Source: an uncultured Pseudomonadota bacterium | GTDB taxonomy: Bacteria; Pseudomonadota; Gammaproteobacteria; Burkholderiales; SG8-39 | DNA: 64,000 nucleotides | Direction: 5' to 3' | Assembly: GCA_903829815.1 (NCBI GenBank) | Contig: CAIKRR010000014.1 | Location: forward strand, 209,024-273,023 | Shown: piece by piece, positions 1 to 64,000 of the stretch | Position numbering within the stretch: the first letter of the stretch is position 1 | Layout of the letters: each line of letters begins with the position of its first letter | Made by a program: the position numbers and the translations under genes | The notes under the pieces: model-generated | The model's input: only the letters and a program-made list of their open reading frames with translations | Told to the model about the DNA's origin: nothing | The model's database searches: none

Positions 1-153
1 AATGTCATCGACCGAAAACTGTTCGAGCCGGCGTGCCGGCGCAATAGCCAGCAGCGCGTCGAGGTCGCGGCCATAGCCTTGTGCGGTGTGCGCGCTCAGC
101 CGCCGCGCGTGCACGACATGCGCCAGAAAGGCCTCGACTTCAGGGTGTCTCAC
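1..153 (-). CDS. xerC: Tyrosine recombinase XerC, N-terminal fragment (gene continues past the left edge)
   Basis: Reverse-strand translation from GTG at 153 reads [35 protein letters not shown], the SAM-like N-terminal domain of XerC/XerD recombinases. It has a GTGA start/stop overlap with the DUF484 gene and sits in the conserved dapF-DUF484-xerC order. Confidence 0.7.
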   Translation of the reverse strand, partial: MRHPEVEAFLAHVVHARRLSAHTAQGYGRDLDALLAIAPARRLEQFSVDDI

Positions 154-803
154 GAAACCCTGGCAAGGGCTGCGCCCAGCAGCTCACCGATGCGCGTCAG
201 ATAGACCGTCCCCATGCCGGGGTAGAAGCGACCCGGGTCTTCGCTACCGAGTGACAGCAGCCCAAAGGTGCCCGCCGCGTCGCGCAGGGGCACGAACGCC
301 ACGGCACGCACATGCTCGGTGGCCACCGCAAACCAGCTCGCCGCCTCGAAACTGCCGTTGACCCCGCAGAACGGATGCTCCAGGCGTGCGACGTACTCGC
401 GCAGACTGTCGCTCACGGGCGAATATTCCGGAGATTGCTCTGGCGCGCCGCCCTCGCCTCGCCACAGACGCAGGGCAACATGGGGCACGGCAAAGTCATC
501 GCCCAGACTTGTGTGCATGGCGCCGAGCACCGCAGCTCGGGTCGATGCCGATACGAGGGCGAGCGCGAGGCGATGCGTTCGGGTGATAGTGACATCGTTT
601 TGCTCGCCAAACCCGAGCATCTCGGTGAGGCGTGCCTCGAGCGCACGGTTCTTTGCCCGCAAGTTGATCACCTGCCGCTCGACCAGCGGAATGGCCTGAC
701 CGCTGATCGGGTGCCTGACGCGTATCGCTTCAAGCACCGCCGCATGCTCTTCGAAGAAAGCGGGGTTGTCCTGCAGATAGCTGGCAACGTCGTCTGCGTT
801 CAT
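150..803 (-). CDS. DUF484 (YigA-like) protein
   Basis: ORF 150..830. The product starts [20 protein letters not shown], a typical DUF484 N-terminus, followed by a GAF-like remainder. I prefer the ATG at 803, which forms an ATGA overlap with the dapF stop. The longest start is at 830. Confidence 0.8.
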
Positions 804-1696
804 TGATTGACCTGCTGTCGTGCCCCGCACACTGCGACAAGGGCTTGTTCATCGATACGACCATCAAACACGGCCACGGCTGGCCCCGACATCATCACCG
901 GATTCTCACCGCCTGCCCACGCAATCGTCAACACGCCTCCATGGGCAAGGACACGAACGCGGGGTGCGAGCAGTCCCGCACGAATGCCCGCAACCACAGC
1001 GGCACAGGCGCCCGTACCACAGGCCAGTGTCTCGCCAGCACCCCGCTCGAACACGCGAATGCGGATCTCCTCGCGGCTGATCACCTGCATGAAACCGGCA
1101 TTCACGCGCGACGGAAAGCGCGGGTGGCACTCGAGCAGCTGACCGACGGCGCGCACCGGATACGCCTCGAGCGCATCGACCAGTTGCACGGCGTGCGGGT
1201 TACCCATCGACACGACCCCCACCCGATGCAGGGCACCCTCGAGCTCGATCGGCCACCAGTCGAGCAAACCCTGGCGCGATGGCAAAAGCCCCGCCGCATC
1301 GAAGGGCACCTCAGCCGGTGCGAATCGGGGGGCCCCCATGTCAACGGTGACATCACCGCCCGGCTCCAGCGTGAGTTCGATCAGGCCAGCGCGGGTGCTC
1401 ACTTTCACCGTACGGTGCTCGAGCAACCCCTTGTCATGAACAAAGCGCACGAAGCAGCGCGCGCCGTTGCCACACTGCTCGACCTCGCCGCCATCACCGT
1501 TGAAGATGCGATAACGAAAGGCGGCCTGGGGGTGGTCAGAACGCTCGACCAGCAGAATCTGATCACAGCCAACACCACGATGGCGATCGGCCAGCGCACG
1601 CGCCAACCGAGGCGTCATGTCGACCGTCTGACGCACGCAATCGATCACGACGAAATCATTGCCGGCACCATGCATCTTGGTGAATTCGATCACCAC
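800..1696 (-). CDS. dapF: Diaminopimelate epimerase
   Basis: Contains [15 protein letters not shown] and both catalytic Cys motifs (CGNGARC and CGTGACA). GTG starts lie at 1696 and 1693; the one at 1693 gives a GTGA overlap with the upstream stop. Confidence 0.92.
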
Positions 1697-2166
1697 GTCG
1701 CTCCTGATCCGCCACTGCGAGGCCCGACACCCAGCGTCGACCAGGCGCGCCAGGTACAGTCATCCATCACCACCTCGATGCCGGCGGCGGTGGCGCGAGC
1801 GGCTGCGTCCTCGTTGACTACACCATCCTGGAACCAGAGCCGCTTCAGTCCCAGGGCAATGCAGGCATCCACCACCGGCATCACCTGATCGGAGGCACGA
1901 AACACATCGACCAGATCGACCGTTCGGGCCACATCGGGGATATCGGCCAGTTCACGATAGGCCGGCTCGCCGAGCCCGGTTGCAATGCCGGGGCGAACAG
2001 GAATGATGCGGTAGCCCACCTGCTGGAGAGCGGCCGCCACTCGATGGCTCGGTCGCGAAGGCTGCGGCGAGAACCCCACCACCGCAATCGAACGCACCTC
2101 GCCGAGCAGCGCCCGGATGCGATCAGGTGAAGGATTTCTGAAGGGAGAAAGCGGGCTGGAGGTCAT
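1690..2166 (-). CDS. CoA-binding domain protein (YccU/YneT-like)
   Basis: 158-aa ORF with [18 protein letters not shown]...GYRIIPVRP, a Rossmann-like CoA-binding fold signature. Confidence 0.75.
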
Positions 2167-2207
2167 GACCAGGGCAGCGTACCGGGAGTGGCGCGAACCT
2201 TCGCACC

Positions 2208-3218
2208 TTATTGGGAATCGGCCCGAATGCCGGCCGCACGTACCGCGTCGCCCAGATTGCGCAGGTCGCTTCGAATGGCCTCGGAAAACTCCGCTGGCGT
2301 GCTGCCGATGGCATCGACACCGATTTCGCGCAGCCGCCTGATGACAGCCGGATCCCGCGCCATGTCGATCATCACACGCGACAGCCGCTCGATGACGGCC
2401 GGTGGCGTAGCCGACGGTGCCAGCAGGCCATTCCAGGTCACCACCCGAAAACCCGGAAATCCTGACTCGGCAACCGTGGGCACATCGGGAAAACTGCTGG
2501 CGCGTCGATCACCCGAGGTAGCCAGCAGGCGGAGCCGGTCGCTTCTGGCATGAGGCACATAGTCGGCCAGGTTGCCGAAATACATCGGCACCTGCCCACC
2601 GAGCAGATCCACCATGGCCGGCGCACCGCCCTTGTAGTTCACATGTTCCATCGACAGCCCGGCGCGCTGGATCAGCATGACCATGACCAGGTGCGACAGA
2701 CTGCCCGTGCCACCGGATGCGTAGGGCACCGCGCCGGGTCGGGCACGCACATGCTCGATGAGGGCGCGCAGGGTCTTCACCTCGGGGAGCACCGTGGTAC
2801 TGATGCCCAGCACGAGCGGGTTGCTGCCAACGATGCTCACCGGCGCAAAGTCGGCCAACGAGTCATAGGCCACTTTCTGGATGAAGGGCAGCACCGCCAG
2901 TTGCGCCACCGAGGAGACAAACAAGGTGTAGCCATCGGCGGGCGCGCGCGCCACGGCCTCGGCAGCGATGGCACCCCCTGCCCCGGTGCGATTCTCGACC
3001 ACGAACTGCTGGCCCAGCGCCTGACTGAGGCGTTCGGCGGCGATCCGCGCAATGGCATCGGTATTGCCACCGGCCGCAAACGGCACCAGTACCCGCACCG
3101 ATTTCTGCGGCCAGTTCTGCGCCAGCGCAGCAGGCGCGAGCAAAGCGCTCATCAGAACCAGCGCAGCCCTGCCGGCAACTGTCCGGATCAGGGGCACACC
3201 CGGTTTGTTCAGGTTCAA
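2208..3218 (-). CDS. Bug/TctC-family tripartite tricarboxylate transporter substrate-binding protein
   Basis: Signal peptide (ALVLMSALLAPAALAQ) followed by the family hallmark VRVLVPFAAGGNTD. The TTG start at 3218 overlaps the dsbA stop. A GTG a few codons downstream is an alternative start. Confidence 0.85.
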   Translation of the reverse strand: MNLNKPGVPLIRTVAGRAALVLMSALLAPAALAQNWPQKSVRVLVPFAAGGNTDAIARIAAERLSQALGQQFVVENRTGAGGAIAAEAVARAPADGYTLFVSSVAQLAVLPFIQKVAYDSLADFAPVSIVGSNPLVLGISTTVLPEVKTLRALIEHVRARPGAVPYASGGTGSLSHLVMVMLIQRAGLSMEHVNYKGGAPAMVDLLGGQVPMYFGNLADYVPHARSDRLRLLATSGDRRASSFPDVPTVAESGFPGFRVVTWNGLLAPSATPPAVIERLSRVMIDMARDPAVIRRLREIGVDAIGSTPAEFSEAIRSDLRNLGDAVRAAGIRADSQ

Positions 3219-3874
3219 CGCGCAGCCTTGGCACCAGGCCGTGCAGTGGTCAGCGCCTTGCGCTCTTCGGCAATGTACTGATCAACCATGGCGAGCATCT
3301 GCTGCGGGGACCCCGCAGCGTTCACGACATGGCGCCCCTGGATGACGATGGCAGGTACGCCATTGATGCGTGCCGCATCAATCAACTGCGCGGCACGCTT
3401 CAGGCGACTCTCGGTGGAGAACGACTTCGCGGCGGCCTGGTACTGCGGGCGATCGATGCCGTTTGAAGTCAGCCACTGCAACAGATCCGATTCCGAGGTC
3501 GGCCGCAGGTTGTCGCGATTGATGGCATCGAAGAAGGGACGGTGCAAGCGGGCAATCTGCCCCATCGATTCGAGCGCGTAGTACACCCGTGCCGAGGCGG
3601 CCCAGTTCTCGTTGAAGATGGCAGGCACCCGCTTGAACACCACGTCGCGGGGCAACTTGTCGATCCAGGGTTGCAACACCGGTTCGAGCGCATAGCAGTG
3701 GGGGCAACCGTACCAGAAGAATTCCAGCACCTCGACCTTGCCGGGGCTGTCTGTCGGCAGCGGATCGGTGAGTTCGTAGGAGGGCTGATTGTTCTGTGCC
3801 ATGACGGCTGAGCAAAGGGCCATCGCTCCGACGAACGGCACGGCAAGACGAACAAGAGAACGAAGCAGCGACAT
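3215..3874 (-). CDS. dsbA: Thiol:disulfide interchange protein DsbA
   Basis: Has FFWYGCPHCY (CPHC active site) and signal peptide MSLLRSLVRLAVPFVGAMALCSAVMAQ. I chose the ATG at 3874; the ORF-track start at 4030 would add a non-signal extension. Confidence 0.85.
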   Translation of the reverse strand: MSLLRSLVRLAVPFVGAMALCSAVMAQNNQPSYELTDPLPTDSPGKVEVLEFFWYGCPHCYALEPVLQPWIDKLPRDVVFKRVPAIFNENWAASARVYYALESMGQIARLHRPFFDAINRDNLRPTSESDLLQWLTSNGIDRPQYQAAAKSFSTESRLKRAAQLIDAARINGVPAIVIQGRHVVNAAGSPQQMLAMVDQYIAEERKALTTARPGAKAAR

Positions 3875-3959
3875 GAGCGGTCCTTTGAGCAACACGGCAG
3901 GGTGAGTCAGGGCGAACCTTCCTGCTCGGCCAGAGGCAAGGCCGGCAGTAACCGGGTGA

Positions 3960-4634
3960 TCATCGACGCACCGGATTGTGGCGAACGAGCGATGCATCGA
4001 CGCCATTCTGCGCCAGTTGCGATCGCACATGATTCACCTCGGCCACCGTCGAGTAGGGGCCGAGCCGCACCCGGTACCAGGTGCCTCGGTCAGGCAGATC
4101 GATGGGCTCGACATTGGCTTCCAGGCCAAGGAGCGCCAGTCGGGCCTTGAGCCCATCGGCATCAGCCGGGCTCTGGAATGCACCGGCCTGGAGAATGAAA
4201 TGCTCGACAACAGCAGGCGCATCGGCCGGTCGCGCCGGGCGCGCCACGCTGGGGCGACTGCCCTCGGCAGGTGGCGGAGGCGTTCCATCCTGGCCAGGCA
4301 ATATCTTGTAGAACTCGAAGCGTGGCTTGTCGGGTGACTCCGTCGCAGAGTCGGTTCGGGCATCGGCGTTCGATGCCGCCTTCGGCTCGGCAGCAGGACG
4401 AGCGACCGGCACCGCGGGGGCGGCGACAGGCGCCTTCGATTCGGCCTGCGGCTCGGCCAGCACCCGCTCGGGCACCTTCGGCTTGGCACTCCAGGGGAAG
4501 GGCGACTTCATCATGTAGACCGCAATCGCGGCACAGATCAAAAGCCCCATCATCAGACCGATGAACATCCCGACCAGCGTATTGCCGATGTTGGTCTGCT
4601 TTACAGGCTGCGAACGAGGCTTGAAGTCTTTCAC
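3960..4634 (-). CDS. SPOR-domain cell-division/peptidoglycan-binding protein
   Basis: An N-terminal single TM helix ([23 protein letters not shown]) is followed by a Pro/Ala-rich linker and a C-terminal SPOR domain ([24 protein letters not shown]...WYRVRLGPY). ATGA overlap with the argS stop. Confidence 0.8.
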
Positions 4635-6406
4635 ATCTTCTCCGGTGCACCAACGCCGAGCAAAGCGAGCCCATTGCGCAGCACCTGACGCGTTGCCGCG
4701 GCCAGGGCCAGTCGTGCCGTGCAGATGCGGGCATCTTCGACCAGGAAGCGCTCGGCATTATAGTAACCGTGAAACTCGGCTGCCAGTTCACGCAGGTAGA
4801 ACGCCACCAGATGCGGGGCGCAGTCGGCCGCGGCACTGGCGATGGTCAGCGGAAAATCATCGATGCGACGCATCAGGGCAAGCTCGCGCTCACCGGCCAG
4901 GAGATCAAAGTGCGCCGCGGCCAGCGCGGCCTCGTCGCCCCCCCACTGCTGGATCACCGAGCAGATGCGGGCATGCGCGTACTGCACGTAGTAGACCGGG
5001 TTCTCCTCGGTCTGCGCCTTGGCCAGATCGACATCGAAGACGAACTCGGTGTCGGCCTTTCGCGATACCAGAAAAAATCGCACCGCATCGCGCCCGACCT
5101 CGTCGATCAGATCGCGCAAGGTCACGTAACTGCCAGCACGCTTGGAGATCTTGACCTCCTCGCCGCCACGCATCACGGTCACCATCTTGTGCAGCAGGTA
5201 TCGCGGGTAGTCGGCCGGCACACCGATGGCGAGCGCCTGCAGACCGGCACGCACCCGGGCAGTCGACCCGAAATGGTCAGACCCCATGATGTTGATGGCG
5301 GCGCGAAAACCCCGCTTCCACTTGCTGACGTGGTAGGCGACGTCGGGAACAAAATAGGTGTAGGTGCCGTCGGACTTTCGCATGACACGGTCCTTGTCGT
5401 CACCGTAGTCGGTTGTGCGCAACCACAGCGCACCCTCATGCTCGTAGGTCTTGCCGGCCTCGGTGAGCGCGCGCACCGTCCCTGCCACACTGCCATCGGC
5501 GTAGAGTGAAGACTCCAGATAGAAGTTGTCGAATCGGACACCAAACGCCTGCAGGTCCCTATCCTGCTCATGGCGCAGGTAGGCAACCGCAAAACGCCGG
5601 ATGCCGTCAAAGTCGGTCACCAGGCCCGAGGCTGCGACCGCACCACCATCAGCCGCGATGACGGTCTTGCCAGCCAGAAAATCGGCTGCAATGTCGCGGA
5701 TGTACTGGCCGTGATAACCATCTGCTGGAAACTCGATGACCTCACCCGCGGCTTGGCGAGCACGGGCCTGCACCGAGCGCGCAAGATTCTCGATCTGCAC
5801 CCCGGCATCGTTGTAATAGAACTCGCGCGTGACCCGATACCCGGTGGCTTCCAGCAACTGGCACAAGGCAGCACCCAGGGCACCCTGGCGCCCATGGCCC
5901 ACGTGCAATGGCCCGGTGGGGTTGGCCGAGACGAACTCGACCATCACCGGGACATCGGAGCCGGCGCCCGATTCACCAAAGGAACCAGCACGTTCAAACA
6001 CCAGCGGCAGCACCCGCTGCAGCGCCTGCGGCGCGAGGCGCAGGTTGATGAACCCGGGACCCGCAATCTCGGCAGCCACGACCCACTCGGATGCGGGCAA
6101 TGCATCGATGAGAGCCTGCGCCAGGTCGCGCGGGGCACGCTTGAGCGGCCGGGCGAGCTGCATCGCCAGATTGCAGGAGAAGTCGCCGTGCGCGGCCACC
6201 TTGGGTCGATCAACCAGCACCAGACTTGCCGCAGCCTCGGGTGCAACCCGGGCAAGCGCCTGCACGAGCAAGGCGGAGACGTGACCTCGCAGCTCGCCTT
6301 GCGCCAGGGCGCTCAGGCGCCGTGCCGACAGGATGGCATCGTCACTCGAGCCCGCAGACTGGGCAGAGACGGGGGCAAGGGGTGTTTCGTTGGGCACGAT
6401 CGGCAA
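4631..6406 (-). CDS. argS: Arginine--tRNA ligase
   Basis: Class I motifs [13 protein letters not shown] (HIGH) and KISKRAG (KMSKS-like), plus [13 protein letters not shown]. Start is TTG at 6406, with a GTG three codons in as the alternative. Confidence 0.93.
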
Positions 6407-6446
6407 TACCAGTCAGGGCAGACCACTGATTATACGGGTCGAGCGC

Positions 6447-7337
6447 TCAGGCCTGCCCGATCCCGAGCCGGTTGCAGATCTCGCTCGAGAGCCCGGCCTG
6501 ATTCATTGTGTAGAAATGCAACCCGGGTGCGCCACCGGCCACCAGACGCGCGCACAGCGTGGTCACCACATCGAGGCCCAGGGCACGGATCGAAGCAGCG
6601 TCATCGCCCAGGTCCTGCATGCGCAGGCGCAACCAGCGCGGAATCTCGGCGCCGCACGCCTCGGAGAAGCGCGCCAGCTGGCTGAAATTGGCAATCGGCA
6701 TGATCCCCGGAACAATCGGAATCCGGATGCCAGCAGAGCGAGCCTCGTCTACAAAGCGCAGGTAGGCATCGGCGTTGAAGAAGTACTGGGTGATGGCCGA
6801 ATCGGCCCCGGCCTCGACCTTGCGCTTGAGCGCGAGCAGATCATCGCGCGCACTGCGTGCCTGCGGATGTACCTCGGGGTAGCAGGCCACTTCGATATGA
6901 AAGTGGCTGCCGGTCTGTTCGCGGATGAAGCCGACCAGGTCGCTTGCGTAGCGCAGATCGCCCAGCCCGACGCTGCCCGAGGGCAGATCGCCGCGCAGTG
7001 CCACGATGCGCCGGATACCCTGCTCGCGCCAGGTCTGGAGCAGCGCCGCTGTCTCGATACGGCTTGCGCCGATGCACGACAGGTGAGGTGCGGCGGGGTG
7101 GCCGGCTTCGATCAGATCGAGTACCGCGCCCAGGGTACGGTCGCGGGTCGACCCACCGGCCCCGTAGGTCACCGAGAAGAAATGCGGCAAACGGCAGGCA
7201 AGCTCTGCTGCCGTGCTGCGCAGTCGCTGCACACCTTCGTCGGACTTGGGTGGGAAGAACTCGAAGCTGACCTGCAGCGCCGATGTCGACCCCGGGGCCG
7301 ACCCGACGTTTTCCGCGGCGCCCGCAGACCCGGTCAT
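6447..7337 (-). CDS. metF: Methylenetetrahydrofolate reductase
   Basis: Contains VSFEFFPPKS...FFSVTYGAGGSTR...VALRGD, typical of MetF. It begins 3 nt after the ahcY stop. Confidence 0.9.
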   Translation of the reverse strand: MTGSAGAAENVGSAPGSTSALQVSFEFFPPKSDEGVQRLRSTAAELACRLPHFFSVTYGAGGSTRDRTLGAVLDLIEAGHPAAPHLSCIGASRIETAALLQTWREQGIRRIVALRGDLPSGSVGLGDLRYASDLVGFIREQTGSHFHIEVACYPEVHPQARSARDDLLALKRKVEAGADSAITQYFFNADAYLRFVDEARSAGIRIPIVPGIMPIANFSQLARFSEACGAEIPRWLRLRMQDLGDDAASIRALGLDVVTTLCARLVAGGAPGLHFYTMNQAGLSSEICNRLGIGQA

Positions 7338-7340
7338 CGA

Positions 7341-8756
7341 TCAGTAACGATACTGATCGGGCTTGTAGGGCCCGTGCAGATCGACACCGATGTACTGCGC
7401 CTGCGCATCCGACAACTGCGTGAGGTTGGCACCCAGTTTCTGCAACTGCAACCGGGCCACCTTCTCGTCCAGATGCTTGGGCAGGGTGTAGACGCCCACC
7501 GGATAGTTTTCCGGGTGGTTGAAGAGTTCGATCTGCGCAATCGTCTGGTTGGCAAACGATGAACTCATCACGTAGCTGGGGTGACCGGTGCCACAACCCA
7601 GGTTCACCAACCGGCCCTCGGCCAGCAGGATGATGCGCTTGCCGTCCGGAAAGATCACGTGATCGACCTGGGGCTTGATGTTTTCCCAGGTGTAGGCCTT
7701 GAGCGCAGCCACGTCGATCTCGTTGTCGAAGTGACCGATATTGCACACGATGGCCTGGTTCTTCATGCGACGCATGTGATCATGGGTAATCACGTGGAAG
7801 TTGCCGGTGGCCGAGACGAAGATGTCGGCCTTGTCGCAGGCCTCGTCCATGGTGACCACTCGGTAGCCTTCCATGGCCGCCTGGAGCGCGCAGATCGGGT
7901 CGATCTCGGTGACCCAGACCTGGGCCGACAGCGCGCGCAGCGCCTGTGCCGAACCCTTGCCCACGTCGCCATAGCCGCAGACCACGGCAACCTTGCCGGC
8001 GATCATCACGTCGGTTGCCCGCTTGATCCCGTCGACCAGCGATTCGCGGCAGCCGTAGAGGTTGTCGAACTTGGACTTGGTGACCGAGTCGTTCACGTTG
8101 ATGGCCGGGAAGGCAAGACGCCCTTCCTTGGCCATCTGATACAGACGCTTCACACCGGTGGTGGTCTCTTCGGTGACACCCTTCACCGCGGCGAGACGCC
8201 TGGAGTACCAGCCGGGGCTTTGCGCCAGCTGCTTCTTGATCGAGGCAAAGAGGAATTCCTCCTCTTCGCTGCCCGGGTGGCCCAGGATCGACGCATCGGT
8301 CTCGGCACGTGCCCCGAGATGCAGAAGCAGCGTTGCATCGCCGCCGTCGTCCAGAATCATGTTGGTAAAGCCACCATCGGGCCACTCGAAGATGCGGTGC
8401 GAGTAATCCCAGTAATCCTCGAGCGACTCACCCTTCCACGCAAACACGGCGGTGCCGCCCGCGGCAATGGCGGCGGCGGCGTGATCCTGAGTGGAATAGA
8501 TGTTGCACGAAGCCCAGCGCACATCGGCACCCAGCGCCTTCAGCGTCTCGATCAGGACCGCAGTCTGGATCGTCATGTGCAGCGAGCCGGTAATTCGGGC
8601 ACCGCGCAGCGGGCGGGTGGCGGCGAACTCTTCACGAATCGCCATCAGACCGGGCATTTCGGTCTCGGCGATGGCGATTTCCTTGCGTCCCCAGCCAGCG
8701 AGGCCGATGTCGGCGACGCGATAGTCAGGGCTTGCTGCGGCGGGTGCTGCACTCAT
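7341..8756 (-). CDS. ahcY: Adenosylhomocysteinase
   Basis: Contains [28 protein letters not shown] and the NAD site [16 protein letters not shown], ending in KPDQYRY. I chose the ATG at 8756; the ORF-track start at 8864 adds an implausible Arg/Cys-rich leader that overlaps metK. Confidence 0.95.
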
Positions 8757-8806
8757 TGTTGCTGCTCCATGAACGGATGTCGTACGGGTAGATGCGATTG
8801 AACCGC

Positions 8807-9976
8807 TCAGGCCTTGATGCCTGCATCGGCCGCCAGCGCAGCGGCCTTGTCGGTACGCTCCCACGAAAATTCGGGCTCCTCGCGGCCAAAGTGGCCGTAG
8901 GCTGCGGTCTTCTGGTAGATCGGGCGCAGAAGATCAAGCATCTGCACGATGCCCTTGGGGCGCAGATCGAAGTGACGCTGCACCAGTTCGCTGATCTTCT
9001 CATCGGAAATGCGGCCGGTGCCCGAGGTGGTGACCCACACCGAGGTCGGTCGCGCAACACCGATGGCGTAGCTCACCTGTACCAGGCACTTCGACGCGAG
9101 GCCAGCCGCCACCACGTTCTTGGCGACGTAACGCGCCGCGTAGGCCGCGGAACGATCGACCTTGGACGGATCCTTGCCGGAGAACGCACCACCACCGTGG
9201 GGGGCAGCGCCACCGTAGGTGTCGACGATGATCTTGCGACCGGTGAGACCACAATCACCCTGCGGCCCACCGACCACGAAACGCCCGGTCGGGTTGATGA
9301 GATAGCGGATATCGCCACGCACGAGTTCCGGCGGCAGCACCGGCTTCACCACCTCTTCGATCACCGCCTCGGACAGCGTCTTGTGGTCAATGTCGGGCGA
9401 GTGCTGGGTCGATACCACCACGGTGTCGATCGAATGCGGCTTGCCATCGACATAGCGCACCGTCACCTGACTCTTCGCGTCGGGGCGCAGCCAGTCAAGA
9501 CGGCCGGAACGGCGCACTTCGGCCTGGCGCTCCATCAGACGATGCGACAGGTGGATGGCCAGGGGCATCAACGTCGATGTCTCTTCACAGGCATAGCCGA
9601 ACATCAGACCCTGGTCACCGGCGCCTTGCTCGAGGTCAAGACCCTGCCCTTCGGTGACCCCTTGCGAGATGTCGGGCGACTGCTTGTCGTAGCAGACCAT
9701 CACCGCGCAACCGCGATAATCGATACCGAAATCGGTGTTGTCGTAGCCGATGCGCTTGATGGTTTCGCGCGCAACCTGGATGTAATCCACGTTCGCGCGG
9801 GTGGTGATTTCACCGGCCATCACGACCAGGCCGGTGTTGCACAAGGTCTCGGCCGCGACCCGGCTGGTGCGATCCTGTGCGAGGATGGCATCGAGGACCG
9901 CATCGGAAATCTGGTCGGCCACCTTGTCCGGATGGCCCTCGGATACGGATTCCGAGGTAAAGAGATATTCGCTCAT
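8807..9976 (-). CDS. metK: S-adenosylmethionine synthase
   Basis: Contains [25 protein letters not shown] and [12 protein letters not shown]. It occupies the last 389 codons of the 660-aa ORF 8807..10789. Confidence 0.95.
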
Positions 9977-10081
9977 CGCAATGCTCGCGCCTTGTCTTGG
10001 ATGAATGGAAGAACCGCCCAAGCCCCCGGGGAAAACCCGGGCCATGCTATGGCAGCCGTATGCGCCGCTTTCGACATAACC

Positions 10082-10936
10082 ATGCAATTTAGCAGAAAAC
10101 TCGTTTTCGGCCTCGTCAGAGCGCTTGCCTGCTGCCCCCTGGTGGTGCTGCAACTGGGCGGCGCAGCACTGGGCTGGGTGCCCTTCATCGTCTCGCCACG
10201 CTACCGCAAGCGCCTGCAAGCCAACCTCGCGCAAGCGGGCTACCCGGGCTGGCGCCCGCTGGCCGGGGCCGTCCATGGCATCGGAGCAGGCGCACTCGAA
10301 ATCGCCTGGATCTGGCTGCGCCCGGCCCAGCAGGTGCTCTCGCGCATCCTCGAGGTGCGCGGCGAGGCGGTCATCGAAGCGGCACTGGCGCGCGGCTCGG
10401 GCATCGTCTATCTCACCCCGCATCTGGGCTGCTTCGAGCTGGCCGGTCTGTATCTGGGCACCCGAGGTCCCATCACGGTGATGTATCGCGCGCCGCGACT
10501 GGCATGGCTCGAACCGCTGATGCAGGCTGGCCGGGTTCGCGCGCAAGTGCGCACCTGCACCGCAGATCGCAGCGGCGTACGCGCTCTGATGAAGGCACTG
10601 CGTGCCGGTGAAGCCATTGGCGTGCTGCCCGACCAGGTGCCCCAGGCAGGCGGTGGCGACTGGGCCGAATTCTTCGGCCAGCCCGCCTACACGAGTCATC
10701 TGGTAACCCGACTGGGCGCACTGCCCGGGGTGCAGGTGGTGATGGCCGTCTGCGAGCGACTGCCCATGGGGGCGGGCTATCGTCTGCACTTCACCGCCAT
10801 CGCACTGCCCGCAGGCGATGGGGCAGCGCGCGCGCTCAATAAGGCCATCGAGGCGGCCATACGGCAGTTACCCGGTCAATATCTGTGGAGCTACAACCGC
10901 TACAAGCAGCCGCGCGCCGAGGCTCCCGCCCGATGA
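10082..10936 (+). CDS. Lipid A biosynthesis (Kdo)2-lipid IVA acyltransferase, LpxL/HtrB family, paralog 1
   Basis: Real product is the last 284 aa of ORF 8792..10936. It has an N-terminal TM segment, an H-x4-E acyltransferase motif (TPHLGCFEL), and the family C-terminus [12 protein letters not shown]. The start at 10082 is uncertain; an ATG 11 codons upstream is possible. Confidence 0.8.
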
Positions 10937-11811
10937 TCCGCATCGCACTGGCCCTTCTGTGGCTCGCTCATTGGCTGCCGCTGCCCGTCCTGGCGCCGCT
11001 CGGACGCGGACTGGGGCTCCTGGGCTACCTGCTGGTCGTACCACGACGGCGGGTCTGCCTCACCAACCTGAGGCTGTGCTTTCCAGACGTGTCGGAGCGC
11101 GAACGCCGTGCGCTCGCGCGCGCCCACTTCCAGTGGTTTGGTCGCTTCGTGCTCGAACACGGCATCCAGTGGCATGCATCCCCTGAACGCGTGCGCAGCC
11201 TCGTCCAGCTCGAAGACGAGCATCATGTGCGATCGCTGCAGGCTTCGGGCCAGCGGTTCTTCTTTCTTGCGCCGCACTTTCTCGGGCTGGACCTGGGCGC
11301 GGTACGTCTGATGATGGATTTCGAGGCCTGCGGCATGTACACCCGGCAGAAGAACCGGGTGCTCGATGCTGCGGTACTGGCCGGAAGGATGCGCTTTGCC
11401 ATCGGCAGGACGCGCCTGTTCTCGCGGCAGGACGGTTTCCGGTCGATCATCCGCGCAGTCCGCCAGGGACTGGTCTTCTTCTACATGCCCGACATGGATC
11501 TGGGCGCCCGCGACTCGCTCTTCGTGCCTTTTTTCGGGGTACCCACCGCTACCATCACCGGGCCATCACGCCTGGCCCAGCTCGCCGACGCCGTGGCGGT
11601 GCCAGTGGTCACGCGCATCCTGCCCGGCGGGGCGGGTTACCGGGTGAAGTTCTTCGAGCCCTGGCAGAACTTTCCGAGTGGCGACCTCGAAGCAGATGCC
11701 CGACGCATCAATGCCTTCATCGAAGAACGCGTGCGCGAATTGCCTGAACAGTACTACTGGCTGCACAAGCGATTCAAGACGAGGCCGCCCGGCGAAGCCC
11801 GGTTCTACTGA
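10933..11811 (+). CDS. Lipid A biosynthesis acyltransferase, LpxL/LpxM family, paralog 2
   Basis: Contains [16 protein letters not shown], an H-x4-D motif (APHFLGLDLG) and C-terminal PEQYYWLHKRFK. ATGA overlap with paralog 1. Confidence 0.8.
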   Translation: MIRIALALLWLAHWLPLPVLAPLGRGLGLLGYLLVVPRRRVCLTNLRLCFPDVSERERRALARAHFQWFGRFVLEHGIQWHASPERVRSLVQLEDEHHVRSLQASGQRFFFLAPHFLGLDLGAVRLMMDFEACGMYTRQKNRVLDAAVLAGRMRFAIGRTRLFSRQDGFRSIIRAVRQGLVFFYMPDMDLGARDSLFVPFFGVPTATITGPSRLAQLADAVAVPVVTRILPGGAGYRVKFFEPWQNFPSGDLEADARRINAFIEERVRELPEQYYWLHKRFKTRPPGEARFY

Positions 11812-11859
11812 GGCTTGCAGCAGGATCCCGGCCAGGATCCGGGCCGGGCCCCACGCCGT

Positions 11860-12894
11860 TCAGACCCGCACGAACCGGGTAATCCCATCGCCATCGAGCA
11901 CACGCACGACACGCCCGCCGTGCACGAGATGGTTCAGATGGGCCAGCGTCTCGCCGATCGCAAACCAGATCTGATGCCCATCAAGCGGGCGCCGAAACAG
12001 CGTGCTCATGAGTTCTGCCGCGGTGTGCGCCGTGCCGCAGGCCTGGGTCAGTTCATCGAGCCGCGCAGTGTGATGCGCCTGCAAGGCATCGATCCGCACA
12101 TGCAAGCCGCGGAACGGCAGGCCGTGCGAGGGCAGCACCAGCGTCTCGGGGTCGAGCACCCGATAGCGTTCGAGCGAACGCAAGAAGTCTCCCAGCGGGT
12201 CACTGTCGGGCTGGCTGGCGTGCACCGACACATTGGTCGAAATGCGCGGCAGCACCATGTCCCCGGCAATCAGCACGCGATCGGCCTGACGGTGCAGCAT
12301 CATGTGCTCGGGCGAGTGGCCATCGCCGCGAATCGGGCACCACAGGTCGCTACCCAGCGCAATCGGTTCGCCCTCGATGATGCGCCGGTAGTGCGTCGGC
12401 ACATCGGGCACCATTCGCCGATAGCTGCTGCCGGGGGCCTCCAGAAGCGCATCACTGCGCGAGTCATCGAGACCGTGCCCGCGGAAGAACTCGCGCAAGG
12501 CCACATCGGTATAGCCAGCCACCTGGGCGCAGGTGGCATGGGCCAGCAGATACTCGGCTTGGGCCACATGCATCATGACGCCAGCACGTTCACACAGCCA
12601 GGCGGCATTGCCGATGTGATCGGGATGAAAATGCGTGACGATGACCCGCGACACTTCGCGGCCTCGCAGCGGGCCGTCAAACAGGGCTTGCCACAACTGG
12701 CGCGTACCCTCATCAGCGATGCCGCAATCGACAATCGCCACGCGATCGCCCTCGTCGATCAACCACAGGTTGATGTGATCGAGTGAAAACGGCAAGGGCA
12801 TGCGCAACCATCGAACACCGGGTGCGACATCGAGAAGCACACCCGGTGGGGGCGGGGAATCGATCAGGTAGCGGATACCGGCAGGGGCATTCAT
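11860..12894 (-). CDS. MBL-fold metallo-hydrolase
   Basis: HxHxDH motif (THFHPDHIGNAAW) in a 344-aa product starting MNAPAGIRY. The 568-aa ORF-track version adds a Cys/Arg-rich extension that runs antisense into the thiolase gene. Confidence 0.8.
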   Translation of the reverse strand: MNAPAGIRYLIDSPPPPGVLLDVAPGVRWLRMPLPFSLDHINLWLIDEGDRVAIVDCGIADEGTRQLWQALFDGPLRGREVSRVIVTHFHPDHIGNAAWLCERAGVMMHVAQAEYLLAHATCAQVAGYTDVALREFFRGHGLDDSRSDALLEAPGSSYRRMVPDVPTHYRRIIEGEPIALGSDLWCPIRGDGHSPEHMMLHRQADRVLIAGDMVLPRISTNVSVHASQPDSDPLGDFLRSLERYRVLDPETLVLPSHGLPFRGLHVRIDALQAHHTARLDELTQACGTAHTAAELMSTLFRRPLDGHQIWFAIGETLAHLNHLVHGGRVVRVLDGDGITRFVRV

Positions 12895-13134
12895 CAGCAG
12901 GGCTCGGGGAGGGTCGGTTACCCGAGTCGGGACCGACCCGGATTCTCTCACACCACCCGGCAGGCACCCCGGGCGACGCTTTGCATGTCGCCGTCCCGCC
13001 TCACCCGGCCCTCTACCCTGCCCCCGGTCGACGACTCGTCGCCGCCCCCTTGCCAACGAAGGCGGAGTGGGCGACCCTAGGCACCCCTGCCCCCCGGCAT
13101 TCCTGACAGGGCGCACCCAGCAAGGAGCACACCG

Positions 13135-14319
13135 ATGAATGATGACCCTGTCGTCATTGCAGCTGCCGCACGCACGCCGATCGGCGGCTTCCAGGGCGAA
13201 CTCAAGGACCTCGCAGCGCCTGAACTGGGAGCGGTAGCCATCCGCACAGCGCTGTCGCGCTCGGGGCTCGAACCCAGCCAGATCGACGAAGTCATCATGG
13301 GCTGCGTGCTGGCCGCAGGCCTGGGCCAGGCACCGGCCCGACAGGCGAGCCTCGCAGCAGGCCTGCCGCTGGCGGCCGGTTGCACCACAGTGAACAAGAT
13401 GTGTGGTTCGGGCCTCAAGGCAGCCATGCTCGGGCACGACGCACTGCTGGCCGGCAGCGCCAGGGTCGTTGTTGCCGGCGGCATGGAATCGATGTCGCGC
13501 GCACCCTACCTCCTGCCGAAGGCGCGCAGCGGCTACCGCCTCGGGCACCAGAGCGTGCAGGACCACATGTTCCTCGACGGGCTTGAAGATGCCTATGATC
13601 GCGGCCGCCTGATGGGCTCATTTGCCGAAGAGTGTGCAGGCCAATTCGGCTTCTCGCGCCAAACCCAGGACGACTTTGCGCGCGCCTCGCTCGAGCGCGC
13701 GCTGGAAGCGACACGACAGGGCGCCTTCGGCTGGGAGATCGCTCCTGTTGCCTTGGGCAACAAGGCCGGCGCAGCAAGCCTGACCGATGACGAGCAGCCA
13801 GCTCGGGCACGTCCGGATCGCATCGGCACCTTGAAGCCCGCCTTTCGACCCGACGGCACCGTGACGGCGGCCAATTCGAGTTCGATCTCCGACGGTGCCG
13901 CGGCACTGGTGATGACACGAGCATCCACCGCACGAAGCCTCGGACTTGCGCCCATCGCCCGAGTGCTCGGGCATTCAACCCACGCCCAGGCACCGGCTCT
14001 CTTCACGACGGCGCCGGTCGGTGCCATCGAGCGCCTGCTCGCCCGCGTGGGCTGGCAGATTGCCGATGTCGACCTCTATGAGATCAACGAGGCTTTTGCC
14101 GTGGTAACGCTTGCGGCGATGCAGGCGTTGAAGATCTCCCATGATCGGGTCAACGTGCATGGCGGGGCCTGCGCCCTGGGTCATCCGATCGGTGCATCGG
14201 GCGCTCGCATCCTCGTCACCCTCATCGGTGCGCTGCGCAGACGCGACGCGCGACGTGGCGTTGCCGCGCTGTGCATCGGTGGTGGCGAGGCCACCGCGAT
14301 GGCCATCGAACTTTGCTGA
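13135..14319 (+). CDS. Acetyl-CoA C-acetyltransferase (thiolase II)
   Basis: Contains the active-site Cys motif VNKMCGSGLKA, NVHGGACALGHPIGASG and CIGGGEATA. Confidence 0.92.
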   Translation: MNDDPVVIAAAARTPIGGFQGELKDLAAPELGAVAIRTALSRSGLEPSQIDEVIMGCVLAAGLGQAPARQASLAAGLPLAAGCTTVNKMCGSGLKAAMLGHDALLAGSARVVVAGGMESMSRAPYLLPKARSGYRLGHQSVQDHMFLDGLEDAYDRGRLMGSFAEECAGQFGFSRQTQDDFARASLERALEATRQGAFGWEIAPVALGNKAGAASLTDDEQPARARPDRIGTLKPAFRPDGTVTAANSSSISDGAAALVMTRASTARSLGLAPIARVLGHSTHAQAPALFTTAPVGAIERLLARVGWQIADVDLYEINEAFAVVTLAAMQALKISHDRVNVHGGACALGHPIGASGARILVTLIGALRRRDARRGVAALCIGGGEATAMAIELC

Positions 14320-14355
14320 AGCCCTGCGCCCCTCCACCTTTCGAGAACGACCACC

Positions 14356-15021
14356 ATGCCCCACGCCCTCATCATCGGTGCCTCACGCGGCATCGGCCTT
14401 GAACTGGCTCGACAGTACCTGGCCGATGGCTGGGAGGTCAGCGCAACGGCACGCACTGCCGCGGCCCTGACCGCGCTGGATGCAATGGGGGCGACACCAT
14501 GCGCACTCGATGTGACCGACGCTGCCTCAGTCGAGGCCTTTGGCCGCTTCGTGAGCGCCGCCCGCTACGACGTGGCCATGCATGTGGCAGGCGTCATGGA
14601 GCGAGGCGATGCCAGCACGGCACCCAGCGTGACGGCATTCGATGCGGTCATGCATGCCAATGTGCTGGGCGCGATGCGGATCATCCCCATCGTTGCACCC
14701 CGTGTGGCAGCGGCCCGCGGATGCTTTGGCTTCATCTCCAGTCTGCTGGGCTCGGTAGCCAACGCCGATTCAAGCGTGACCTGGCTCTATCGGGTATCGA
14801 AAAGCGCCCTCAACATGGCGGTGCGCGCAGCCCGTCAGGATTACCCCGGTGCAACCCTGGTGCTGCTCTCGCCGGGGTGGGTCCGGACCGACATGGGCGG
14901 CGCCAGTGCCCCGGTGAGTGTCGCCGACAGCGTCACCGGACTGCGCCGGGTCGTCGCGAGCCTGAGCCCGGAGGACACCGGCACGTTCCGCAATTACGAG
15001 GGCCGCACCCTGCCCTGGTAG
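14356..15021 (+). CDS. Short-chain dehydrogenase/reductase (SDR) family oxidoreductase
   Basis: Cofactor motif IIGASRGIG and catalytic YRVSK (YxxxK). Confidence 0.8.
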   Translation: MPHALIIGASRGIGLELARQYLADGWEVSATARTAAALTALDAMGATPCALDVTDAASVEAFGRFVSAARYDVAMHVAGVMERGDASTAPSVTAFDAVMHANVLGAMRIIPIVAPRVAAARGCFGFISSLLGSVANADSSVTWLYRVSKSALNMAVRAARQDYPGATLVLLSPGWVRTDMGGASAPVSVADSVTGLRRVVASLSPEDTGTFRNYEGRTLPW

Positions 15022-15095
15022 GCGCGGCCATGACCGATGACAGGCAGTATCTGACGCGGCGCGGCCAAGGATCGGTAAGATGAATCATGCTGAGT

Positions 15096-15127
15096 GCCCT
15101 GTCGACGGCCCTGTCGACGACCCTGCG
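15096..15127. repeat. 12-bp tandem repeat x2.6 upstream of a Bug gene
   Basis: gccctgtcgacg / gccctgtcgacg / accctgcg. Each full unit carries a GTCGAC palindrome. The repeat ends 15 nt before the ATG at 15142. Confidence 0.8.
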
Positions 15128-15141
15128 CCAAGAGATCTGAA

Positions 15142-16164
15142 ATGAAAAGACCCTGTATGCACGTCCGGGCAACGCTGGCGGCAAAGCTTGCAGCAACGCT
15201 GATCGCACCACTGGCGGCAACAGCGGCCTGCATCACCCTTTGGGCCGGCTGCGTCCAGGCGCAGGACTATCCGCACAAGCCCGTACGACTGGTGGTGCCG
15301 TACGCGGCAGGCGGCTTGCCCGACACCATCGCACGCACGCTGGCGCAACGTCTTGCCGATGACCTCGGACAGCAGTTCGTGATCGACAACAGGGCTGGCG
15401 GCGGCGGTCTGCCGGCGTGCGAATTCGTGGCGCGGTCGGCTGCCGATGGCTACACGCTGCTCGTAGGCGATGTGAGCCAGATGTCGATCAACCCCTTCAT
15501 CTACAAGGTCCTGCCCTACGATCCTGTTCGCGACTTCTCTCCGATCAGCCTGCTCGGGCTGTCGCCGCTATTCCTCGTGCTGCATCCCTCGGTGCCGGCC
15601 AACACCTTCCAGGAACTGGTTGCCTACGCCCGTGCCCACCCGGGCGAGTTGAACTACGGTTCGTCAGGCTCAGGCAGCATCCATCAGCTGGCGGTCGAAG
15701 CATTGAAGCACGCGTTGGGCCTTGACCTCGTGCACATCCCGTTCAAGGGCACCGGACAGTCGGTGCCGGCGCTCCTGGGTGGGCAGGTCTCGATGCTCTA
15801 CTCGGCGCTGCCGGCGATCGCACCCCATGTGAAGACCGGCAAGGTGAAACTGATTGCGGCCAGCACGCCTGCACGCTCGCCCCAGGCACCCGATGTCCCG
15901 ACGATCGCGGAGCTGGGCATTCCCGACTACGACTATCCGGCCGAAATCGGCCTGCTGGCTCCGATCGGCACGCCGCCCGCGATCATCGCGCGACTCAATG
16001 CGGCCGTGGTGCGCGCGCTCAAGCACCCGGAGGCGCGCGCGCGCTTCGCCGCGCTGGGCATCGACCCGGTCGGCGGCAGCCCCGAGGCGTATGGCGAGCG
16101 CATCCGTACCGGCATGGACAAGTATGCTCGTATCGTGCGCATCGCCGGCGTGCGGGCAGACTGA
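15142..16164 (+). CDS. Bug/TctC-family substrate-binding protein
   Basis: Signal peptide, then QDYPHKPVRLVVPYAAGGLPD. ATG at 15142; an ATG at 15157 is the alternative. Confidence 0.85.
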   Translation: MKRPCMHVRATLAAKLAATLIAPLAATAACITLWAGCVQAQDYPHKPVRLVVPYAAGGLPDTIARTLAQRLADDLGQQFVIDNRAGGGGLPACEFVARSAADGYTLLVGDVSQMSINPFIYKVLPYDPVRDFSPISLLGLSPLFLVLHPSVPANTFQELVAYARAHPGELNYGSSGSGSIHQLAVEALKHALGLDLVHIPFKGTGQSVPALLGGQVSMLYSALPAIAPHVKTGKVKLIAASTPARSPQAPDVPTIAELGIPDYDYPAEIGLLAPIGTPPAIIARLNAAVVRALKHPEARARFAALGIDPVGGSPEAYGERIRTGMDKYARIVRIAGVRAD

Positions 16165-16165
16165 C

Positions 16166-16612
16166 ATGGCAACCTTGGCGCCAGGCTGGAAAGCCGTAGC
16201 AATGGGTGTGCTGGCCGACTTCGGCGGCACACTGGTGAGCGGTACCGCACTGTCCATTGCGGCAGCACTTCTGGCCGGGGAGCCCGCGACGCCGGGTGGC
16301 GAACTGGCCGCCGCCCAGGCCGTGCTCGAATCCGACCTCTGGGCCGTCAGCACGATGATTGCGGGCTCCGCCTGTACGGTACTCGGGGGCTATGTGGCAG
16401 CGCGCGTCGCAGGCCGCGCCGAATACGCCTTTGGCGTAACCACCGGTCTGGCCGTACTGATCATTGGCGAAGTCCTGTCGGCCGGCACCGACGCGAGCCC
16501 GCCCCTTGCGATGCGCCTCGTCGGTTGGGTGATCACTCTGCCGCTGGCAATGCTTGGGGCGCACCTTCGCATGCTGCAAAAAGAACGGACCACCGGGAAA
16601 CGTCGCCCATGA
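16166..16612 (+). CDS. Hypothetical small integral membrane protein
   Basis: 148 aa with 3-4 hydrophobic helices and a GC3-rich codon pattern. Its ATG lies 1 nt after the Bug stop, and its own stop forms an ATGA overlap with the next gene. I recognised no family. Confidence 0.55.
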   Translation: MATLAPGWKAVAMGVLADFGGTLVSGTALSIAAALLAGEPATPGGELAAAQAVLESDLWAVSTMIAGSACTVLGGYVAARVAGRAEYAFGVTTGLAVLIIGEVLSAGTDASPPLAMRLVGWVITLPLAMLGAHLRMLQKERTTGKRRP

Positions 16613-17217
16613 GTGAACCGATCGAATTCTTCTTCGACTTCTCCTCGCCCTACGGCTACATCGCCGGGGAGTGCATTGACGAAATCGCTGCGCGATACGA
16701 TCGAACCGTCCGCTGGCAGCCAATTCTGCTGGGCGTGATCTTCAAGACCTCGGGTGCAGCCCCGTTGCCATCGCTCCCCCTGAAGGGCGCATACGCACTG
16801 CGCGACTTCGTGCGCAGTGCCCGGTTTCACGGCGTGAGTTACCAGCACCCGGTGCGCTTCCCTGTCTCGGGCATCGCACCGACGCGGGCTTTTCATGCAG
16901 TGGCAAGCGCTGACGCCGCCACGGCAACGACGCTGGCCCGAACGCTGATGCGCGCCTACTTCGTGCAAGGCATCGATATCTCGGACCCCGAAGCCACGAT
17001 CGCAGTGGCCGCTGGCGCCGGGTTGGGCCTCGAGGCAGACACGCTGCGCCAGGCGATGGCCAGTCAGGCGATCAAGGACCGTGTTCGCGCAGCCACCGAT
17101 GCGGCCATCGGCCGCGGCATCTTTGGCTCACCGTTTACCCTGGTCGATGGCGAGCCCTTCTGGGGCGCCGACAGGCTCGATCAGATCGAGCGCTGGCTCG
17201 CTACCGGCGGCTGGTAG
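16609..17217 (+). CDS. 2-hydroxychromene-2-carboxylate isomerase family (DsbA-like) protein
   Basis: Contains MSEPIEFFFDFSSPYGY and C-terminal FWGADRLDQIERWL, characteristic of the HCCA isomerase/DsbA-like family. Confidence 0.8.
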   Translation: MSEPIEFFFDFSSPYGYIAGECIDEIAARYDRTVRWQPILLGVIFKTSGAAPLPSLPLKGAYALRDFVRSARFHGVSYQHPVRFPVSGIAPTRAFHAVASADAATATTLARTLMRAYFVQGIDISDPEATIAVAAGAGLGLEADTLRQAMASQAIKDRVRAATDAAIGRGIFGSPFTLVDGEPFWGADRLDQIERWLATGGW

Positions 17218-17280
17218 AGCGAGAGCGCACCTCAGGCCGATGCACCGCCCTGGCTGTTCGAATGCGACGAGCAGGCAACG

Positions 17281-17856
17281 CTAAAAGAGGTGCACGGCCA
17301 GGGGCGCGAAGGCCCCGACAGCACAGAACAGGATGCCGGTAGCCCCCAGCCCCATGGCAAGCCAGGTGAGGAATGCCATGCCGGTGATGATCCTCGCCGA
17401 GGCAAGAACCACGGCAATCTGCAGCGCAGCCGAGGCCAGCTCGAAATGGTGATAAGCGGCCAACGCACGTTCGCGCCGCTCTTCGGTCAACTTGGCACGA
17501 GCCACGAGCTCCTTGCGGCCTTCGCCATTGGATGGCTCCGATTCGTAGCGCTCGACGGTCGCAGCCCACTTGTCGCGCTGCCTGGCGATGGCCTCCTTCG
17601 TCTCGGGGCTTGCGCTGCTCGCCTCCAGAGCAAGCACCTCGGAGGCGGTGCGCAGCGTGGTCTGCCGGATCGTCTTTGCCTGGTAGAACTGCCACAGGTT
17701 GGAGGCCTCGACATTGGCAGTCAGGGCAAGCGTCTGCGAACTCTTGCCGCAGGTTTCGGCAAGGGCCAGCACCAGCGCGAGTATTGAAATGAGCAGAGCC
17801 GTGCGCCGATTGCCATTATCGACGTGCAATGCCTCGTGAGCCATTTCGTGTTCCAT
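17281..17856 (-). CDS. DUF4337-like membrane protein
   Basis: Matches the DUF4337 layout as I remember it: an N-terminal TM (ALLISILALVLALAE), NLWQFYQAKTIRQT, and a C-terminal TM pair. Confidence 0.65.
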   Translation of the reverse strand: MEHEMAHEALHVDNGNRRTALLISILALVLALAETCGKSSQTLALTANVEASNLWQFYQAKTIRQTTLRTASEVLALEASSASPETKEAIARQRDKWAATVERYESEPSNGEGRKELVARAKLTEERRERALAAYHHFELASAALQIAVVLASARIITGMAFLTWLAMGLGATGILFCAVGAFAPLAVHLF

Positions 17857-17939
17857 GACAGCACCTCTTCATCCTGATACACCATTGAACAAGCGCGAGG
17901 GGTTTGGCTCCCTGAGCGCAATCGCAACCCTGCCCGCCC

Positions 17940-18752
17940 TTACCTGCCCGCGCGCCGGGCGAGCCAGGCCTGCTCGCGGCCATCGGCCTCGACACGCTTG
18001 CCGATCAGACGCTCGCCATCGACGCGCACCTGCCACCCCGGCTCGCCGATCCCACCGGCCGGGATGTCCAGCAACTCGCCCCTCAACCGTCCCTCGGCGA
18101 GGCGCGTCTTGCCAGCACTGCGAATGCGCACGGTCACCTTCTGGAAACGCTGGGAAACATCCAGGAGTGTGCCATCGGCCGCCTGCCAGCGCCCGGCAAC
18201 CTCGGCCGGCACGACCCACAGAAACAGATCGCTTTCCTTGCGCAAGCCGACGCTCTTGCCGGGCGCCTGCAGATGCACCTGCCGATCGGGTTCCCAGTCG
18301 CCGAGGTTGTAATCATGCGAGACGATGCGGGTACCCGGGCGCAGCATGCCCAGCAGACGAGGCCGCAGGGCAAGATTGACATCGGGCAGCAGGTAAAGGG
18401 TCACGACGCTGGCCTGTGCAAGGACGGTCTCGAAGATGTCCTGCACGCGAAATTCGGCACGGTCGGCAACACCGGCCGCGCGGGCCGCTTCATTGGCCCG
18501 GTCGACCAGACGCGCATCGATCTCGACACCAAAGCCCCGAGCACCCCGATCACGGGCCGCGGCGATCACGATGCGTCCGTCGCCTGCACCCAGATCGATG
18601 AGAAAATCGCCGGCGCCGACACCGGCCAGATCCAGAATGCCTTCGACGACCGGTGTCGGGGTAGTGACGAAGGGCACATCCTCGAGCGCCCGGGCACTAC
18701 TCACACCACCCAGCACGAGAAGTGCCGCAAGGCCTGCCAGGAGATTTTTCAT
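17940..18752 (-). CDS. Class I SAM-dependent methyltransferase with N-terminal Sec signal peptide
   Basis: Signal peptide MKNLLAGLAALLVLGGVSSARA|LE, then methyltransferase motif I (FLIDLGAGDGRIV) and an acidic motif II (GFGVEID). Confidence 0.75.
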   Translation of the reverse strand: MKNLLAGLAALLVLGGVSSARALEDVPFVTTPTPVVEGILDLAGVGAGDFLIDLGAGDGRIVIAAARDRGARGFGVEIDARLVDRANEAARAAGVADRAEFRVQDIFETVLAQASVVTLYLLPDVNLALRPRLLGMLRPGTRIVSHDYNLGDWEPDRQVHLQAPGKSVGLRKESDLFLWVVPAEVAGRWQAADGTLLDVSQRFQKVTVRIRSAGKTRLAEGRLRGELLDIPAGGIGEPGWQVRVDGERLIGKRVEADGREQAWLARRAGR

Positions 18753-19612
18753 GCCGTGCTGCGGGTAGCACGATCGGCACGAGCCAACGCCCGGTGCGCC
18801 GCGCGCACGATCGGCCCCTCGAGCATGCAGCCTTCGTACTCGACCACATCACCACCGGCACGCTCGAGCGCCGCCACCATGGCCTGCGCCTGGCGAACTT
18901 CATCGACCGACGGGGCAAACGTCGACTGGATCGGCTCGACCTGTCGAGGATGGATGGCCAGCTTTCCGGTGAATCCGATGTCCTGAACACGCACGCAATG
19001 ATCGCGCAGCCCCTGGGCATCATCGAGCACGAGATGCGGCACATCGAAAAGCCCGATGCCAGCAGCGGCGGCAGCCTGCACGATCTGCGCACGACCCAGG
19101 AAGAGCGCGTCCCAGGACATGCTCGAGCGCAGGTCGGCTGCCAGATCGGCACCACCAAAGGCCAGTGCGCGTACCCGGGCATCAGCCAGGCTGATGGCAG
19201 CCGCCTGCGACAGACCGCGCGCCGATTCGATGGTGCAGACCAGCGGAATGGTTGACTGCACGCCCTGGAGCAGCCGGCAGTAGAGTGACACCTCGGTGGC
19301 TGATTCGACCTTGGGCAACACGATGAAGTCGGGCACGATGCGCGTATCGACCAGGGCCGTCAGGTCGCGCAAGCCGGCTGCAGTGTGGATATTGTTCACT
19401 CGCAAGCCGGCCACCTGCCCAGCACCAAGCCCACTGTGGAAATCACCGGCAAAGTGATCGATCACGGCCTGCCGCGCAGCGTCCTTGCCGCTTGTGGCCA
19501 CGGCGTCCTCGAGGTCGAGGATCAGGGCATCCGCACCAGTAGCCGCCCCCTTGGCAAAACGCTCGGGGCGGTTGCCGGGGGTAAACAACGCAGCTCGTGC
19601 CCATTCGATCAT
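18749..19612 (-). CDS. HpcH/HpaI aldolase / citrate lyase beta (CitE)-like CoA-ester lyase
   Basis: Contains ALFTPGNRPERFAK...ALILDLEDAV, typical of CitE-like proteins. I chose the ATG at 19612; the longer ORF-track form adds a Cys/Arg-rich leader. Confidence 0.8.
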   Translation of the reverse strand: MIEWARAALFTPGNRPERFAKGAATGADALILDLEDAVATSGKDAARQAVIDHFAGDFHSGLGAGQVAGLRVNNIHTAAGLRDLTALVDTRIVPDFIVLPKVESATEVSLYCRLLQGVQSTIPLVCTIESARGLSQAAAISLADARVRALAFGGADLAADLRSSMSWDALFLGRAQIVQAAAAAGIGLFDVPHLVLDDAQGLRDHCVRVQDIGFTGKLAIHPRQVEPIQSTFAPSVDEVRQAQAMVAALERAGGDVVEYEGCMLEGPIVRAAHRALARADRATRSTA

Positions 19613-19700
19613 CGGTTGACTCGGTCGTCTGCACAGTTTCAAGAGGGCGCCCGGGCGGCATCGGACCCACCGGGCAGGGCCGCAGGCGCGCGGTGCCGGA

Positions 19701-21401
19701 TCATAACAAACTGGTCTGCAGTCGCTGGCGCAGTACGAACACACGCCGCGCATCACGCGCAACGACCGCCATCGGCAGGCCGCGCGCGGACAGTGCATCG
19801 TAGGTGCGCGGCTGCATCATGGCGCCCGCCTCTTCATCGGCCACCCAACGTTCGACGAACTCCTCGAGCGTGTCGATACCGCGTTCAGGGTCGATGGCAA
19901 GCCCCAGATCGAGCTCGTCGCGATAGGCGACCAACACCAACTCGCGCCCCATGTAGAAGCCAAAGGAGTTGTCAAAGGTTCCAACCGAATACCAGGTGCC
20001 GCTGCGTTCGCCTGCGGCGAGGCTGCGGTTCACCTCGGCAGCAAAGGCGCGCGCCGAATACGACGCCTCGAATACCGTGGCACCACTCAGAAGGGTCTGC
20101 CAACCGACAAGGCTGCAAAAGCCCAGCACAAGCAGCGCAGCGGACACACGACCGCGCCTGAAGAGCGGTCGGGCTGCAAGCGATGCCGAGGCAAGCAGGA
20201 AAGCAGCCGTCAGTGCCCAGGGGAGAAAATCCTGCGCAAGCGCGGGTGGCACGTCGTCAATGCCGGTGCTCGCCATCACCAGTGCAACCACCACCAGGAT
20301 CGCCGCCACGAGAACACCCGACCAGCAGCGACGTGCCAGTTGCACCGGCGGGGCCGCGGCGACAAACAGGCCGATCTGGATGGCGATGAACGGAAACACC
20401 GGCAGCACGTAACCGGGCAGCTTCGAACGCGACAGGCTGAAGAAGATGACCACGACGGCGATCCAGATGCGCATGAAGAGGCGCTCGTCAAAGACCGGAC
20501 TGCAGTCGCTCGCCAGTACCCGTCCATCGCGACCGGCAAGATCACTGAATGCCGGGCCCCCGACTGCCGGGCCGCTGCGCGCACCGCGCGAAGACCAGGA
20601 CCAGAATGCACTCCAGGGCAGCATGCCCACCAGAACGATGGCGATGAAGTACCACCATGCACCCGTACGCCGGTGCACATCGGAGCCGAAGCGCGCGAAG
20701 TGCTCGTGCACGATGAAGAAGTCGAAGAACTCACCGTGGGCCCATTGCGCAGCCATCATCCAGGGCGCACACAGGAGGAGCACGATCGCAAGGCCGCGCA
20801 GAAGATGCAGGCGCAAGGGCAGTCGCCAGTCGCGCCGCAGCACCATGTAGAGAGCCAGCGCAAGCCCGGGCAACACGAAAGCCACCAGCCCCTTGGAAAG
20901 AAAAGCCAAGGCCAGGGCAACCCACGCGGCAAGAAGCCAGCGCAGACGGTGTGATCCATCGGCCCGGACTCGGCCAGCCTCCGCTTGCATGAGACCGACA
21001 AGCGCAAGCGTCAGAAAGAAGGCAAGCCCCATGTCGAGCGTTGCCACCTGCGAGAACAGGAAAAAGAGCAGACTGCTCCCGAGCATGGCCAGGGCAGCCA
21101 GGCCGGCTACCGGCCCACCGCGACGCCACGCAAACCAGCCCGCCAGAAGCGCCGCACCCAGACCACAGAGCGCCGGCCAGAGGCGTGCAGCAAAGGCTTC
21201 CTCGCCCAGTGCCTTGAAGGCCACTGCGGTGGCCCAGTACTGCAGGGGTGGCTTTTCCAGGTAGACCAGGCCGTTGAGGTGCGGGGTCACCCAGTCGCCG
21301 CGGGCGAGCATTTCCTTGGGAATCAGGGCATAGCGCCCTTCATCAGGTGAAAACAGTCCGCGCAGACCCAGCGCGCCAAACCACAGCACGACAAGCAGCA
21401 A
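19701..21401 (-). CDS. GT39/ArnT-family (PMT_2) undecaprenyl-phosphate-sugar-dependent glycosyltransferase
   Basis: Polytopic membrane protein with the ArnT-type N-terminal loop SPDEGRYALIPKEMLARGDWVTPHLNGLVYLEKPPL. TTG start at 21401, 54 nt after the upstream Bug stop. Confidence 0.8.
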   Translation of the reverse strand: MLLVVLWFGALGLRGLFSPDEGRYALIPKEMLARGDWVTPHLNGLVYLEKPPLQYWATAVAFKALGEEAFAARLWPALCGLGAALLAGWFAWRRGGPVAGLAALAMLGSSLLFFLFSQVATLDMGLAFFLTLALVGLMQAEAGRVRADGSHRLRWLLAAWVALALAFLSKGLVAFVLPGLALALYMVLRRDWRLPLRLHLLRGLAIVLLLCAPWMMAAQWAHGEFFDFFIVHEHFARFGSDVHRRTGAWWYFIAIVLVGMLPWSAFWSWSSRGARSGPAVGGPAFSDLAGRDGRVLASDCSPVFDERLFMRIWIAVVVIFFSLSRSKLPGYVLPVFPFIAIQIGLFVAAAPPVQLARRCWSGVLVAAILVVVALVMASTGIDDVPPALAQDFLPWALTAAFLLASASLAARPLFRRGRVSAALLVLGFCSLVGWQTLLSGATVFEASYSARAFAAEVNRSLAAGERSGTWYSVGTFDNSFGFYMGRELVLVAYRDELDLGLAIDPERGIDTLEEFVERWVADEEAGAMMQPRTYDALSARGLPMAVVARDARRVFVLRQRLQTSLL

Positions 21402-21455
21402 CGCAGCAGCCAGAAGCCTCGGACGTGAAATGGCAGGCCCCCGGGTCGGTGATGA

Positions 21456-22484
21456 TCAGTTCTCGAGCCGGATGCCGGCCTGCTTCACCACCCCGGCCCA
21501 GCGGGCGAGATCGGCGCGCATCTGTTCGGCAAACTGCTCGGGCGAATTGCCCACCGGCTCGATGCCCAGTGTGGCATATCGAGCCCGCACCTCCGGCTCG
21601 GCCAGTACCAGTGCGGTCTCGCGCTGCAAACGATCGATGATCGTACGCGGCGTGCGCGGCGGTGCCAGCAGCCCCACCCAGGAGGTCGCCTCGAAGCCCG
21701 CCACGCCACTTTCCATGAGGGTAGGCACATCGGGCAGAGACCCGGAACGCGTCGCGCTGGCGATTGCGATGGCCCGGGCGCGACCGTTCTTCACGAACTG
21801 CTGCGCGGTCGCGATCGCGGTGAATACCAAGGGCAACTGGCCACCGGCCAGATCGCCAATGGCCTGCCCGCCGCCCTTGTAGGGGATGTGCACCATGTCA
21901 AGGCCACTTTGCTGCTTGAGCAGTTCGCCCGCCGCGTGTGGCGTGCTGCCAGTACCCGAAGTGCCGTAGGACAGCGTGCCTGGCTGGGCTTTGGAGAGCG
22001 CAACCAGTTCGCGAAAGTTGCGCGCCGGCACATGGGTGGCCGTGATGAGGATGAGGGTGGCGTCCCCCAGCTTCGTGATCGGTGCGAAATCTCGCAAGGT
22101 ATCGAACGGAATGTGCGGGTAGACATGCGGATTGATCACCAGCGTGCCATCGAACCCGAGCAGCAGGGTGTAACCATCGGGCACCGCATGCGCCACCTGC
22201 TCAGACCCGATATTGCCATTGGCCCCGGGCCGATTCTCGATGACCACTTGCTGCCCCAGCCTCAGCGCCAGCCGGTCGGCGACAGCGCGGGCGCTGGTAT
22301 CGGTTACACCACCCGGTGCAAAGGGCACCACCAGCCGGACCGACCGATTGGGGTAGTCCTGCGCTGATGCGCAGAACGCGAAGCCCAGCACGAGCGGCAG
22401 GGCCAGTCGTGAAAAAACGCAGGCCAGAGCGCCCAGACCGGCGCAGCCACCGCACGCGGATACAGACCGGATCGCGCCTTTCAT
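21456..22484 (-). CDS. Bug/TctC-family substrate-binding protein
   Basis: Signal peptide, then AQDYPNRSVRLVVPFAPGGVTD. I chose the ATG at 22484 (MKGAIRS). Confidence 0.85.
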   Translation of the reverse strand: MKGAIRSVSACGGCAGLGALACVFSRLALPLVLGFAFCASAQDYPNRSVRLVVPFAPGGVTDTSARAVADRLALRLGQQVVIENRPGANGNIGSEQVAHAVPDGYTLLLGFDGTLVINPHVYPHIPFDTLRDFAPITKLGDATLILITATHVPARNFRELVALSKAQPGTLSYGTSGTGSTPHAAGELLKQQSGLDMVHIPYKGGGQAIGDLAGGQLPLVFTAIATAQQFVKNGRARAIAIASATRSGSLPDVPTLMESGVAGFEATSWVGLLAPPRTPRTIIDRLQRETALVLAEPEVRARYATLGIEPVGNSPEQFAEQMRADLARWAGVVKQAGIRLEN

Positions 22485-22594
22485 GCTGCCCCTCCTGGTT
22501 AGAGAATCGTGCCGGACGCATGCTACCGCACTGCGCGGGCAGCGGATAATAGGGGCCGTGGCCACACTGCGCCACCCACCCTTTGGAACCCGCG

Positions 22595-23641
22595 ATGTCC
22601 CTACGTCTTCTTGCCTCGCCCGCCTTCCACACCCGAGCCGGCACCCGTCAGACACCTCGCCGTGTTCTGGCCTCGATGGCAGGCACGCTGGGCTGCCTGC
22701 TGCTGGCGCTGGCTGCCACCGCCCCCCGCGCCCAGGACTATCCGGTGAAGCCGGTACGGCTCATCGTCACCTTTACGGCAGGGGGTGCGGCCGACCTGAC
22801 CGGCCGCATCTATGCCGAGCGACTGAGTGAATACTGGAAGCAGCAGGTAGTGGTCGAGAACCGTATCGGGGCCGGTGGCGCCATCGGTGCCGACATGGTG
22901 TTCAGGGCACCGCCTGATGGCTACACACTGCTCCTGGCAACCAACTCGCATGTGATCAATCATGTGCTCTATGACAACCTGGCCTACGACTTTACCCGCG
23001 ACTTCGCACCGATTGCGCTGGTGACTGGCGCTCCGATGGTGCTGGTAGCCCACCCGTCCTTTCCGTCCTCGGATGTGCGATCGCTGCTGGCCCTGCTGCG
23101 CGCCAACCCGGGCAAGTACAACTACACCAGTTGCAATATCGCCAGCGCCCACCACTTCGCGATGGAGATGTTCAAGACCGCCACGCATGTCAATGCGCTG
23201 AACATTGCACACCGTGGCTGCGCCCCTGCCGTCGCCGATACCGTTGCCGGTCACATTCCGCTTGCCGCCACCTCGGTGCCAGCGGCACTGTCGTTCCTGC
23301 AACAGGGGCGACTGAAGGCCATTGCGCTGCTCTCGCCCGAGCGCACGCCTTCGGCTCCGACCATTCCGACCATGCGCGAATCGGGCATCCCTGAACTGGC
23401 CGGTTACGGCACTGACAACTACTATGGCTTCATGGCCCCACCCGGTACGCCTGCAGCGCTGCGCGATCGGCTCGAAGCCGACGTACTTCATATCGCCGCC
23501 CTGCCTGAAGTGCGCGCAAGGGTTCAGGCAGCCGGTCTCGATCCGCTGGCGATCCGATCAGGGCCGATGATGCAAATGATCCGTGCCGATGCCACCAAGT
23601 ACAAGGCGGTTGCGCTCGCCTCAGGCATCAAGCCGGAATAA
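22595..23641 (+). CDS. Bug/TctC-family substrate-binding protein
   Basis: Has an RR-containing leader (TPRRVLASMAGTLGCLLLALAATAPRAQ), then DYPVKPVRLIVTFTAGGAAD. Start is uncertain between 22595 and 22676. Confidence 0.85.
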   Translation: MSLRLLASPAFHTRAGTRQTPRRVLASMAGTLGCLLLALAATAPRAQDYPVKPVRLIVTFTAGGAADLTGRIYAERLSEYWKQQVVVENRIGAGGAIGADMVFRAPPDGYTLLLATNSHVINHVLYDNLAYDFTRDFAPIALVTGAPMVLVAHPSFPSSDVRSLLALLRANPGKYNYTSCNIASAHHFAMEMFKTATHVNALNIAHRGCAPAVADTVAGHIPLAATSVPAALSFLQQGRLKAIALLSPERTPSAPTIPTMRESGIPELAGYGTDNYYGFMAPPGTPAALRDRLEADVLHIAALPEVRARVQAAGLDPLAIRSGPMMQMIRADATKYKAVALASGIKPE

Positions 23642-23746
23642 GCGCGGAGCAGTCCCACGGCGGATGCAAAGGCGGCCGATTAACGGGACAATGTGGCCCT
23701 TGGCGCCCCCGGCGCCACCACGCCTGCCTTTTGATGAGGAGACCGC

Positions 23747-24148
23747 ATGTCCACACGCCCAGAAGGCCGCACGACCGAGCCTGAAATCGATCCCGCAGGC
23801 CTCTTTCTCGAAGAGGTCTTCACTGACCGGCGCATCGGCACGATCCGGCGCCTGACCCCGGTGACCCCCGAAGGCACTCCCGACTCGAGTCGCCCGGTGA
23901 CCCATATCGGCGAGACCCAGGTGATGAGCAATGTCGGGGCCATCCCGATCGTGTTCGAGATCGAGGCCACCACGGTTGGCGAGGCTGCAACCAAGTTTGC
24001 CGCGCTGGCCAAGGAAGCCATCGACCGCACCATGCGCGAAATCCAGGAAATGCGCCGCCAGCAGTCCTCATCGCTCGTCATACCCGGTGCCGGTGGCATG
24101 GGCGGCATGGGCGGCATGGGCGGCGGCGGCAAGATCCAGCTCACCTGA
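23747..24148 (+). CDS. Hypothetical 133-aa soluble protein with C-terminal GGM-repeat tail
   Basis: A strong SD (GAGGAG, 23736..23741) lies 5 nt before the ATG. The codon pattern is GC3-rich. The product ends PGAGGMGGMGGMGGGGKIQLT. The stop lies 14 nt before ettA. I recognised no family. Confidence 0.6.
   Translation: MSTRPEGRTTEPEIDPAGLFLEEVFTDRRIGTIRRLTPVTPEGTPDSSRPVTHIGETQVMSNVGAIPIVFEIEATTVGEAATKFAALAKEAIDRTMREIQEMRRQQSSSLVIPGAGGMGGMGGMGGGGKIQLT
24095..24130 (+). repeat. In-frame 9-bp coding repeat (ggcatgggc x3, then ggc x3) encoding the GGM tail
   Basis: ggcatgggc ggcatgggc ggcatgggc ggcggcggc encodes GMGGMGGMGGGG. Confidence 0.9.
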
Positions 24149-24162
24149 TCGGACGATATCCC

Positions 24163-25836
<1,674 letters not shown>

Positions 25837-25900
25837 AAACGCCGCAACGGCCGTCTGACTGCTGCGAGGCTGTTGGTTCACCGGGCATGGCACGCCCTGC

Positions 25901-26752
25901 ATGAAACCGGTCACGCAGGGCATCGTGGGGTCGCTCATGTCGTCGGTGGGCTTTGCCACGCTCGATTCGGCCGGCAAGGCCCTCATCGAGACGATGGACA
26001 TCACCTCGATGCTCGTGCTGCGCTGCGTAGCGGTGATGATGGTGATCGTGATCACACTCGCCCTCATGGGGCAACTGGGTCAACTCGCCACGCGTGCACC
26101 CGGACTCACGCTGCTGCGTTCGGTTCTCTTCGGCCTCACCGGCGTTCTCGTGATCCTCGCGCTCAAGCACCTGCCCCTGGCCGACGCGATCGGGCTTTAC
26201 TTCGTCAGCCCGGTCTGGACCGTACTGCTGGGCGCGCCGCTCCTTGGCGAGCGCATCACACGCAATGCCCTGATTGCAGCACTGATCGGACTCACCGGCG
26301 CCTGGCTGCTGATCAAGCCAGGTTCAGGAGGTCTCGACATCTGGTCGCTGTGTGCGCTCGCCGGCGGCATCACCGGCGCAATTCAGGACATCTACGCACG
26401 GCGTCTGCGCGGGCTGACCTCACCCGCGGGGCTTCTCTTCTGGGGCATGGCGGCGATCATTCCGATGAGCCTTGTCGTCCTCGAACCCGACAAGGCGGGC
26501 CTGCCCCAGGGCCACGAAATACCGCTCTTCGCCCTGAATGTCGCAGCCGCCATCCTTGCCTACTTCTTTGCGGCACAATCGTTTCAGAAAGCACCGGCGC
26601 GTCTGATCGCCCCACTGCGCTACCTCAACCTGCTGTGGGCAGTACTTCTGGGTTGGGCGCTCTGGGGCACGGTACCCGGGCCACTGCAGACGCTGGGCAT
26701 GGCGCTGATTGTCAGCGCTGGCATCCTTTGCATACGGGAGTCACGCAATTGA
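25901..26752 (+). CDS. DMT superfamily (EamA-like) transporter
   Basis: About 10 hydrophobic helices arranged as two EamA-type halves. Confidence 0.8.
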   Translation: MKPVTQGIVGSLMSSVGFATLDSAGKALIETMDITSMLVLRCVAVMMVIVITLALMGQLGQLATRAPGLTLLRSVLFGLTGVLVILALKHLPLADAIGLYFVSPVWTVLLGAPLLGERITRNALIAALIGLTGAWLLIKPGSGGLDIWSLCALAGGITGAIQDIYARRLRGLTSPAGLLFWGMAAIIPMSLVVLEPDKAGLPQGHEIPLFALNVAAAILAYFFAAQSFQKAPARLIAPLRYLNLLWAVLLGWALWGTVPGPLQTLGMALIVSAGILCIRESRN

Positions 26753-27798
26753 GAGATACGCTGCTCGCCATCACGCTGCTCGCCGCCACTGCGCGTTGCT
26801 TGTCCGGCGTTTCACGCCGGGCATCGACCCTTTTGCTGACCCTGCCCCTTGCGCTGGCCGGACTCGCGGGCACGCCGTCGCAGGCGCAGACCGCTGCCGC
26901 GCTGCCCTACCCTTCGCGCGCGCTGCATCTGGTCAACGTATATCCCCCGGGTGGCGCATCCGATGTCGTGGCGCGTTACATCGCGCAGAAACTGTCCGAC
27001 GGCCTCGGCCAACCGGTGATCGTCGACAACCGCGCCGGAGCGGGTGGTGCCATCGGCAACGACTACGTGGCCAAGCAAACGCCTGACGGGTACACGATCC
27101 TGCTGGTGACCGGGGCCTACCCGGTCCAGGCCGCGATGGTGAAGACGCTGCCCTTTGATCCACTGCGCGACATCGCCATGGTGTCGATGCTCACACAGTA
27201 CCCCTTCGTGATCAACGTACTGCCCACGGCCCCCTACCGAACACTGGCCGAATTCATCGCCCACGCCCGCGCCAACTCAGGCAAGCTCAACTACTCCTCG
27301 GCCGGTATCGGCTCGGTGCATCACCTTTCGGGGGAACTGTTCAATGCACTCGCAGGCACCGACATCGGACACATCCCTTTCCGTGGTGGCGCAGCGCCCA
27401 TGACCGAACTGCTGGCCGGGCGAGTCGATGTCCTGTTCGAGGCGATGACGCTGTCGCTGCCCTACATCCAGGCGGGCAAGCTGCGTGCGCTTGCCGTGAC
27501 CTCACGCGAGAGGGCCCGTGCCTTGCCCGACACACCGGTAGCCGAGCAGACGCTGCCCGGCTATGTCGTGACCTCGTTCCTGGGCATCGGAACGACGGCG
27601 GGCACGCCGCCTGCTGTCATCGAGCGTCTGAACCGCGAAGTGCGCAGCATCCTTGCCACGCCCGAGGCGGCCAGGCGTTTTGTCGAACTGGGCGGTGAGC
27701 CCCAGGCAAGCTCACCCACCGAGATGCTCGATCTGGTCGCCGCCGAAATCACCAAGTGGCGCAAGGTGATCGATACCCGTCGCATCGAGCGGCAGTGA
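26749..27798 (+). CDS. Bug/TctC-family substrate-binding protein
   Basis: Signal-like leader, then LHLVNVYPPGGASD and the rest of the Bug fold. The proposed TTG start at 26749 forms a TTGA overlap with the EamA stop. The start is uncertain. Confidence 0.8.
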   Translation: MRDTLLAITLLAATARCLSGVSRRASTLLLTLPLALAGLAGTPSQAQTAAALPYPSRALHLVNVYPPGGASDVVARYIAQKLSDGLGQPVIVDNRAGAGGAIGNDYVAKQTPDGYTILLVTGAYPVQAAMVKTLPFDPLRDIAMVSMLTQYPFVINVLPTAPYRTLAEFIAHARANSGKLNYSSAGIGSVHHLSGELFNALAGTDIGHIPFRGGAAPMTELLAGRVDVLFEAMTLSLPYIQAGKLRALAVTSRERARALPDTPVAEQTLPGYVVTSFLGIGTTAGTPPAVIERLNREVRSILATPEAARRFVELGGEPQASSPTEMLDLVAAEITKWRKVIDTRRIERQ

Positions 27799-27817
27799 CA
27801 TCGGGCAGCGGCGGGGC

Positions 27818-28222
27818 TCAGGCAGCCGCAGCACCCGCCGTCGCGCACTGATGATCCTGCTCGGGCGTTCCGCCGCCGCAACCCACGGCACCCACGACGC
27901 GCCCCTCGAGGAGCACCGGCACACCGCCGCTGGAGGGCAGTGCCTCGCCGCGTGACACACCTGGAATGCTCTCCCAGAACGCCGGATTGCCCTTGCGCAT
28001 CGCCACCATCTCGACCGTGGCGCGCTTGAAGGCAGCCGCCGCAACGGCCTTGCCGCGTGAGGTCTCGGTGGTCAGAAAGCCGGTGCCATCACCGCGCAAG
28101 GTGAGCACCAGGCGCCCGCCTTCGTCCACCACCGACACCGTCATGGCAATACCGGCTCGGCCGGCTTCGGCGAGCGTGGCTGAGGCTACCCGTTGGGCCA
28201 GCGCGAGGTTCATTTCGATCAT
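27818..28222 (-). CDS. GlcG/HbpS-like (DUF336) heme-binding protein
   Basis: 134 aa with VSVVDEGGRLV...GGVPVLLEGRVVGAVGCGGGTPEQD, typical of the GlcG family. Confidence 0.8.
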   Translation of the reverse strand: MIEMNLALAQRVASATLAEAGRAGIAMTVSVVDEGGRLVLTLRGDGTGFLTTETSRGKAVAAAAFKRATVEMVAMRKGNPAFWESIPGVSRGEALPSSGGVPVLLEGRVVGAVGCGGGTPEQDHQCATAGAAAA

Positions 28223-28263
28223 GGAACAACTCCTTCAGAGATAGGTAAACCGAGGTTCATGCC

Positions 28264-29958
28264 TCAGGCCCCGGGCGGGGCCTGGGTCTGGCGTCCCAGG
28301 GTCTCGAGCAGGCGTGCCGCCTCGTCCGGGGGCGCATCCTGGGCGATGGCCGCTGCCACGTAGCGGTCCGGACGCAGGATGACGCCGCGCACGCCGGCTT
28401 CGGCAAAGAGGCGTCCGATCTGCCCCGTCTCATCGCGCACGAGCACGGCGTGAGGACCGGGCATGGGTCGGACACCGACAAAGCGTTGGTCCTTGCGCAA
28501 GAGCCCGACCTGCAGGGCACCGAGCGGCATGGGAGCACTGGCCGCGCGCCTGCCCTCGGCCTGAGCAAGCCGCTCCTGGGGCAAGCACTCGAGAACGGCA
28601 AACCCGTTGCCGGTGATCTCATCGAGCAGGACGCGGGTGCCATCGCGGCGCTCGACCGGCGGCTGAATGAACATGCGTCCCTTCAGCGCGGCACCGGCCG
28701 TACCGGTCATGAGGCCCTCGGTGAACTGCGGCTTGGGCTTGTACTTCATCTGCATGAAGTAATCGCGTGCCGGCGGATAGAGCGCGAGCAGGCGCAAGGC
28801 CCCTTGCACCAGCAGCGCATGCAGGCGCGAGCGCGGCATCATCACGTGGCCCATGTTGATGGCCATCTGGATGAGCGCACGCGCATGCGGACGTCGCTCG
28901 GTTTCGTAGGTATCGAGCACCCGCTCGCCCAGACGGCCATTGACCACGGCAGCGAGCTTCCACCCCAGGTTGTGTGCATCACGCAAGCCGCTGTTCATGC
29001 CCTGCCCGGCAAAGGGCGGACTCAAGTGTGCTGCGTCCCCAGCCAGAAAAACGCGCCCGACACGCCACCGGTCGGCTACTCGGGCGTGAAAGTGGTAGAT
29101 CACCTTGCGTACGATGATGAGGCCGGCATCGGCCGCGCTGTGGCGTGCAAGCATCAAGCGGATGGTGCCGTCATCGAGCAGATCTTCATCGCGATCGCCA
29201 GGCAGCGTCATGAATTCGTAGCGACGGGTGTTGTCGGGCCCGGGCAGCGCCAACGCCGGGCGCGCCGGATCGCAATAGACCCGGGTATGGCGAAAGTCGT
29301 CCACCGAGCCTTCGAGGTCGACGATCAGCCAGCGCTGGTCGTAGGTAGCACCCGAGAGTTCGACGCCGAGTGACTCGCGCACCATGCTGCGGCCGCCATC
29401 ACAGGCGGCCAGATAGCGTGCAGACACCTGTTGCGACACCCGCTCTGACCGCTGTTGCAGCACCGACGGGTCACCCGCCTCCTCGAGCATGACCCGCACC
29501 GCATCAGGGGCCTGCTCGAAACCGGTCACTCGCGTCTCGAATCGCACCTGAACCGAGGGATATCGCGCCAGCCCTCGACGAAGCGTCGCCTCGAGCACCG
29601 GTTGCCGAAAGGCCGAGCGACGCGGAAATCCGTAGTCCATCAGCGTGGAAACCACCTGCGCAAAACAGCGCCCGGCCGCCGAGTAGTAATACGAACCATA
29701 ACCGCGCACCAGTGTGGGCTCGGTTTCCTGATAGAGGCCCAGATACTGCAGGGTTCGCAGCGACTCGTCATCGATCGAGACCGCCCGAGGCTCACCCACC
29801 GTGCCCGGATTGCGCTCGACGACCAGCGTTCGCACCCCATGCATGCCCAGGATGTTGGCCAGGGTGAGGCCGGTAGGACCCGCCCCCAGAACAATCACCT
29901 CGAAATCAGGCTCGACAGAGCGCTCGATCGCCGCAGAGGACACGTCAGCCGCGCTCAA
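28264..29958 (-). CDS. FAD-dependent aromatic-ring hydroxylase (MhpA / 3-(3-hydroxyphenyl)propionate hydroxylase-like)
   Basis: Contains the GxGxxG site (VLGAGPTGL), ACDGGRS and GDAAHLSPPFAGQGMNSGLRDAHNL. The long C-terminal domain is as found in MhpA-type enzymes. Confidence 0.85.
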   Translation of the reverse strand: MSAADVSSAAIERSVEPDFEVIVLGAGPTGLTLANILGMHGVRTLVVERNPGTVGEPRAVSIDDESLRTLQYLGLYQETEPTLVRGYGSYYYSAAGRCFAQVVSTLMDYGFPRRSAFRQPVLEATLRRGLARYPSVQVRFETRVTGFEQAPDAVRVMLEEAGDPSVLQQRSERVSQQVSARYLAACDGGRSMVRESLGVELSGATYDQRWLIVDLEGSVDDFRHTRVYCDPARPALALPGPDNTRRYEFMTLPGDRDEDLLDDGTIRLMLARHSAADAGLIIVRKVIYHFHARVADRWRVGRVFLAGDAAHLSPPFAGQGMNSGLRDAHNLGWKLAAVVNGRLGERVLDTYETERRPHARALIQMAINMGHVMMPRSRLHALLVQGALRLLALYPPARDYFMQMKYKPKPQFTEGLMTGTAGAALKGRMFIQPPVERRDGTRVLLDEITGNGFAVLECLPQERLAQAEGRRAASAPMPLGALQVGLLRKDQRFVGVRPMPGPHAVLVRDETGQIGRLFAEAGVRGVILRPDRYVAAAIAQDAPPDEAARLLETLGRQTQAPPGA

Positions 29959-30824
29959 CTGCGCATGATCGCGTTGCCCCAGACATTGAGCGTGCGCTGC
30001 TCATGAGGCCAGATGCCCATCGACCGATCGGCTGCGCATTGCTCGATCTCGGCCGAGACCTCGACCAGATTGTCATCGGGGTCCTTGACCATGAAGAACA
30101 GGTCGTTGCCCGGGCCATGTCGGCCCACGCCCCAGAAGATCGGCATGCGCTTGACCGAAAAATCATCGGCCCAGCGCCGGATGTGCTCCCAGTCGGTGGT
30201 CTCGAACGAGAAGTGATCGAGACGGCTCTCGGGGGAGCGGAACAAGGCAAGCGAGTGATGCTCGACGTCGGTGCGCAGAAAACAGGCCCGCAACACACCG
30301 GCCTCGTCCTGCACCCGGTCAGAGACCAGAAAACCCATCTGGCGCGAATAGAACTCGACCAGAGTGTCCAGATCGGTGGAGCGAAACACCACATGCTGCA
30401 GACGACCAGGCAGCGCCTCAGCCACCGGTGCCTCCGGGGCACGGACACCAAAAACCACAGTACGGCCATCAGGGTCACGCACTGCAAACGCATCGGGCCC
30501 GAACAGGGGCGAAGGGCTCGTGATGGCCTCTGCGCCGCGCGCAAGCGCGCCACTGCGGTAGCGCTCGAGCGCGGCCTGATCGGGCAATGCGTAGCCGAAA
30601 AAAGACACCTGATTGGGGACGCCGGCACCGATCAGAACACGGCGCCCGGGTGCCTCGCACAGGACCAGTCCGCCAGCCAGTTGGCTCACGTGCATGTCAT
30701 AGATGCGCTGGAAAAAAAGCGCCAGACGCTGCGGCTCGGGCGAATCGATGCACAGGTGATCAAGACAGGCCCCGATCTCGGGACGGGCAGAAGTTTTCAT
30801 CATCCAGTTCTTGTTACCATCCAA
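29955..30824 (-). CDS. Type I extradiol ring-cleavage dioxygenase (two-module VOC/glyoxalase fold)
   Basis: Two VOC halves (LDHLCI... and LQHVVFRS...) plus EHHSLALF and GRHGPGNDLFFMVKDPDDN, as in catechol/2,3-dihydroxyphenylpropionate-type dioxygenases. 4-nt overlap with the hydroxylase. The start may be 30803. Confidence 0.8.
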   Translation of the reverse strand: MDGNKNWMMKTSARPEIGACLDHLCIDSPEPQRLALFFQRIYDMHVSQLAGGLVLCEAPGRRVLIGAGVPNQVSFFGYALPDQAALERYRSGALARGAEAITSPSPLFGPDAFAVRDPDGRTVVFGVRAPEAPVAEALPGRLQHVVFRSTDLDTLVEFYSRQMGFLVSDRVQDEAGVLRACFLRTDVEHHSLALFRSPESRLDHFSFETTDWEHIRRWADDFSVKRMPIFWGVGRHGPGNDLFFMVKDPDDNLVEVSAEIEQCAADRSMGIWPHEQRTLNVWGNAIMRS

Positions 30825-30860
30825 GGGTCATGTCTATTGTAGCCGTGATGCTCTGCTGAA

Positions 30861-30901
30861 TTGTTTCTGCGGATTCGTTTCTGCGGACTCGTCTCTGCAG
30901 A
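30861..30901. repeat. About 14-bp tandem repeat x3 in a divergent promoter region
   Basis: ttgtttctgcgga / ttcgtttctgcgga / ctcgtctctgcaga. It lies between the extradiol dioxygenase start (30824) and the Bcr-type MFS start (30944). Confidence 0.75.
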
Positions 30902-30943
30902 GTCGCCCCCGCCGGAATCGGCCATCAAACACAGGCGCCCCTC

Positions 30944-32143
30944 ATGCGCGAATCCGGTCGCATGCCCTGGTCGATGGTGGCGCTGCTTGCGGCGCTCAGC
31001 ACGATCTCGCCCTTTGCCACCGATACCTACGTGCCCGCACTGGCCGAGGTGGGCGCCGGGCTCGGTGCAACGCCGATCGAAGTGCAGCAGACGCTGTCAG
31101 CCTACATGCTGGGCCTGGGGCTGATGTCGCTCTGGCACGGCTCGATCTCCGACGCGCTGGGACGCCGTCCTGTCGTGCTCACCGCGCTCTCGATCTTTAC
31201 CCTGGCATCGCTGGGCTGCGCGCTGGCCTCCAACGTCCATGTGCTGATCGCGCTGCGCCTGGCACAGGGCCTGTCGGGCGGTGCGGGCATGGTGATCGTG
31301 CGTGCCGTGGTGCGCGATACGGTCGAGGGGCCGGCGGCGCAGCGCCTGATGAGCCGGGTCATGCTCATGTTCGGTATCGCCCCGGCCATCGCGCCGGTGA
31401 TGGGCGGCTACCTGCACCAGTGGTTTGGCTGGCGCTCGATCTTCTGGTTCCTCTTCGCCTTCGGGGCGACACTCACGACATGGACGGCACTGCGACTGCC
31501 CGAGAGCCTGCTGCCGGAGCAACGCCGCTCGCTCCATCCGGTGGCGATGGCTCGCAGCTTCTGGGAGATATTCAACTCCGGACGTTTTCTCTTTCTGGCC
31601 TTCACCACCGGTTTCAGCTTTCAGGTCTTCATGCAGTACATCGGTGCGTCCACCGCCTTCCTGCACGAGCAGTTGGGCCTGTCGGAGACGCAGTACGGCT
31701 GGTTCTTCCTGCCGATCACGGTGGGCTATGTCGGCGGATCGATGGCAGCAGGACATCTGGCTGGACGTCTGCCGGCACGCCGCACCGCGTGGCTCGCGCT
31801 GATGCTGATGCTGGCCGCGGGCCTTTGCAGCGTAGCCTGGCACCTGGGCAACCAGCCCGGGGTCTTCGTGAGCATTGCCCCGATTGTCGTGGCGACCTTT
31901 GGTCTGGCACTGCTCGCACCGGCCACCCAGTTGCTGGTGCTCGATCTCTTCCCCGATCGACTCGGAACGGCCTCCTCATGCCTCATCTTCGTGCAGATCA
32001 TGATCGGCACGCTCGATCTGGCGGTGGTGTCGATCGCGGTGTCGGCGAGCCCGCTCACGCTCTCTCTGGCAATGGTGGGATGGGTCGTGGCAGCGATCTG
32101 CAGCTGGCAGGGCTACCGCCATCTGCGCCGCAAGCTCGGCTGA
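30944..32143 (+). CDS. MFS transporter, Bcr/CflA drug-resistance subfamily
   Basis: 12-TM MFS with the Bcr/CflA-type N-terminus ISPFATDTYVPALAEV and GRRPVV motif A. Confidence 0.85.
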   Translation: MRESGRMPWSMVALLAALSTISPFATDTYVPALAEVGAGLGATPIEVQQTLSAYMLGLGLMSLWHGSISDALGRRPVVLTALSIFTLASLGCALASNVHVLIALRLAQGLSGGAGMVIVRAVVRDTVEGPAAQRLMSRVMLMFGIAPAIAPVMGGYLHQWFGWRSIFWFLFAFGATLTTWTALRLPESLLPEQRRSLHPVAMARSFWEIFNSGRFLFLAFTTGFSFQVFMQYIGASTAFLHEQLGLSETQYGWFFLPITVGYVGGSMAAGHLAGRLPARRTAWLALMLMLAAGLCSVAWHLGNQPGVFVSIAPIVVATFGLALLAPATQLLVLDLFPDRLGTASSCLIFVQIMIGTLDLAVVSIAVSASPLTLSLAMVGWVVAAICSWQGYRHLRRKLG

Positions 32144-32233
32144 GGCCGGATGCGTCAGAACCGCGACTGTGCTTATACTTTGGACCGGTCGACCAGACAA
32201 TCGACCGGCAACGCGACCCATGGGACTACGTGC

Positions 32234-33346
32234 ATGAACAAAAGCCATTCATTCTGGCAAGTAGGCCGCTGCGGCTGCCTGCCGCAGCGACGCGCATTCC
32301 TGGGCCGCGCGGCAACAGGCGCTGCCACCCTCGCGGCCCCGGGTGCCATGAGCGCTCTGATGGCTGGCTCGGGCGAGGCGCTGGCAGCAGCCCCCCCAGG
32401 CAGTGCGGCAGGACGAGCCTGGCATATCGACATCCACCATCACCTGCTGCCACCTGACTACATCGCGGCGTCGGCAGCCGCTCGCACCGGCGAGCGCGCT
32501 CCGGCATGGACCATCGAGCGTTCGCTCGAAGACATGGACCGCAACCGGATCCGCACCGCACTGGTCTCGCTGACCCAGCCCGGCGTATGGATCGGCGAGG
32601 CGGCAAAGCCGCGCGTCCTGGCGCGCGCTGCCAACGAATTTGCTGCCCGCATGACCCAGGACTACCGCGGACGCTTCGGCAGCTTTGCAGCGATTCCGCT
32701 GCCTGACATTGAAGGCAGCCTGCGCGAGATCGAGTACGCCTTCGATACCCTGCATGCCGATGGCATCGGCCTCATGACGAGCTACGGCGAGAAATGGCTG
32801 GGCGACCCGGCCTTCTGGCCGGTGATGGAGGAGTTGAACCGCCGGCGTGCCGTGATCTACACCCACCCGCTGGGCAACGACTGCTGCCGGAACATTCAGC
32901 CCGAGTTCTCGGCATCGACGATCGAATACGCCACCGACACCACCCGCACCATCGGCAGCCTGCTCTTCCAGGGCACCGCGGCACGCTTTCCCGACATCCG
33001 CTGGATCTTCTCCCATGGCGGGGGCACGATGCCCTTCCTCCTCTCGCGCTTCGAACGGGTCGAGGCTACGATGAAGGAACGACAGGCACGACTGCCGCGC
33101 GGCCTGATGCACGAACTGCGCAAGTTCCACTACGATACCGCGCAGGCCAATCACCCCGGCGCGCTCGATGCGTTGCTGCGCATCGTGCCGGTATCGCAAG
33201 TGCTCTTTGGCACCGACTTTCCGTTCAGGCCGGGCGAAGAAGAGGTCTCGGCGCTGGCGGCGCGCGGCTTCTCGAACGCCGACCTGATGGCCATCGGCGC
33301 CGGCAATGCACTACGACTGATGCCGCAGCTTGCACGAGGCAGTTGA
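32234..33346 (+). CDS. Amidohydrolase_2 (ACMSD-type decarboxylase/hydrolase) family protein with Tat signal peptide
   Basis: A twin-arginine leader (QRRAFLGRAATGAATLAAPGA...ALAAAP) precedes the metal motif IDIHHHL and the C-terminal FGTDFPF. Confidence 0.8.
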   Translation: MNKSHSFWQVGRCGCLPQRRAFLGRAATGAATLAAPGAMSALMAGSGEALAAAPPGSAAGRAWHIDIHHHLLPPDYIAASAAARTGERAPAWTIERSLEDMDRNRIRTALVSLTQPGVWIGEAAKPRVLARAANEFAARMTQDYRGRFGSFAAIPLPDIEGSLREIEYAFDTLHADGIGLMTSYGEKWLGDPAFWPVMEELNRRRAVIYTHPLGNDCCRNIQPEFSASTIEYATDTTRTIGSLLFQGTAARFPDIRWIFSHGGGTMPFLLSRFERVEATMKERQARLPRGLMHELRKFHYDTAQANHPGALDALLRIVPVSQVLFGTDFPFRPGEEEVSALAARGFSNADLMAIGAGNALRLMPQLARGS

Positions 33347-33373
33347 ACGAGGCAGTTGAACGAGGCGGTTGAA
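33335..33373. repeat. 13-bp tandem repeat x3 spanning the amidohydrolase stop codon
   Basis: cgaggcagttgaa / cgaggcagttgaa / cgaggcggttgaa. The TGA at 33344..33346 is in the first unit. Confidence 0.9.
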
Positions 33374-33443
33374 ACCAGAGACGACGTGCCTGACGATGAC
33401 CGCAAACGGTCACCTACAACAAGACACCCCGAGGAGACACACC

Positions 33444-34727
33444 ATGGTTGCAAGCTGGAAGAACTGCCGGTTGCGGACACCCCGCGCCGTGACATGGATC
33501 GCCAGTGCCCTCACGGCACTGGCCCTGGTTGCCATCGGACCAGCCATGGCCCAGGCCCCCTTGAAGATCGGCTTCGGGATGTCGCTCACCGGACCACTGG
33601 CTGCGATGGGCAAGGCCTCGGTCATCTCGATGCAGATCTGGGCCGAGGACGTGAATGCCCGCGGTGGCCTGCTCGGCCGCAAGGTCGAACTGGTCTACTA
33701 CGATGACCAGACCAACCCTGCCACGGTGCCCGGCATCTACAGCAAGCTGCTGGATGTGGACCGCGTCGATCTCGTGGTCTCCGGCTACGGAACCGCGGTC
33801 GTCGCCCCGGCAATGCCTTTCGTGATGCAGCGTAACCTGCTCTTCGTGTCGCTGTTCGGGCTCAACGTGAACGAGAAGTTTGGCTACGACCGATACTTCT
33901 CGATGATGCCTGCAGGCCCCGAGCCCGCCATGGGCTGGACCGCCGGCTACTTCGATGCCGCCGCCTCCCTCACCCCCAAGCCACAGACCATCGCGCTGGC
34001 TGGTGCCGATGCCGAATACCCGCACAACGCACTCGAGGCGGCGCGCGCGCACGCCAAACGGCTCGGACTTCGCATCGTCTATGACAAGACCTATCCGATG
34101 TCGACCTCCGACTACGCGCCGGTGCTGCGCTCGATGGCTGCCTCCAATCCCGATCTGGTCTTCGTGGCGACCTACCCGAACGACACCGTGGGCATGATTC
34201 GCGCTGCCAACGAGGTAGGCCTCAAAGCCCGCATGTTCGGTGGCGCGATGGTGGGCACCCAGTACCTGTCGATCAAGACCCAGCTCGGTCCGCTGCTCAA
34301 TGGCGTGGTGAGTCTAGAAACCTTCGTACCCGAAATCAGCGCCAAACTCCCGACCATCGATGCGTTCCTGAAGAAGTACCAGGCGCGTGCCGCCAAGGAA
34401 GGGGTCGATCCGCTGGGCTACTACCTGCCCCCGTTTGCCTACGCCGAGATGCAGGTGCTCGAACAGGCCGTGCGTGCCGTGGGCAACCTCGACCAGGGCA
34501 AGCTCGCCGAGTACATGCACAAGGCCACGTTCGACACGGTGGCCGGGCAGTTCAGCTTCGGCAAGAACGGCGAGTGGATGAAGAACCACATCCTCTACGT
34601 ACAGTACGGTGGCATCACCTCCAACGACCTGCAGGAATGGGTGAAGCCGGGTCGTCACACCGTGCTCTATCCGCCCGAGTACAAGATCGGCCCGGTGCGC
34701 ACGCCGTTCGAGACCAATCGCAAGTAA
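33444..34727 (+). CDS. Periplasmic ABC-type substrate-binding protein, LivK/Peripla_BP_6 family
   Basis: SD GAGGAG (33431..33436). Signal peptide ends AMAQA, then PLKIGFGMSLTGPLA...GGLLGRKVELVYYDDQ. No permease or ATPase gene is adjacent. Confidence 0.8.
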   Translation: MVASWKNCRLRTPRAVTWIASALTALALVAIGPAMAQAPLKIGFGMSLTGPLAAMGKASVISMQIWAEDVNARGGLLGRKVELVYYDDQTNPATVPGIYSKLLDVDRVDLVVSGYGTAVVAPAMPFVMQRNLLFVSLFGLNVNEKFGYDRYFSMMPAGPEPAMGWTAGYFDAAASLTPKPQTIALAGADAEYPHNALEAARAHAKRLGLRIVYDKTYPMSTSDYAPVLRSMAASNPDLVFVATYPNDTVGMIRAANEVGLKARMFGGAMVGTQYLSIKTQLGPLLNGVVSLETFVPEISAKLPTIDAFLKKYQARAAKEGVDPLGYYLPPFAYAEMQVLEQAVRAVGNLDQGKLAEYMHKATFDTVAGQFSFGKNGEWMKNHILYVQYGGITSNDLQEWVKPGRHTVLYPPEYKIGPVRTPFETNRK

Positions 34728-34753
34728 CGCTGGCCAGCGGCGAGGATGACATC

Positions 34754-35728
34754 ATGAATGATCGGCATGCACCTGACCTCGCCGCAGCCACCAGCCTCGA
34801 TGAGCTCTACCCGGCGCTGGCTGCACGCTGCCTGACCGCCGGCTGGCACAAGGCAAGGCCATCGCTGTGGCCATCGCCGCGCGGCGCCTTCCATCCGCGC
34901 CACTGGCGCTACAGCGAGGCGCGCCTGGCGATGGATCTTGCCGGTGAATGGATCGGCACCGAACTGGCCGAGCGGCGCAACCTGCTCACCTTCAATCCGG
35001 TGGGCGACAACGACTACGCCACAGCACGCACGCTGGTGTCTGCCTACCAGATGATCAAGCCCGATGAGCACGCACGGGCACACCGGCATACGCCCAATGC
35101 GCTGCGGGTGGTGCTCGACGCAGGCCCGGGCCTCTACACCGTGGTTGATGGCGCTCGACTCCCGATGTGCCGGGGCGACGTGCTGCTCACGCCCAACTGG
35201 ACCTGGCACAGCCACTACAACGAAGGGCCCGATCGCGCCTACTGGATCGACATGCTCGATGTACCCCTGGTACACCTGCTCGAGCCGATGTTCTTCGAGC
35301 CGCATCCGGACGAATACCAGCCCACGACCAGTACGCCTGAGGTCTCGCCCTACCGTTTTACGCAAGCCGAGGCCGAAGCGCGCCTCGCCCTGTTGCCACC
35401 ACGCGCCGATGGCAGCCGCACGCTCGTGCTCGACAGTCAGACCCACATGCCCACCATGGAGCTGTCCTTCTCGAGCCTGTGCGCCGGTGGCGCGCTGGCC
35501 CTCCCGCGCAGCACCGTGAATCGCATCTTCGCGGTGTCCGAAGGCGAGGGCCGGGCGCAGATCGGAGAGCTTTCTTTCGAGTGGGCACGCGGTGATCTCT
35601 TCGTCGTCCCCTCATGGACGGCTTGCCGGATCGAGGCCCGAGGGGCTACCCTCCTTTTCCAGGCGAGTGACGAGCCGGTGCTGCGGGCACTGGGCTTTCA
35701 CCGCGAAGAGTCCGCAGCCAACACCTGA
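34754..35728 (+). CDS. Gentisate 1,2-dioxygenase-like bicupin
   Basis: Contains the cupin motif HRHTPNALRVVLDAG and the GDO-like stretch GDVLLTPNWTWHSHYNEG. At 324 aa it is shorter than typical GDOs. Confidence 0.78.
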   Translation: MNDRHAPDLAAATSLDELYPALAARCLTAGWHKARPSLWPSPRGAFHPRHWRYSEARLAMDLAGEWIGTELAERRNLLTFNPVGDNDYATARTLVSAYQMIKPDEHARAHRHTPNALRVVLDAGPGLYTVVDGARLPMCRGDVLLTPNWTWHSHYNEGPDRAYWIDMLDVPLVHLLEPMFFEPHPDEYQPTTSTPEVSPYRFTQAEAEARLALLPPRADGSRTLVLDSQTHMPTMELSFSSLCAGGALALPRSTVNRIFAVSEGEGRAQIGELSFEWARGDLFVVPSWTACRIEARGATLLFQASDEPVLRALGFHREESAANT

Positions 35729-35829
35729 CCCCCGCAGTCTGTCGGGGTACAGGGGCGCAAGGCGCACGGATCCTCCCCGTCAGCCGGCTGTCCCAGTCAC
35801 CTCCCGCTTCATCCACGGAGTATTGCCTC

Positions 35830-36756
35830 ATGAGCTTGCGCATCGCCATTCCCGACATGGTCTCACCGTCCTACTTTCCGATCATCGCCGCAGTCGAACT
35901 GGGGTTCATGCGCAAGGAAGGGCTCGACGCCACCATCGAACTGATCTTCCCGGTGACCCGCACCTACGAACAACTGCGCGATGGGGTCGTCGACTATGTC
36001 GGTGGCTCGGCCCATGCGCCGCTCTATGCCTTCAGGAACTGGGAGGGCTGCCGCCTGATCGGCGCACTCGCCCAGAAGATGTACTGGTTCCTGGTGATGC
36101 GCAGCGACATGAAGATCGAGCGCGGCGACCTCTCGTGCGTGCGCGGGCTGCGCATCGGCGCGGCGCCAGGCCCGGTTGATGGCCTCAAGCGCATGCTTGC
36201 CCTGGCGGGCATCGATCCGCAGAAAGATGTCACCATCGGCCCGGTGCCCGGTGATGCAGGCGCTGGCGTGTCGTTTGGTGTCGCTGCCGCCAAGGCCCTG
36301 GGCGATGGCAAGATCGACGGCTTCTGGGCCAACGGCATGGGCGCCGAAGTCGCGGTGCGTCAGGGCGTAGGCACCCGAGTGCTCGACGCACGGCGTGGCG
36401 AAGGTCCGGCCGGTGCGGTCGACTTCACCTTCCCGGGCCTCGTGACCACAACGACCCGGCTCGAGCGTGATCCGGCCGAGGTGGCTGCCGTCGTGCGCGC
36501 TCTGGTGGCAACCCAAAAGGCACTCAAGGCCAACCCCGACATCGCCACCGAAGCGGCAGCGCGGGTCTTCCCGGCCTACGAGACCTCGATCATCGCCGAA
36601 TTGATCCGTCGCGACGCGCCCTTCTACGACGCGGCCATTTCACGCGAATCGGTCGATGCGATGAATGCGTTTGCGCGCGACATGGGACTGCTGAGCGGTC
36701 CGTCGAGCTACGAGCAGGTGGTTGCAAGCTCGATGGCCCCTGTCTGGAACGCCTGA
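35830..36756 (+). CDS. NMT1/THI5-like (NitT/TauT SBP-fold) protein lacking a signal peptide
   Basis: Begins MSLRIAIPDMVSPSYFPIIAAVELGF directly, with no signal peptide. The fold signature matches aliphatic-sulfonate/nitrate-type binding proteins. Confidence 0.7.
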   Translation: MSLRIAIPDMVSPSYFPIIAAVELGFMRKEGLDATIELIFPVTRTYEQLRDGVVDYVGGSAHAPLYAFRNWEGCRLIGALAQKMYWFLVMRSDMKIERGDLSCVRGLRIGAAPGPVDGLKRMLALAGIDPQKDVTIGPVPGDAGAGVSFGVAAAKALGDGKIDGFWANGMGAEVAVRQGVGTRVLDARRGEGPAGAVDFTFPGLVTTTTRLERDPAEVAAVVRALVATQKALKANPDIATEAAARVFPAYETSIIAELIRRDAPFYDAAISRESVDAMNAFARDMGLLSGPSSYEQVVASSMAPVWNA

Positions 36757-36799
36757 CAAGACTGCCGGAGGTGGCGTCACGACGCCCCCTCCGGGTGCC

Positions 36800-37567
36800 T
36801 CAGCCGCGTCCGATGAAGGGCATCTGGGTTGCCATGATGGTCATGAACTGCACGTTGGCCTCGAGCGGCAACCCACCCATGAACACCACGGCGCGCGCGA
36901 CGTCCTCGACGTCCATGCGCGGTTCCACCGCCAGCTGACCGTTGGCCTGCAAGATGCCCTCGGCCATGCGCGTGGTCATCTCGGTCTGTGCGTTGCCGAT
37001 ATCGATCTGACCGCAAGCGATGCCGTATTTGCGGCCATCGAGCGAAGTCGATTTGGTCAGGCCGGTGATGGCGTGCTTGGTCGAGGTGTAGGCGGCCGAA
37101 TTCGGGCGCGGTGTGTGGGCCGATATCGATCCGTTGTTGACGATGCGCCCGCCGCGCGGCTGCTGCGCCTTCATCACGCGAAAGGCCGCCTGGGTGCACA
37201 GGAACGCCCCGGTGAGATTGGTGTCGACCACCCGCTTCCAGTCCTCGAAGGGCAAGTCCTCCAGAGGCATCATCGGGCCTGAACCGCCTGCGTTGTTGAA
37301 GAGCAGGTCGAGCCGCCCCCAGGCTGCAACCACCTGCGCAAACACCCCAGCCACCGAAGCGGGGTCGGCAACATCGGCTGCCAGCACCATGGCGCTGCCG
37401 AGGGCGATTTCATTGGCTGCAGACTCCACCAGACGCAACGGTGCATCGCGCCGCCCGACCAGCGCCACGCGATAGCCTTCGCGCACCAGCGCCAGGGCAC
37501 TGGCACGACCGATACCCGACCCGGCGCCAGTTACCAGCGCCACACGACTTTGATTGGCCATGCTCAA
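36800..37567 (-). CDS. SDR family oxidoreductase
   Basis: Contains [13 protein letters not shown] and YTSTK (YxxxK). 4-nt overlap with the upstream gene. Confidence 0.85.
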
Positions 37568-38964
37568 ATCATCTCCGGTCCGAGGGCAATGTGTCCCGCC
37601 GCTGCGTAAGCGTCGACATTGTGCTCGATCTGCTCAGGGATGTAGCGGTAGTTGACCATCATGCCGTAGGACTGATTGAAACCATTGACCGAGATGTCGG
37701 CTGCCCAGTTCACGTGCTCGACACGTGCGCCATTGGCCAGATGAAACCTCGCCACCGGGTCATAGGGATAGAGCCCCTGCTTCACCTCGCTGATGTAGTG
37801 GGCACACAGTGCCTGCATCGGCGCCTGCAGCCGTTCGGCCACCTCGGGACGCTCGGTCCAGCGGGTGCGCTGGAGCGCTCGCTGCAGCGGGCAGGCCGGC
37901 GCCTTGACATCGAGCAACTGCGCCAGGGGCTCGAGCAGGCACGGGTCGATCGGCAAGGTACCAGCCACAAACTGGCGATCGAGCCACTTGCGAAAGAGTG
38001 GCAGTGGCGAGAGCGTGCTGAATACCTCGAGCCGGGGGAAATCACGGTGCAGCGCCTCGACCACGCGCTTGATGAGAAAGTTGCCCAGCGAGATGCCACG
38101 CAAGCCGGGCTGAGTATTGGAAATCGAATAGAAGATGGCGGCGCTTGCCGTGCCCGGATCGAGCAAGGGCGCCGCCTCATCGAGCAGGGGTTGCACCGCC
38201 TGTGACAACTCGGCAGTGAGCGCCACCTCGACGAAGATGAGGGGCTCACGCGGCATGCGCGGATGGAAAAAGCCATAGCAGCGTCGGTCGGAGTCGAGCC
38301 GGTTCTTCAGATCGGTCCAGGAGCGGATCTGGTGCACGGCCTCGTAGTCGATCAGCTTCTCGAGAAGCGCGGCCGGTGAGTCCCAGGTGATGCGCTGCAG
38401 ATCGAGAAACCCGACATCGAACCAGCTTGCCAGGCGTGCCTGCAACTCCTGATCGAGCACGGCAAGCCCCGGCAGATCGGCCAGTCGCGACAGCACATCG
38501 GCGCGCAGATCGAGCAGAAACTTCAGACCATCGGGCATGTCGTTGAACTGCCTGATCAGTCGCGATCGGGGCGAACGCACGGCCAGGCGCAGCGCACTCT
38601 CGGCATCCCATTGCGCGTCGGATCCCAAGGCACGCGTATAGGCCGCATGAGCCCGCGCAACAACCTTCGGATCAGGTCCCAGGGAATAGGCAAGAAGCTG
38701 CATGAAATGGGTGCGCTCGTCAGCCGGCATCTGCCGATAGCGCTCACCGACCGCCGAGGCCCGTGTCCTGGCAGACACCGGGCCACCGGCCTCGCGCGCG
38801 CATTCGCGCAATTGCTCGAGCATCGGATCAGCCTCTGGAGCAATCGGGCTTCCCGCAGCCTGGGCGATCACCGCCCGCGCAGCATCCACGGCACTGTCGA
38901 CGCCACTGACGCCCTCCAAACCCGCCTCGCCGATCGTCCTCAAGGTGCCCAGACTCGCATCCAT
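37564..38964 (-). CDS. Malonyl-CoA decarboxylase
   Basis: Contains the family stretch [37 protein letters not shown], and C-terminal [11 protein letters not shown] chose the ATG at 38964. Confidence 0.85.
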
Positions 38965-39201
38965 CGCCCCACCCTTGGCCACACACTGCACAAGATCCGA
39001 TGCGCATCCCGCTGCGCCCCCGTCCCGGCGAGCACCCGCACCCAGCCGCCGGTACACGCCCCCGAATCACTATATCAACGTCCCGGAAGGACACCCGCCA
39101 GCGTCGGCCGAAGACCCTTGCCGCAAAACAACAAAAGTCTCACTGGGTGGCAGCTTGGCCCATAATCGGCAGAATCCTGACCACGCCCCCGCCGAGTTGC
39201 C

Positions 39202-39993
39202 ATGTCCCAGAGCGCCAGCGAAACGCCCCTCTCCGACGATCGTACCCCGATTCTCACCATCAGCGGGCACACGGCGACACTGCAGTTCTGTCGTCCCAGC
39301 CAGCACAACCGAATCGACCCCGACGATCTGGGTGTCCTCATGGCCGCCTTCGATACCATCGACCGCACGACCGACCTGCGAGTGCTGATGGTCACCGGCA
39401 CCGGCAGCAAGACCTTCAGCTCCGGTTACACGCTCCAGGCGGTGCACACGCTGGCAGCCGACGGCATCACCTTTGGCATGGTGGTCGATCGGCTTGAAGA
39501 CCTGTCGATACCGACCGTGTGTGCGTTGAATGGCAGCGTCTACGGCGGCGCCACCGACATCGCGCTGGCCTGCGACTTTCGCATCGGCGTCACCGGTTCA
39601 CGGCTGGTGATGCCGGCCACACGCATCGGCCTGCACTACTACCCGGGCGGCATGCGCCGCTATGTCGAGCGCCTGGGCGCTGACACTGCCAGACGATTGT
39701 TCCTGCTCGGACAACCGGTGGCGGCCGACATGCTGGAACGCCTGGGCTATCTGCACGAACTGGTCGCGCCTGAACATCTGGCAGAACGGGTCGAGGCGGT
39801 GATGCAGCAACTGGCGGCTGGCGCACCAACCGTGATGCGCAGCATGAAGCGGCACATCAACGCGATTGGCCGCGGCATCTACGATGAAGCGGCGATCCAG
39901 GAGGCGTACCTGCGCAGCATGCGATCGGACGACCTCCAGGAAGGTCTTGCAGCCCTGAAGGAAAAGCGACCGCCGCGGTTCACTGGCCAGTAG
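39202..39993 (+). CDS. Enoyl-CoA hydratase/isomerase (crotonase) family protein
   Basis: Crotonase fold: LMVTGTGSKTFSSGY and CALNGSVYGGATDIALACDFRI. Confidence 0.85.
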   Translation: MSQSASETPLSDDRTPILTISGHTATLQFCRPSQHNRIDPDDLGVLMAAFDTIDRTTDLRVLMVTGTGSKTFSSGYTLQAVHTLAADGITFGMVVDRLEDLSIPTVCALNGSVYGGATDIALACDFRIGVTGSRLVMPATRIGLHYYPGGMRRYVERLGADTARRLFLLGQPVAADMLERLGYLHELVAPEHLAERVEAVMQQLAAGAPTVMRSMKRHINAIGRGIYDEAAIQEAYLRSMRSDDLQEGLAALKEKRPPRFTGQ

Positions 39994-41170
39994 GCACCAC
40001 CATCTGGCCACGTGATCGCCAGTGCAGCGCTGCAGCCGAAGCGGCTGCCAACGAGCCCACAGCCACCACGCCCAGCCAGCCCTGGGCCGCAAAGGCATAA
40101 CTGGCCAGCAGCGCCCCCAGTCCGTTGCCACCAAAGGTATGCAGCATCAGCAGCATGTTGACCCGGGCACGGGCTTCGGGCTCGATGCCCAGCAGAAAGG
40201 TCTGGTTGGCCACCAGGCTCGTGCGAATGCCGAAGTCAAGCAGCATCACCCCGACCACGAGCGCCGCCACCGACCAGGGGCCGAAGGCAAAGGTCGCGTA
40301 GGCGGCCAGCACGAGGAGGGTGCCCGCCAGCACGGCCTTGGCAGAACCGCCCCGATCGACCCAGCGCCCGACGGGTGCCGCGATCAGCACGCCAGCCGCC
40401 CCGGGTATGCCGAAAAGACCGGCAACTGCGCTCCCCAACTGATGATCGGCCGCCAGCATCGGTGCCAGCATCGCCCAGAAGCCGCCGTAGCCGATGCCAA
40501 GCAAGCCCTGGACCCGCGAGGTGCGATTGACCACCGGATAGCGACGCATGAGACCCACGAGCGACCCGAGCAAAGCGGCATAGCCAAGCTGGCTCGTGCC
40601 GCGGGCGCTGGGCAGCATGCGCACGATCACCGGCAGCACGCAGGCAACCAGCACCGCGCCAAACCCGAACCCGGCACGCCAGCCAAACCAGCCGCTCACC
40701 ACCCCGCCCAGCAGGCGCCCGGTGAGGATGCCCAGCAGCATCCCCGAGAGCACCGTGCCGATCACCGCACCACGCCGCGCAGGCGGCGTGAGCTGTGCAG
40801 TGAGGGCAACCAGGTGCTGGGAGGTCGACGCCCCCATGCCCACGACCACGCTTGCCACGACCAGCACCCAGAACGCGTTGGTGACCGCCATGATCGCAAG
40901 AGCAACCGTCACCGCACTCACCTGCGCAAGGATCAGGTGGCGCTTGTCGAATACGTCGCCCAGCGGCGCCAGAAAGAGAACGCCCGCGACGAAGCCGAAG
41001 GTGGTGGCGGTTGGAATCCAGCCCAGCTCCCGTGCTCCGACATCAAACTCGCGGCCGATCACATCGAGCATCGGGGTGTAGAAGTGCATGGTCGAGGCGG
41101 CGACCAGCATGGTGATGAAGATCACCCCTATCAGGCGCTGCGACAGACCGTCACCAGTTGAATGGCTCAC
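39980..41170 (-). CDS. MFS transporter
   Basis: 12 predicted TM helices and the MFS loop motif PLGDVFDKRHL. Confidence 0.8.
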   Translation of the reverse strand: MSHSTGDGLSQRLIGVIFITMLVAASTMHFYTPMLDVIGREFDVGARELGWIPTATTFGFVAGVLFLAPLGDVFDKRHLILAQVSAVTVALAIMAVTNAFWVLVVASVVVGMGASTSQHLVALTAQLTPPARRGAVIGTVLSGMLLGILTGRLLGGVVSGWFGWRAGFGFGAVLVACVLPVIVRMLPSARGTSQLGYAALLGSLVGLMRRYPVVNRTSRVQGLLGIGYGGFWAMLAPMLAADHQLGSAVAGLFGIPGAAGVLIAAPVGRWVDRGGSAKAVLAGTLLVLAAYATFAFGPWSVAALVVGVMLLDFGIRTSLVANQTFLLGIEPEARARVNMLLMLHTFGGNGLGALLASYAFAAQGWLGVVAVGSLAAASAAALHWRSRGQMVVPTGQ

Positions 41171-41259
41171 ACCCGATGCTCCCTGAAAAGGGTGATTCGC
41201 GCTCCGAAGGGGCGCGAGTCAGGCATCATAACGGCCCCGAACCCCATGGAGAGAATCCC

Positions 41260-42252
41260 GTGAGCAAGTTGCAATTGAGCCTTGCCTGTGCCGGCTACGA
41301 CCGCACGCGCGCCCTGTTCGATGGTCGCGTGTCGATCGACGGCGTCGATATCATCCCGACGGTGCTCGAACCCGAAGAGGCCTTTCACCGTGCGTTCAAG
41401 TACGGCGAGTTCGACATCACCGAGATATCGATGAGCAGCCACACGGTGATGACCGCCCGTGGCGAAGCACAGTACGTCGGCGTCCCGGCCTTTCTCTCCA
41501 GGGTATTTCGCCACTCGGGCATCTACATCAACACCTCGAAGGGCATCACCCGGCCCGAAGACCTGCGCGGCAAGATCATCGGCGTGCCCGAGTACCAGAT
41601 CACCGCCAACGTCTGGATCCGCGGCATCCTCTCCGATGACTATGGCGTATCGGCCGATCAGGTCCACTGGCGCCGCGGCGGTATCGAGCAGCCGGGCCGT
41701 GGCGAGCGCTCGCCGATCAAGCTCCCCGCCTCGATCGACCTGCAGCAGATTGCCGACGACAAGACGCTCTCGGGCATGCTCGAGTCAGGTGAAATCGACG
41801 CCATGATCAGTGCCCGCGCGCCCTCGTGCCTGCTGCGTGGATCGCCCAATGTGGCCCGGCTCTTCCCGAACTTCAAGGACGTCGAGGCCGACTACTTCAA
41901 GCGCAGCCGTCACTTCCCGATCATGCACATGGTGGGCATCCGCAAGTCGCTGGTGGAAAAGCACCCGTGGCTGCCGGTCAATGTCTACAAGGCCTTTGCC
42001 GAAGCCAAGCGCCTTGCCATCAACGACCTGAACGAGATCAACATGCTGCTCATCACCCTGCCCTGGGTGGTGCATGAGTACAACACCACGCGCGAACTGA
42101 TGGGCGAAGACTTCTGGCCCTACGGCTTCAAGGAAAACCTCCATTCGCTCGAAGTGTTCACCCGCTACCACCACGAGCAGGGGCTGTCCTCGCGCAAACT
42201 CGCGCCTGAGGAACTGTTCACGCCGTCGGTGATCGATCTGAGCCGGATCTGA
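41260..42252 (+). CDS. 4,5-dihydroxyphthalate decarboxylase-like protein (SBP-fold enzyme, no signal peptide)
   Basis: GTG start preceded by GGAGAG. The product VSKLQLSLACAGYDRTRALFDGRVSIDGVD...EFDITEISMSS matches the PhtD-like family, which is often annotated as an ABC substrate-binding protein. Confidence 0.72.
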   Translation: MSKLQLSLACAGYDRTRALFDGRVSIDGVDIIPTVLEPEEAFHRAFKYGEFDITEISMSSHTVMTARGEAQYVGVPAFLSRVFRHSGIYINTSKGITRPEDLRGKIIGVPEYQITANVWIRGILSDDYGVSADQVHWRRGGIEQPGRGERSPIKLPASIDLQQIADDKTLSGMLESGEIDAMISARAPSCLLRGSPNVARLFPNFKDVEADYFKRSRHFPIMHMVGIRKSLVEKHPWLPVNVYKAFAEAKRLAINDLNEINMLLITLPWVVHEYNTTRELMGEDFWPYGFKENLHSLEVFTRYHHEQGLSSRKLAPEELFTPSVIDLSRI

Positions 42253-42257
42253 CCCCC

Positions 42258-43709
42258 ATGAGCGCTGCCCGTTACCGTAGTGCAAACGAACTGGCGACAC
42301 TCGTCGCGAGCGGAGCGGTGTCAGCGCTCGAACTGGCCGATGAACACATTGCGCGGATCGAGCGCGACGATCCGCGCGTGAATGCAGTGGTCGTGCGTCG
42401 CTTCGAGGCGGCGCGGGATGAAGCCCGTGCCATCGACGCGGCGCGTCTGCGCGGCGAACACGTGGGGCCGCTGGCCGGCGTGCCGATCACGGTGAAGGAG
42501 TGCTTCGACCTCCAGGGCACGGCCTCCACCTTCGGCCACCCCGATCGGGCCAGCCATCGAGCCCAACGCGATGCGGCAACCGTGGCACGTCTGCGCCGCG
42601 CCGGCGCGGTGATTCTGGGCAAGACCAATGTGCCCAAGGACCTCGCCGACTGGCAGTCGTTCAACGCGCTCTACGGCACCACGCTCAACCCGTGGGACGC
42701 GACGCGCTCGGCGGGCGGCTCATCAGGCGGTTCGGCTGCGGCGCTTGCCACCGGCATGAGTGCGCTGGAGATCGGCAGCGACATCGGCGGGTCGATCCGG
42801 GTGCCTGCGCACTTCTGTGGCGTGTATGGCCACAAGCCTACCTTTGGCATCGTGTCGACCGAAGGTCATTCGATGGTCGATGAGGCCCCGCCCGCCGACC
42901 TCAATGTAGCCGGGCCACTCGCGCGCACGAGCGCCGACCTTGCCCTGGCCTTGGGCATTCTCGCAGGCGGTGAACCCGGTTCGCCCTGGCAACTGACGCT
43001 GCCCGCAGCCCCGGCCGACGTGCCGCGCGGACTTCGCATCGGCGTCATCACCGGCGACGCAACCTTTGCGGTCGATCAGGCCACGCGCGCTGCGGCGCTC
43101 GGCGCGGCCGAGGCGCTGCGGGCGGGTGGCGCCACCGTGACTGTCGATCCAGCCTTGCCGATGGCCAGCCAGGAATACTACGAACTCTACATTGCGGTGC
43201 TGCGCGGCTCGACCTCGGCGCGGGTGAATCTGAATGACCTCGCCACCTTGCAGGCACACGCTGCCGCGACCGATCCAGCCGATCGTGGCTACGACGCCCT
43301 GCGCCTGCGCGGGCTCACGCAGTCGCATCGCCAGTGGCATGAGCGTGACCTCGAGCGCACCCGCCTGCGCGCTCGCTGGGCCGAATTCTTCCGCCATCAC
43401 GATGCGCTGATCGCTCCGATCACGCCGACCTGCGCCTTCCCGCACACGCACTCGACGCCCAAGCACGAGCAGCGTCTGGACATCGATGGCGCGATGCGGC
43501 AGATCAGCGACAGCTACTTCTGGATCGGGCTGCCCAGTCTGCCGCTGTTGCCCTCGACGGCGATACCGGCCGGCAAAAGTGCAAGCGGCATGCCGATCGG
43601 CCTGCAGATCATCGGTCCTGACTTCAGCGATCTGCGCGGCATCGCGATTGCCGGGTGGCTCGAAGGTGCGTGGCGGGGCTTCGAGTCACCGCCCGCCTTC
43701 GGCGACTAG
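42258..43709 (+). CDS. Amidase (amidase-signature family)
   Basis: AS signature GGSSGGSAAALATG and catalytic Lys context PITVKE. Confidence 0.88.
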   Translation: MSAARYRSANELATLVASGAVSALELADEHIARIERDDPRVNAVVVRRFEAARDEARAIDAARLRGEHVGPLAGVPITVKECFDLQGTASTFGHPDRASHRAQRDAATVARLRRAGAVILGKTNVPKDLADWQSFNALYGTTLNPWDATRSAGGSSGGSAAALATGMSALEIGSDIGGSIRVPAHFCGVYGHKPTFGIVSTEGHSMVDEAPPADLNVAGPLARTSADLALALGILAGGEPGSPWQLTLPAAPADVPRGLRIGVITGDATFAVDQATRAAALGAAEALRAGGATVTVDPALPMASQEYYELYIAVLRGSTSARVNLNDLATLQAHAAATDPADRGYDALRLRGLTQSHRQWHERDLERTRLRARWAEFFRHHDALIAPITPTCAFPHTHSTPKHEQRLDIDGAMRQISDSYFWIGLPSLPLLPSTAIPAGKSASGMPIGLQIIGPDFSDLRGIAIAGWLEGAWRGFESPPAFGD

Positions 43710-44464
43710 AAGTGCTGCGGCGGCGGGCCGCCAGCCTCGTCAAGCAGTGCGTTGTCCTCCAGCGCCATGCGCGCGAGCACACGGGTACGCCACAGGTGCC
43801 AGCCGCGGTCGTATTCCTGCCTTGGCGCTGAGGCCGCAACCTCATCGTCATGCATGAAATCGACCTTGCCGCCCGGCCCTGCGATGAGCATGGCCTGCAG
43901 TTGCATGCGCGCATTCGACTCCAGATAGATGCTGCGCCCGACCGCCCGAGCGATGGTTTCACCCACCGTGACACAGCCATGACCCCGCATCAGGGCGGCA
44001 GGGTGACCGCCCAGTGTCTTCGCGAGCGCCGCCCCCAGATAAGGCGTCTTCACCAGCAGGTCGGTGCCGGTCTGCGCATCGCGAATCTCGAAATTGGGTA
44101 CGCCCTGCCCCACAAAGGCCGACATGTGGAAGATTGGACGCAAGGGTTCGCGCGTGGTGCTGAACGGAATCACCGAAGGTGAGTGGTTGTGCACCACGCA
44201 CATCACCTCGGGGCGCGACTTGAAGATCTCGCCATGGATGTAGCGCTCGCGCACGCTGAGGCGATCACCGGCATCGATCGGATTGCTGTCCAGGTCATAT
44301 TCGATGATGTCCGACTCGCGGACGAACTCGGGCGCAATGTGGCGCGCGAGGAGGTAACGGCTGGAGTCCCGATCGGAACGCACGCTCACATGGCCGTAGG
44401 CGTCGATGACGCCGTGCTCGGCGAGCACGCGGTAGGCAATCACCAGGTCCTGTATGAGGCTCAT
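43706..44464 (-). CDS. Class II aldolase/adducin-domain protein
   Basis: Contains AYGHVSVR and VVHNHSP metal-ligand motifs. ATG at 44464. It shares a palindromic CTAG stop with the convergent amidase. Confidence 0.8.
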   Translation of the reverse strand: MSLIQDLVIAYRVLAEHGVIDAYGHVSVRSDRDSSRYLLARHIAPEFVRESDIIEYDLDSNPIDAGDRLSVRERYIHGEIFKSRPEVMCVVHNHSPSVIPFSTTREPLRPIFHMSAFVGQGVPNFEIRDAQTGTDLLVKTPYLGAALAKTLGGHPAALMRGHGCVTVGETIARAVGRSIYLESNARMQLQAMLIAGPGGKVDFMHDDEVAASAPRQEYDRGWHLWRTRVLARMALEDNALLDEAGGPPPQHF

Positions 44465-44535
44465 TGCAAGGCTTCTCCCTCTATCGGTCTGTCGAAAATG
44501 AATGCGGTGCATGCACGCCGTGCGCGTGCGGGTAT

Positions 44536-45543
44536 TCAATCGGCCTTGATGTGGGCGTCAGCAATCACGCGCCCCCAGCGCGCCAGATCACGCCGCAAGG
44601 TCTCTGCCAGGCGCTCGGGAGGCCCACCCACGGGCGCGATGCCCTGGCGCGCCATCTGGGCACGCACATCGGGCCGCATGGCTGTCTCGGTCAGTGCCGC
44701 GTTGATGCGCGCAACGACCAGGCCAGGTGTGGCTGCCGGCGCGAACACCGCGTACCAGGTGTCCACCACGAGCCCCGGATACCCGGCTTCAGCGAGCGTG
44801 GGCACATCGGGAAAAGCGGGTTGCCTGCGATCGCTCAGCACGGCCAGCATGCGCAGCCGGCCATTGGCCGCGAAGGGGGCGATGGTCTGGAGCGATGCCA
44901 CCATGGCCTGGACGTGCCCCGCCACCAGGTCAGCGACCGCACCACCTGAACCCTTGTAGGGCACATGCACGAGGTCAATGCCTGCCTCGAGCTTGATGAG
45001 TTCCATCGTGAGGTGCTGCGGCGCCCCGTTGCCGGTCGATGAGTAGTAGAGCGAGCCCGGGGAGGCCTTCGCCAGATCGACGAATTCGCGAACGCTGCGG
45101 GCGTTGATGCCGGGGTTCACCATGAGCGCCATGCTGCTTGCCGCCACCACAGCCACCGGCGTGAAGCTCTTCACCGGATCGAATGGCAAACTCGCCATCA
45201 GCGGTGGATTGGTGGCAAACGATGTTGCCGTGAAGAGCAGCGTGTAGCCATCCGGGTTGGCGCGGGCGACCGCATCGGCACCCAGATTGCCGCTGGCACC
45301 GGCGCGGTTCTCGGTGACCACGGGTACCTTCCAGGCCTGGGCGAGATGCGGCGCGAGCAGGCGCGAGAGGATGTCAGCGCCGGTGCCCGGGGTGTAGGGC
45401 ACGATGAACTGAACCGTCCGCACGGGCCATGCGGCGTTGGCAGCCTCCTGCGCCTCGGCGGGTGCGCCTGGAAGCATCATCGCTGCGAAAGCCGCAGTGA
45501 TCAGCGCGGCGACTGATCGGCGAGCACCCTGTCGCAGGCACAT
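44536..45543 (-). CDS. Bug/TctC-family substrate-binding protein
   Basis: Signal peptide, then VRTVQFIVPYTPGTGAD. ATG at 45543. Confidence 0.85.
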   Translation of the reverse strand: MCLRQGARRSVAALITAAFAAMMLPGAPAEAQEAANAAWPVRTVQFIVPYTPGTGADILSRLLAPHLAQAWKVPVVTENRAGASGNLGADAVARANPDGYTLLFTATSFATNPPLMASLPFDPVKSFTPVAVVAASSMALMVNPGINARSVREFVDLAKASPGSLYYSSTGNGAPQHLTMELIKLEAGIDLVHVPYKGSGGAVADLVAGHVQAMVASLQTIAPFAANGRLRMLAVLSDRRQPAFPDVPTLAEAGYPGLVVDTWYAVFAPAATPGLVVARINAALTETAMRPDVRAQMARQGIAPVGGPPERLAETLRRDLARWGRVIADAHIKAD

Positions 45544-45718
45544 CCGCAAGGGCTCCGGACACGACGGGCCACACCGTGCTGGATCAAGGGTCGATCGGAC
45601 AGGGACTCGAGGGCTCATTGAAGACCAGGCAGATCAGAGGGGCGCTCGCAACCGTCGGGGCGCAGGGGCGTATTCTACGGCGGTCGAGAAAATGCCGCCG
45701 CCTGCAGGGAAATCCACC

Positions 45719-46819
45719 ATGAGCCCGTCACAGCCGATCACCTCCACCAGCACCTCCACCAGCACCTCCAACGCTTCCTCCAACGCTTCCACCAGCACCT
45801 CCGCCTCAGCCGAGGCTCTGGCCCAGTTCTCGCGCGGGATTTCACCCTTGTCGGTCATGCCCTTGTGGGAACGCACCGCACGCATGAAACCCGGGTCGAT
45901 CTGCGTGCCGCATCAGTGGCGCTATGCCGACCTGCGCGGGCCGCTGCAGGAGGCCTGCAGCCTGATCAGCAAGCGCGATGCAGAACGACGGGTACTCGTT
46001 CTGGAGAACCCGAGCATGCGCGGCTCCACCTTTGCGACCCCGACGCTCTACGCCGGTCTGCAGATCATCACGCCGGGCGAAATTGCCCCCTCGCACCGCC
46101 ACTCGCCGGGCGCGCTGCGGTTCATCATCGAAGGTGAAGGCGCCTACACCGCGGTCGAAGGCGAGCGCATCGACATGCATCCGGGTGACTTCATCGTCAC
46201 CCCGAACTGGACATGGCATGAGCACGGCAATCTGGGCGAGCAACCGGTCGTCTGGCTCGACGGGCTCGACACGGCGATGGTGGCGCTCTTTGGCGCGATG
46301 TTTCGCGAGGATGCGCCGAGCGAGAGCTACGCCCCGGAACACCCTTCGGGGGAAAGCGCGGCGCGCTTCGGCAGCAACATGCTGCCGGTGGATTACGAAG
46401 GACAAGCGCACACCTCGACACCATTGCGGGTGTACCGCTACGCCCAATCACGTGCGGCACTGGCCGATCTCGCCCGCGCCCGCGCCGCGGACGCGGTGCA
46501 TGGTTACAAACTGCGCTACGCCCATCCGGGCACCGGCGCGCATCCCTTCCCGACCATGGCGGTCTATCTGCAACACCTGCCGGCAGGCTTTTGCGGCAGC
46601 CCATGGCGCTCGACCGAAAGCCTCGTCTGCTGCGTCGTCGAGGGAGCAGCAACCGCGGTGCTCGGTGACCACCGATTCGAGCTTGGCCCACGCGACCTCT
46701 TCGCGATACCACCGTGGGTCGAGGCGCGCCTCGAGTCCTCGGCTGGGGCCGTCATTTTCAGTTACGGCGATCGGGCAGCGCAGGAGGCCTTGGGTCTGCT
46801 GCGCGAGGAGCGCCTGTAG
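45719..46819 (+). CDS. Gentisate 1,2-dioxygenase-like bicupin with Ser/Thr-rich N-terminal extension
   Basis: Contains PLWERTA...AERRVLVLENP...HRHSPGALRFIIEGEG...GDFIVTPNWTWHEHGN, typical of GDO. ATG at 45719; 45692 is the alternative. Confidence 0.8.
   Translation: MSPSQPITSTSTSTSTSNASSNASTSTSASAEALAQFSRGISPLSVMPLWERTARMKPGSICVPHQWRYADLRGPLQEACSLISKRDAERRVLVLENPSMRGSTFATPTLYAGLQIITPGEIAPSHRHSPGALRFIIEGEGAYTAVEGERIDMHPGDFIVTPNWTWHEHGNLGEQPVVWLDGLDTAMVALFGAMFREDAPSESYAPEHPSGESAARFGSNMLPVDYEGQAHTSTPLRVYRYAQSRAALADLARARAADAVHGYKLRYAHPGTGAHPFPTMAVYLQHLPAGFCGSPWRSTESLVCCVVEGAATAVLGDHRFELGPRDLFAIPPWVEARLESSAGAVIFSYGDRAAQEALGLLREERL
45739..45811 (+). repeat. In-frame 12-bp-type coding repeats encoding a Ser/Thr/Asn/Ala-rich stretch
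   Basis: cacctccaccag x2, followed by tccaacgcttcc x2-like and accagcacctcc units. The encoded peptide is TSTSTSTSTSNASSNASTSTSASA. Confidence 0.85.
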
Positions 46820-47717
46820 CGAGCGCGATGGCATGAGCCTGAGCCACGAATGACCCCACCAGCAAGCCCGCAAGACCACCTAACGGTGATCGCACCTTTC
46901 GGATCGAACGCACTCGGGTCACCGGCAGAGTCTCCACTATCGGAACCCGTACCAGAGACATCGCCGCACCGTAGCGCGCCATGAAGCCGTACGGCACCAC
47001 CGCCAGCAACTCATCGCTCCCCAGCACTGCGAGCAGCGTCGACAGCGATTCACAATCGAGTCGAACAGCAGGGGGCTTGGCACCCAGGGCGGCCCACCCC
47101 AAGCGTGTCGGGTCGCCAGCCCCGGCACGCGGCCCGACCCGCACCCAAGGTGCAGCGGCCAGGTCGACCAATCTCGACGCCTCGGCCAAGGGATGTGAGG
47201 ACGATGCGACCACGACATTGACGCTTTCAAACAAAGGTTGCGCGACAAGCGCCGCGCTGAATGAGCCCGGAGGCAGCGGACCAATCGCCAGATCGATCTC
47301 ACCGGCACGAAGGAGCGCCTCGGAGCGCGCGAACGGTGCATCGATAATGCGCAGACGCGCACCGGGCACCCGTTGCCTGAAAGAAGCAAATGCCCGAGGC
47401 ACCACGAGAGGGTCCACCTCGGGCGACAGCCCCACCGCGATTCGCGATCGATGGCGCTTGGCCTGCCACTCCAGTTCCTCACTGGCCTGCGCCAGTTCAT
47501 CCAAGGCCTTGCTCGCGCGAGTTGCCAGGATTTCACCTTCAGGCGACAGACCAACCCCTCTGGGCGTCCGGATGACCAGGGCCACGCCGATCTCCGCTTC
47601 GAGTTGGCCCAATGATCGCGTCAGGACCGGTTGACTGACCTGCAACACCTGCGCAGCCGATCGCAGACTGCCGTATTCCGCGATCGCAAGGAGCAGGTGG
47701 AGGTGTTGAATTCGCAT
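46758..47717 (-). CDS. LysR-family transcriptional regulator
   Basis: N-terminal wHTH (LRSAAQVLQVSQPVLTRSLGQLE) and an LTTR substrate-binding domain. The 3' end overlaps the convergent dioxygenase gene by 62 nt. Confidence 0.88.
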   Translation of the reverse strand: MRIQHLHLLLAIAEYGSLRSAAQVLQVSQPVLTRSLGQLEAEIGVALVIRTPRGVGLSPEGEILATRASKALDELAQASEELEWQAKRHRSRIAVGLSPEVDPLVVPRAFASFRQRVPGARLRIIDAPFARSEALLRAGEIDLAIGPLPPGSFSAALVAQPLFESVNVVVASSSHPLAEASRLVDLAAAPWVRVGPRAGAGDPTRLGWAALGAKPPAVRLDCESLSTLLAVLGSDELLAVVPYGFMARYGAAMSLVRVPIVETLPVTRVRSIRKVRSPLGGLAGLLVGSFVAQAHAIALATGAPRAADPRPPALPDRRN

Positions 47718-47754
47718 GGTTTTTGAGTGATACCTCAGGGCTATCAGTCTGAAA
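47703..47754. repeat. Direct repeat copy A (about 50 bp): lysR-family 5' end plus operator
   Basis: gtgttgaattcgcatggtttttgagtgatacctcagggctatcagtctgaaa. It covers the first four codons of the regulator. Confidence 0.85.
47730..47744. promoter_or_regulatory. LTTR-type box, imperfect (ATAC-N7-CTAT), proximal to the lysR-family start
   Basis: tgATACctcagggCTATca lies 11-29 nt upstream of the regulator ATG (47717). It has T-N11-A architecture. Confidence 0.4.
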
Positions 47755-47798
47755 CGCTATCACCTCGAAACAGCAAGCGCAGAGCCTCGATGGACGGG

Positions 47799-47892
47799 CG
47801 GTGACACCGCCTGGATCCGTGGGTGAGCAGTGACGCTGCCTGGATCCATGGGCGAGCGCTGCCACCGACTGGCCCCGTGGGTGAGCGGTGAC
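47799..47892. repeat. 29-bp tandem repeat, about 3.2 copies
   Basis: The units are cggtgacaccgcctggatccgtgggtgag / cagtgacgctgcctggatccatgggcgag / cgctgccaccgactggccccgtgggtgag / cggtgac... They are contiguous with no spacers. Confidence 0.8.
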
Positions 47893-47934
47893 TGTGCGCT
47901 TACCTCTAGACGCGGAGAGAGGCGGCTGGGGGGA

Positions 47935-47986
47935 AGTGAATTCGCAGGGTTTTTCGAGTGATACCTCAGGGGTATCACTGCGAAAA
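47935..47986. repeat. Direct repeat copy B (about 50 bp), roughly 232 bp from copy A
   Basis: aagtgaattcgcagggtttttcgagtgatacctcaggggtatcactgcgaaa. It is near-identical to copy A, except that the ATG complement cat reads cag and there is a 1-nt indel. Confidence 0.85.
47961..47975. promoter_or_regulatory. LTTR-type box, perfect ATAC-N7-GTAT palindrome (distal copy)
   Basis: tgATACctcagggGTATca (GATACC-N5-GGTATC) is a perfect inverted repeat with the classic T-N11-A LysR-box form. Confidence 0.45.
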
Positions 47987-48062
47987 GTACCCTCCCAGAG
48001 GTACCACCACCTCCACGCCATGCGGTCGGGAGCGAGCCGTGAATGACCCTGTCCGCGCGGCG

Positions 48063-48120
48063 TCATCAGACCTGCCGTCCCACGATCAGGTCTGCCGTCC
48101 CCTCATCAGGTCTGCCGCCC
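48063..48120. repeat. 20-bp tandem repeat x3 spanning the GMC oxidoreductase stop codon
   Basis: The units are tcatcagacctgccgtccc(a) / cgatcaggtctgccgtccc(c) / tcatcaggtctgccgccc. The stop (48086..48088) lies in the middle unit. Confidence 0.85.
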
Positions 48121-49813
48121 GCTCCGCAATCATCAGCGTCGGCGAATTGGTATTGCCCGAGCTGATGGTGGGCATCACCGACGCGTCCACCACGCGTAAC
48201 CGTTCGATGCCGCGCACCCGCAACTCGCTGTCGACCACCGCCAGTGGGTCGTCACGACGCCCCATGCGACAACTGCCGACCGGATGAAAGATGGTCGTTC
48301 CGACATCGCCCGCAGCTCGCTCGAGGTCAGCATCACTGACCAGGTGCGGGCCCGGCAGGAACTCCTCGGGGCGGTAGCGCGCGAGGGCACGACTTTCAGT
48401 CACGATCCGCCGCGTGAGCCGCAATGAATCGACGGCAACCCGACGATCTTCCGCCGTCGAGAGGTAGTTGAGCCTGATGGCGGGCGGCTCATGCGCATCG
48501 CTCGATCGCAGGCGCACGCTGCCGCGCGACGTCGGCTGCAGATTGCACACGCTCGCCGTGAACGCGGGGAACCGGTGCAGCGGTTCCCCGAAACGATCGA
48601 GTGACAGGGGCTGCACATGAAACTCGATATTCGGACGCACCTTCGAGGCATCGGACATCGCGAAGGCGCCCAGTTGCGATGGGGCCATGGCAAGCGGGCC
48701 GCTACGCGTCAGCGCATATTGCAATCCCATCCTCGCCTTGCCCCACCACGAATGCACCTGTTCATTGAGCGTCGGCACACCACTCACCTTGAACGCCATG
48801 CGCAGTTGCAGGTGATCCTGCAGATTGGCGCCCACCCCGGGCAGATCGTGCCGCAGATCGACACCGTGCGACTGCAGCACATCGCGCGGTCCGATGCCCG
48901 AGAGCTGCAGGATATGCGGGCTGCCGATGGCGCCGGCCGCAAGTACCGTCTCGGCGCGTGCAGCCGCCGAACGCACCACGCCATCCTGCTCGAAGACAAC
49001 ACCCGTACAGCGCGCCCCATCGAACTGCAGCTTGTGCACCAGGGCACCGGTGAGCACCGTCACATTGCCCCGGGCGATGGCAGGACGCAGGAACGCACGC
49101 GAGGCACTCCAGCGCACGCCGCGTCGCTGGTTCACTTCGAATCGTGCGACGCCGTGGTTGTTGCCGCGATTGAAGTCATCGGTGGCCGGTATGCCGAATT
49201 CGGTGGCTGCCTCGGTGAACGCATCCAGCAGTTTCCAGGAAAGCCTCTGCTTCTCCACGCGCCACCGACCCCCGCTGCCATGAAAGGCAGAGGCACCGCG
49301 CCAGTGGTCCTCGCTGCGCCGAAAGACCGGCAGCACGTTCTCCCACGACCAGCGACTGTCCCCCGTCACCGTCGCCCAGCCGTCGTAGTCCTCAGTCTGG
49401 CCACGCAGGTAGAGCATCGCATTGATCGATGAACAACCGCCCAGCACCCGGCCGCGCGCGTAATTGATCGAACGGCCATTGAGTCCGGCCTCGTCGACGG
49501 TACGAAAGCACCAGTCGGTGCGCGGATTGCCGATGCAATAGATGTAGCCCACCGGAATCTTCACCCAGATCCAGTCATCCGGAGGCCCGGCTTCGAGAAC
49601 GAGCACACGCACGGTCTGATCGGCCCCGAGCCGCTCGGCCATCACGCAACCGGCCGTGCCCGCCCCGATGATGATGTAGTCGAACTCACCGAGCCGCTGT
49701 GCTTCCGAGCCATCGGAAGAAGTATTGACGATCTGCACCACCGCTTGCCCCCAGTCAGACGAATCGACCCCGCTACGGCCCCGACCACTTGAATCGTGTT
49801 GCGCGCCGTTCAA
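48086..49813 (-). CDS. GMC-family FAD oxidoreductase (choline/alcohol dehydrogenase-like)
   Basis: Contains FDYIIIGAGTAGCVMAERL, GGCSSINAMLY and C-terminal PTISSGNTNSPTLMIAERAADL. In-frame GTGs at 49741 and 49738 are plausible shorter starts. Confidence 0.88.
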   Translation of the reverse strand: MNGAQHDSSGRGRSGVDSSDWGQAVVQIVNTSSDGSEAQRLGEFDYIIIGAGTAGCVMAERLGADQTVRVLVLEAGPPDDWIWVKIPVGYIYCIGNPRTDWCFRTVDEAGLNGRSINYARGRVLGGCSSINAMLYLRGQTEDYDGWATVTGDSRWSWENVLPVFRRSEDHWRGASAFHGSGGRWRVEKQRLSWKLLDAFTEAATEFGIPATDDFNRGNNHGVARFEVNQRRGVRWSASRAFLRPAIARGNVTVLTGALVHKLQFDGARCTGVVFEQDGVVRSAAARAETVLAAGAIGSPHILQLSGIGPRDVLQSHGVDLRHDLPGVGANLQDHLQLRMAFKVSGVPTLNEQVHSWWGKARMGLQYALTRSGPLAMAPSQLGAFAMSDASKVRPNIEFHVQPLSLDRFGEPLHRFPAFTASVCNLQPTSRGSVRLRSSDAHEPPAIRLNYLSTAEDRRVAVDSLRLTRRIVTESRALARYRPEEFLPGPHLVSDADLERAAGDVGTTIFHPVGSCRMGRRDDPLAVVDSELRVRGIERLRVVDASVMPTISSGNTNSPTLMIAERAADLMRGRQT

Positions 49814-49859
49814 GCAACCCGGTCACACCGTTGTACACCGCAGGGCACGACCGATGCCG

Positions 49860-49899
49860 ATGTCATCGCATTGCCATCATTCTGTCATCAGCGTGTCTC
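49860..49899 (+). promoter_or_regulatory. Tandem Pho-box-like array (four 7-nt repeats at 11-bp phasing)
   Basis: The sequence is aTGTCAT-cgca-TTGCCAT-catt-CTGTCAT-cagc-GTGTCTC. Matches to the CTGTCAT heptamer are 6/7, 5/7, 7/7 and 4/7. TGCAAT (49910..49915) lies 10 nt downstream as a possible -10, and the ATG is at 49942. Confidence 0.55.
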
Positions 49900-49941
49900 G
49901 CCCGAAAGGTGCAATACACCAACCCTTTCAGGCAAGGCTCG

Positions 49942-50748
49942 ATGAACGCGCGCGACACCCAATCGGAAGGCCTCATCCACCATCGTGCGATCTGGCTCTC
50001 GGACATTCACCTGGGCACCCGCGGCTGCCGCGCCGCCGATCTGCTGGAGTTTCTCCGGGTGCATGATGCCGATGTGATCTACCTGGTCGGCGACATCGTC
50101 GATGGCTGGCAGATCAAGCGCTCGTGGTACTGGCATCAGAGCCACAACGACGTGGTGCAGAAGATTCTGCGCAAGGCGCGCAAGGGTACCCGGGTGATCT
50201 ACGTCCCCGGCAACCACGACGAAGGCCTGCGCCACTTCACCGGCATGGACCTCGGACGCATCGAGATCGAACCCGAAGCCGTCCACACCACGCTCGATGG
50301 GCGTCGCTTGCTGGTCACCCACGGCGATCTCTTCGACGGAGTGATCCAGCGCGCGAAGTGGCTCGCCTATCTGGGCGACACCCTCTACATGCTGGCGCTC
50401 GAACTCAACCGGCACTTCAACCGCCTGCGGCAGCGCATGGGGCTGCCCTACTGGTCGCTCTCGCAGTACCTGAAACATCAGGTGAAAAATGCCGTCAGTT
50501 ACATCAGCGATTTCGAACAGGCCGTCGCCCACGAGGCGAAGCGCCGCGGTTTCGATGGCGTGGTGTGCGGCCATATCCACCAGCCGGCACTGCGCATGAT
50601 CGACGGCGTGCTGTACGCCAATGATGGCGACTGGGTCGAGAGCCTCACTGCGCTGGTTGAGACCACGTGCGGGGAACTGCAGATCGTACGGGCAGCCCCG
50701 ATCACCCATTCAGTGCCCGCAGCACGAGCGGCAGCAATGAGCGCCTGA
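49942..50748 (+). CDS. Calcineurin-like metallophosphoesterase, LpxH-related (PlcP-like phospholipase C candidate)
   Basis: Metallophosphoesterase motifs SDIHLG, GDIVDG, GNHDE, THGD and GHIHQP. GNHDE replaces the GNRD that I recall for bona fide LpxH. ATG at 49942. Confidence 0.8.
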   Translation: MNARDTQSEGLIHHRAIWLSDIHLGTRGCRAADLLEFLRVHDADVIYLVGDIVDGWQIKRSWYWHQSHNDVVQKILRKARKGTRVIYVPGNHDEGLRHFTGMDLGRIEIEPEAVHTTLDGRRLLVTHGDLFDGVIQRAKWLAYLGDTLYMLALELNRHFNRLRQRMGLPYWSLSQYLKHQVKNAVSYISDFEQAVAHEAKRRGFDGVVCGHIHQPALRMIDGVLYANDGDWVESLTALVETTCGELQIVRAAPITHSVPAARAAAMSA

Positions 50749-50813
50749 CTGCGAAGCAGCAAGGCGTGCATGACCGGCAGCGGGCATCAAGGCGCTCAAA
50801 CCGGACAAGCAAA

Positions 50814-50831
50814 GTGTAACGACCCTGTCAC
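50814..50831 (+). promoter_or_regulatory. Single Pho-box-like element upstream of the OlsB-like gene
   Basis: GTGTAAC-gacc-CTGTCAC has 7+4+7 architecture, and the second repeat matches CTGTCA(C/T). TACCAT (50842..50847) lies 10 nt downstream. The element is 58 nt before the ATG at 50889. Confidence 0.35.
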
Positions 50832-50888
50832 AAACCATCCCTACCATCGATCTGTTGGTGATGGATCGGGATCCACGCGAGAAGAGCC

Positions 50889-51731
50889 ATGCGGCACATG
50901 ACGGACCCAGGACTGCAAATGCGCCTGAACGAAAGCGGCACCGACCTGCGGATCGAGTTCGCTGCAACGCGTCAGGATCTGCTCGCAGCGCAGCGTCTGC
51001 GCTACCAGGTGTTTGCCGAGGAATTCGGTGCTGAATTCGATTGCCGGATTCCGGGCATCGACGCTGACATCTTCGATGCCTATTGCGATCATCTGCTGGT
51101 GCGAGATCGTCACAGTCTCGAAGTGGTGGGCACCTATCGCATGTTGCGTCCAGAGCAGGCGCGCGCGCTGGGCTGCTCATACGCCGACAGCGAGTTCGAT
51201 CTGAGCGGGCTTGCCGCCATGCGGCCCTGGATGGCTGAACTCGGTCGTTCCTGCGTTGCGCCGGGCTATCGAACCGGAGCCACCATACGACTGCTCTGGT
51301 CGGGGATCGGGCGCTTCATCCAGTCGCGCGGCTACCGTTACCTCATCGGTTGCGCAAGCGTGTCGACCCGCGATGGTGGCCATGTGGCTGCCAGCCTCTA
51401 CACCGCGCTCATGGGTCAACAGGCCGAGGGCGAAAGCTGGGGGGCGCGCCCTCACAAGCGACTGCCACTGGAAAACCTGCGTTGTGACCTGCCCACTGCC
51501 ACCCCGCCACTCATCAAGGGCTATCTGCGCTGCGGCGGGCGAATCATCGCCGAGCCTGCCTGGGACACCGACTTTGGCACGGCCGACTTCCTGATGATGC
51601 TCGACCTCGCGACGATGGCACCACGCTATGCACGGCACTTTTTCGGCGATGCGCCCCTTGGCTTGCAGGACCCTGCAGCAGTCATCCCGCGCGAGCCCTA
51701 CCTCGGCGAGCTGGAGCCGATCGCCGCATGA
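50889..51731 (+). CDS. GNAT-family N-acyltransferase, OlsB-like (ornithine/amino-acid lipid N-acyltransferase family)
   Basis: Contains AAQRLRYQVFAEEFGAE, CDHLLV, VGTYRML, SEFDL, ELGRSCVAPGYR, LIGCASV and PPLIKGYLRCGG, which together match the OlsB/hemolysin-like Acetyltransf_5 architecture. Alternative ATGs at 50898 and 50919. Confidence 0.78.
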   Translation: MRHMTDPGLQMRLNESGTDLRIEFAATRQDLLAAQRLRYQVFAEEFGAEFDCRIPGIDADIFDAYCDHLLVRDRHSLEVVGTYRMLRPEQARALGCSYADSEFDLSGLAAMRPWMAELGRSCVAPGYRTGATIRLLWSGIGRFIQSRGYRYLIGCASVSTRDGGHVAASLYTALMGQQAEGESWGARPHKRLPLENLRCDLPTATPPLIKGYLRCGGRIIAEPAWDTDFGTADFLMMLDLATMAPRYARHFFGDAPLGLQDPAAVIPREPYLGELEPIAA

Positions 51732-51788
51732 GAGCGGTCCAATGAATTCGGGCAAGCCACTCAAGGCGTTGCCAACCGGAGATCAAGC

Positions 51789-52502
51789 ATGAAACCGAGT
51801 GTGATCATCGTCGAGGATGACGCAGCGATTCGCGACCTGCTGCAATACAGCTTCGAGCGCGCCGGCTTTCGGGTACTACCTGCGGCTTCGGCGGAGCGAG
51901 CCCTCGAACTGTTGAAAGAGCGCCTGCCCACGGTGCTCGTGATCGACTGGATGCTGCCTGCGCTATCGGGTCTTGCGCTGGTGGAGAAGTTGCGTCGAAC
52001 GAGTCGTACCGCCGATCTGCCCCTGCTGATGCTGACCGCACGAGGCAGCGAGCAGGACCGCGTAGGCGGGCTCGAAGCGGGCGCCGACGACTACGTCGTC
52101 AAGCCTTTCAGTCCGAGCGAACTGATCGCACGGGTGAACGCACTGGTCAGGCGCCGCGCCCCTGAATTTGCCGGTGGCAGCATTACGCTGGGCGCACTCG
52201 AACTGGACAGCGATGCACGCACGGCCACCGTCGATGGCACTCGAGTTGCGCTGCGCCAGGTGGAGTTCAGGCTGCTCAAGCTTTTCATGGCACACCCCGA
52301 TCGGGTGTTCACCCGCAACGAACTGCTCGACCGTGTCTGGGGCGAGGACGTGTTCGTCGAGGAACGCACGGTCGATGTGCATATCCGGCGGGTTCGCCTC
52401 GCCCTGGGCAAGCCCTACCGCGACCTCATTTCGACGGTGCGTGGCGGCGGCTACAAGCTGGATCCTGCGATGCTCGAAGCCGCCGAGGCCAGCCTCGCCT
52501 GA
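51789..52502 (+). CDS. OmpR/PhoB-family response regulator (PhoB-like)
   Basis: Receiver domain (VEDD, VIDWMLPALSG, MLTARG, KPF) and winged-helix domain (VWGEDVFVEERTVDVHIRRVRLAL) closely follow the E. coli PhoB pattern. No histidine kinase gene is adjacent. Confidence 0.9.
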   Translation: MKPSVIIVEDDAAIRDLLQYSFERAGFRVLPAASAERALELLKERLPTVLVIDWMLPALSGLALVEKLRRTSRTADLPLLMLTARGSEQDRVGGLEAGADDYVVKPFSPSELIARVNALVRRRAPEFAGGSITLGALELDSDARTATVDGTRVALRQVEFRLLKLFMAHPDRVFTRNELLDRVWGEDVFVEERTVDVHIRRVRLALGKPYRDLISTVRGGGYKLDPAMLEAAEASLA

Positions 52503-52635
52503 AAATTCAAGGCCTGCCCCGCTCGCCAGGAAGCCCCGTCGCGGCGTTCAAAGTCCTCACCTCGATCGATCGGGGCTTGGGCCTGCGACTGATTGAATCC
52601 ATAATAGGGGCCACCCACTAGCGGAGACTGCCCTG

Positions 52636-53334
52636 ATGAATGGAATCGTGGTTCGCAACATACAGCGCGCCGATGCAAGCGTGGTCGAGAGTCTTGGCCG
52701 CTTTGGCGTCGCCACCATCCACGAAGCCCAGGGCCGCAGCGGGCTCATGAAGACCCATATGCGCCCCATCTACGAGGGCGCGCGCACCGTCGGAACGGCA
52801 ATCACGGTGCTCACGCATCCGGGAGACAACTGGATGCTGCATGTCGCCATCGAGCAGATTCGTCCCGGCGACGTCGTCGTGGCCGCCTGCTCGGCCGACA
52901 ACACCGATGGCATGTTCGGCGAATTGCTCGGCACCCAGTTCAAGACACACGGTGCACGCGGCCTGATCCTGGATGCAGGCTGCCGCGACGTCAGCGATCT
53001 GAAGAAGCTTGGCTTTCCGGTGTGGTCGCGTGCCATCTCGGCCAAGGGCACCGTCAAGTCGACGGTCGGCTCGGTAAACATTCCGGTGGTCTGCGCAGGC
53101 GCGCTCGTCAACCCGGGCGACGTGATCATCGCCGACGATGATGGCGTGGTCGTGGTGCCACGTGCCGATGCAGCACGCGTTGCTGCCGAAGCCGAAGCCC
53201 GTGAAGCCAAGGAAGCGATCGCGCGTGGGCACTACGCCGCCGGCGAACTGAGCCTGGACCTGAACAACATGCGCGAAGCCCTCGAGCGCGCCGGCCTGCG
53301 CTACGTCGACGATCTGCCTCACGGGGGTGCCTGA
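52636..53334 (+). CDS. RraA-fold 4-hydroxy-4-methyl-2-oxoglutarate / 4-carboxy-4-hydroxy-2-oxoadipate aldolase-like protein
   Basis: Contains VATIHEAQGR, GELLGTQFKTHGARGLILDAGCRD, and the LigK/GalC-type C-terminal extension. Confidence 0.85.
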   Translation: MNGIVVRNIQRADASVVESLGRFGVATIHEAQGRSGLMKTHMRPIYEGARTVGTAITVLTHPGDNWMLHVAIEQIRPGDVVVAACSADNTDGMFGELLGTQFKTHGARGLILDAGCRDVSDLKKLGFPVWSRAISAKGTVKSTVGSVNIPVVCAGALVNPGDVIIADDDGVVVVPRADAARVAAEAEAREAKEAIARGHYAAGELSLDLNNMREALERAGLRYVDDLPHGGA

Positions 53335-53353
53335 GCACCCGGGCGCGACGGCG

Positions 53354-54448
53354 ATGCTGCGTAGCGGAGACGCACGCCGGCGCGGTGTCGGTTTGCTGCG
53401 CCGGATCGCGCGCCTTGCGTGGGTCTCAGCGTTCTGCGCAGGCATCGTCCCGACCACAGCGCACGCCCAGAGCGGCACCACGGTCGGTACGGGTCTGAGC
53501 GCCGGCGCCAGTGCGGGTGTGGGTGTGGGTGCCAGCCCGGGTACCCCTGCAACATGGCCGCAGCGCCCGGTTCGCATCGTCGTTCCCTTCGATGCGGGCG
53601 GCATCGCCGACATCACGGCTCGCGTACTCGCCGAACGCCTCACCCAATCGACCGGCCAGCAGATCGTGGTCGAGAACAGGCCCGGCGCCGGGGGCGTCGT
53701 AGCCACCGAAACCGTGGTGAAGGCAGCCCCCGATGGCCACACGCTGCTTCTCATCAGCAACGGCAACGCGGTCAGTGCCACGCTCTTTCGCACGCTCCCC
53801 TACGACATCGTGCGTGACGTGGCACCGGTGTCGACGCTCGGATTCTTCGACATCGTCATTCTGGCCAATGGCGACTCCCGGTATGCCACCCTGGCCGACC
53901 TGCTCGCCGATGCGCGCGCGCGTCCGGGCAAGTTGAACGCCGGTACGATCAGCATCGGCAGCACCCAGAACCTGTCGGCAGAACTCTTCAAGTCGATGGC
54001 GGGCCTTGATCTGCAGACCATCCCCTTCAAGAGCACATCGGCGGTGGTCTCCGCCTTGCGCTCGGGCGATGTGCAGGTGGGCTTCGAACTGCTCGGGCCG
54101 GTCTATGCCCAAGTACGGGCCGGTGCCCTGCGGGTTCTTGCAGTGGCTTCGAATCGACGTTTTCCGGGGCTGCCTGCGGTGCCCACAGCCATCGAGGCAG
54201 GGCTTTCAGGCTACCAGGCCTCGTCATGGAATGGCATCGCGGCACCTGCGGCAACCCCGCGCGCCATCATCGACCGGATCGCAGCCGAGATGGCGCTTGC
54301 GCTGGCGGTGCCCGAGCTGCGGCAGCGCCTGTCGGACCTCGGGGTGGAAGCCCGCGCGAGCACGCCTGCCGCCCTGCACGAGTTGCTGGTGGCCGAGATC
54401 GCCAAGTGGAAGGCCGTCATCGAGCGCGCGCACATCGAACGGCAGTAA
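53354..54448 (+). CDS. Bug/TctC-family substrate-binding protein
   Basis: A signal peptide and a Gly/Ala/Ser/Val-rich linker precede PVRIVVPFDAGGIAD. Confidence 0.85.
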   Translation: MLRSGDARRRGVGLLRRIARLAWVSAFCAGIVPTTAHAQSGTTVGTGLSAGASAGVGVGASPGTPATWPQRPVRIVVPFDAGGIADITARVLAERLTQSTGQQIVVENRPGAGGVVATETVVKAAPDGHTLLLISNGNAVSATLFRTLPYDIVRDVAPVSTLGFFDIVILANGDSRYATLADLLADARARPGKLNAGTISIGSTQNLSAELFKSMAGLDLQTIPFKSTSAVVSALRSGDVQVGFELLGPVYAQVRAGALRVLAVASNRRFPGLPAVPTAIEAGLSGYQASSWNGIAAPAATPRAIIDRIAAEMALALAVPELRQRLSDLGVEARASTPAALHELLVAEIAKWKAVIERAHIERQ

Positions 54449-54483
54449 GGCACCTCACCTCTCCCTCCCCCGAGGCACTACTG

Positions 54484-55347
54484 ATGAAGCCCATCCCCGC
54501 CCCCGACCCCGCACCCATCAAGCCGCACACCGCGATGCCTGCGCTCGCCTGCGATGCCCATTGCCATATCTTCGGACCGGCCGCGCAGTTTCCCTTCTCG
54601 CCCACGCGACGCTACACGCCGCCCGATGCGCCCAAGGCGATGCTGCGTGCACTGCATGCGCATCTGGGCATCTCGCGCGTGGTGCTGGTGCAAGCCAGTT
54701 GCCACGGCCCCGACAACAGCGCCATGCTCGATGCCATCGCCGACTCGGACGGCGCCTACCGCGGCGTGGCGATGGTGAAGACCGACGTCACTGACCGCGA
54801 GCTGCAGTCCCTGCATGACGGTGGTGTGCGCGCGGTGCGATTCAACTTCGTGCAGCATCTGGGCGGCGCCCCCGACGTGCCTGCCGTGGAACGCGTCATC
54901 GAGCGTATCGCGCCCATGGGCTGGCATGTGGTGCTGCACCTCGATGCCGAAGACATCACCACCTACCGGGGTTTTCTCGACCGCCTGGCGGTGCCCTTCG
55001 TCATCGACCACATGGGTCGGGTCGATGCCTCGCAGGGTCTCGACCAACCCGCCTTCGTGCACCTGCTCGATCTGATGCGTGATGAGCGTGCCTGGGTCAA
55101 GGTGAGTGGCGGCGAGCGCATCTCACGCAGCGAGCGCCCGTTCACCGATGCCGTGCCTTACGCAGCAGCACTCATCAAGGCAGCCCCGGACCGAGTGCTG
55201 TGGGGCACCGACTGGCCACACCCGAACATCCGGGTGATGCCCAACGATGGCGAACTGGTCGACCTGTTTGCCCGCTACAGCGACGATGAGGCGGTGCGGC
55301 ACAAGGTACTGGTCGACAATCCGACCCGCCTGTACTGGGCTGACTGA
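54484..55347 (+). CDS. Amidohydrolase_2, LigI-like (2-pyrone-4,6-dicarboxylate hydrolase/lactonase family)
   Basis: Contains CDAHCHIFGP, VIDHMGR and WGTDWPHP, as in the LigI-type lactonase family. ATG at 54484. Confidence 0.8.
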   Translation: MKPIPAPDPAPIKPHTAMPALACDAHCHIFGPAAQFPFSPTRRYTPPDAPKAMLRALHAHLGISRVVLVQASCHGPDNSAMLDAIADSDGAYRGVAMVKTDVTDRELQSLHDGGVRAVRFNFVQHLGGAPDVPAVERVIERIAPMGWHVVLHLDAEDITTYRGFLDRLAVPFVIDHMGRVDASQGLDQPAFVHLLDLMRDERAWVKVSGGERISRSERPFTDAVPYAAALIKAAPDRVLWGTDWPHPNIRVMPNDGELVDLFARYSDDEAVRHKVLVDNPTRLYWAD

Positions 55348-55356
55348 AACGCCTGA

Positions 55357-55695
55357 TCAAGCCTCGGGCAAGCGCTCGTCGGGTGGCCCGATCTCGCTCA
55401 CCACATCGCGAATCCAGTCCTTGTTGCGCAAGGGCTCGATACGCATCTCGCGTGCTTCCAGGCGCGTGGTGCAGCCATACACCGTCTTGCCATCGACCAT
55501 CACCATGCATTCCTTGCAGGCATTGGCGTTGATGCAGGCAAAGCGCAGCGCAAGGGTGCGGTCGAAGTGCGAGCGGATGTAGCGCAGACCATCGAGCACC
55601 GAATTGCCCGACTCGAACGGCACCTCATACTGCTCGTAATGACCCTCCTCGGGGGGGGCGCCGCGCCAGACCTTCAATTGGGCAACCGACTTCAT
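55357..55695 (-). CDS. 2Fe-2S-only SdhB/FrdB-like iron-sulfur protein (truncated architecture)
   Basis: The 112-aa product aligns by eye to the N-terminal [2Fe-2S] domain of SdhB (LDGLRYIR...RFACINANACKECMVMVDGKTVYGC). It has no CxxCxxCxxxCP ferredoxin motifs. 4-nt overlap with the flavoprotein gene. Confidence 0.75.
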   Translation of the reverse strand: MKSVAQLKVWRGAPPEEGHYEQYEVPFESGNSVLDGLRYIRSHFDRTLALRFACINANACKECMVMVDGKTVYGCTTRLEAREMRIEPLRNKDWIRDVVSEIGPPDERLPEA

Positions 55696-57452
55696 GCTGC
55701 AACTCCAGCGTTGACAGGCACCCGCGCCAACGCGATCTGCGGGTTCGCCTGCGATTGAACGAGCGCGATCGCATCGGTCGGGCCGGCAAGACGGCTTTCC
55801 AGGTGCAGCGTCCAGTTCGGATCAAGGCCCGGGTGATCCTCTCGCTGGTGCGCACCGCGGCTCTCGGTGCGCTCGAGCGCTGCCACCGTAACCGTCTCGG
55901 CCACCAGCGTCATGTTGCGCAGGTCAAACCAGTCGAGCCAGACCGGATCGAACGCCCCCGGTGCAAAGGACGGTGCCGCATGGAAGCGCGTGGCAAGCGC
56001 TCGTACGCCGTCGAGCCCCTCGCGCAAACCGGCCTCGGTGCGAAAAGGCCCGACCTTGCGCGACATGATGGTTTGAAGTTCATCGATGGCAGCCGCCGTG
56101 TTGGCCTCGGTCGGCAACGTGCCGGGGGTGAGCGTTGCCTCGATCAGACGCTGTGCCTGCGCTCTCACCCGCTCGATCCGGGAAGCGCTCGCCACCGGAT
56201 CAGCCACTGCGTCCGCTGCCAGCACGGACACCGCCTGGGCCGCACTCGCGCCCGCGCGGCGACCGAAGGCAAAGGCCTCGGTGATGGCATTGCCCGAGAG
56301 ACGGTTGGCGCCGTTCGCGCCACCGACCGCCTCGCCACCGACGAAGAGCCCCGGCACCACAGTGGCCATGCGCGTATCGACCGCAACGCCACCCATGTGG
56401 TAGTGGGCAATCGGGGCAACTTCGATCGGCGTCTTCGCCAGATCGATGCCGTTCTTCGCAAGGCGATCGACCACCGGCCCGAAGGCGGCACGCAACTGCT
56501 CGGGGGGCAGATGCTCGAAGCTGAGCCAGGCCCCGCCATGCGGCGATCCGCGACCCGCCTCGACCTCCTTGTAGATGGCATACGTGGCCTGATCACGCGT
56601 GATGGTGTAACGACCACCGTCCTCGGTGCCATACCGATGCGTGAACTCCTCCTTCAGACCATTCAGGAGGCGACCACCCAACTTGTATCGGAAAGGGTCC
56701 CACATGATCGGATCCATCCCGATCATGCGCGGTGCCAGATGCCCGATCGGAAAGAACTGCACGAACTCCATGTCGATAAGGGGTGCACCAGCCCGCAGGG
56801 CGAGCGCGTAGGCATCACCCCCCATGTTGGACGACGCACTGTTGCGCGCATAAAGCCGCGTGAGACCGCCGCAAGCGAGCACCACGGCACCAGCCACGAT
56901 GGTCACCGCCTCGCCCGTGGTCAGATGAACCCCCACCGCACCGGCACAGCGGCCTTCGTGAACGACCAGATCGGTGATGCACAGATCACCCACGCGTTGC
57001 ACGAGGGGCGACCGAATCACCTGCGTGCGCAACGTGCGCGACACCGCCGGCCCGGTATTGAGGAAGTCGACATAGACGCAGCGCGGGCGATCATGGCCGG
57101 GTGCCATCACCGGGGTCAGCTGCCCCTCGGCACGCGCCCAGCCCACACCCCAGGTGTCCATCTCGCGTACGCACTCGAGGCCCTCTTCGCACAGCAGGCG
57201 CGACAGATCGGGTTCGCACAGTTCGCGTCCCGCCTGGAGCGTGTCGGCCAGATGAGCCTCCACGCTGTCATCGGCCGGCTCGCCCATGGCAGCGGCCACG
57301 GTCATCTGCGCCATCACGGTGGCGCCGCTGCGTCCGATCAGACCGCGATCGGCCAGGATCACACGGGATCCGAGGCGCGCGGCCTCGACAGCGGCATACA
57401 TGCCAGCGCCACCGGCGCCAACCACCAGTACATCGGTTTCCAGGTTTCTCAT
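55692..57452 (-). CDS. FrdA/SdhA/NadB-superfamily FAD flavoprotein (divergent)
   Basis: Contains the dinucleotide fold VVGAGGAGMYAA, HYHMGGV and GANGANRLSGNA. The canonical RSHT and QFHPTG motifs read RSGA and QFFPIG here. Confidence 0.85.
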   Translation of the reverse strand: MRNLETDVLVVGAGGAGMYAAVEAARLGSRVILADRGLIGRSGATVMAQMTVAAAMGEPADDSVEAHLADTLQAGRELCEPDLSRLLCEEGLECVREMDTWGVGWARAEGQLTPVMAPGHDRPRCVYVDFLNTGPAVSRTLRTQVIRSPLVQRVGDLCITDLVVHEGRCAGAVGVHLTTGEAVTIVAGAVVLACGGLTRLYARNSASSNMGGDAYALALRAGAPLIDMEFVQFFPIGHLAPRMIGMDPIMWDPFRYKLGGRLLNGLKEEFTHRYGTEDGGRYTITRDQATYAIYKEVEAGRGSPHGGAWLSFEHLPPEQLRAAFGPVVDRLAKNGIDLAKTPIEVAPIAHYHMGGVAVDTRMATVVPGLFVGGEAVGGANGANRLSGNAITEAFAFGRRAGASAAQAVSVLAADAVADPVASASRIERVRAQAQRLIEATLTPGTLPTEANTAAAIDELQTIMSRKVGPFRTEAGLREGLDGVRALATRFHAAPSFAPGAFDPVWLDWFDLRNMTLVAETVTVAALERTESRGAHQREDHPGLDPNWTLHLESRLAGPTDAIALVQSQANPQIALARVPVNAGVAA

Positions 57453-57622
57453 GGTGTCCTGCTGAGTCTGTGAGGCAAGGTCAGGTGGACTGGCGTGTCG
57501 AACAGGCCGTCAGGCGGCCTCGAGCGAGGCGGCCTTCGACACCCGGTCAAGCGGTGAATGGGACGGGCACCTGCGAAAGAGAGGGCGCGACCGGCCTGGT
57601 CGGCCGGGCCGAGCCGTCTTGA

Positions 57623-58270
57623 TCAGATGGCGTCAGCCTGCCCGGCGGGATCGGCTGCCTTCACCGCATCGAGCACTGCGCAGTTCTCGTAGATGGCCAT
57701 CGTGCGCGGGTACGCGGTGAGGTCGCACTTGAACCGCTTTGCGTTCTGGATCTGCGGTACCAGACACACATCGGCCATGGTGAACTGATTACCGAGGCAG
57801 AAACGACCCGACTGCCCTTGCGCCGCGAGAAACTGCTCGAAGCCTGTCAGCCCCTCGGCGATCCAGTGGGCGTACCACTCACCGTTGATCTTCTGATCAT
57901 CGAGGCCACAGGCGTTCTTCAGGTACTTGAGCACACGCACATTGTTGAGCGGGTGAATCTCGCAGCCGATGATCTGCGAGGCGGCACGCACATACCACTT
58001 GTACTCGATGCCCCCGGGCATCAGGGACGGCGTCGGATAGCGCTCATCGAGATACTCGATCATGGCCATCGACTGGGTGAAGACATGCCCCGCATCATCG
58101 ACGAGCGAGGGCACCAGACCCTGCGGGTTGAGCGCGAGATAGTCGGCGGCGCGCTGCTCCATCTTCGGCAGGCTGACGTACTGGGACTCGTAGGGCAGGC
58201 CCTTCCAGGCCAGCGCGATGCGCAGGCGAAAGGAGGTCGATGAACGAAAGAAGGTATAGAGCTGCATCAT
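57623..58270 (-). CDS. Zeta-class glutathione S-transferase: maleylacetoacetate/maleylpyruvate isomerase
   Basis: Contains LYTFFRSSTSFRLRIALAWKG (zeta-class SSxxxRxRIAL motif) and NPQGLVPSL. ATG at 58270 or 58267. Confidence 0.85.
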   Translation of the reverse strand: MMQLYTFFRSSTSFRLRIALAWKGLPYESQYVSLPKMEQRAADYLALNPQGLVPSLVDDAGHVFTQSMAMIEYLDERYPTPSLMPGGIEYKWYVRAASQIIGCEIHPLNNVRVLKYLKNACGLDDQKINGEWYAHWIAEGLTGFEQFLAAQGQSGRFCLGNQFTMADVCLVPQIQNAKRFKCDLTAYPRTMAIYENCAVLDAVKAADPAGQADAI

Positions 58271-58295
58271 GGGGGCGTGGAGTCCTGCCTGAGGC

Positions 58296-58652
58296 CTACT
58301 TGTTGAGGATGTGCTCGGGCGTGCTCGAGACAATCTTGCCGTAGTCGGGAACGAACTTGCCGCCCTCGATCAGGCTCACGAACGCAGGCTTCATCTCGAC
58401 CAGCATGCGACGGATGCGCGCGTGTTCCTCGATGTCGGACCACTCGGCAATCAGCCAGAAGTGACGCGAATCCTCGGTGTCCTGCACGAGCACGCCGTCC
58501 TTCACCTGCGCCGCCGACTTGTGCATCGGGTTGGTGTCGGAATAGTCAAACTCGTTGAAGAGTTCGACGAACTGCGCTTCGCAGCCTTCCTTCACCCGAA
58601 AATCGTAGATGTGAAAGTAGTTGCCCATCGAGGCAAGCGGCACCATGGCCAT
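58296..58652 (-). CDS. Small ABM-like (antibiotic biosynthesis monooxygenase / ferredoxin-like fold) protein
   Basis: The ATG at 58652 is preceded by AGGAGA. The pattern FHIYDFRVKEG...FWLIAEWSDIEEH fits the ABM alpha+beta fold. The family call is tentative. Confidence 0.55.
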   Translation of the reverse strand: MAMVPLASMGNYFHIYDFRVKEGCEAQFVELFNEFDYSDTNPMHKSAAQVKDGVLVQDTEDSRHFWLIAEWSDIEEHARIRRMLVEMKPAFVSLIEGGKFVPDYGKIVSSTPEHILNK

Positions 58653-58769
58653 ATCGAAGCTCTCCTGCAAAAGTGGATGGCCCGAAGGGCCACTGATGAA
58701 GCGGGTCGCTCGCTCGCAACGAGCGCCCCGCGCCGGATCCGTCGAGAATCCTACCGTTTGTAGCTTTCG

Positions 58770-59549
58770 TCAAGCACTGGGGCGGTGTTCTTGCTGCGAC
58801 GCATGCCAGGGCAGGGCCCACCGCTCGATGCGTGCCAATGCCGCAAACAGCAGCATCCCCATGATGGCCAGCAGCAATACGGCCGCAAATACCCGGGCGG
58901 TGTCGAAGGTGCCCTGCGCCGAAAGAATCACGTAGCCCAGACCACGCTGTGATGAGACGAACTCGCCCACGATGGCACCCACCAGCGCGAGCGAGATGGC
59001 CACCTTCATGCCGGCAAACATGCTGGGCAGGGCACACGGAAAGCGGATGCGCCAGAGCATCTTCGCGCGACTGCCACGCAAGGCACGCCCCAGGTCGAGG
59101 ATGTCGGCGGGCACCGACTTCAACCCGAGCACGGTATCGATCACGATGGCAAACACGGCAATCAGAAAGGCGATGGCCAGCTTGGGTTCGGCGCCGGTAC
59201 CGAGCCAGATGACAAAGAGCGGCGCAATCGCCACCTTGGGCACGCTGTTGAGGCCAACGATGAGCGTATAGATCGTCTTCTCGAGCAGCGCCGACTCGAC
59301 GATGACCACCGCCAGCCCGACCCCCACCACCACGGCCAGACCAAAACCGCCGACGGTCACGAGCAGCGTGTACCAGGCATGCCCCATGTACCAGGGAAAC
59401 TCGCTGGCCAGTTCACGCAGCACGGCCGATGGCGGCGGCAGGATGATCGGCTTCACATGCATCCAGGCCACCAGGAACTCCCACAGGAGCACCAGCACCG
59501 CGATCGATACGGCCGTGACCAGAATGCCCTGCCAGTCGCGGGTCTTCAC
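58770..59549 (-). CDS. ABC transporter permease (NitT/TauT/SsuC type)
   Basis: Six TM helices and the EAA-like loop LGRALRGSRAKMLWRIRFPCALP. Confidence 0.88.
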   Translation of the reverse strand: MKTRDWQGILVTAVSIAVLVLLWEFLVAWMHVKPIILPPPSAVLRELASEFPWYMGHAWYTLLVTVGGFGLAVVVGVGLAVVIVESALLEKTIYTLIVGLNSVPKVAIAPLFVIWLGTGAEPKLAIAFLIAVFAIVIDTVLGLKSVPADILDLGRALRGSRAKMLWRIRFPCALPSMFAGMKVAISLALVGAIVGEFVSSQRGLGYVILSAQGTFDTARVFAAVLLLAIMGMLLFAALARIERWALPWHASQQEHRPSA

Positions 59550-60334
59550 GCGTCCTCCTTGAGCAGCCCCATGCCCTCGAAGAGGGTGCGGATGCGCGTC
59601 GAGTAGCCATGGAAGCGTTCACCCGTGCGCACCGCCAGCCGGCGCGGGCGCGGAATGTCCACTTCGATCACATCGGCAATGGAACCCGGGCGTGGTGAGA
59701 ACACCACCACCCTGTCGGCCAGAAATACGGCCTCGCTGATGCTGTGGGTGACAAAAAGCACGGTCTTGTGCTCGGCCAGCCACAGGCGCTGCAATTCGAT
59801 GTTCAGCTGATCGCGGGTCAAGGCATCCAGCGCGCCGAAGGGCTCGTCCATCAGGAGGAGCTTGGGGTCATCAACCAGTGCGCGGCAGATCGCCACGCGC
59901 TGGCGCATGCCCCCGGAGAGCTGCGCCGGGTACCGACCCTCGAATCCCTCGAGCCCCACCATCTTCAGGAGCGAACGGGCACGACCGCGCGCAGCGGCCA
60001 CATCACCACCCCGAAACTCGATCGGGAGCATCAGATTGTCGAGCACCGAGCGCCACTCGAGCAGGGCATCGCGCTGAAACACGATGCCCAAGTGTTCGGG
60101 CGGCGCGGTGACTGGCACACCGGCCACGCTGATCACCCCGGAACTGGGCGTATCCAGACCGGCGACACAGCGCAGCAAGGTGCTCTTGCCGCAGCCACTG
60201 GGGCCCAGGATGCTCACGAACTCGCCCGGGCGGATGTCGAGCGATACCTCGGCAAGGGCCGTGATACCCGCATCGGCGAAAACGCGGGTTACCCGGTCGA
60301 TACGAATGCCCGCTGCCTCGTGTCCGACGCTCAT
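59546..60334 (-). CDS. ABC transporter ATP-binding protein (NitT/TauT type)
   Basis: Walker A GPSGCGKST, signature LSGGMRQR and Walker B LLLMDEPF. 4-nt overlap with the permease. Confidence 0.92.
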   Translation of the reverse strand: MSVGHEAAGIRIDRVTRVFADAGITALAEVSLDIRPGEFVSILGPSGCGKSTLLRCVAGLDTPSSGVISVAGVPVTAPPEHLGIVFQRDALLEWRSVLDNLMLPIEFRGGDVAAARGRARSLLKMVGLEGFEGRYPAQLSGGMRQRVAICRALVDDPKLLLMDEPFGALDALTRDQLNIELQRLWLAEHKTVLFVTHSISEAVFLADRVVVFSPRPGSIADVIEVDIPRPRRLAVRTGERFHGYSTRIRTLFEGMGLLKEDA

Positions 60335-60371
60335 GCTCGTTCGCCGACAAAGGCCGATTGTTGCATCGAAC

Positions 60372-61421
60372 TCATCGTGCGCCGATCTTCTTCATCAGGT
60401 CGAGATCGAGCATGTCGTTGGTGTAGTACTCGGCTGCATTGGCCGCGGTGATGAGCTTGGCATTTTCCATGACCTTGAGGCCGTTGGTCCACTCGACCGG
60501 CACCATCACGCCAGGCGGTTGCCCACCGCTCTGGGGCGTATTGAAGAAGGTCATGAACTCCTCGACCATACCCTTCATCGACTTGGGGTCGAGCTTGCTC
60601 TGGGCGCGCTGGGCGAGGATGGCGGCCACGGCCTCATCCACATGCGCCTTGTCCCTCTGGATGTAGATCCAGGTCCCGGCCATGACGCTGGCAAACTTGC
60701 GCAGCGCCACGGGCTTGGCCTTGATCGAGTCTTCGCTCGCGATGAGACCAAAGCTGGGAAACTGCAGACCGACGTCGGCAAAGAGGATGGCCTCGGACTG
60801 ACGCGGTCCTTCGACCACCGGCAGCACGTTCGGTACCGATGAGAAGACGCCATCGCCACGACCGGCGATATAGCTCGGAATCTTCGAGGCGGCATCGACC
60901 GCCAGCAGTTCGACCTGATCACGCTTCAGGCCACCGGCTGCGAGGAAGGTATCGAGAAAGGGGGCTTCGAGCGAGCCGGCGGTGAAGATGAGCTTCTTGC
61001 CGGCCAGGTCCTTGGGCGACTTGATGCTGCCGCCCTTGGGAATCATGAGACCGATATCGTTCTTGCGGGCGAAGTTGGCGATTGCCTTGATCGGCAGGCC
61101 TTTGTTGCGCGCGATGATCATGGGCGCAAGGCTCGCATGACCGACATCGAACTTGCCAGTGCCGACCAGCTGCACGGTAGTCACTGAGCCGTTGCCGTCC
61201 TCGACGACCAGCTCGAGCCCCTGCTCCTTGAACCAGCCTCGCTGGTTGGCCAGATGCAGCGCGGCGTGCGAGCCCCAGGTCACCCAGTCAAGACGAACCG
61301 TGAGCTTCTCGAGGGGTTGAGCCAATGCCCCCTGACTGGCCAATCCGAGACTGGCAGTCAAAGTGGCGGCAACGGCAGCGCCAAGCGCGCGTTGCAGGAA
61401 GGGGCGTCGATTGCCGGTCAT
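60372..61421 (-). CDS. ABC transporter substrate-binding protein (NMT1-like) with Tat/Sec leader
   Basis: The leader MTGNRRPFLQRALGAAVAATLTASLGLASQGALAQ precedes an NMT1-like fold. ATG at 61421. Confidence 0.85.
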   Translation of the reverse strand: MTGNRRPFLQRALGAAVAATLTASLGLASQGALAQPLEKLTVRLDWVTWGSHAALHLANQRGWFKEQGLELVVEDGNGSVTTVQLVGTGKFDVGHASLAPMIIARNKGLPIKAIANFARKNDIGLMIPKGGSIKSPKDLAGKKLIFTAGSLEAPFLDTFLAAGGLKRDQVELLAVDAASKIPSYIAGRGDGVFSSVPNVLPVVEGPRQSEAILFADVGLQFPSFGLIASEDSIKAKPVALRKFASVMAGTWIYIQRDKAHVDEAVAAILAQRAQSKLDPKSMKGMVEEFMTFFNTPQSGGQPPGVMVPVEWTNGLKVMENAKLITAANAAEYYTNDMLDLDLMKKIGAR

Positions 61422-61493
61422 GTCAGTGCTCTCCGTGAGTCTTGTCCACCTGAGCCGGTGGCAAGGTTGATCAAACTCGTCAGACACGGGCAG

Positions 61494-62858
61494 CTACCCG
61501 CGCCCACCACCTGCGCCAAACAGGGCGAGCACCCGATCACGCAGCACTCGCCACAGCAAACCCCAGCCATTCACTGCCATCGCACGACCACCACGGCTGG
61601 CCGCAGAGCTGTCTGCGGATACCCCCGCGCCATCGGCGTCTCCGGCACCGGCACCAGCACCAGCACCATCCGCGTGCGTAACACCGGCCCGAATCAGTCG
61701 GGCATCGAGTGTCGCACCAAAATCGGCCACGAGACGCTCGGCAAACTCGCGCACGAGCGAGGGTCGCGAAAACTGTGCCAAGGGCCCCTGCAGGCTGTAG
61801 TCCATCGTGATGACCACCCGGGTAGAGTCGGCCACCAGAGCGCTCTGGGCTGCGCTTGCCTCACCGGTGGCGACACGCCCCGTGAGTGCGCCACCCACCG
61901 GGGCCGTCTGCGGTTCGAGCCGATAGACGATATCGGCGCGAGCGCGTGACTGGCTCAGGTTGTCCTGACCGGCGCCCCGCAGGCGCCCGGTGCGGTGCGC
62001 ATCATCACGCTCGTGCGTGGCGGCACCGGCAAAGGCGGCCTTCATCGGGCCAAAGCGCACCACGATCCGGGCGCGTACCCGATCGCCATCGACCTCGACC
62101 TCTTCGGCGCCGGGCAAACAGGCCGCTACCGCTTTCACATCGGCAAAGGCATGCCAGACATCAGTGGGTGCGCCGCGCATGACAAACGCCACTTCAATGC
62201 GGTTGCTGCCGGCAGCGGGCGTGACCGGGACAGCGACGCTCGCGGTTCCAGCAGCAGGCGCAGCACCCGCGGTTGCTGAAGCCACAGACCCCGGTGCACC
62301 AGAGACCAGAAGAGGTGCATCACCGGGCACGAAGGACGGCATCGGTGCGTGTTCAATCGCTGACCGGGCGCTCTCGAGGACGCTTGCATTGGCACTGCGC
62401 CGCGACTCGAGCACATCGAGAATGGCCCGCACGATGCCGGCAAAGCCGGTGCATCGGCACAGATTGCCCGACATCTCGACTCGAACCCGGCGCTCGTCAG
62501 CCTCGGGCACGCGCAGCACCACATCGCGCGCGGCAATCAGCATGCCTGGTGTGCAAAAGCCGCACTGCAAGGCGTGGTGCCGGGTGAATGCAGCGCGCAG
62601 ATCGCGCATCACCGGATCCGTCTCGAAGCCCTCGATGGTGCGCACCGCGCTGCCTTCACAGGCGACGGCAAAGGCAATGCAGGCACGCGCCGGGCGATCA
62701 TCGATGAGCACCGTGCAGGCGCCACAGACGCCATGCTCACAGCCCAGATGGGTGCCGGTGAGCCGCATGGTTTCGCGCAGAAAATCACCCAGATGCTGGC
62801 GCGGTTCGGCCAGTGCCTCATGGGTCTCGCCATTGACGGTGAGAGTGATGGGGTTCAT
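61494..62858 (-). CDS. Fusion protein: (2Fe-2S) small subunit of xanthine-dehydrogenase/CO-dehydrogenase family (CoxS-like) + CoxG/SRPBCC domain
   Basis: The N-terminal half has CEHGVCGACTV, QCGFCTPGM and CRCTG. The C-terminal half (FVMRGAPTDVWHAF...MDYSLQGPLAQFSR) matches CoxG-type SRPBCC. It ends in a Gly/Ala/Asp low-complexity tail. Confidence 0.85.
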   Translation of the reverse strand: MNPITLTVNGETHEALAEPRQHLGDFLRETMRLTGTHLGCEHGVCGACTVLIDDRPARACIAFAVACEGSAVRTIEGFETDPVMRDLRAAFTRHHALQCGFCTPGMLIAARDVVLRVPEADERRVRVEMSGNLCRCTGFAGIVRAILDVLESRRSANASVLESARSAIEHAPMPSFVPGDAPLLVSGAPGSVASATAGAAPAAGTASVAVPVTPAAGSNRIEVAFVMRGAPTDVWHAFADVKAVAACLPGAEEVEVDGDRVRARIVVRFGPMKAAFAGAATHERDDAHRTGRLRGAGQDNLSQSRARADIVYRLEPQTAPVGGALTGRVATGEASAAQSALVADSTRVVITMDYSLQGPLAQFSRPSLVREFAERLVADFGATLDARLIRAGVTHADGAGAGAGAGDADGAGVSADSSAASRGGRAMAVNGWGLLWRVLRDRVLALFGAGGGRG

Positions 62859-63727
62859 GACTGGAACACCTGTCGGGTCGCGCGCAGGAGCGCCGTGACA
62901 TGGAGCTTGCGCTCGACCGCGTCGAGCCCGGAGACCGCATCGACCAACGCCTGATCGACAGCGTTCGATGTGAGCGCCACACTGCCCAGACGGGCGACGG
63001 CAGCGGCCAACCCGGCAAGCGCCACCGGGGCCCCGCCGAGGGCGCCGGCCACGATGCGTGCATGGCCACTCGCAGGGTCGAACACGGCGGCAGCGCTCGC
63101 CTCGGGAAACTCGCCCGTCTTGCGACAGATTTTCCAGTAGCCCCAGCGAGCCTGGGCCGACAGCACCGGGCCCTCGACAGCCTCGATGATTTCGTCATCG
63201 GCGAGCACGGTGCTGAAACCGGCGCGCATGAATTCGGCGGCACTCACGTCGCGCCGCCCGCGTGGCCCGATGATGCAGACCCGGGCGCCGAGCGCATTGA
63301 GCGCAAGCGGCCAGTCGGCAGCCGGATCGGCATGCGCCAGGCTGCCCCCGATGGTGCCGCGATTGCGAACGGCACGGTAGGCGATACCCGTTGCCACATG
63401 ACGCATGAACCCGCGGCCATCGAGCAGCGCCGGGCTGTCTTCGATCTCGGCATGGGTGACCGCAGCACCGATGCGCCAACGTGCTTGCGCCGCGGGGAGC
63501 GCCGAGTTCGCGGGCAGGCCCTGCGATTCGATCCGCCGCAAGGCCTCGATGCGCGACAGATCAATCACATGACTGGGCCGCGCCAGTCGCAGGTTGAGCA
63601 TCGGTCCGAGCGACTGCCCACCGGCCAGGGGCTTGGCATCGCCCGCGCCCAGCGCATGCGCGCCCAGTGTGTGCACCGCCGATGCCAGATCGACCGGACG
63701 TTCGTAGGCAAACCGGGCTGCCTTCAT
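62855..63727 (-). CDS. FAD-binding medium subunit of molybdenum hydroxylase (CoxM/XdhB-like)
   Basis: Contains LAGGQSLGPML and RNRGTIGGSLAHADPAAD motifs. 4-nt overlap with the small-subunit gene. Confidence 0.85.
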   Translation of the reverse strand: MKAARFAYERPVDLASAVHTLGAHALGAGDAKPLAGGQSLGPMLNLRLARPSHVIDLSRIEALRRIESQGLPANSALPAAQARWRIGAAVTHAEIEDSPALLDGRGFMRHVATGIAYRAVRNRGTIGGSLAHADPAADWPLALNALGARVCIIGPRGRRDVSAAEFMRAGFSTVLADDEIIEAVEGPVLSAQARWGYWKICRKTGEFPEASAAAVFDPASGHARIVAGALGGAPVALAGLAAAVARLGSVALTSNAVDQALVDAVSGLDAVERKLHVTALLRATRQVFQS

Positions 63728-63729
63728 GG

Positions 63730-64000
63730 CTAGGCCACCTTGCGCGCAGGGGCTGCCACACGGGCCCGCTCGATGGCCTCGAGCAGGCGGCGTGGATCGA
63801 GCGGGGTCTCGTTGACTTCGACCCCCAGGTCGGCGAGCGCATCATTCACTGCATTGAAGATCACCGCGGGCGGTGCAATCGCACCACCCTCACCCATGCC
63901 CTTGATGCCGAACTTCGTGTAGGGCGAGGGTGTCTCGAGGTGATAGATGCGGATGGGCGGCACCTCGGTCGCGCCGGGCAAGGTGTAATCGGCAAGGGTC
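63730..64000 (-). CDS. Molybdopterin-binding large subunit of molybdenum hydroxylase (CoxL/XdhA-like), C-terminal fragment
   Basis: The C-terminal sequence PSPYTKFGIKGMGEGGAIAPPAVIFNAVNDAL is typical of the family. The gene continues past the right edge. Confidence 0.75.
   Translation of the reverse strand, partial: TLADYTLPGATEVPPIRIYHLETPSPYTKFGIKGMGEGGAIAPPAVIFNAVNDALADLGVEVNETPLDPRRLLEAIERARVAAPARKVA

Follow-up and report, generated by a model that had tools for sequence, protein, structure and literature searches.

Four phased heptamers upstream of a plcP gene form a predicted tandem Pho-box promoter in an uncultured Burkholderiales bacterium

In the 64,000-nucleotide stretch of DNA analysed here (the window), the intergenic region between two divergent genes, one for a GMC oxidoreductase and one for a metallophosphoesterase, contains a row of short direct repeats, which raises the questions of whether they make up a phosphate-responsive promoter, which of the two genes it would serve and which regulator would occupy it. 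We re-read the repeats from the sequence and found, as an earlier note on this DNA had described, four heptamers at exact 11-bp phasing on the + strand between positions 49860 and 49899: ATGTCAT (49860-49866), TTGCCAT (49871-49877), CTGTCAT (49882-49888) and GTGTCTC (49893-49899), separated by the spacers cgca, catt and cagc. They match the PhoB heptamer CTGTCAT at 6, 5, 7 and 4 of 7 positions, so that heptamers 2 (5/7) and 4 (4/7) are the degenerate members of the row. The array shows the 7+4+7 direct-repeat layout of a Pho box, and by its sequence, genome-wide count, matrix score and conservation it is predicted to consist of two tandem Pho boxes. All four repeats lie on the + strand and point to the metallophosphoesterase gene, in agreement with the orientation given in the same note.

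The metallophosphoesterase gene occupies positions 49942-50748 of the + strand and encodes 268 amino acids; a frame check placed its ATG at 49942. The product matched the families PF00149 (Metallophos) and PF12850, which indicates a calcineurin-like fold, and its metal-binding motifs DIH (21), GD (50), GNHD (90) and GHIH (210) are intact. It is 63-77% identical to orthologues from Burkholderia, Cupriavidus, Polynucleobacter and other genera. We also considered LpxH as the identity of this protein and rejected it, because the LpxH models gave 38-40 bits against cut-offs of 134 and 190, and a separate true LpxH, scoring 238 bits, is encoded on contig C45. The gene directly 3' of plcP is agt at 82 of 91 loci and btaA-btaB at 6 of 91 (including that of the congener G002), while an olsB-like gene holds this place in the own genome (G000) and in the congener G001; the first two gene orders are the lipid-remodelling arrangements known from the literature, plcP-agt(-dagK) and plcP-btaAB. 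By its Pfam matches, motifs and synteny, the gene is plcP, and its product is a phosphate-starvation phospholipase C by predicted activity. On the other side, the intergenic region is bounded by the divergent gene for the choline-dehydrogenase-like GMC oxidoreductase (48086-49813, - strand; 571 bits, the subfamily cut-off being 605), whose membership of the unit is unsupported. The longest open reading frame of this gene has a TTG start at 49813, and sequence conservation with G001 sets in near 49770.

The own genome, a draft of 4.2 Mb with 64% G+C in which the window corresponds to C14:209024-273023, carries a canonical phoU-phoB-phoR operon on contig C32 and pstSCAB on contig C74. The pstS promoter contains CTGTCACaatcCTGTCAT, and the phoU-phoB-phoR promoter contains CTGTCATgcgcGTGTCAT followed by 10 nt and CATACT. 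These two boxes are the only 13/14 matches in the genome, and the CTGTCAT consensus is therefore valid for this organism. From 12 pstS and phoU boxes of the own genome and its relatives we built an 18-bp matrix, leaving the plcP sites out, and ranked all 8.4 million positions of the own genome with it. The results showed that the pstS box came first, the phoU box second and the phnC promoter third (PhnC being identified by TIGR02315 above its cut-off), followed in fourth place by a box between plcP and the OlsB-like gene (19.19 bits). The fifth place fell to heptamers 2+3 of the plcP array (19.2 bits), so that a matrix scan of the kind that the earlier note had proposed brought out the central pair of the array near the top of the genome. 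Heptamers 3+4 scored 13.9 bits (rank 31) and heptamers 1+2 scored 2.1 bits. A further top intergenic match precedes a gene for a PhoA-like alkaline phosphatase. Since the top intergenic matches include those of phnC, the PhoA-like phosphatase and the olsB-like gene, the motif picks out a coherent Pho regulon, in which the local family matrix favours CTGTaAc as the second half-site. The phnC promoter (C80:19122-19061, - strand) was found to carry six phased heptamers, CCGTCAC, CCGTCAT, GCGTCAT, AGTTCAC, ATGTCAT and GTGTCAT, which means that multi-box arrays stand at several Pho promoters of the own genome. Outside the window, at C14:118232 (- strand), there is a strong intergenic Pho-box-like sequence, TGGTCATgctcCTGTCAT (18.6 bits), about 220 nt upstream of a gene for a 1012-aa membrane protein without known function.

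To evaluate the four heptamers as a unit, we counted matches to four copies of CTGTCAT at 11-bp phasing at each position and on both strands of the whole genome. The plcP array scored 22/28 and is the sole site in the genome at or above 21/28, and hence the best four-heptamer array genome-wide. The runner-up arrays, all at 20/28, were the phoU promoter, the phnC promoter and one site on contig C93, together with an overlapping register of the plcP array itself. In 12 third-order Markov genomes, the mean number of sites with at least 22 matches per simulated genome was 0.08, a rough figure given the 12 runs. Single pairs with at most 3 mismatches are no commoner in the window than chance predicts (4 observed against 4.5 expected); the signal thus comes from the phased clustering of the heptamers, from their position and from their conservation, and from no lone pair.

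The position of the array relative to plcP is that of a PhoB-activated promoter. A gap of 10 nt (gcccgaaagg) separates heptamer 4 from the candidate -10 hexamer TGCAAT (49910-49915, + strand), as the earlier note had stated, and a -35 element is absent; a generic sigma-70 scan upstream of plcP found no full -35/-10 promoter. TGCAAT matches TATAAT at 4 of 6 positions, and the hexamer at this distance is kept in three species of the genus as TGCAAT, TGCAAT and TGAAAT. The 10-nt gap between box and -10 was also found at the pstS promoters of seven relatives, where a TAnACT-type or CAGACT hexamer follows it, and at the own phoU promoter. In E. coli, PhoB-activated promoters have the same geometry, with the box in place of the -35 and about 10 nt to the -10. 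The promoter scan, together with a scan for intrinsic terminators that found none between plcP, the OlsB-like gene and the phoB2 gene behind it, fits a PhoB-dependent promoter. An Rfam scan of positions 49500-52700 at E<=1 gave no match, and hence no known riboswitch or leader.

Another -10 candidate, TACACC (49915-49920), was prompted by a 10-mer, AAAGGTGCAA, that is common to the phoU and plcP promoters. We rejected it, as its distance from the box is 15 nt and its counterparts are TGCATC in G001 and TCCCGT in G002, so that it is unconserved, unlike TGCAAT/TGAAAT. The 10-mer itself follows a Pho box both in the phoU promoter on C32 (about 15767-15758, - strand) and in the plcP promoter of the window (49905-49914), at differing offsets (0 nt and 5 nt, respectively). 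G001 does not keep it, and it is possibly coincidental.

We compared the promoter with those of orthologues, within the genus and beyond it. In G001 (93% protein identity), identity is 89% across the stretch that runs from heptamer 1 to the -10, against 64% for the 90 nt upstream and 87% for the coding sequence. In G002 (77% protein identity), the heptamers are ATGTCAT, GCTTCTT, TTGTCAT and GCGTCGT with the spacers aaaa, gctg and gagc, followed by 10 nt and TGAAAT; this array lies as far from the ATG as the own plcP array does, despite another upstream neighbour gene, the GMC oxidoreductase gene being replaced by phoB2. Further orthologues came from Pandoraea, Cupriavidus, Burkholderia, Paraburkholderia, Ralstonia, Polynucleobacter, Derxia and others. 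Among 91 non-identical orthologue promoters, with at least seven other named Burkholderiales genera represented, a forward array reached at least 18/28 in 62 and at least 20/28 in 35, counts that overstate the independent events because many of the loci belong to close relatives. On the reverse strand of these promoters, 9 arrays reached 18 and none reached 20, and of 455 control windows from the same loci 2 reached 18/28 and none reached 20. The consensus across genera consists of the heptamers nAGTCAT, ccGTCtT, CTGTCAc and CnGTCAt, separated by AAgA, GTnA and GgcA. The array pattern recurs in clearly separate genera, and the conservation check suggested in the earlier note turned out in favour of the heptamers, which orthologous promoters retain next to diverged flanks.

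Downstream of plcP the window contains a second Pho box, GTGTAACgaccCTGTCAC (50814-50831, + strand), the fourth-ranking matrix match mentioned above, with a candidate -10, TACCAT (50842-50847, + strand), 10 nt past it. This box is kept in G001 while its flanks diverge. The earlier note, whose reading of the plcP array is supported here, missed both this second box and the local PhoB-like regulator as a possible binder. Behind the box lies a gene for an OlsB-family GNAT N-acyltransferase (50889-51731, + strand), which matched Pfam Acetyltransf_5 and the NCBIfam OlsB models; the latter gave 158 and 155 bits, under their cut-offs of 320 and 350, and are alphaproteobacterial models. A search of the own genome for btaA, btaB and agt found no btaAB and no close agt, the only match being a GT4 on contig C61 with 31-35% identity. 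With these genes absent, the phosphorus-free lipid of this organism is probably an aminolipid, and the predicted role of the OlsB-like protein is probably in aminolipid synthesis of the ornithine-lipid type.

The PhoB-like regulator, here called PhoB2, is a PhoB paralogue encoded at 51789-52502 (+ strand), 57 nt past the OlsB-like gene and without an adjacent kinase gene. It scored 289.5 bits with TIGR02154 against a cut-off of 296.2, and the canonical PhoB encoded on C32 scored 315 bits. Among 30 relatives searched, PhoB2 was found in only the two congeners, at 77-88% identity; another relative, G009, has two canonical-like PhoB copies with about 50% identity. In every species of the genus phoB2 adjoins plcP, and the arrangement varies: in G002 it is divergent from plcP (L106:567-1298, - strand) and has a box of its own, TCGTCACgctgCTGTCAT (18.5 bits), followed by 10 nt and TACTGT. 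A Pho box thus precedes phoB2 in both arrangements, and phoB2 is predicted to be Pho-controlled in both. In its recognition helix, RTVDVHIRRVRLAL, and its wing, TVRGGGY, PhoB2 is very like the E. coli PhoB of 1GXP, and it retains the phospho-acceptor context DWMLP. The canonical PhoB of the own genome is equally similar to E. coli PhoB in helix and wing. Because the helix pattern RTVDVH.RR.R and the wing TVRG.GY are common to PhoB and PhoB2, their sequences cannot tell which of the two binds the array.

These results strongly suggest that the 40-bp array is a tandem Pho-box pair forming a PhoB-dependent promoter of class-II type for plcP, a reading that we hold to be very probable. What we infer for the plcP cluster is that a regulator binds, that expression depends on phosphate, where transcripts begin and which reactions the enzymes catalyse. 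Under phosphate starvation, PhoR would phosphorylate PhoB, as in the E. coli model of PhoB, and phosphorylated PhoB-type regulators would bind head-to-tail with one monomer per heptamer. Heptamers 3-4 would sit in place of the missing -35 and recruit sigma-70 RNA polymerase to TGCAAT, heptamers 1-2 would add cooperative affinity, and the plcP transcript would begin about 20 nt upstream of the ATG (49942). The register of the formally best-scoring pair, 2+3, differs from that of the pair 3+4, which is needed at the -35, so that we infer, rather than read from the scores, the placement of two dimers on 1-2 and 3-4. PlcP would then cleave phospholipids into diacylglycerol and phosphate-containing head groups, and the second Pho-box promoter (50814-50847) would drive the OlsB-like synthase gene and phoB2, which are apparently co-transcribed. 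The cluster as a whole would thereby swap phospholipids for phosphorus-free lipids.

Other explanations of the array were weighed against this reading. That it is a chance cluster of TGTCA-like words without a regulatory role might be argued from the two weak heptamers among the four and from the chance rate of single pairs in the window, but we give almost no credence to it: the array is the best in the genome where about 0.08 would be expected, its position, orientation and 10-nt gap to a conserved -10 are all correct, and it was kept within the genus and across genera while the flanks diverged, so that conservation in independent lineages has already been seen. It also seems quite improbable that a different OmpR-family regulator answers to a non-phosphate signal here, or that the array acts mainly on the divergent GMC oxidoreductase gene. 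OmpR-family regulators generally bind direct repeats at about 10-11-bp phasing, and the intergenic region is shared, no less than 47 bp separating the array from the outermost start that the GMC gene could have; however, the heptamer consensus is that of the own pstS, phoU, phnC and phoA-like promoters, the repeats are oriented to plcP and stand at the canonical distance from its -10, and G002 keeps the array although the GMC gene is not its neighbour.

The identity of the binding protein deserves more attention. The array could be occupied mainly or only by the orphan PhoB2 and not by canonical PhoB, such that PhoB would turn on the olsB-like gene and phoB2 first, and PhoB2 would then drive plcP; we consider this rather unlikely, and we regard as similarly doubtful the feed-forward or positive-feedback loop that would then delay or commit lipid remodelling. 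In its favour, the paralogue is restricted to the genus and always lies beside plcP though the arrangement differs, its gene stands behind a Pho box in both arrangements, and the DWMLP context, the helix and the wing are all retained. Yet the plcP promoters of many genera without PhoB2 bear the same four-heptamer array, so canonical PhoB suffices there, and the helix and wing pattern shared by both proteins gives no sequence reason for a separate specificity. Since genera without PhoB2 keep the same array, we take canonical PhoB as sufficient for the predicted tandem Pho-box promoter of plcP and PhoB2 as a possible co-regulator.

The pstS promoter of E. coli carries two tandem Pho boxes. The plcP promoter resembles it in its 7-nt direct repeats at 11-bp phasing with four heptamers in a row, and in a proximal box that ends 10 nt before the -10, lacks a -35 and is oriented as the gene. 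It differs from it in its Burkholderiales host (64% G+C), in the target gene, in the greater degeneracy of heptamers 2 and 4, and in the CTGTaAc second half-site of the local family matrix.

Pho boxes before plcP have been described in marine bacteria (PMC4796936) and in P. aeruginosa (PMC8528852, where the consensus CTGTCATNNNNCTGTCAT is quoted), PhoB activation of plcP has been stated (PMC13700237), and the plcP-agt-dagK genes of B. cenocepacia (BCAL2364-66) are induced by phosphate depletion and needed for glycolipid formation (PMC13691135). Predicted Pho boxes upstream of olsB have been reported for Burkholderia sensu lato (PMC7814305). Pho boxes before plcP and olsB are thus already described, and tandem boxes are classical. 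The closest known plcP systems are SMc00171 of S. meliloti, the marine plcP-agt genes, PA3219-PA3218 of P. aeruginosa and BCAL2364-66 of B. cenocepacia (PMC4796936, PMC8528852, PMC13691135, PMC13700237); our link to BCAL2364 is one of species and operon structure (PMC13691135). The locus studied here shares with the marine and P. aeruginosa systems a predicted Pho box before a gene for a PlcP-type metallophosphoesterase, and the plcP genes of B. cenocepacia and S. meliloti are reported to be induced by PhoB or by phosphate depletion. As in the known systems, plcP is clustered with a gene for a phosphorus-free lipid. Unlike in them, the partner encodes an OlsB-like acyltransferase and has its own Pho box, in place of agt or btaAB, a PhoB paralogue belongs to the cluster, and the own genome is without btaAB or a close agt. 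The olsB genes of Burkholderia sensu lato (PMC7814305) offer a second comparison: here too the host is a betaproteobacterium and its OlsB-family gene follows a Pho box, a likeness consistent with aminolipid synthesis induced by phosphate limitation. In contrast to those genes, the olsB-like gene lies directly 3' of plcP and upstream of phoB2, and its product scores under the curated OlsB cut-offs, which belong to alphaproteobacterial models.

The analysis provides a confident regulatory annotation for an uncultured or little-studied betaproteobacterium. With plcP and the olsB-like gene in the Pho regulon, the organism is predicted to remodel its membrane lipids as one component of the response to phosphate starvation. 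Across Burkholderiales, plcP promoters usually take the form of a four-heptamer array, a finding that adds a little to the literature and could help to direct work on promoters in Burkholderia, a genus in which plcP is important for survival inside cells (PMC13691135). Real curiosity attaches to one element only, the orphan PhoB paralogue that accompanies plcP. A bolder and rather unlikely possibility is that canonical PhoB would induce PhoB2 and that PhoB2, once PhoR or some other donor had phosphorylated it, would then be required for occupancy of heptamers 2 and 4, the weak ones of the plcP promoter. If true, such a feed-forward PhoB2 gate would mean that phospholipid destruction is committed only under sustained starvation.

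Follow-up and report, generated by a model that had tools for sequence, protein, structure and literature searches.

Three co-directional genes at 49942-52502 (+) of the 64-kb stretch of DNA analysed here (the window), placed where the initial annotation had put them, raise the question of whether they form one unit for exchanging membrane lipids, and what a PhoB-like regulator is doing among them. The replacement of phospholipids by phosphorus-free lipids is a major means of bacterial phosphorus saving, which also affects antibiotic tolerance and virulence, and until now it has been viewed as just another of the responses governed by the global PhoR/PhoB system. We consider it likely, from sequence comparison, that the locus is a Pho-box-driven plcP-olsB-phoB-like operon that would renovate membrane lipids under phosphate starvation. 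The enzymes belong to familiar types; what is unusual is that a PhoB-like regulator without a partner sensor accompanies them.

Gene layout, promoter region and relatives of the locus

The first gene, plcP (49942..50748, +), encodes a PlcP-type metallophosphoesterase of 268 aa, a predicted intracellular phospholipase C releasing diacylglycerol. It is followed by a gene for an olsB-like N-acyltransferase of the GNAT type (PF13444, +), for which 50919..51731 is the more likely extent and 50889 an alternative start, the nearest homologues being 270 aa long. The third gene (51789..52502, +) encodes a PhoB-family response regulator without a kinase gene in cis, whose clade is associated with plcP or agt genes. 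A scan found no terminator-like site anywhere in 49700-52750, the stretch that spans the three genes, and the gap between the GNAT and regulator genes, which is 57 bp in the window, is a 4-bp overlap in the related locus L091. An Rfam scan of the window gave no known RNA family at or above the gathering threshold.

Divergent from plcP lies a conserved neighbour, a GMC-family FAD oxidoreductase gene (48086..49813, -), whose translation probably begins downstream from the TTG at 49813. It occupies the same place in related loci (L087-L089, L002, L174, L176 and the P0001 contig) and shares one intergenic region with plcP. The direct repeats in that region, however, face plcP, and both the shared control of the GMC gene suggested in the initial annotation and its place in the module are uncertain. 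Downstream of the regulator, the next gene encodes a LigK-type aldolase, and unrelated catabolic genes surround the plcP-olsB-regulator set in the window.

Four TGTCA-type repeats with 11-bp phasing (ATGTCATcgca TTGCCATcatt CTGTCATcagc GTGTCTC; 49860..49903, +), which amount to two tandem Pho boxes, end 39 nt before the plcP start codon. The array scores 22/28 against four phased CTGTCAT repeats, whereas 200 shuffled versions of the complete window (first-order Markov, both strands) reached no more than 20. Of the four two-repeat matches that the window contains, three overlap the array. Conservation of its -82 and -60 repeats extends to L087, L007, L174 and L002, and its distance to plcP is constant in diverged loci, all of which bears out the earlier proposal that the three genes stand behind Pho boxes. 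About 10 nt after the last repeat is a candidate -10 element, TGCAAT (49910..49915, +), with an 'AAT' core that is invariant in a 5-locus promoter alignment. A simple sigma-70 scan gave no promoter in the intergenic region upstream of plcP, as would follow from a Pho box serving in place of the -35 element; its sole hit (51064-51092) falls inside the acyltransferase gene. A second, weak two-repeat Pho-box-like site, GTGTAACgaccCTGTCAC (50814..50831, +; 10/14), is located in the plcP-GNAT spacer, and comparison with L087 marks it as a conserved island within an otherwise indel-rich stretch. Strong Pho boxes likewise precede the agt-plcP-GNAT-regulator operon in L091, as well as the genes at the olsB position in L004 and L006.

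Among 80 genome loci the usual arrangement is plcP-agt-dagK, and in Polynucleobacter plcP-agt-dagK-olsB adjoins ppx and phoRB. Members of the regulator clade, a small one found only in uncultured bacteria, invariably neighbour plcP or agt and show five gene orders, namely plcP-GNAT-regulator, plcP-regulator, plcP-agt-GNAT-regulator, agt-plcP-GNAT-regulator, and a regulator gene divergent from plcP-btaA-btaB. In the sister locus L092, a GNAT-regulator pair sits exactly at the ppx/ppk position. The conserved core across these relatives is the predicted plcP gene plus the regulator gene, with predicted olsB, agt or btaAB genes as interchangeable cargo. The linkage, for which a survey of the trio had been put forward, recurs in relatives in several gene orders. 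Assemblies that carry the cluster include MAG GCA_947455195.1 (on contig CANGMI010000007.1) and the CAIXPL01 MAG. We found no description of the trio as a unit in the literature, as had been presumed, and none of the six published types of plcP neighbourhood contains olsB or a regulator.

Origin of the PhoB-like regulator

The regulator consists of Response_reg and Trans_reg_C domains, and its best NCBIfam model is that of PhoB (TIGR02154), on which it scores 289.5 bits, under the cut-off of 296.2. All eight plcP- or agt-linked members score 256-289.5 bits on this model, whereas the six phoU- or phoR-linked PhoBs all reach 308-346 bits. Compared with E. coli PhoB, the phospho-acceptor set (D10, D53, T83, K105) is invariant, as are W184, G185 and RTVDVHIRRxR, while R193-T194-V195-D196-V197-H198, R200, R201, R203 and the TVRG wing are identical; the roles of such residues in the DNA-recognition helix, the wing arginine and the sigma-70 contact loop come from structural work on PhoB-DNA complexes. 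The alpha-1 helix of the receiver differs from that of canonical PhoBs. Neither phoU nor a phoR-like gene (tblastn with one PhoR query) was found anywhere in the 64-kb window, so that the description of the regulator as PhoB-like without an adjoining kinase gene holds. Since it falls slightly under the PhoB equivalog cut-off, its target range may have drifted.

We tentatively propose, giving it somewhat less than an even chance, that the regulator founds a separate orphan PhoB-like subfamily serving a portable lipid-renovation cassette, with plcP and the regulator as fixed core and olsB, agt or btaAB as swapped cargo, separate from the rest of the Pho regulon. The initial annotation had called it a paralogue, which we regard as no more than a possibility. 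The argument that its 55% identity to canonical PhoBs is too low for an orthologue was rejected, because canonical pairs at equal PlcP distance are equally diverged and the regulator thus differs from canonical PhoBs as orthologues do at such phylogenetic depth. The window and Polynucleobacter share 69% identity in PlcP and 49% in the regulator, as against 72% in PlcP and 52% in PhoB between two canonical loci (L102 and L043), and in Polynucleobacter PhoB is less conserved than PlcP. In a plasmid search for a canonical Burkholderia PhoB, the hit examined proved to be an arsenic-island copy and is unsuitable as canonical reference.

This orthologue-like divergence would also fit a regulator that is the sole PhoB of the lineage and has relocated from the phoR, phoU and pst genes into the lipid operon, a reading that we regard as possible but somewhat doubtful. 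In the related L090/L092 lineage, ppx and ppk share only 52-56% identity with their counterparts in other betaproteobacteria, and the lineage therefore branches deeply. In relatives, the identities of GNAT and regulator drop in parallel (86/87, 66/77, 60/62 and about 53/55), as expected of vertically inherited single-copy genes, and elsewhere plcP lies near canonical pho regulators, being found inside phoB...phoR (L102), after phoR (L083) or within 6 kb (Polynucleobacter). However, phoR or phoU is near none of the 11 clade loci as against 65 of 80 ordinary PhoB loci, these controls being taken from a metagenome scan among the matches listed, and the division of the two groups by the TIGR02154 cut-off likewise argues against a sole, relocated PhoB. 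In a neighbour-joining tree, moreover, the clade is sister to the canonical pstSCAB-phoU-phoB-phoR group and not part of it. Among the matches listed, the metagenome scan with the regulator gave generic PhoB peptides, with 52% for the best hit, and no new clade members, and L102 turned up.

The acyltransferase, the activating signal and the phosphoesterase

The acyltransferase matches PF13444 (E = 1e-33, 116 bits) and aligns full-length to OlsB models, and its predicted membership of the OlsB family, already suggested in the initial annotation, is confirmed at this level. Its scores on these models, which were built on alphaproteobacterial sequences, are 155-158 bits against equivalog cut-offs of 320-350, and OlsB-type proteins at the usual betaproteobacterial position next to ppx/ppk, which score 153-191 bits, are also under the cut-offs; this comparison was made with position-equivalent genes in place of the characterised OlsB of B. 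cenocepacia K56-2. The ppx/ppk adjacency typical of betaproteobacterial olsB is absent for the window GNAT and present for the GNAT-regulator pair of the clade member L092. The predicted structure (pLDDT 85) has the AHL synthases BjaI, MesI and LasI as top matches and the N-acyl amino acid synthase FeeM at rank 20. The substrate would most likely be ornithine; sequence alone cannot give the amino acid.

No PlsC/OlsA-type motif pair was found in window ORFs of at least 150 aa by a crude motif test. The earlier observation that OlsA is absent from the window stands within this search, but the deduction of a lyso-aminolipid product from it does not, as unlinked olsA is normal in the group. An adjacent acyltransferase is also missing at the olsB-position loci L004 and L006, where olsA is unlinked, and because the betaproteobacterial olsB-type genes at the usual position share this lack, the missing OlsA is uninformative on a lyso-lipid product. 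It is unlikely, in our estimate, that the product of the GNAT is instead an N-acyl lipid of another amino acid (glutamine, lysine or a further one), a lyso-lipid or a free N-acyl amino acid. Such a product would agree with the scores under the OlsB equivalog cut-offs, with the range of PF13444, which also covers enzymes such as GlsB (PMC6298996), with the grouping of the cluster-linked GNATs as their own clade, and with a window that contains no OlsA. Yet the position-equivalent betaproteobacterial proteins are equally far under the cut-offs, the sister locus L092 retains the usual olsB position beside ppx, and olsA is ordinarily unlinked in this group, all of which speaks against such a product.

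In the proposed mechanism, a phosphorylated PhoB-type activator would bind the two tandem Pho boxes, which would stand in for the -35 element, and recruit RNA polymerase. Because its phospho-acceptors, DNA-recognition helix and sigma-70 contact loop are all kept, the regulator should bind the same boxes, and may thus reinforce its own operon. With no kinase beside it, it would be phosphorylated in trans, for which PhoR is the obvious candidate phosphodonor. A kinase other than PhoR, with a trigger other than or besides phosphate (envelope, pH or temperature stress), would suit the absence of a cognate kinase in cis from every gene arrangement and the unusual receiver alpha-1 helix, and ornithine lipid synthesis is known to respond to several stresses (PMC12971839). 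This is nevertheless quite improbable in view of DNA-recognition residues identical to those of PhoB, of the classic Pho boxes of the operon, and of the phosphate genes (ppx, ppk, pstS-like and phytase-like) that flank related loci.

PlcP would then remove the phosphorylated head group from glycerophospholipids, by which phosphorus would be freed and diacylglycerol left, a step deduced from orthology to characterised PlcP. The phosphoesterase contains the Pfam domains Metallophos and Metallophos_2, and structure prediction gives it an LpxH-like fold into which a helical segment is inserted. It carries the calcineurin-like metallophosphoesterase motif set (DxH, GD, GNH(D/E), H, GHxH), and D21/H23, G50/D51, G90-N91-H92-D93-E94, H127 and G210-H213 are invariant across 24 homologues. 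In alignment to solved LpxH structures it shows GNHDE where LpxH shows GNRD, and it reaches only 39.9 bits on the LpxH model NF003743 (cut-off 134) and 38 bits on TIGR01854 (cut-off 190); an LpxH identity was rejected on these scores and this motif. With the PlcP of Burkholderia cepacia-complex species, which heads plcP-agt-dagK there, it shares 66-67% identity over about 250 aa, and with the plcP product of Cupriavidus, where agt-dagK follows, 70%. The B. cenocepacia plcP-agt-dagK operon is induced by phosphate limitation, and glycolipid formation requires plcP. Orthology to characterised PlcP was drawn indirectly, through sister-species sequences in place of that of K56-2, complex members being reported as >84% identical to the characterised B. 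cenocepacia PlcP. In the window the gene is preceded by a Pho box, and in relatives it is followed by agt, btaAB or olsB-like genes. By these sequence criteria the phosphoesterase is predicted to be PlcP-type and not LpxH, in line with the initial annotation, which had also warned that such proteins are mis-annotated as LpxH; this is what the database names of the homologues routinely read. That it is nonetheless a genuine LpxH of lipid A synthesis, with the three genes mere neighbours without shared function, is extremely improbable, since those names and the LpxH-like fold are set against the low model scores, the replaced GNRD motif, orthologues located in plcP-agt-dagK operons and a linkage that survives several rearrangements.

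The GNAT would attach a 3-hydroxyacyl chain to the amino group of an amino acid, which is most likely ornithine, as the first step to a phosphorus-free aminolipid, whose second acyl chain would be added by an unlinked OlsA. By tblastn, agt, btaA, btaB and dagK were not found in the window, and the pathway is incomplete within 64 kb because it holds no agt, btaAB or dagK for the diacylglycerol and no OlsA.

Comparison with known systems and biological meaning

Among the closest known systems is the plcP-agt(-dagK) operon, known from PlcP of S. meliloti and from SAR11, Phaeobacter, P. aeruginosa and B. cenocepacia (BCAL2364-2366). It shares with the window the same first enzyme (66-70% to Burkholderiaceae orthologues), an upstream Pho box and a gene for phosphorus-free lipid directly downstream. 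However, the downstream gene in the window encodes an OlsB-type acyltransferase instead of a diacylglycerol-using glycosyltransferase, and the unit has a PhoB-like regulator and no dagK. Pho-regulated ornithine lipid synthesis (olsB/olsA, where Pho boxes lie upstream of olsB in Burkholderia sensu lato) resembles the locus in that the latter has a PF13444 N-acyltransferase with a weak Pho-box-like site upstream, and the OlsB family is induced by phosphate limitation in many proteobacteria. In the window lineage, by contrast, the putative olsB is joined into the plcP operon with no olsA nearby.

The Polynucleobacter supercluster (plcP-agt-dagK-olsB / ppx ... phoR-phoB-phoU-pstB) also has plcP and olsB as co-directional neighbours and a PhoB gene within a few kb. 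Its PhoB is canonical, accompanied by phoR and phoU and scoring 317-318 bits on TIGR02154, and both agt and dagK are present, whereas the window version is reduced to plcP-olsB-regulator. The extra pst-phoU-phoB copies of arsenic islands (PhoB1/PhoB2; PMC3834237) likewise place a PhoB-family regulator without its own phoR inside a specialised module, but they keep pstSCAB-phoU and serve arsenic metabolism, while the window regulator lacks pst and phoU genes beside it and is associated with lipid genes.

For genome annotation, the locus is a practical reminder that "LpxH" labels in Burkholderiales-like genomes often denote PlcP. Across several rearrangements the regulator remains physically coupled to plcP even as the cargo changes, which suggests a control layer of its own for lipid renovation. 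The locus offers a clean test case, with a small operon, a putative operator of 44 bp, and a regulator whose DNA-reading residues equal those of PhoB but whose receiver has diverged. If the regulator does represent an orphan subfamily, uncultured and probably phosphorus-limited bacteria of freshwater and soil could steer membrane remodelling apart from the remaining Pho regulon.

Gene content and enzymes of the plcP locus

Three co-directional genes occupy positions 49942-52502 of the + strand, as the initial annotation observed, and its core interpretation of them as a lipid-remodelling module for phosphate starvation is supported. Gene 1 (plcP, 49942-50748) encodes a calcineurin-like metallophosphoesterase of 268 aa, gene 2 (50919-51731) a PF13444 acyltransferase of 270 aa, and gene 3 (51789-52502) a 237-aa protein that combines a receiver with an OmpR/PhoB-type winged helix. 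Gene 2 has an alternative in-frame start at 50889, and its closest homologues are 270 aa long. No terminator-like site was found between the three genes in a terminator scan. The plcP intergenic region is shared with a divergent GMC-family oxidoreductase gene (48086-49813, - strand); a LigK-type aldolase and then a TctC-type receptor follow gene 3, and the wider neighbourhood consists of ordinary catabolic genes. Query proteins of phoR, phoU, the glycosyltransferase gene agt, its usual companion dagK, and the betaine-lipid genes btaA and btaB had no match in the 64-kb window. The window also contains a long ORF (45437-46819, +) with a Ser/Thr/Asn/Ala low-complexity tract followed by a cupin domain, whose real start is probably well downstream because syntenic contigs encode homologues of about 350 aa, and a 364-aa ORF (41158-42252, +) with strong coding-type GC3 and no Pfam match at 1e-5.

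Gene 1 is PlcP and not LpxH. Its product reached only 38-40 bits on two LpxH equivalog models (cut-offs 134 and 190), and its third metal-binding motif, GNHDE, which replaces the GNRD of LpxH, is invariant across 24 homologues. All top ten matches of the predicted structure (pLDDT 80) are LpxH structures, and a helical insertion coincides in position with the LpxH lid, so the earlier label "LpxH-related" was correct, as was the remark that PlcP-type proteins are often misnamed: database names of the homologues are mostly LpxH. In a survey of one genome per species (80 loci returned), PlcP identity to that of the window was 66-67% in B. cepacia-complex species, 70% in Cupriavidus, and 64-69% in Polynucleobacter, and in nearly all loci plcP is followed directly by agt, encoding a GT4 glycosyltransferase, and dagK. 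The plcP-agt-dagK operon of B. cenocepacia K56-2 is induced by phosphate depletion, and glycolipid formation requires plcP; gene 1 was tied to this characterised PlcP through sister-species sequences.

Gene 2 is OlsB-type, as previously assigned. Both NCBIfam OlsB models align with its product over the full length, scoring 155-158 bits (cut-offs 320-350). Betaproteobacterial proteins called ornithine N-acyltransferase in UniRef, whose genes lie at a conserved ppx/ppk-adjacent position, scored 153-191 bits, and because they fall equally short, the shortfall of gene 2 probably mirrors the alphaproteobacterial make-up of the models. One member of the window's GNAT clade (locus L092) is located exactly at this ppx/ppk position. 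The closest matches of the predicted structure (pLDDT 85) are acyl-homoserine-lactone synthases; FeeM, which synthesises N-acyl amino acids, matches as well. By neighbour-joining, the cluster-linked GNATs group into a single clade, similar in depth to other betaproteobacterial groups, as would be expected for an orthologue in a deep lineage; the predicted substrate is most likely ornithine. A coarse motif search agreed with the reported absence of an OlsA-type gene, the PlsC/OlsA motif pair occurring in no window ORF of 150 aa or more. To conclude from this absence that the product may be a lyso-aminolipid is not justified, because olsB-position loci (L004, L006) likewise have no PlsC-type gene adjacent to olsB.

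Pho boxes of the control region

The array at 49860-49903 (+) comprises four heptamers (ATGTCAT, TTGCCAT, CTGTCAT, and GTGTCTC, separated by cgca, catt, and cagc) in an 11-bp register, an arrangement equivalent to two Pho boxes in tandem. It scored 22/28 against phased CTGTCAT, while 200 first-order Markov shuffles of the full window, scored on both strands, reached at most 20; three of the four two-repeat matches in the window overlap it. Loci with proteins only ~75% identical keep two of the repeats, those at -82 and -60 relative to the plcP start codon, together with an AAT-containing element about 10 nt past the last repeat; the repeats are oriented to plcP, not to the GMC gene. A second, weaker Pho-box-like site of two repeats (GTGTAACgaccCTGTCAC, 50814-50831, +) lies in the plcP-GNAT spacer as a conserved island relative to locus L087, the remainder of the spacer being diverged and indel-rich; this site may allow phosphate-responsive transcription of the acyltransferase and regulator genes from within the operon. 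Strong Pho boxes are also present at L004 and L006, in agreement with published predictions for Burkholderia sensu lato.

A PhoB-family regulator and its origin

Gene 3 is a PhoB-family regulator with no partner gene in cis. Only 44% identical to E. coli PhoB overall, its product retains D10, D53, T83, and K105 and matches it exactly in the wing arginine, in the recognition helix (RTVDVHIRRxR), and at W184/G185 in the loop that contacts sigma-70; the roles of these DNA- and sigma-contacting features are established by structural work on PhoB-DNA complexes. The orphan status noted initially extends beyond the window: phoR or phoU was found in the flanks of none of 11 regulator-clade loci, compared with 65 of 80 ordinary PhoB loci among the matches listed. 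The tight clade (71-100% identity) comprises about 15 clusters, all of metagenome or MAG origin, below which come a few homologues at 58-62% and then an ordinary-PhoB plateau near 55%. Two distant relatives also lack phoR: one (L090 2-6176, 62%) is preceded by ppk and a short gene resembling pstS, a 60% GNAT lying on the far side of ppx, and the other (L177 2-4028, 60%) lies after agt and before genes for a histidine phosphatase and a phytase-like protein.

We somewhat favour the reading that this regulator is a paralogue representing a distinct PhoB subfamily. Regulators beside plcP or agt consistently scored below the cut-off of the PhoB model TIGR02154 (256-289.5 bits in all eight tested; cut-off 296.2), whereas PhoBs beside phoU or phoR scored 308-346 bits (six of six); moreover, the clade is sister to, not within, a canonical pstSCAB-phoU-phoB-phoR group in a neighbour-joining tree. 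These scores and placement, with the absence of phoR and phoU from the flanks of all clade loci, argue against a relocated sole PhoB of the lineage, which we regard as a possible but less probable origin. Consistent with relocation, the canonical locus L102 and Polynucleobacter L043 share 72%/52% PlcP/PhoB identity, and the window and L043 69%/49%; identity of 55% to canonical PhoBs was therefore dropped as a sign of paralogy, since canonical loci that are equally far apart in PlcP show as much PhoB divergence. The ppx and ppk of the related L090/L092 lineage are likewise only 52-56% identical to other betaproteobacterial ones, and plcP often lies near canonical pho regulators elsewhere: between phoB and phoR with agt in L102, after phoR in a Usitatibacter MAG, and ~6 kb from phoR-phoB-phoU in Polynucleobacter. 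L102 (metagenome contig Ga0136614_10000347, 6279-11030; phoU-phoB-plcP-agt-phoR) encodes a PlcP 68% identical to the window's and a canonical PhoB (TIGR02154, 308.5 bits), and its agt, recovered as two tblastn segments, may be frameshifted. Extra PhoB copies without phoR exist in arsenic islands (PMC3834237). Such an arsenic-resistance island on B. pseudomallei plasmid p1 (NZ_CP018385.1, 254390-267076; pstSCAB-phoU-phoB) carries another module-embedded copy which, unlike the window regulator, keeps pstSCAB-phoU.

Conservation and proposed working of the unit

The regulator (RR) clade stays with plcP in five gene orders, the GNAT between them not being constant: GMC <-> plcP-GNAT-RR (window, L087-L089, P0001 contig), GMC <-> plcP-RR (L174, L176), GMC <-> plcP-agt-GNAT-RR (L002), agt-plcP-GNAT-RR adjoining ppx/ppk with a 4-bp GNAT/RR overlap (L091, L092), and RR <-> plcP-btaA-btaB (L007). 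Therefore, plcP and the regulator are the constant pair, and the cargo varies among aminolipid, glycolipid, and betaine-lipid genes; the cargo slot holds agt or btaAB in sister lineages, and neither in the window or its 87-93% relatives. In all GMC-containing loci of the lineage, the GMC gene flanks plcP divergently, and it does not adjoin plcP in Burkholderia, Cupriavidus, or Polynucleobacter; its product falls below choline dehydrogenase cut-offs (571 vs 605; 483 vs 732).

Judging from homology and synteny, a phosphorylated PhoB-type protein would bind the tandem boxes under low phosphate and drive plcP-olsB-RR expression, possibly boosted internally from the second box. PlcP would then remove phospholipid head groups and leave diacylglycerol, for whose use the window shows no match to agt, btaAB, or dagK, the acyltransferase would begin phosphorus-free aminolipid synthesis, and the co-transcribed regulator would feed back on the same operator.

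In cultured Polynucleobacter (L043, L049, L058, L080; ~8000-16700), plcP and olsB already lie side by side in the same orientation, as in the window, within a single Pho supercluster of plcP-agt-dagK-olsB followed by opposite-strand ppx, phoR, phoB, phoU, and pstB. Neither olsB nor a regulator features in any of the six types distinguished by a published survey of plcP neighbourhoods, whereas the window unit has both, and literature searches turned up no account of an orphan PhoB-like regulator tied to plcP. Thus, the enzymes of the unit and their phosphate control are of known kinds; what is new is the combination of plcP and olsB without agt and, above all, the clade of orphan PhoB-like regulators tied to plcP.

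Follow-up and report, generated by a model that had tools for sequence, protein, structure and literature searches.

Several systems described to date resemble parts of the gene pair considered here. Among soluble FrdA-type enzymes, those in which the distal clamp is replaced use urocanate, acrylate or cinnamate, and in the flavoprotein of TfrAB, the thiol:fumarate reductase of methanogens, the covalent His is absent. Subunits near 100 aa in length that carry one [2Fe-2S] cluster, such as HcnA of HCN synthase, the gamma subunit of D-hydroxyproline dehydrogenase and those of the opine oxidases, serve as the electron outlet of a flavoprotein. The accessible part of a 2023 review of complex II names flavocytochrome c fumarate reductases, the yeast soluble FRD and NadB as soluble homologs, and a two-subunit FAD/[2Fe-2S] form is absent from that part. 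We describe such a pair from a 64,000-nucleotide stretch of DNA, analysed as a whole and referred to as the window.

A sequence-only reading of the window had proposed a 586-aa flavoprotein translationally coupled to a 112-aa iron-sulfur protein, and both open reading frames are present on the same strand (Table 1). The flavoprotein stop and the iron-sulfur start overlap as ATGA, and a GGAG precedes the second start by 9 nt; a promoter and terminator scan of positions 55200-58800 gave nothing exceeding shuffle expectation. The VVGAGGAG, HYHMGG and GANRL motifs were all found in the flavoprotein translation. Pfam and an AF2 model (pLDDT 94; TM 0.87 to E. coli FrdA, 1kf6_A) show a complete four-domain SdhA/FrdA fold, and the FAD cofactor sites are intact. 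The flavoprotein is single-copy in this genome, and a canonical SdhA is encoded separately.

Table 1. Features of the locus, with coordinates in the window
Feature	Position	Strand	Evidence
[2Fe-2S]-only SdhB N-domain protein, 112 aa	55357..55695	-	Pfam Fer2_3 only, E 1e-16, residues 6-101
FrdA/SdhA-superfamily flavoprotein, 586 aa	55692..57452	-	Pfam FAD_binding_2 1e-57 and Succ_DH_flav_C 2e-19
Zeta-class GST, maleylacetoacetate/maleylpyruvate-type cis-trans isomerase	57623..58270	-	TIGR01262 maiA 250.8 bits, cut-off 171
Conserved 124-aa protein, family not assigned	58296..58670	-	91% identical to 120-aa gene at the same place in related locus L004
NitT/TauT-type ABC importer (permease, ATPase, NMT1-type binding protein)	58770..61487	-	BPD_transp_1, ABC_tran, NMT1
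Mo-hydroxylase subunits, CoxS-CoxG fusion and CoxM	61494..64000	-	Fer2_2 and COXG, FAD_binding_5
Convergent trio: LigK-type CHA/HMG aldolase, Bug/TctC receptor, LigI/4-sulfomuconolactone-hydrolase-like Amidohydro_2	52636..55347	+	
Rest of island	41158..49813		tblastn with genes of syntenic locus L004; Pfam and NCBIfam matches
Bicupin ring-cleavage dioxygenase (within rest of island)	45818-46810	+	

The active site departs from that of SdhA and FrdA at the places that the sequence-only reading had picked out by eye, and at two more. HMMER alignments to SdhA of M. smegmatis Sdh1 (7d6v_A) and to E. coli FrdA (1kf6_A and others) place A44 under the His that binds FAD covalently, with RSGA in place of RSHT, and MAFFT agrees. 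In the same alignments QFFPIG replaces QFHPTG, so that F234 lies under FrdA H232 and I236 under T234, while W251 and D252 stand for FrdA T244 and E245. R286, H350 and R384, the counterparts of FrdA R287, H355 and R390, are retained. The same residue picture was obtained with MAFFT against the genome's own canonical SdhA (TRSHTV, QFHPTG, TEGVRGEGG). The His and Thr are not merely shifted in the alignment, as neither was restored by HMMER, MAFFT or Foldseek. By alignment, then, the flavoprotein keeps the acid/base Arg (R286), an Asp/Arg relay (D252 and R255) and the clamp for one carboxylate (H350 and R384), and the residues that hold the second carboxylate in FrdA (H232 and T244) have given way to a nearly invariant loop that is hydrophobic or otherwise different. 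His238 and Arg242, 4 and 8 residues past F234, are invariant; judging from these two and K257, also invariant in the new loop, a second anionic group could still bind there.

The iron-sulfur partner was expected to correspond to the N-terminal [2Fe-2S] domain of SdhB alone, and this is borne out: Fer2_3 is its sole Pfam match, and its AlphaFold model covers just the N-domain (TM against SdhB/FrdB 0.79-0.81 by query, 0.38 by target). The protein stops at residue 112, and the 4Fe-4S/3Fe-4S ferredoxin domain is absent. Its cysteines follow the predicted spacing, C54-x5-C60-x2-C63-x11-C75, with C-x5-C rather than the C-x4-C of SdhB/FrdB, and all four are invariant in 36 homologs. Homolog lengths among the matches listed run from 87 to 152 aa and are mostly 105-125 aa. 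The partner scores 57 against TIGR00384 (cut-off 88), and 56.7 against 385 bits for TfrB, where the match is confined to positions 6-101 of a 488-position model. As anticipated, membrane-anchor genes are missing as well. The operon holds no SdhC/D-like gene, its one membrane protein being the ABC permease, and neither here nor in the 12 related loci whose genes were annotated with Pfam do the annotated neighbours include SdhC/D, FrdC/D or the type E equivalents.

These features are conserved far beyond the window. Across 120 homologs of 61-83% identity the replaced loop, QFFPIGHLAPR..GMDPIMWDPFRYKLGG, hardly varies, and it is therefore under selection. The column of the covalent-FAD His holds Ala or Gly in 120/120 homologs; across the family F234, I236, W251 and D252 are nearly invariant, and R286, H350 and R384 are invariant. 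The flavoprotein and iron-sulfur genes are adjacent in all 87 of 87 loci, and for the flavoprotein subfamily, species-representative genomes yield at least 550 matches. In a FastTree phylogeny of 106 sequences the family is a clade with 100% support, lying within a branch of 85 sequences (74 classed as noHis_noHP, 7 as noHis_HPx, and 4 from the family itself), none of which has the covalent-FAD His. Among the 107 nearest cluster representatives, Arg/His/Arg is kept in 103-105 and the cap loop is variable. The mini 2Fe-2S partner, a Fer2_3-only gene of about 110 aa, was present in 4/4 of the distant members examined. The pair thus has the pattern of an uncharacterised radiation of SdhA-like proteins, namely no covalent His, a retained Arg/His/Arg, a variable cap loop and an adjacent Fer2_3-only gene, and no curated model covers this radiation. 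The ESM Atlas returned automatic names alone, such as 'FAD-binding protein family', and a tblastn search of 72,556 plasmids at E 1e-60 gave no match. Our search of NCBIfam and the literature for an already characterised family of this architecture found none; specifically, a search for a characterised member or for a 2Fe-2S-only SdhB turned up no paper on such a pair and no biochemical study, and a search directed at nicotinate gave nothing of relevance.

The pair sits in an aromatic (poly)carboxylate/amide catabolic island. The zeta-class GST gene lies directly upstream of the flavoprotein gene across a gap of 170 nt, an arrangement that is syntenic in the related loci L004, L012 and L013, as is the island gene set around the pair. 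The 124-aa gene had been read as an ABM protein, an assignment that we could not uphold, since it has no Pfam match above cut-off and no NCBIfam or PDB match. Farther upstream, beyond the window, the locus (L008) continues with CoxL, Rieske oxygenase alpha and beta subunits, a 4,5-dihydroxyphthalate-decarboxylase homolog and an amidase; a match to PDB 9jp7_A (E 1.5e-101) falls within this group and the adjoining Mo-hydroxylase genes. In the convergent trio the LigK-type aldolase exceeds its model (TIGR02798 352.9, cut-off 304.5), and the LigI-like gene, with a likely start near 54484, scores 271.7 with SlmHylase, below the cut-off of 500. The remainder of the island adds, besides the bicupin dioxygenase, a second dihydroxyphthalate-decarboxylase-like gene, a second amidase, a PhtC-like class II aldolase/decarboxylase, TctC, a LysR regulator and a GMC oxidoreductase. 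Two named enzymes were considered and set aside. The island resembles pyridine-carboxylate clusters, and PicB, the four-component 6-hydroxypicolinate monooxygenase, consists of ordinary Rieske oxygenase components (PicB1-4) according to the pic-cluster paper. The 6-hydroxynicotinate reductase of the nicotinate pathway of Azorhizobium and Bradyrhizobiaceae is homologous to that of E. barkeri and is encoded in another cluster, and we found no support for it here.

The active-site changes, the one-cluster partner and the missing anchors agree with the proposed soluble oxidoreductase of two subunits, whose substrate would be neither succinate nor fumarate, and we support that proposal. Going further, the evidence leans slightly towards a cytoplasmic FAD/[2Fe-2S] heterodimer that takes a monocarboxylic enoate or alkanoate as substrate and probably works as a reductase; a fumarylpyruvate-type compound is a candidate. 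In the large subunit, FAD would be held non-covalently within the intact SdhA/FrdA fold, and the small subunit would sit beside the flavin and exchange single electrons with a separate partner, for which the Mo-hydroxylase with its CoxG domain is a candidate encoded nearby. The enzyme would convert a 2-enoate and its saturated acid into one another, or catalyse a closely similar oxidation at a position adjoining a carboxylate. At its distal end the substrate would bear no carboxylate but probably a keto, amide or ring-bearing group. Because the flavin is predicted not to be covalently bound, the reductive direction appears more likely. E. coli FrdA mutants without the histidyl-FAD link, in work attributed to Blaut et al. 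in 1989, reportedly reduce fumarate and no longer oxidise succinate; a non-covalent flavin is nevertheless compatible with the oxidation of lower-potential substrates, as in NadB. The most plausible substrate may be a trans-enoate of fumarylpyruvate type, formed by the zeta-GST from the ring-fission product of the bicupin dioxygenase. Against such a substrate, adjacency to the zeta-GST is confined to this lineage (4 loci) and is not family-wide, and the nearly invariant active site of the family suggests that a single substrate is shared across widely differing contexts.

CoxG, UbiD decarboxylases and Mo-hydroxylases are the commonest neighbours across relatives: among 60 loci with full flanks, CoxG is found in 37, UbiD in 26 and CoxL in 19, although these counts are dominated by related Xanthobacteraceae MAGs and the loci are not independent. 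CoxG occurs in three distinct arrangements, free-standing with a degenerate FtsZ-like gene, in the order CoxG-CoxM-CoxL-CoxS-Flav-FeS-UbiD, and fused to CoxS as in this window; CoxL is missing within 8 kb in 25 of the 37 CoxG loci. It is unlikely, but deserves weight, that the same heterodimer works as a dehydrogenase, oxidising a saturated acid, or an amine or hydroxy acid next to a carboxylate, and that its 2Fe-2S cluster relays the electrons to the respiratory chain, with CoxG (an SRPBCC protein) replacing SdhC/D as membrane or quinone adaptor. In Oligotropha it is CoxG that brings CO dehydrogenase to the membrane, the hosts of the pair are aerobic and catabolic dehydrogenases are the rule in aerobes, and the 2-enoic and aromatic acids that are UbiD substrates are the product class of such a dehydrogenase. 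However, C-C desaturation of simple acids is disfavoured by a non-covalent FAD, CoxG is also an ordinary Mo-hydroxylase accessory, the CoxG-only loci are closely related so that their synteny may be inherited, and a quinone site cannot be pointed to.

A broader reading, which we regard as a long shot, is that the exposed 2Fe-2S cluster would plug directly into Mo-hydroxylases or Rieske proteins, or reach quinone via CoxG, the pair being one substrate-specific member of a large class of soluble complex II relatives in which a subunit with non-covalent FAD is joined by a one-cluster, ferredoxin-like subunit. If true, this would mean NAD-independent redox loops in the breakdown of aromatic and heteroaromatic compounds, in which, for example, electrons from hydroxylation reduce the ring-fission enoate at once.

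The Rieske proteins raise the separate idea that the main role of the pair is to supply electrons, as a stand-in 'reductase' that carries them from an organic acid to Rieske oxygenases, Rieske ferredoxins or the Mo-hydroxylase in an NAD-independent loop. Class I oxygenase reductases likewise combine FAD with a plant-type 2Fe-2S cluster. Genes for Rieske alpha/beta subunits, with no reductase gene alongside, occur in the same operon here, in L004 and in L011 and adjoin the pair in L009, and 18 of the 60 loci have a small AndAb/HcaC-like Rieske ferredoxin close by. We consider this improbable, and keep the pair as a general reductase for Rieske oxygenases only as an outside candidate: the genome has 43 Rieske-domain matches, 6 FNR-type reductase domains and one copy of the flavoprotein. 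Oxygenases without a local reductase are therefore the norm in this genome. Moreover, a Rieske oxygenase is missing from most loci of the family, and to our knowledge no FrdA-type protein plays such a part.

It is very improbable that the pair is an ordinary extra succinate dehydrogenase or fumarate reductase, an L-aspartate oxidase or a thiol:fumarate reductase isozyme, even though the fold is the same and the best HMM matches are TfrA, actinobacterial Sdh/Frd and sdhA_frdA_Gneg. The flavoprotein misses the curated NCBIfam cut-offs for SdhA, FrdA, NadB and TfrA by a wide margin: 362.7 against 718 for TfrA, its best NCBIfam match, 342 against 819 for PRK07803, 303.5 against 567 for TIGR01812, 256 against 727 for TIGR01816, 246 against 933 for TIGR01176, and for the NadB models 265.7 against 639 at best and 260 against 452.75 for TIGR00551. 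With TIGR01813, the model for flavocytochrome c/UrdA-type soluble enoate reductases, it reaches 114.6 (cut-off 285.45), and a fused cytochrome or FMN-binding electron-input domain is absent. The His and Thr that bind a dicarboxylate are missing, the partner has neither a 4Fe-4S/3Fe-4S nor a CCG domain, and the canonical SdhA is encoded elsewhere in the genome. Finally, that residues essential in SdhA/FrdA are gone might point to a decaying or catalytically dead paralog, which is scarcely credible given two intact reading frames, a replaced loop nearly invariant over 120 homologs, invariant Cys ligands, the many matches in species-representative genomes, and two genes kept together at every locus.

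We therefore keep to the soluble enoate/alkanoate oxidoreductase, probably a reductase, as our preferred reading. Relatives of complex II are familiar from textbooks. The two-subunit FAD/[2Fe-2S] relative of complex II is a conserved, selected design that lies outside the catalogue of soluble homologs in the part of the 2023 review available, and its flavoprotein subfamily forms part of a far larger radiation whose substrate loops are hypervariable. For metabolic reconstruction, the automated label 'succinate dehydrogenase/fumarate reductase flavoprotein' is almost certainly wrong. Elucidating a single member would fill in a step now missing from aromatic-acid catabolic islands, and would reveal how a flavoprotein whose outlet is one cluster meets its redox partner.

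Among known systems, the solved structures closest to the pair are M. smegmatis Sdh1 (7d6v/7d6x) and E. coli QFR (1kf6). With the complex II dimer (SdhA/SdhB, FrdA/FrdB) the pair shares the four-domain flavoprotein fold (TM 0.83-0.87), the FAD Rossmann motif, the acid/base Arg and the His/Arg carboxylate clamp, as well as a partner with the SdhB N-domain fold and four Cys for [2Fe-2S], encoded directly after the flavoprotein. Unlike that dimer, it lacks the histidyl-FAD residue, has F, I, W and D for H232, T234, T244 and E245, is without the 4Fe-4S/3Fe-4S domain and the membrane subunits, and falls under all curated thresholds. TfrAB is likewise soluble and has two subunits, but TfrA retains fumarate specificity, and TfrB, with a 488-aa model, has additional clusters and CCG domains. 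NadB is soluble, with non-covalent FAD, the same fold and the same Arg/His/Arg core; in contrast to the QFFPI of the pair it retains QFHPT, and it works alone, without an iron-sulfur subunit. HcnA-type subunits differ from the partner in belonging to the ferredoxin family Fer2_4 and in serving flavoproteins of the DAO-type fold. The soluble FrdA-type enoate reductases (Shewanella flavocytochrome c3 fumarate reductase, UrdA, and the acrylate and cinnamate reductases) lack Succ_DH_flav_C, and a fused cytochrome or FMN domain supplies their electrons in place of a separate 2Fe-2S subunit. They are nonetheless soluble, with non-covalent FAD and Arg/His/Arg chemistry, and those of them that do not act on fumarate have exchanged the distal carboxylate clamp to suit another group. 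Theirs is the closest analogy for how the pair would work.

Together, the flavoprotein and its iron-sulfur partner represent a genuine offshoot of complex II, soluble, two-subunit and maintained by selection, and the pair is not unique to the window. ORF listing and translation bore out the sequence-only reading of a flavoprotein with a short coupled partner: the flavoprotein stop and Fe-S gene start are translationally coupled through an ATGA overlap, with GGAG 9 nt 5' of the second start. The flavoprotein has the FAD site, with domains FAD_binding_2 (1e-57) and Succ_DH_flav_C (2e-19), and its AlphaFold model (65-sequence alignment; pLDDT 94, pTM 0.94) superposes on E. coli FrdA with TM 0.87 and on Sdh1 SdhA with TM 0.83, which indicates that its four domains are all intact. 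The partner, with a single cluster site, had been read as the N-terminal [2Fe-2S] domain of SdhB alone, and so it proved: its sole match is Fer2_3, the [2Fe-2S] N-domain family of SdhB, and its model fits only the SdhB/FrdB N-domain (TM 0.79-0.81 by query, ~0.38 by target). Inspection of both sequences by eye revealed no signal peptide or hydrophobic segment.

Residue equivalences were taken from HMMER alignments to the solved chains 7d6v_A (M. smegmatis Sdh1 SdhA, E 1e-86) and 1kf6_A and variants (E. coli FrdA, E ~1e-54). A44 replaces the covalent His of RSHT, the site of FAD attachment in FrdA/SdhA; F234 and W251 replace H232 and T244 of the FrdA distal carboxylate clamp, and I236 replaces the hinge residue T234. 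In the proton relay, Glu (E245) has become Asp (D252) and R255 (R248) is kept, as are the acid/base R286 (R287) and the proximal carboxylate clamp, H350 and R384 (H355 and R390). The genome encodes a canonical SdhA separately, on contig C94 (32% identical, with TRSHTV, QFHPTG and TEGVRGEGG), and a MAFFT alignment with it gave the same replacements, so that the covalent-FAD His and the QFHPTG His/Thr are indeed missing, not merely shifted. Judged by these alignments, the distal carboxylate clamp is lost and the Arg/His/Arg core and Asp/Arg relay are retained, with the caveat that invariant H238 and R242, which may face the pocket, stand 4 and 8 residues after F234. The pattern of conservation shows selection on the altered residues, not decay. 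Across 120 homologs at 61-83% identity there is essentially no variation in the segment QFFPIGHLAPR[LM][IV]GMDPIMWDPFRYKLGG or at R286, H350 and R384; C54, C60, C63 and C75 of the Fe-S protein are invariant in 36 homologs, and the homologs listed are 87-152 aa long, mostly 105-125 aa. In all 87 loci examined by tblastn, the Fe-S gene lies directly 3' of the gene for the flavoprotein.

No curated NCBIfam model was reached when the pair was compared with SdhA/FrdA and NadB families, as had been proposed, and with Tfr-type and flavocytochrome c families, and every cut-off was missed widely. The flavoprotein scored 363 against a cut-off of 718 for TfrA, 342 against 819 for actinobacterial Sdh/Frd, 303 against 567 for sdhA_frdA_Gneg, 260 against 453 for NadB and 115 against 285 for flavocytochrome c; the Fe-S protein scored 57 against 88 on dhsB. 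Literature searches yielded no study of a characterised member, and the passages located by term search in a 2023 complex II review name as soluble homologs flavocytochrome c reductases, yeast FRD and NadB alone. An already characterised family of this architecture was thus found neither in the literature nor in NCBIfam, and the lost clamp residues, the single-cluster partner and the missed cut-offs together support a soluble two-subunit oxidoreductase with a substrate other than succinate or fumarate. Two candidates suggested by gene context, the picolinate-cluster protein PicB and the 6-hydroxynicotinate reductase of Azorhizobium type, belong to other families. Public annotation labels are 'FAD-binding protein' or 'succinate dehydrogenase/fumarate reductase flavoprotein subunit'. 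Large and mis-annotated, the family is within experimental reach.

An exhaustive search over 50%-identity cluster representatives grouped only three full-length clusters with the flavoprotein, at 61%, 55% and 51% identity, the next full-length relatives being at most 42% identical. Of the 107 full-length representatives closest to the flavoprotein, 104 keep R286, 103 H350 and 105 R384; 18 have a His at the H232 position and four the covalent His (P0297, P0319, P0385, P0388), and the cap loop varies clade by clade. In a FastTree phylogeny, a quick method giving local support only and from which the variable loop was excluded perhaps inexactly (the column numbers came from a previous alignment), the family is a 100%-supported clade within an 85-sequence branch: 74 members with neither the His nor HP, seven with an HPx motif and four of the family itself. 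The five canonical sequences fall on the opposite, 21-sequence side of the root. All four distant members inspected (P0259, P0267, P0285, P0309; 36-38% identity, different loops) adjoin a Fer2_3-only gene of 107-114 aa, so the two-subunit design is a mark of this whole radiation of His-less flavoproteins and not of the family alone. Distant contexts (L093, L094, L095) differ strongly from that of the window: they hold either a creatinase-like peptidase, a PLP enzyme and an FMN reductase or an omega-aminotransferase, a Zn-ADH and a luciferase-like oxidoreductase, a hint that amino or amine acids may be the substrates of some clades. When one genome per species was scanned, at least 550 stretches proved to encode relatives; the best 80 are nearly all from MAGs of Xanthobacteraceae (Pseudolabrys, Rhodoplanes), other Hyphomicrobiales and Burkholderiales, including one MAG at 96% identity. 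Among 400 genomes sampled evenly across the phylum, only one besides the window's has an ortholog (E <=1e-150). The subfamily is therefore patchy in distribution, frequent in a few lineages of soil and fresh water and rare overall. No match was found among 72,556 plasmids.

The pair stands last in a long run of minus-strand genes extending past the window edge: an amidase; a 4,5-dihydroxyphthalate decarboxylase homolog (PDB 9jp7_A, E 1.5e-101); Rieske oxygenase alpha/beta (AndAc/AndAd-like, under cut-off); CoxL, CoxM and a CoxS-CoxG fusion; an NMT1-type binding protein, ABC ATPase and permease; a conserved 124-aa protein; a zeta-class GST (250.8 against the maiA equivalog cut-off of 171); and the pair. 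Convergent with it are a LigK-type aldolase (TIGR02798 passed), a Bug/TctC receptor and a LigI/4-sulfomuconolactone-hydrolase-like amidohydrolase; further left lie a GMC oxidoreductase, a LysR regulator, a bicupin dioxygenase, another TctC, a PhtC-like decarboxylase, a second amidase and a second dihydroxyphthalate-decarboxylase-like gene. By substrate class, the island serves aromatic (poly)carboxylates and their amides. It is syntenic, Mo-hydroxylase included, in the 96%-identical MAG and, without the Mo-hydroxylase, in two metagenomic loci (73-76% identity). The lipid module between the GMC oxidoreductase and LigK aldolase looks inserted, since these two genes adjoin in the syntenic locus L004. 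The decarboxylase homolog, which stands next to an amidase in two separate places, matches 9jp7_A and no Pfam/NCBIfam model, and such homologs also lie directly 3' of the Fe-S gene in L065 and L067. The 124-aa protein, 91% identical in L004, has no Pfam match above cut-off and no NCBIfam/PDB family; an ABM label was not confirmed.

Coordinates of the pair and of features near it or in related loci
Feature	Locus	Position	Strand	Remarks
Flavoprotein	window	55692-57452	-	586 aa
Fe-S protein	window	55357-55695	-	112 aa
Conserved 124-aa protein	window	58296-58670	-	between ABC permease and zeta-GST
CoxS-type 2x[2Fe-2S] Mo-hydroxylase subunit fused to CoxG/SRPBCC domain	window	61494-62858	-	454 aa
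Phosphate-starvation lipid module	window	49789-52502	+	metallophosphoesterase, OlsB-like acyltransferase, PhoB-like regulator
Decarboxylase homolog, amidase-signature amidase	window	41158-43709	+	
Decarboxylase homolog, amidase-signature amidase	L008 (beyond window)	5054-7468	-	
FtsZ-like ~170-aa gene	L006	864-1376		
FtsZ-like ~170-aa gene	L016	8904-9416		
FtsZ-like ~170-aa gene	L017	8939-9508		
MetE-like/Rieske-ferredoxin divergent pair, example	L062	3778-5109	-	
MetE-like/Rieske-ferredoxin divergent pair, example	L021	8321-8635	-	

Genes were called in 87 loci and clustered, and cluster representatives were annotated; neighbours were counted in the 60 loci flanked by 6 kb or more on each side. 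Related MAGs dominate these counts, which do not represent independent events. CoxG is the most persistent companion (37/60, 25 of them without CoxL within 8 kb), followed by a UbiD-family decarboxylase (26), TctC (25), a MetE-like protein passing NCBIfam PRK06520 (23), a degenerate FtsZ-like 170-aa protein (22), CoxL (19) and a small AndAb/HcaC-like Rieske ferredoxin (18). CoxG-CoxM-CoxL-CoxS-flavoprotein-FeS-UbiD is a recurring operon, and the neighbours, like the window, point to aromatic-acid metabolism. CoxG in related loci is a gene of its own (~150 aa), unlike the window's fusion. Directly 5' of it, upstream of the pair, the FtsZ-like gene (in the three tabulated and ~20 other loci) encodes a soluble protein with the look of a degenerate FtsZ/tubulin-like N-domain and no Pfam/NCBIfam match. 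Upstream of the CoxG-flavoprotein genes, 18-23 of the 60 loci carry the MetE-like and Rieske-ferredoxin genes as a divergent pair, with no oxygenase alpha subunit nearby. The exposed 2Fe-2S cluster may take electrons from the co-encoded Mo-hydroxylase/CoxG in a hydroxylation-reduction loop; other candidates are CoxG as a membrane/quinone adaptor, with the pair working as a dehydrogenase, and a Rieske ferredoxin. The pair is unlikely to serve Rieske oxygenases as a general reductase, since the genome (G000, 4.2 Mb) has 43 Rieske-domain matches, mostly in frames of oxygenase-alpha-subunit size, against only six FNR-type NAD_binding_1 domains and a single flavoprotein copy. Its very large oxygenase repertoire shares few reductases.

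We suggest that the pair would carry out FrdA-type hydride/proton chemistry beside one carboxylate, and that its substrate probably bears no carboxylate at the far end. FrdA without the histidyl-FAD link no longer oxidises succinate and still reduces fumarate, and NadB, with a non-covalent flavin, oxidises a lower-potential substrate; a non-covalent flavin therefore favours a reductase, or an oxidation like that of NadB. FrdA-type enzymes act on trans-enoates, and the zeta-GST directly upstream would turn maleyl-type ring-fission products into trans-enoates, which leads to our best specific guess for the window's operon, a fumarylpyruvate-type 4-oxo-2-enoate, itself an improbable one. The nearest parallel for how such an enzyme would work is offered by the soluble reductases of urocanate, acrylate and cinnamate, in which the distal site has been re-tooled as well.
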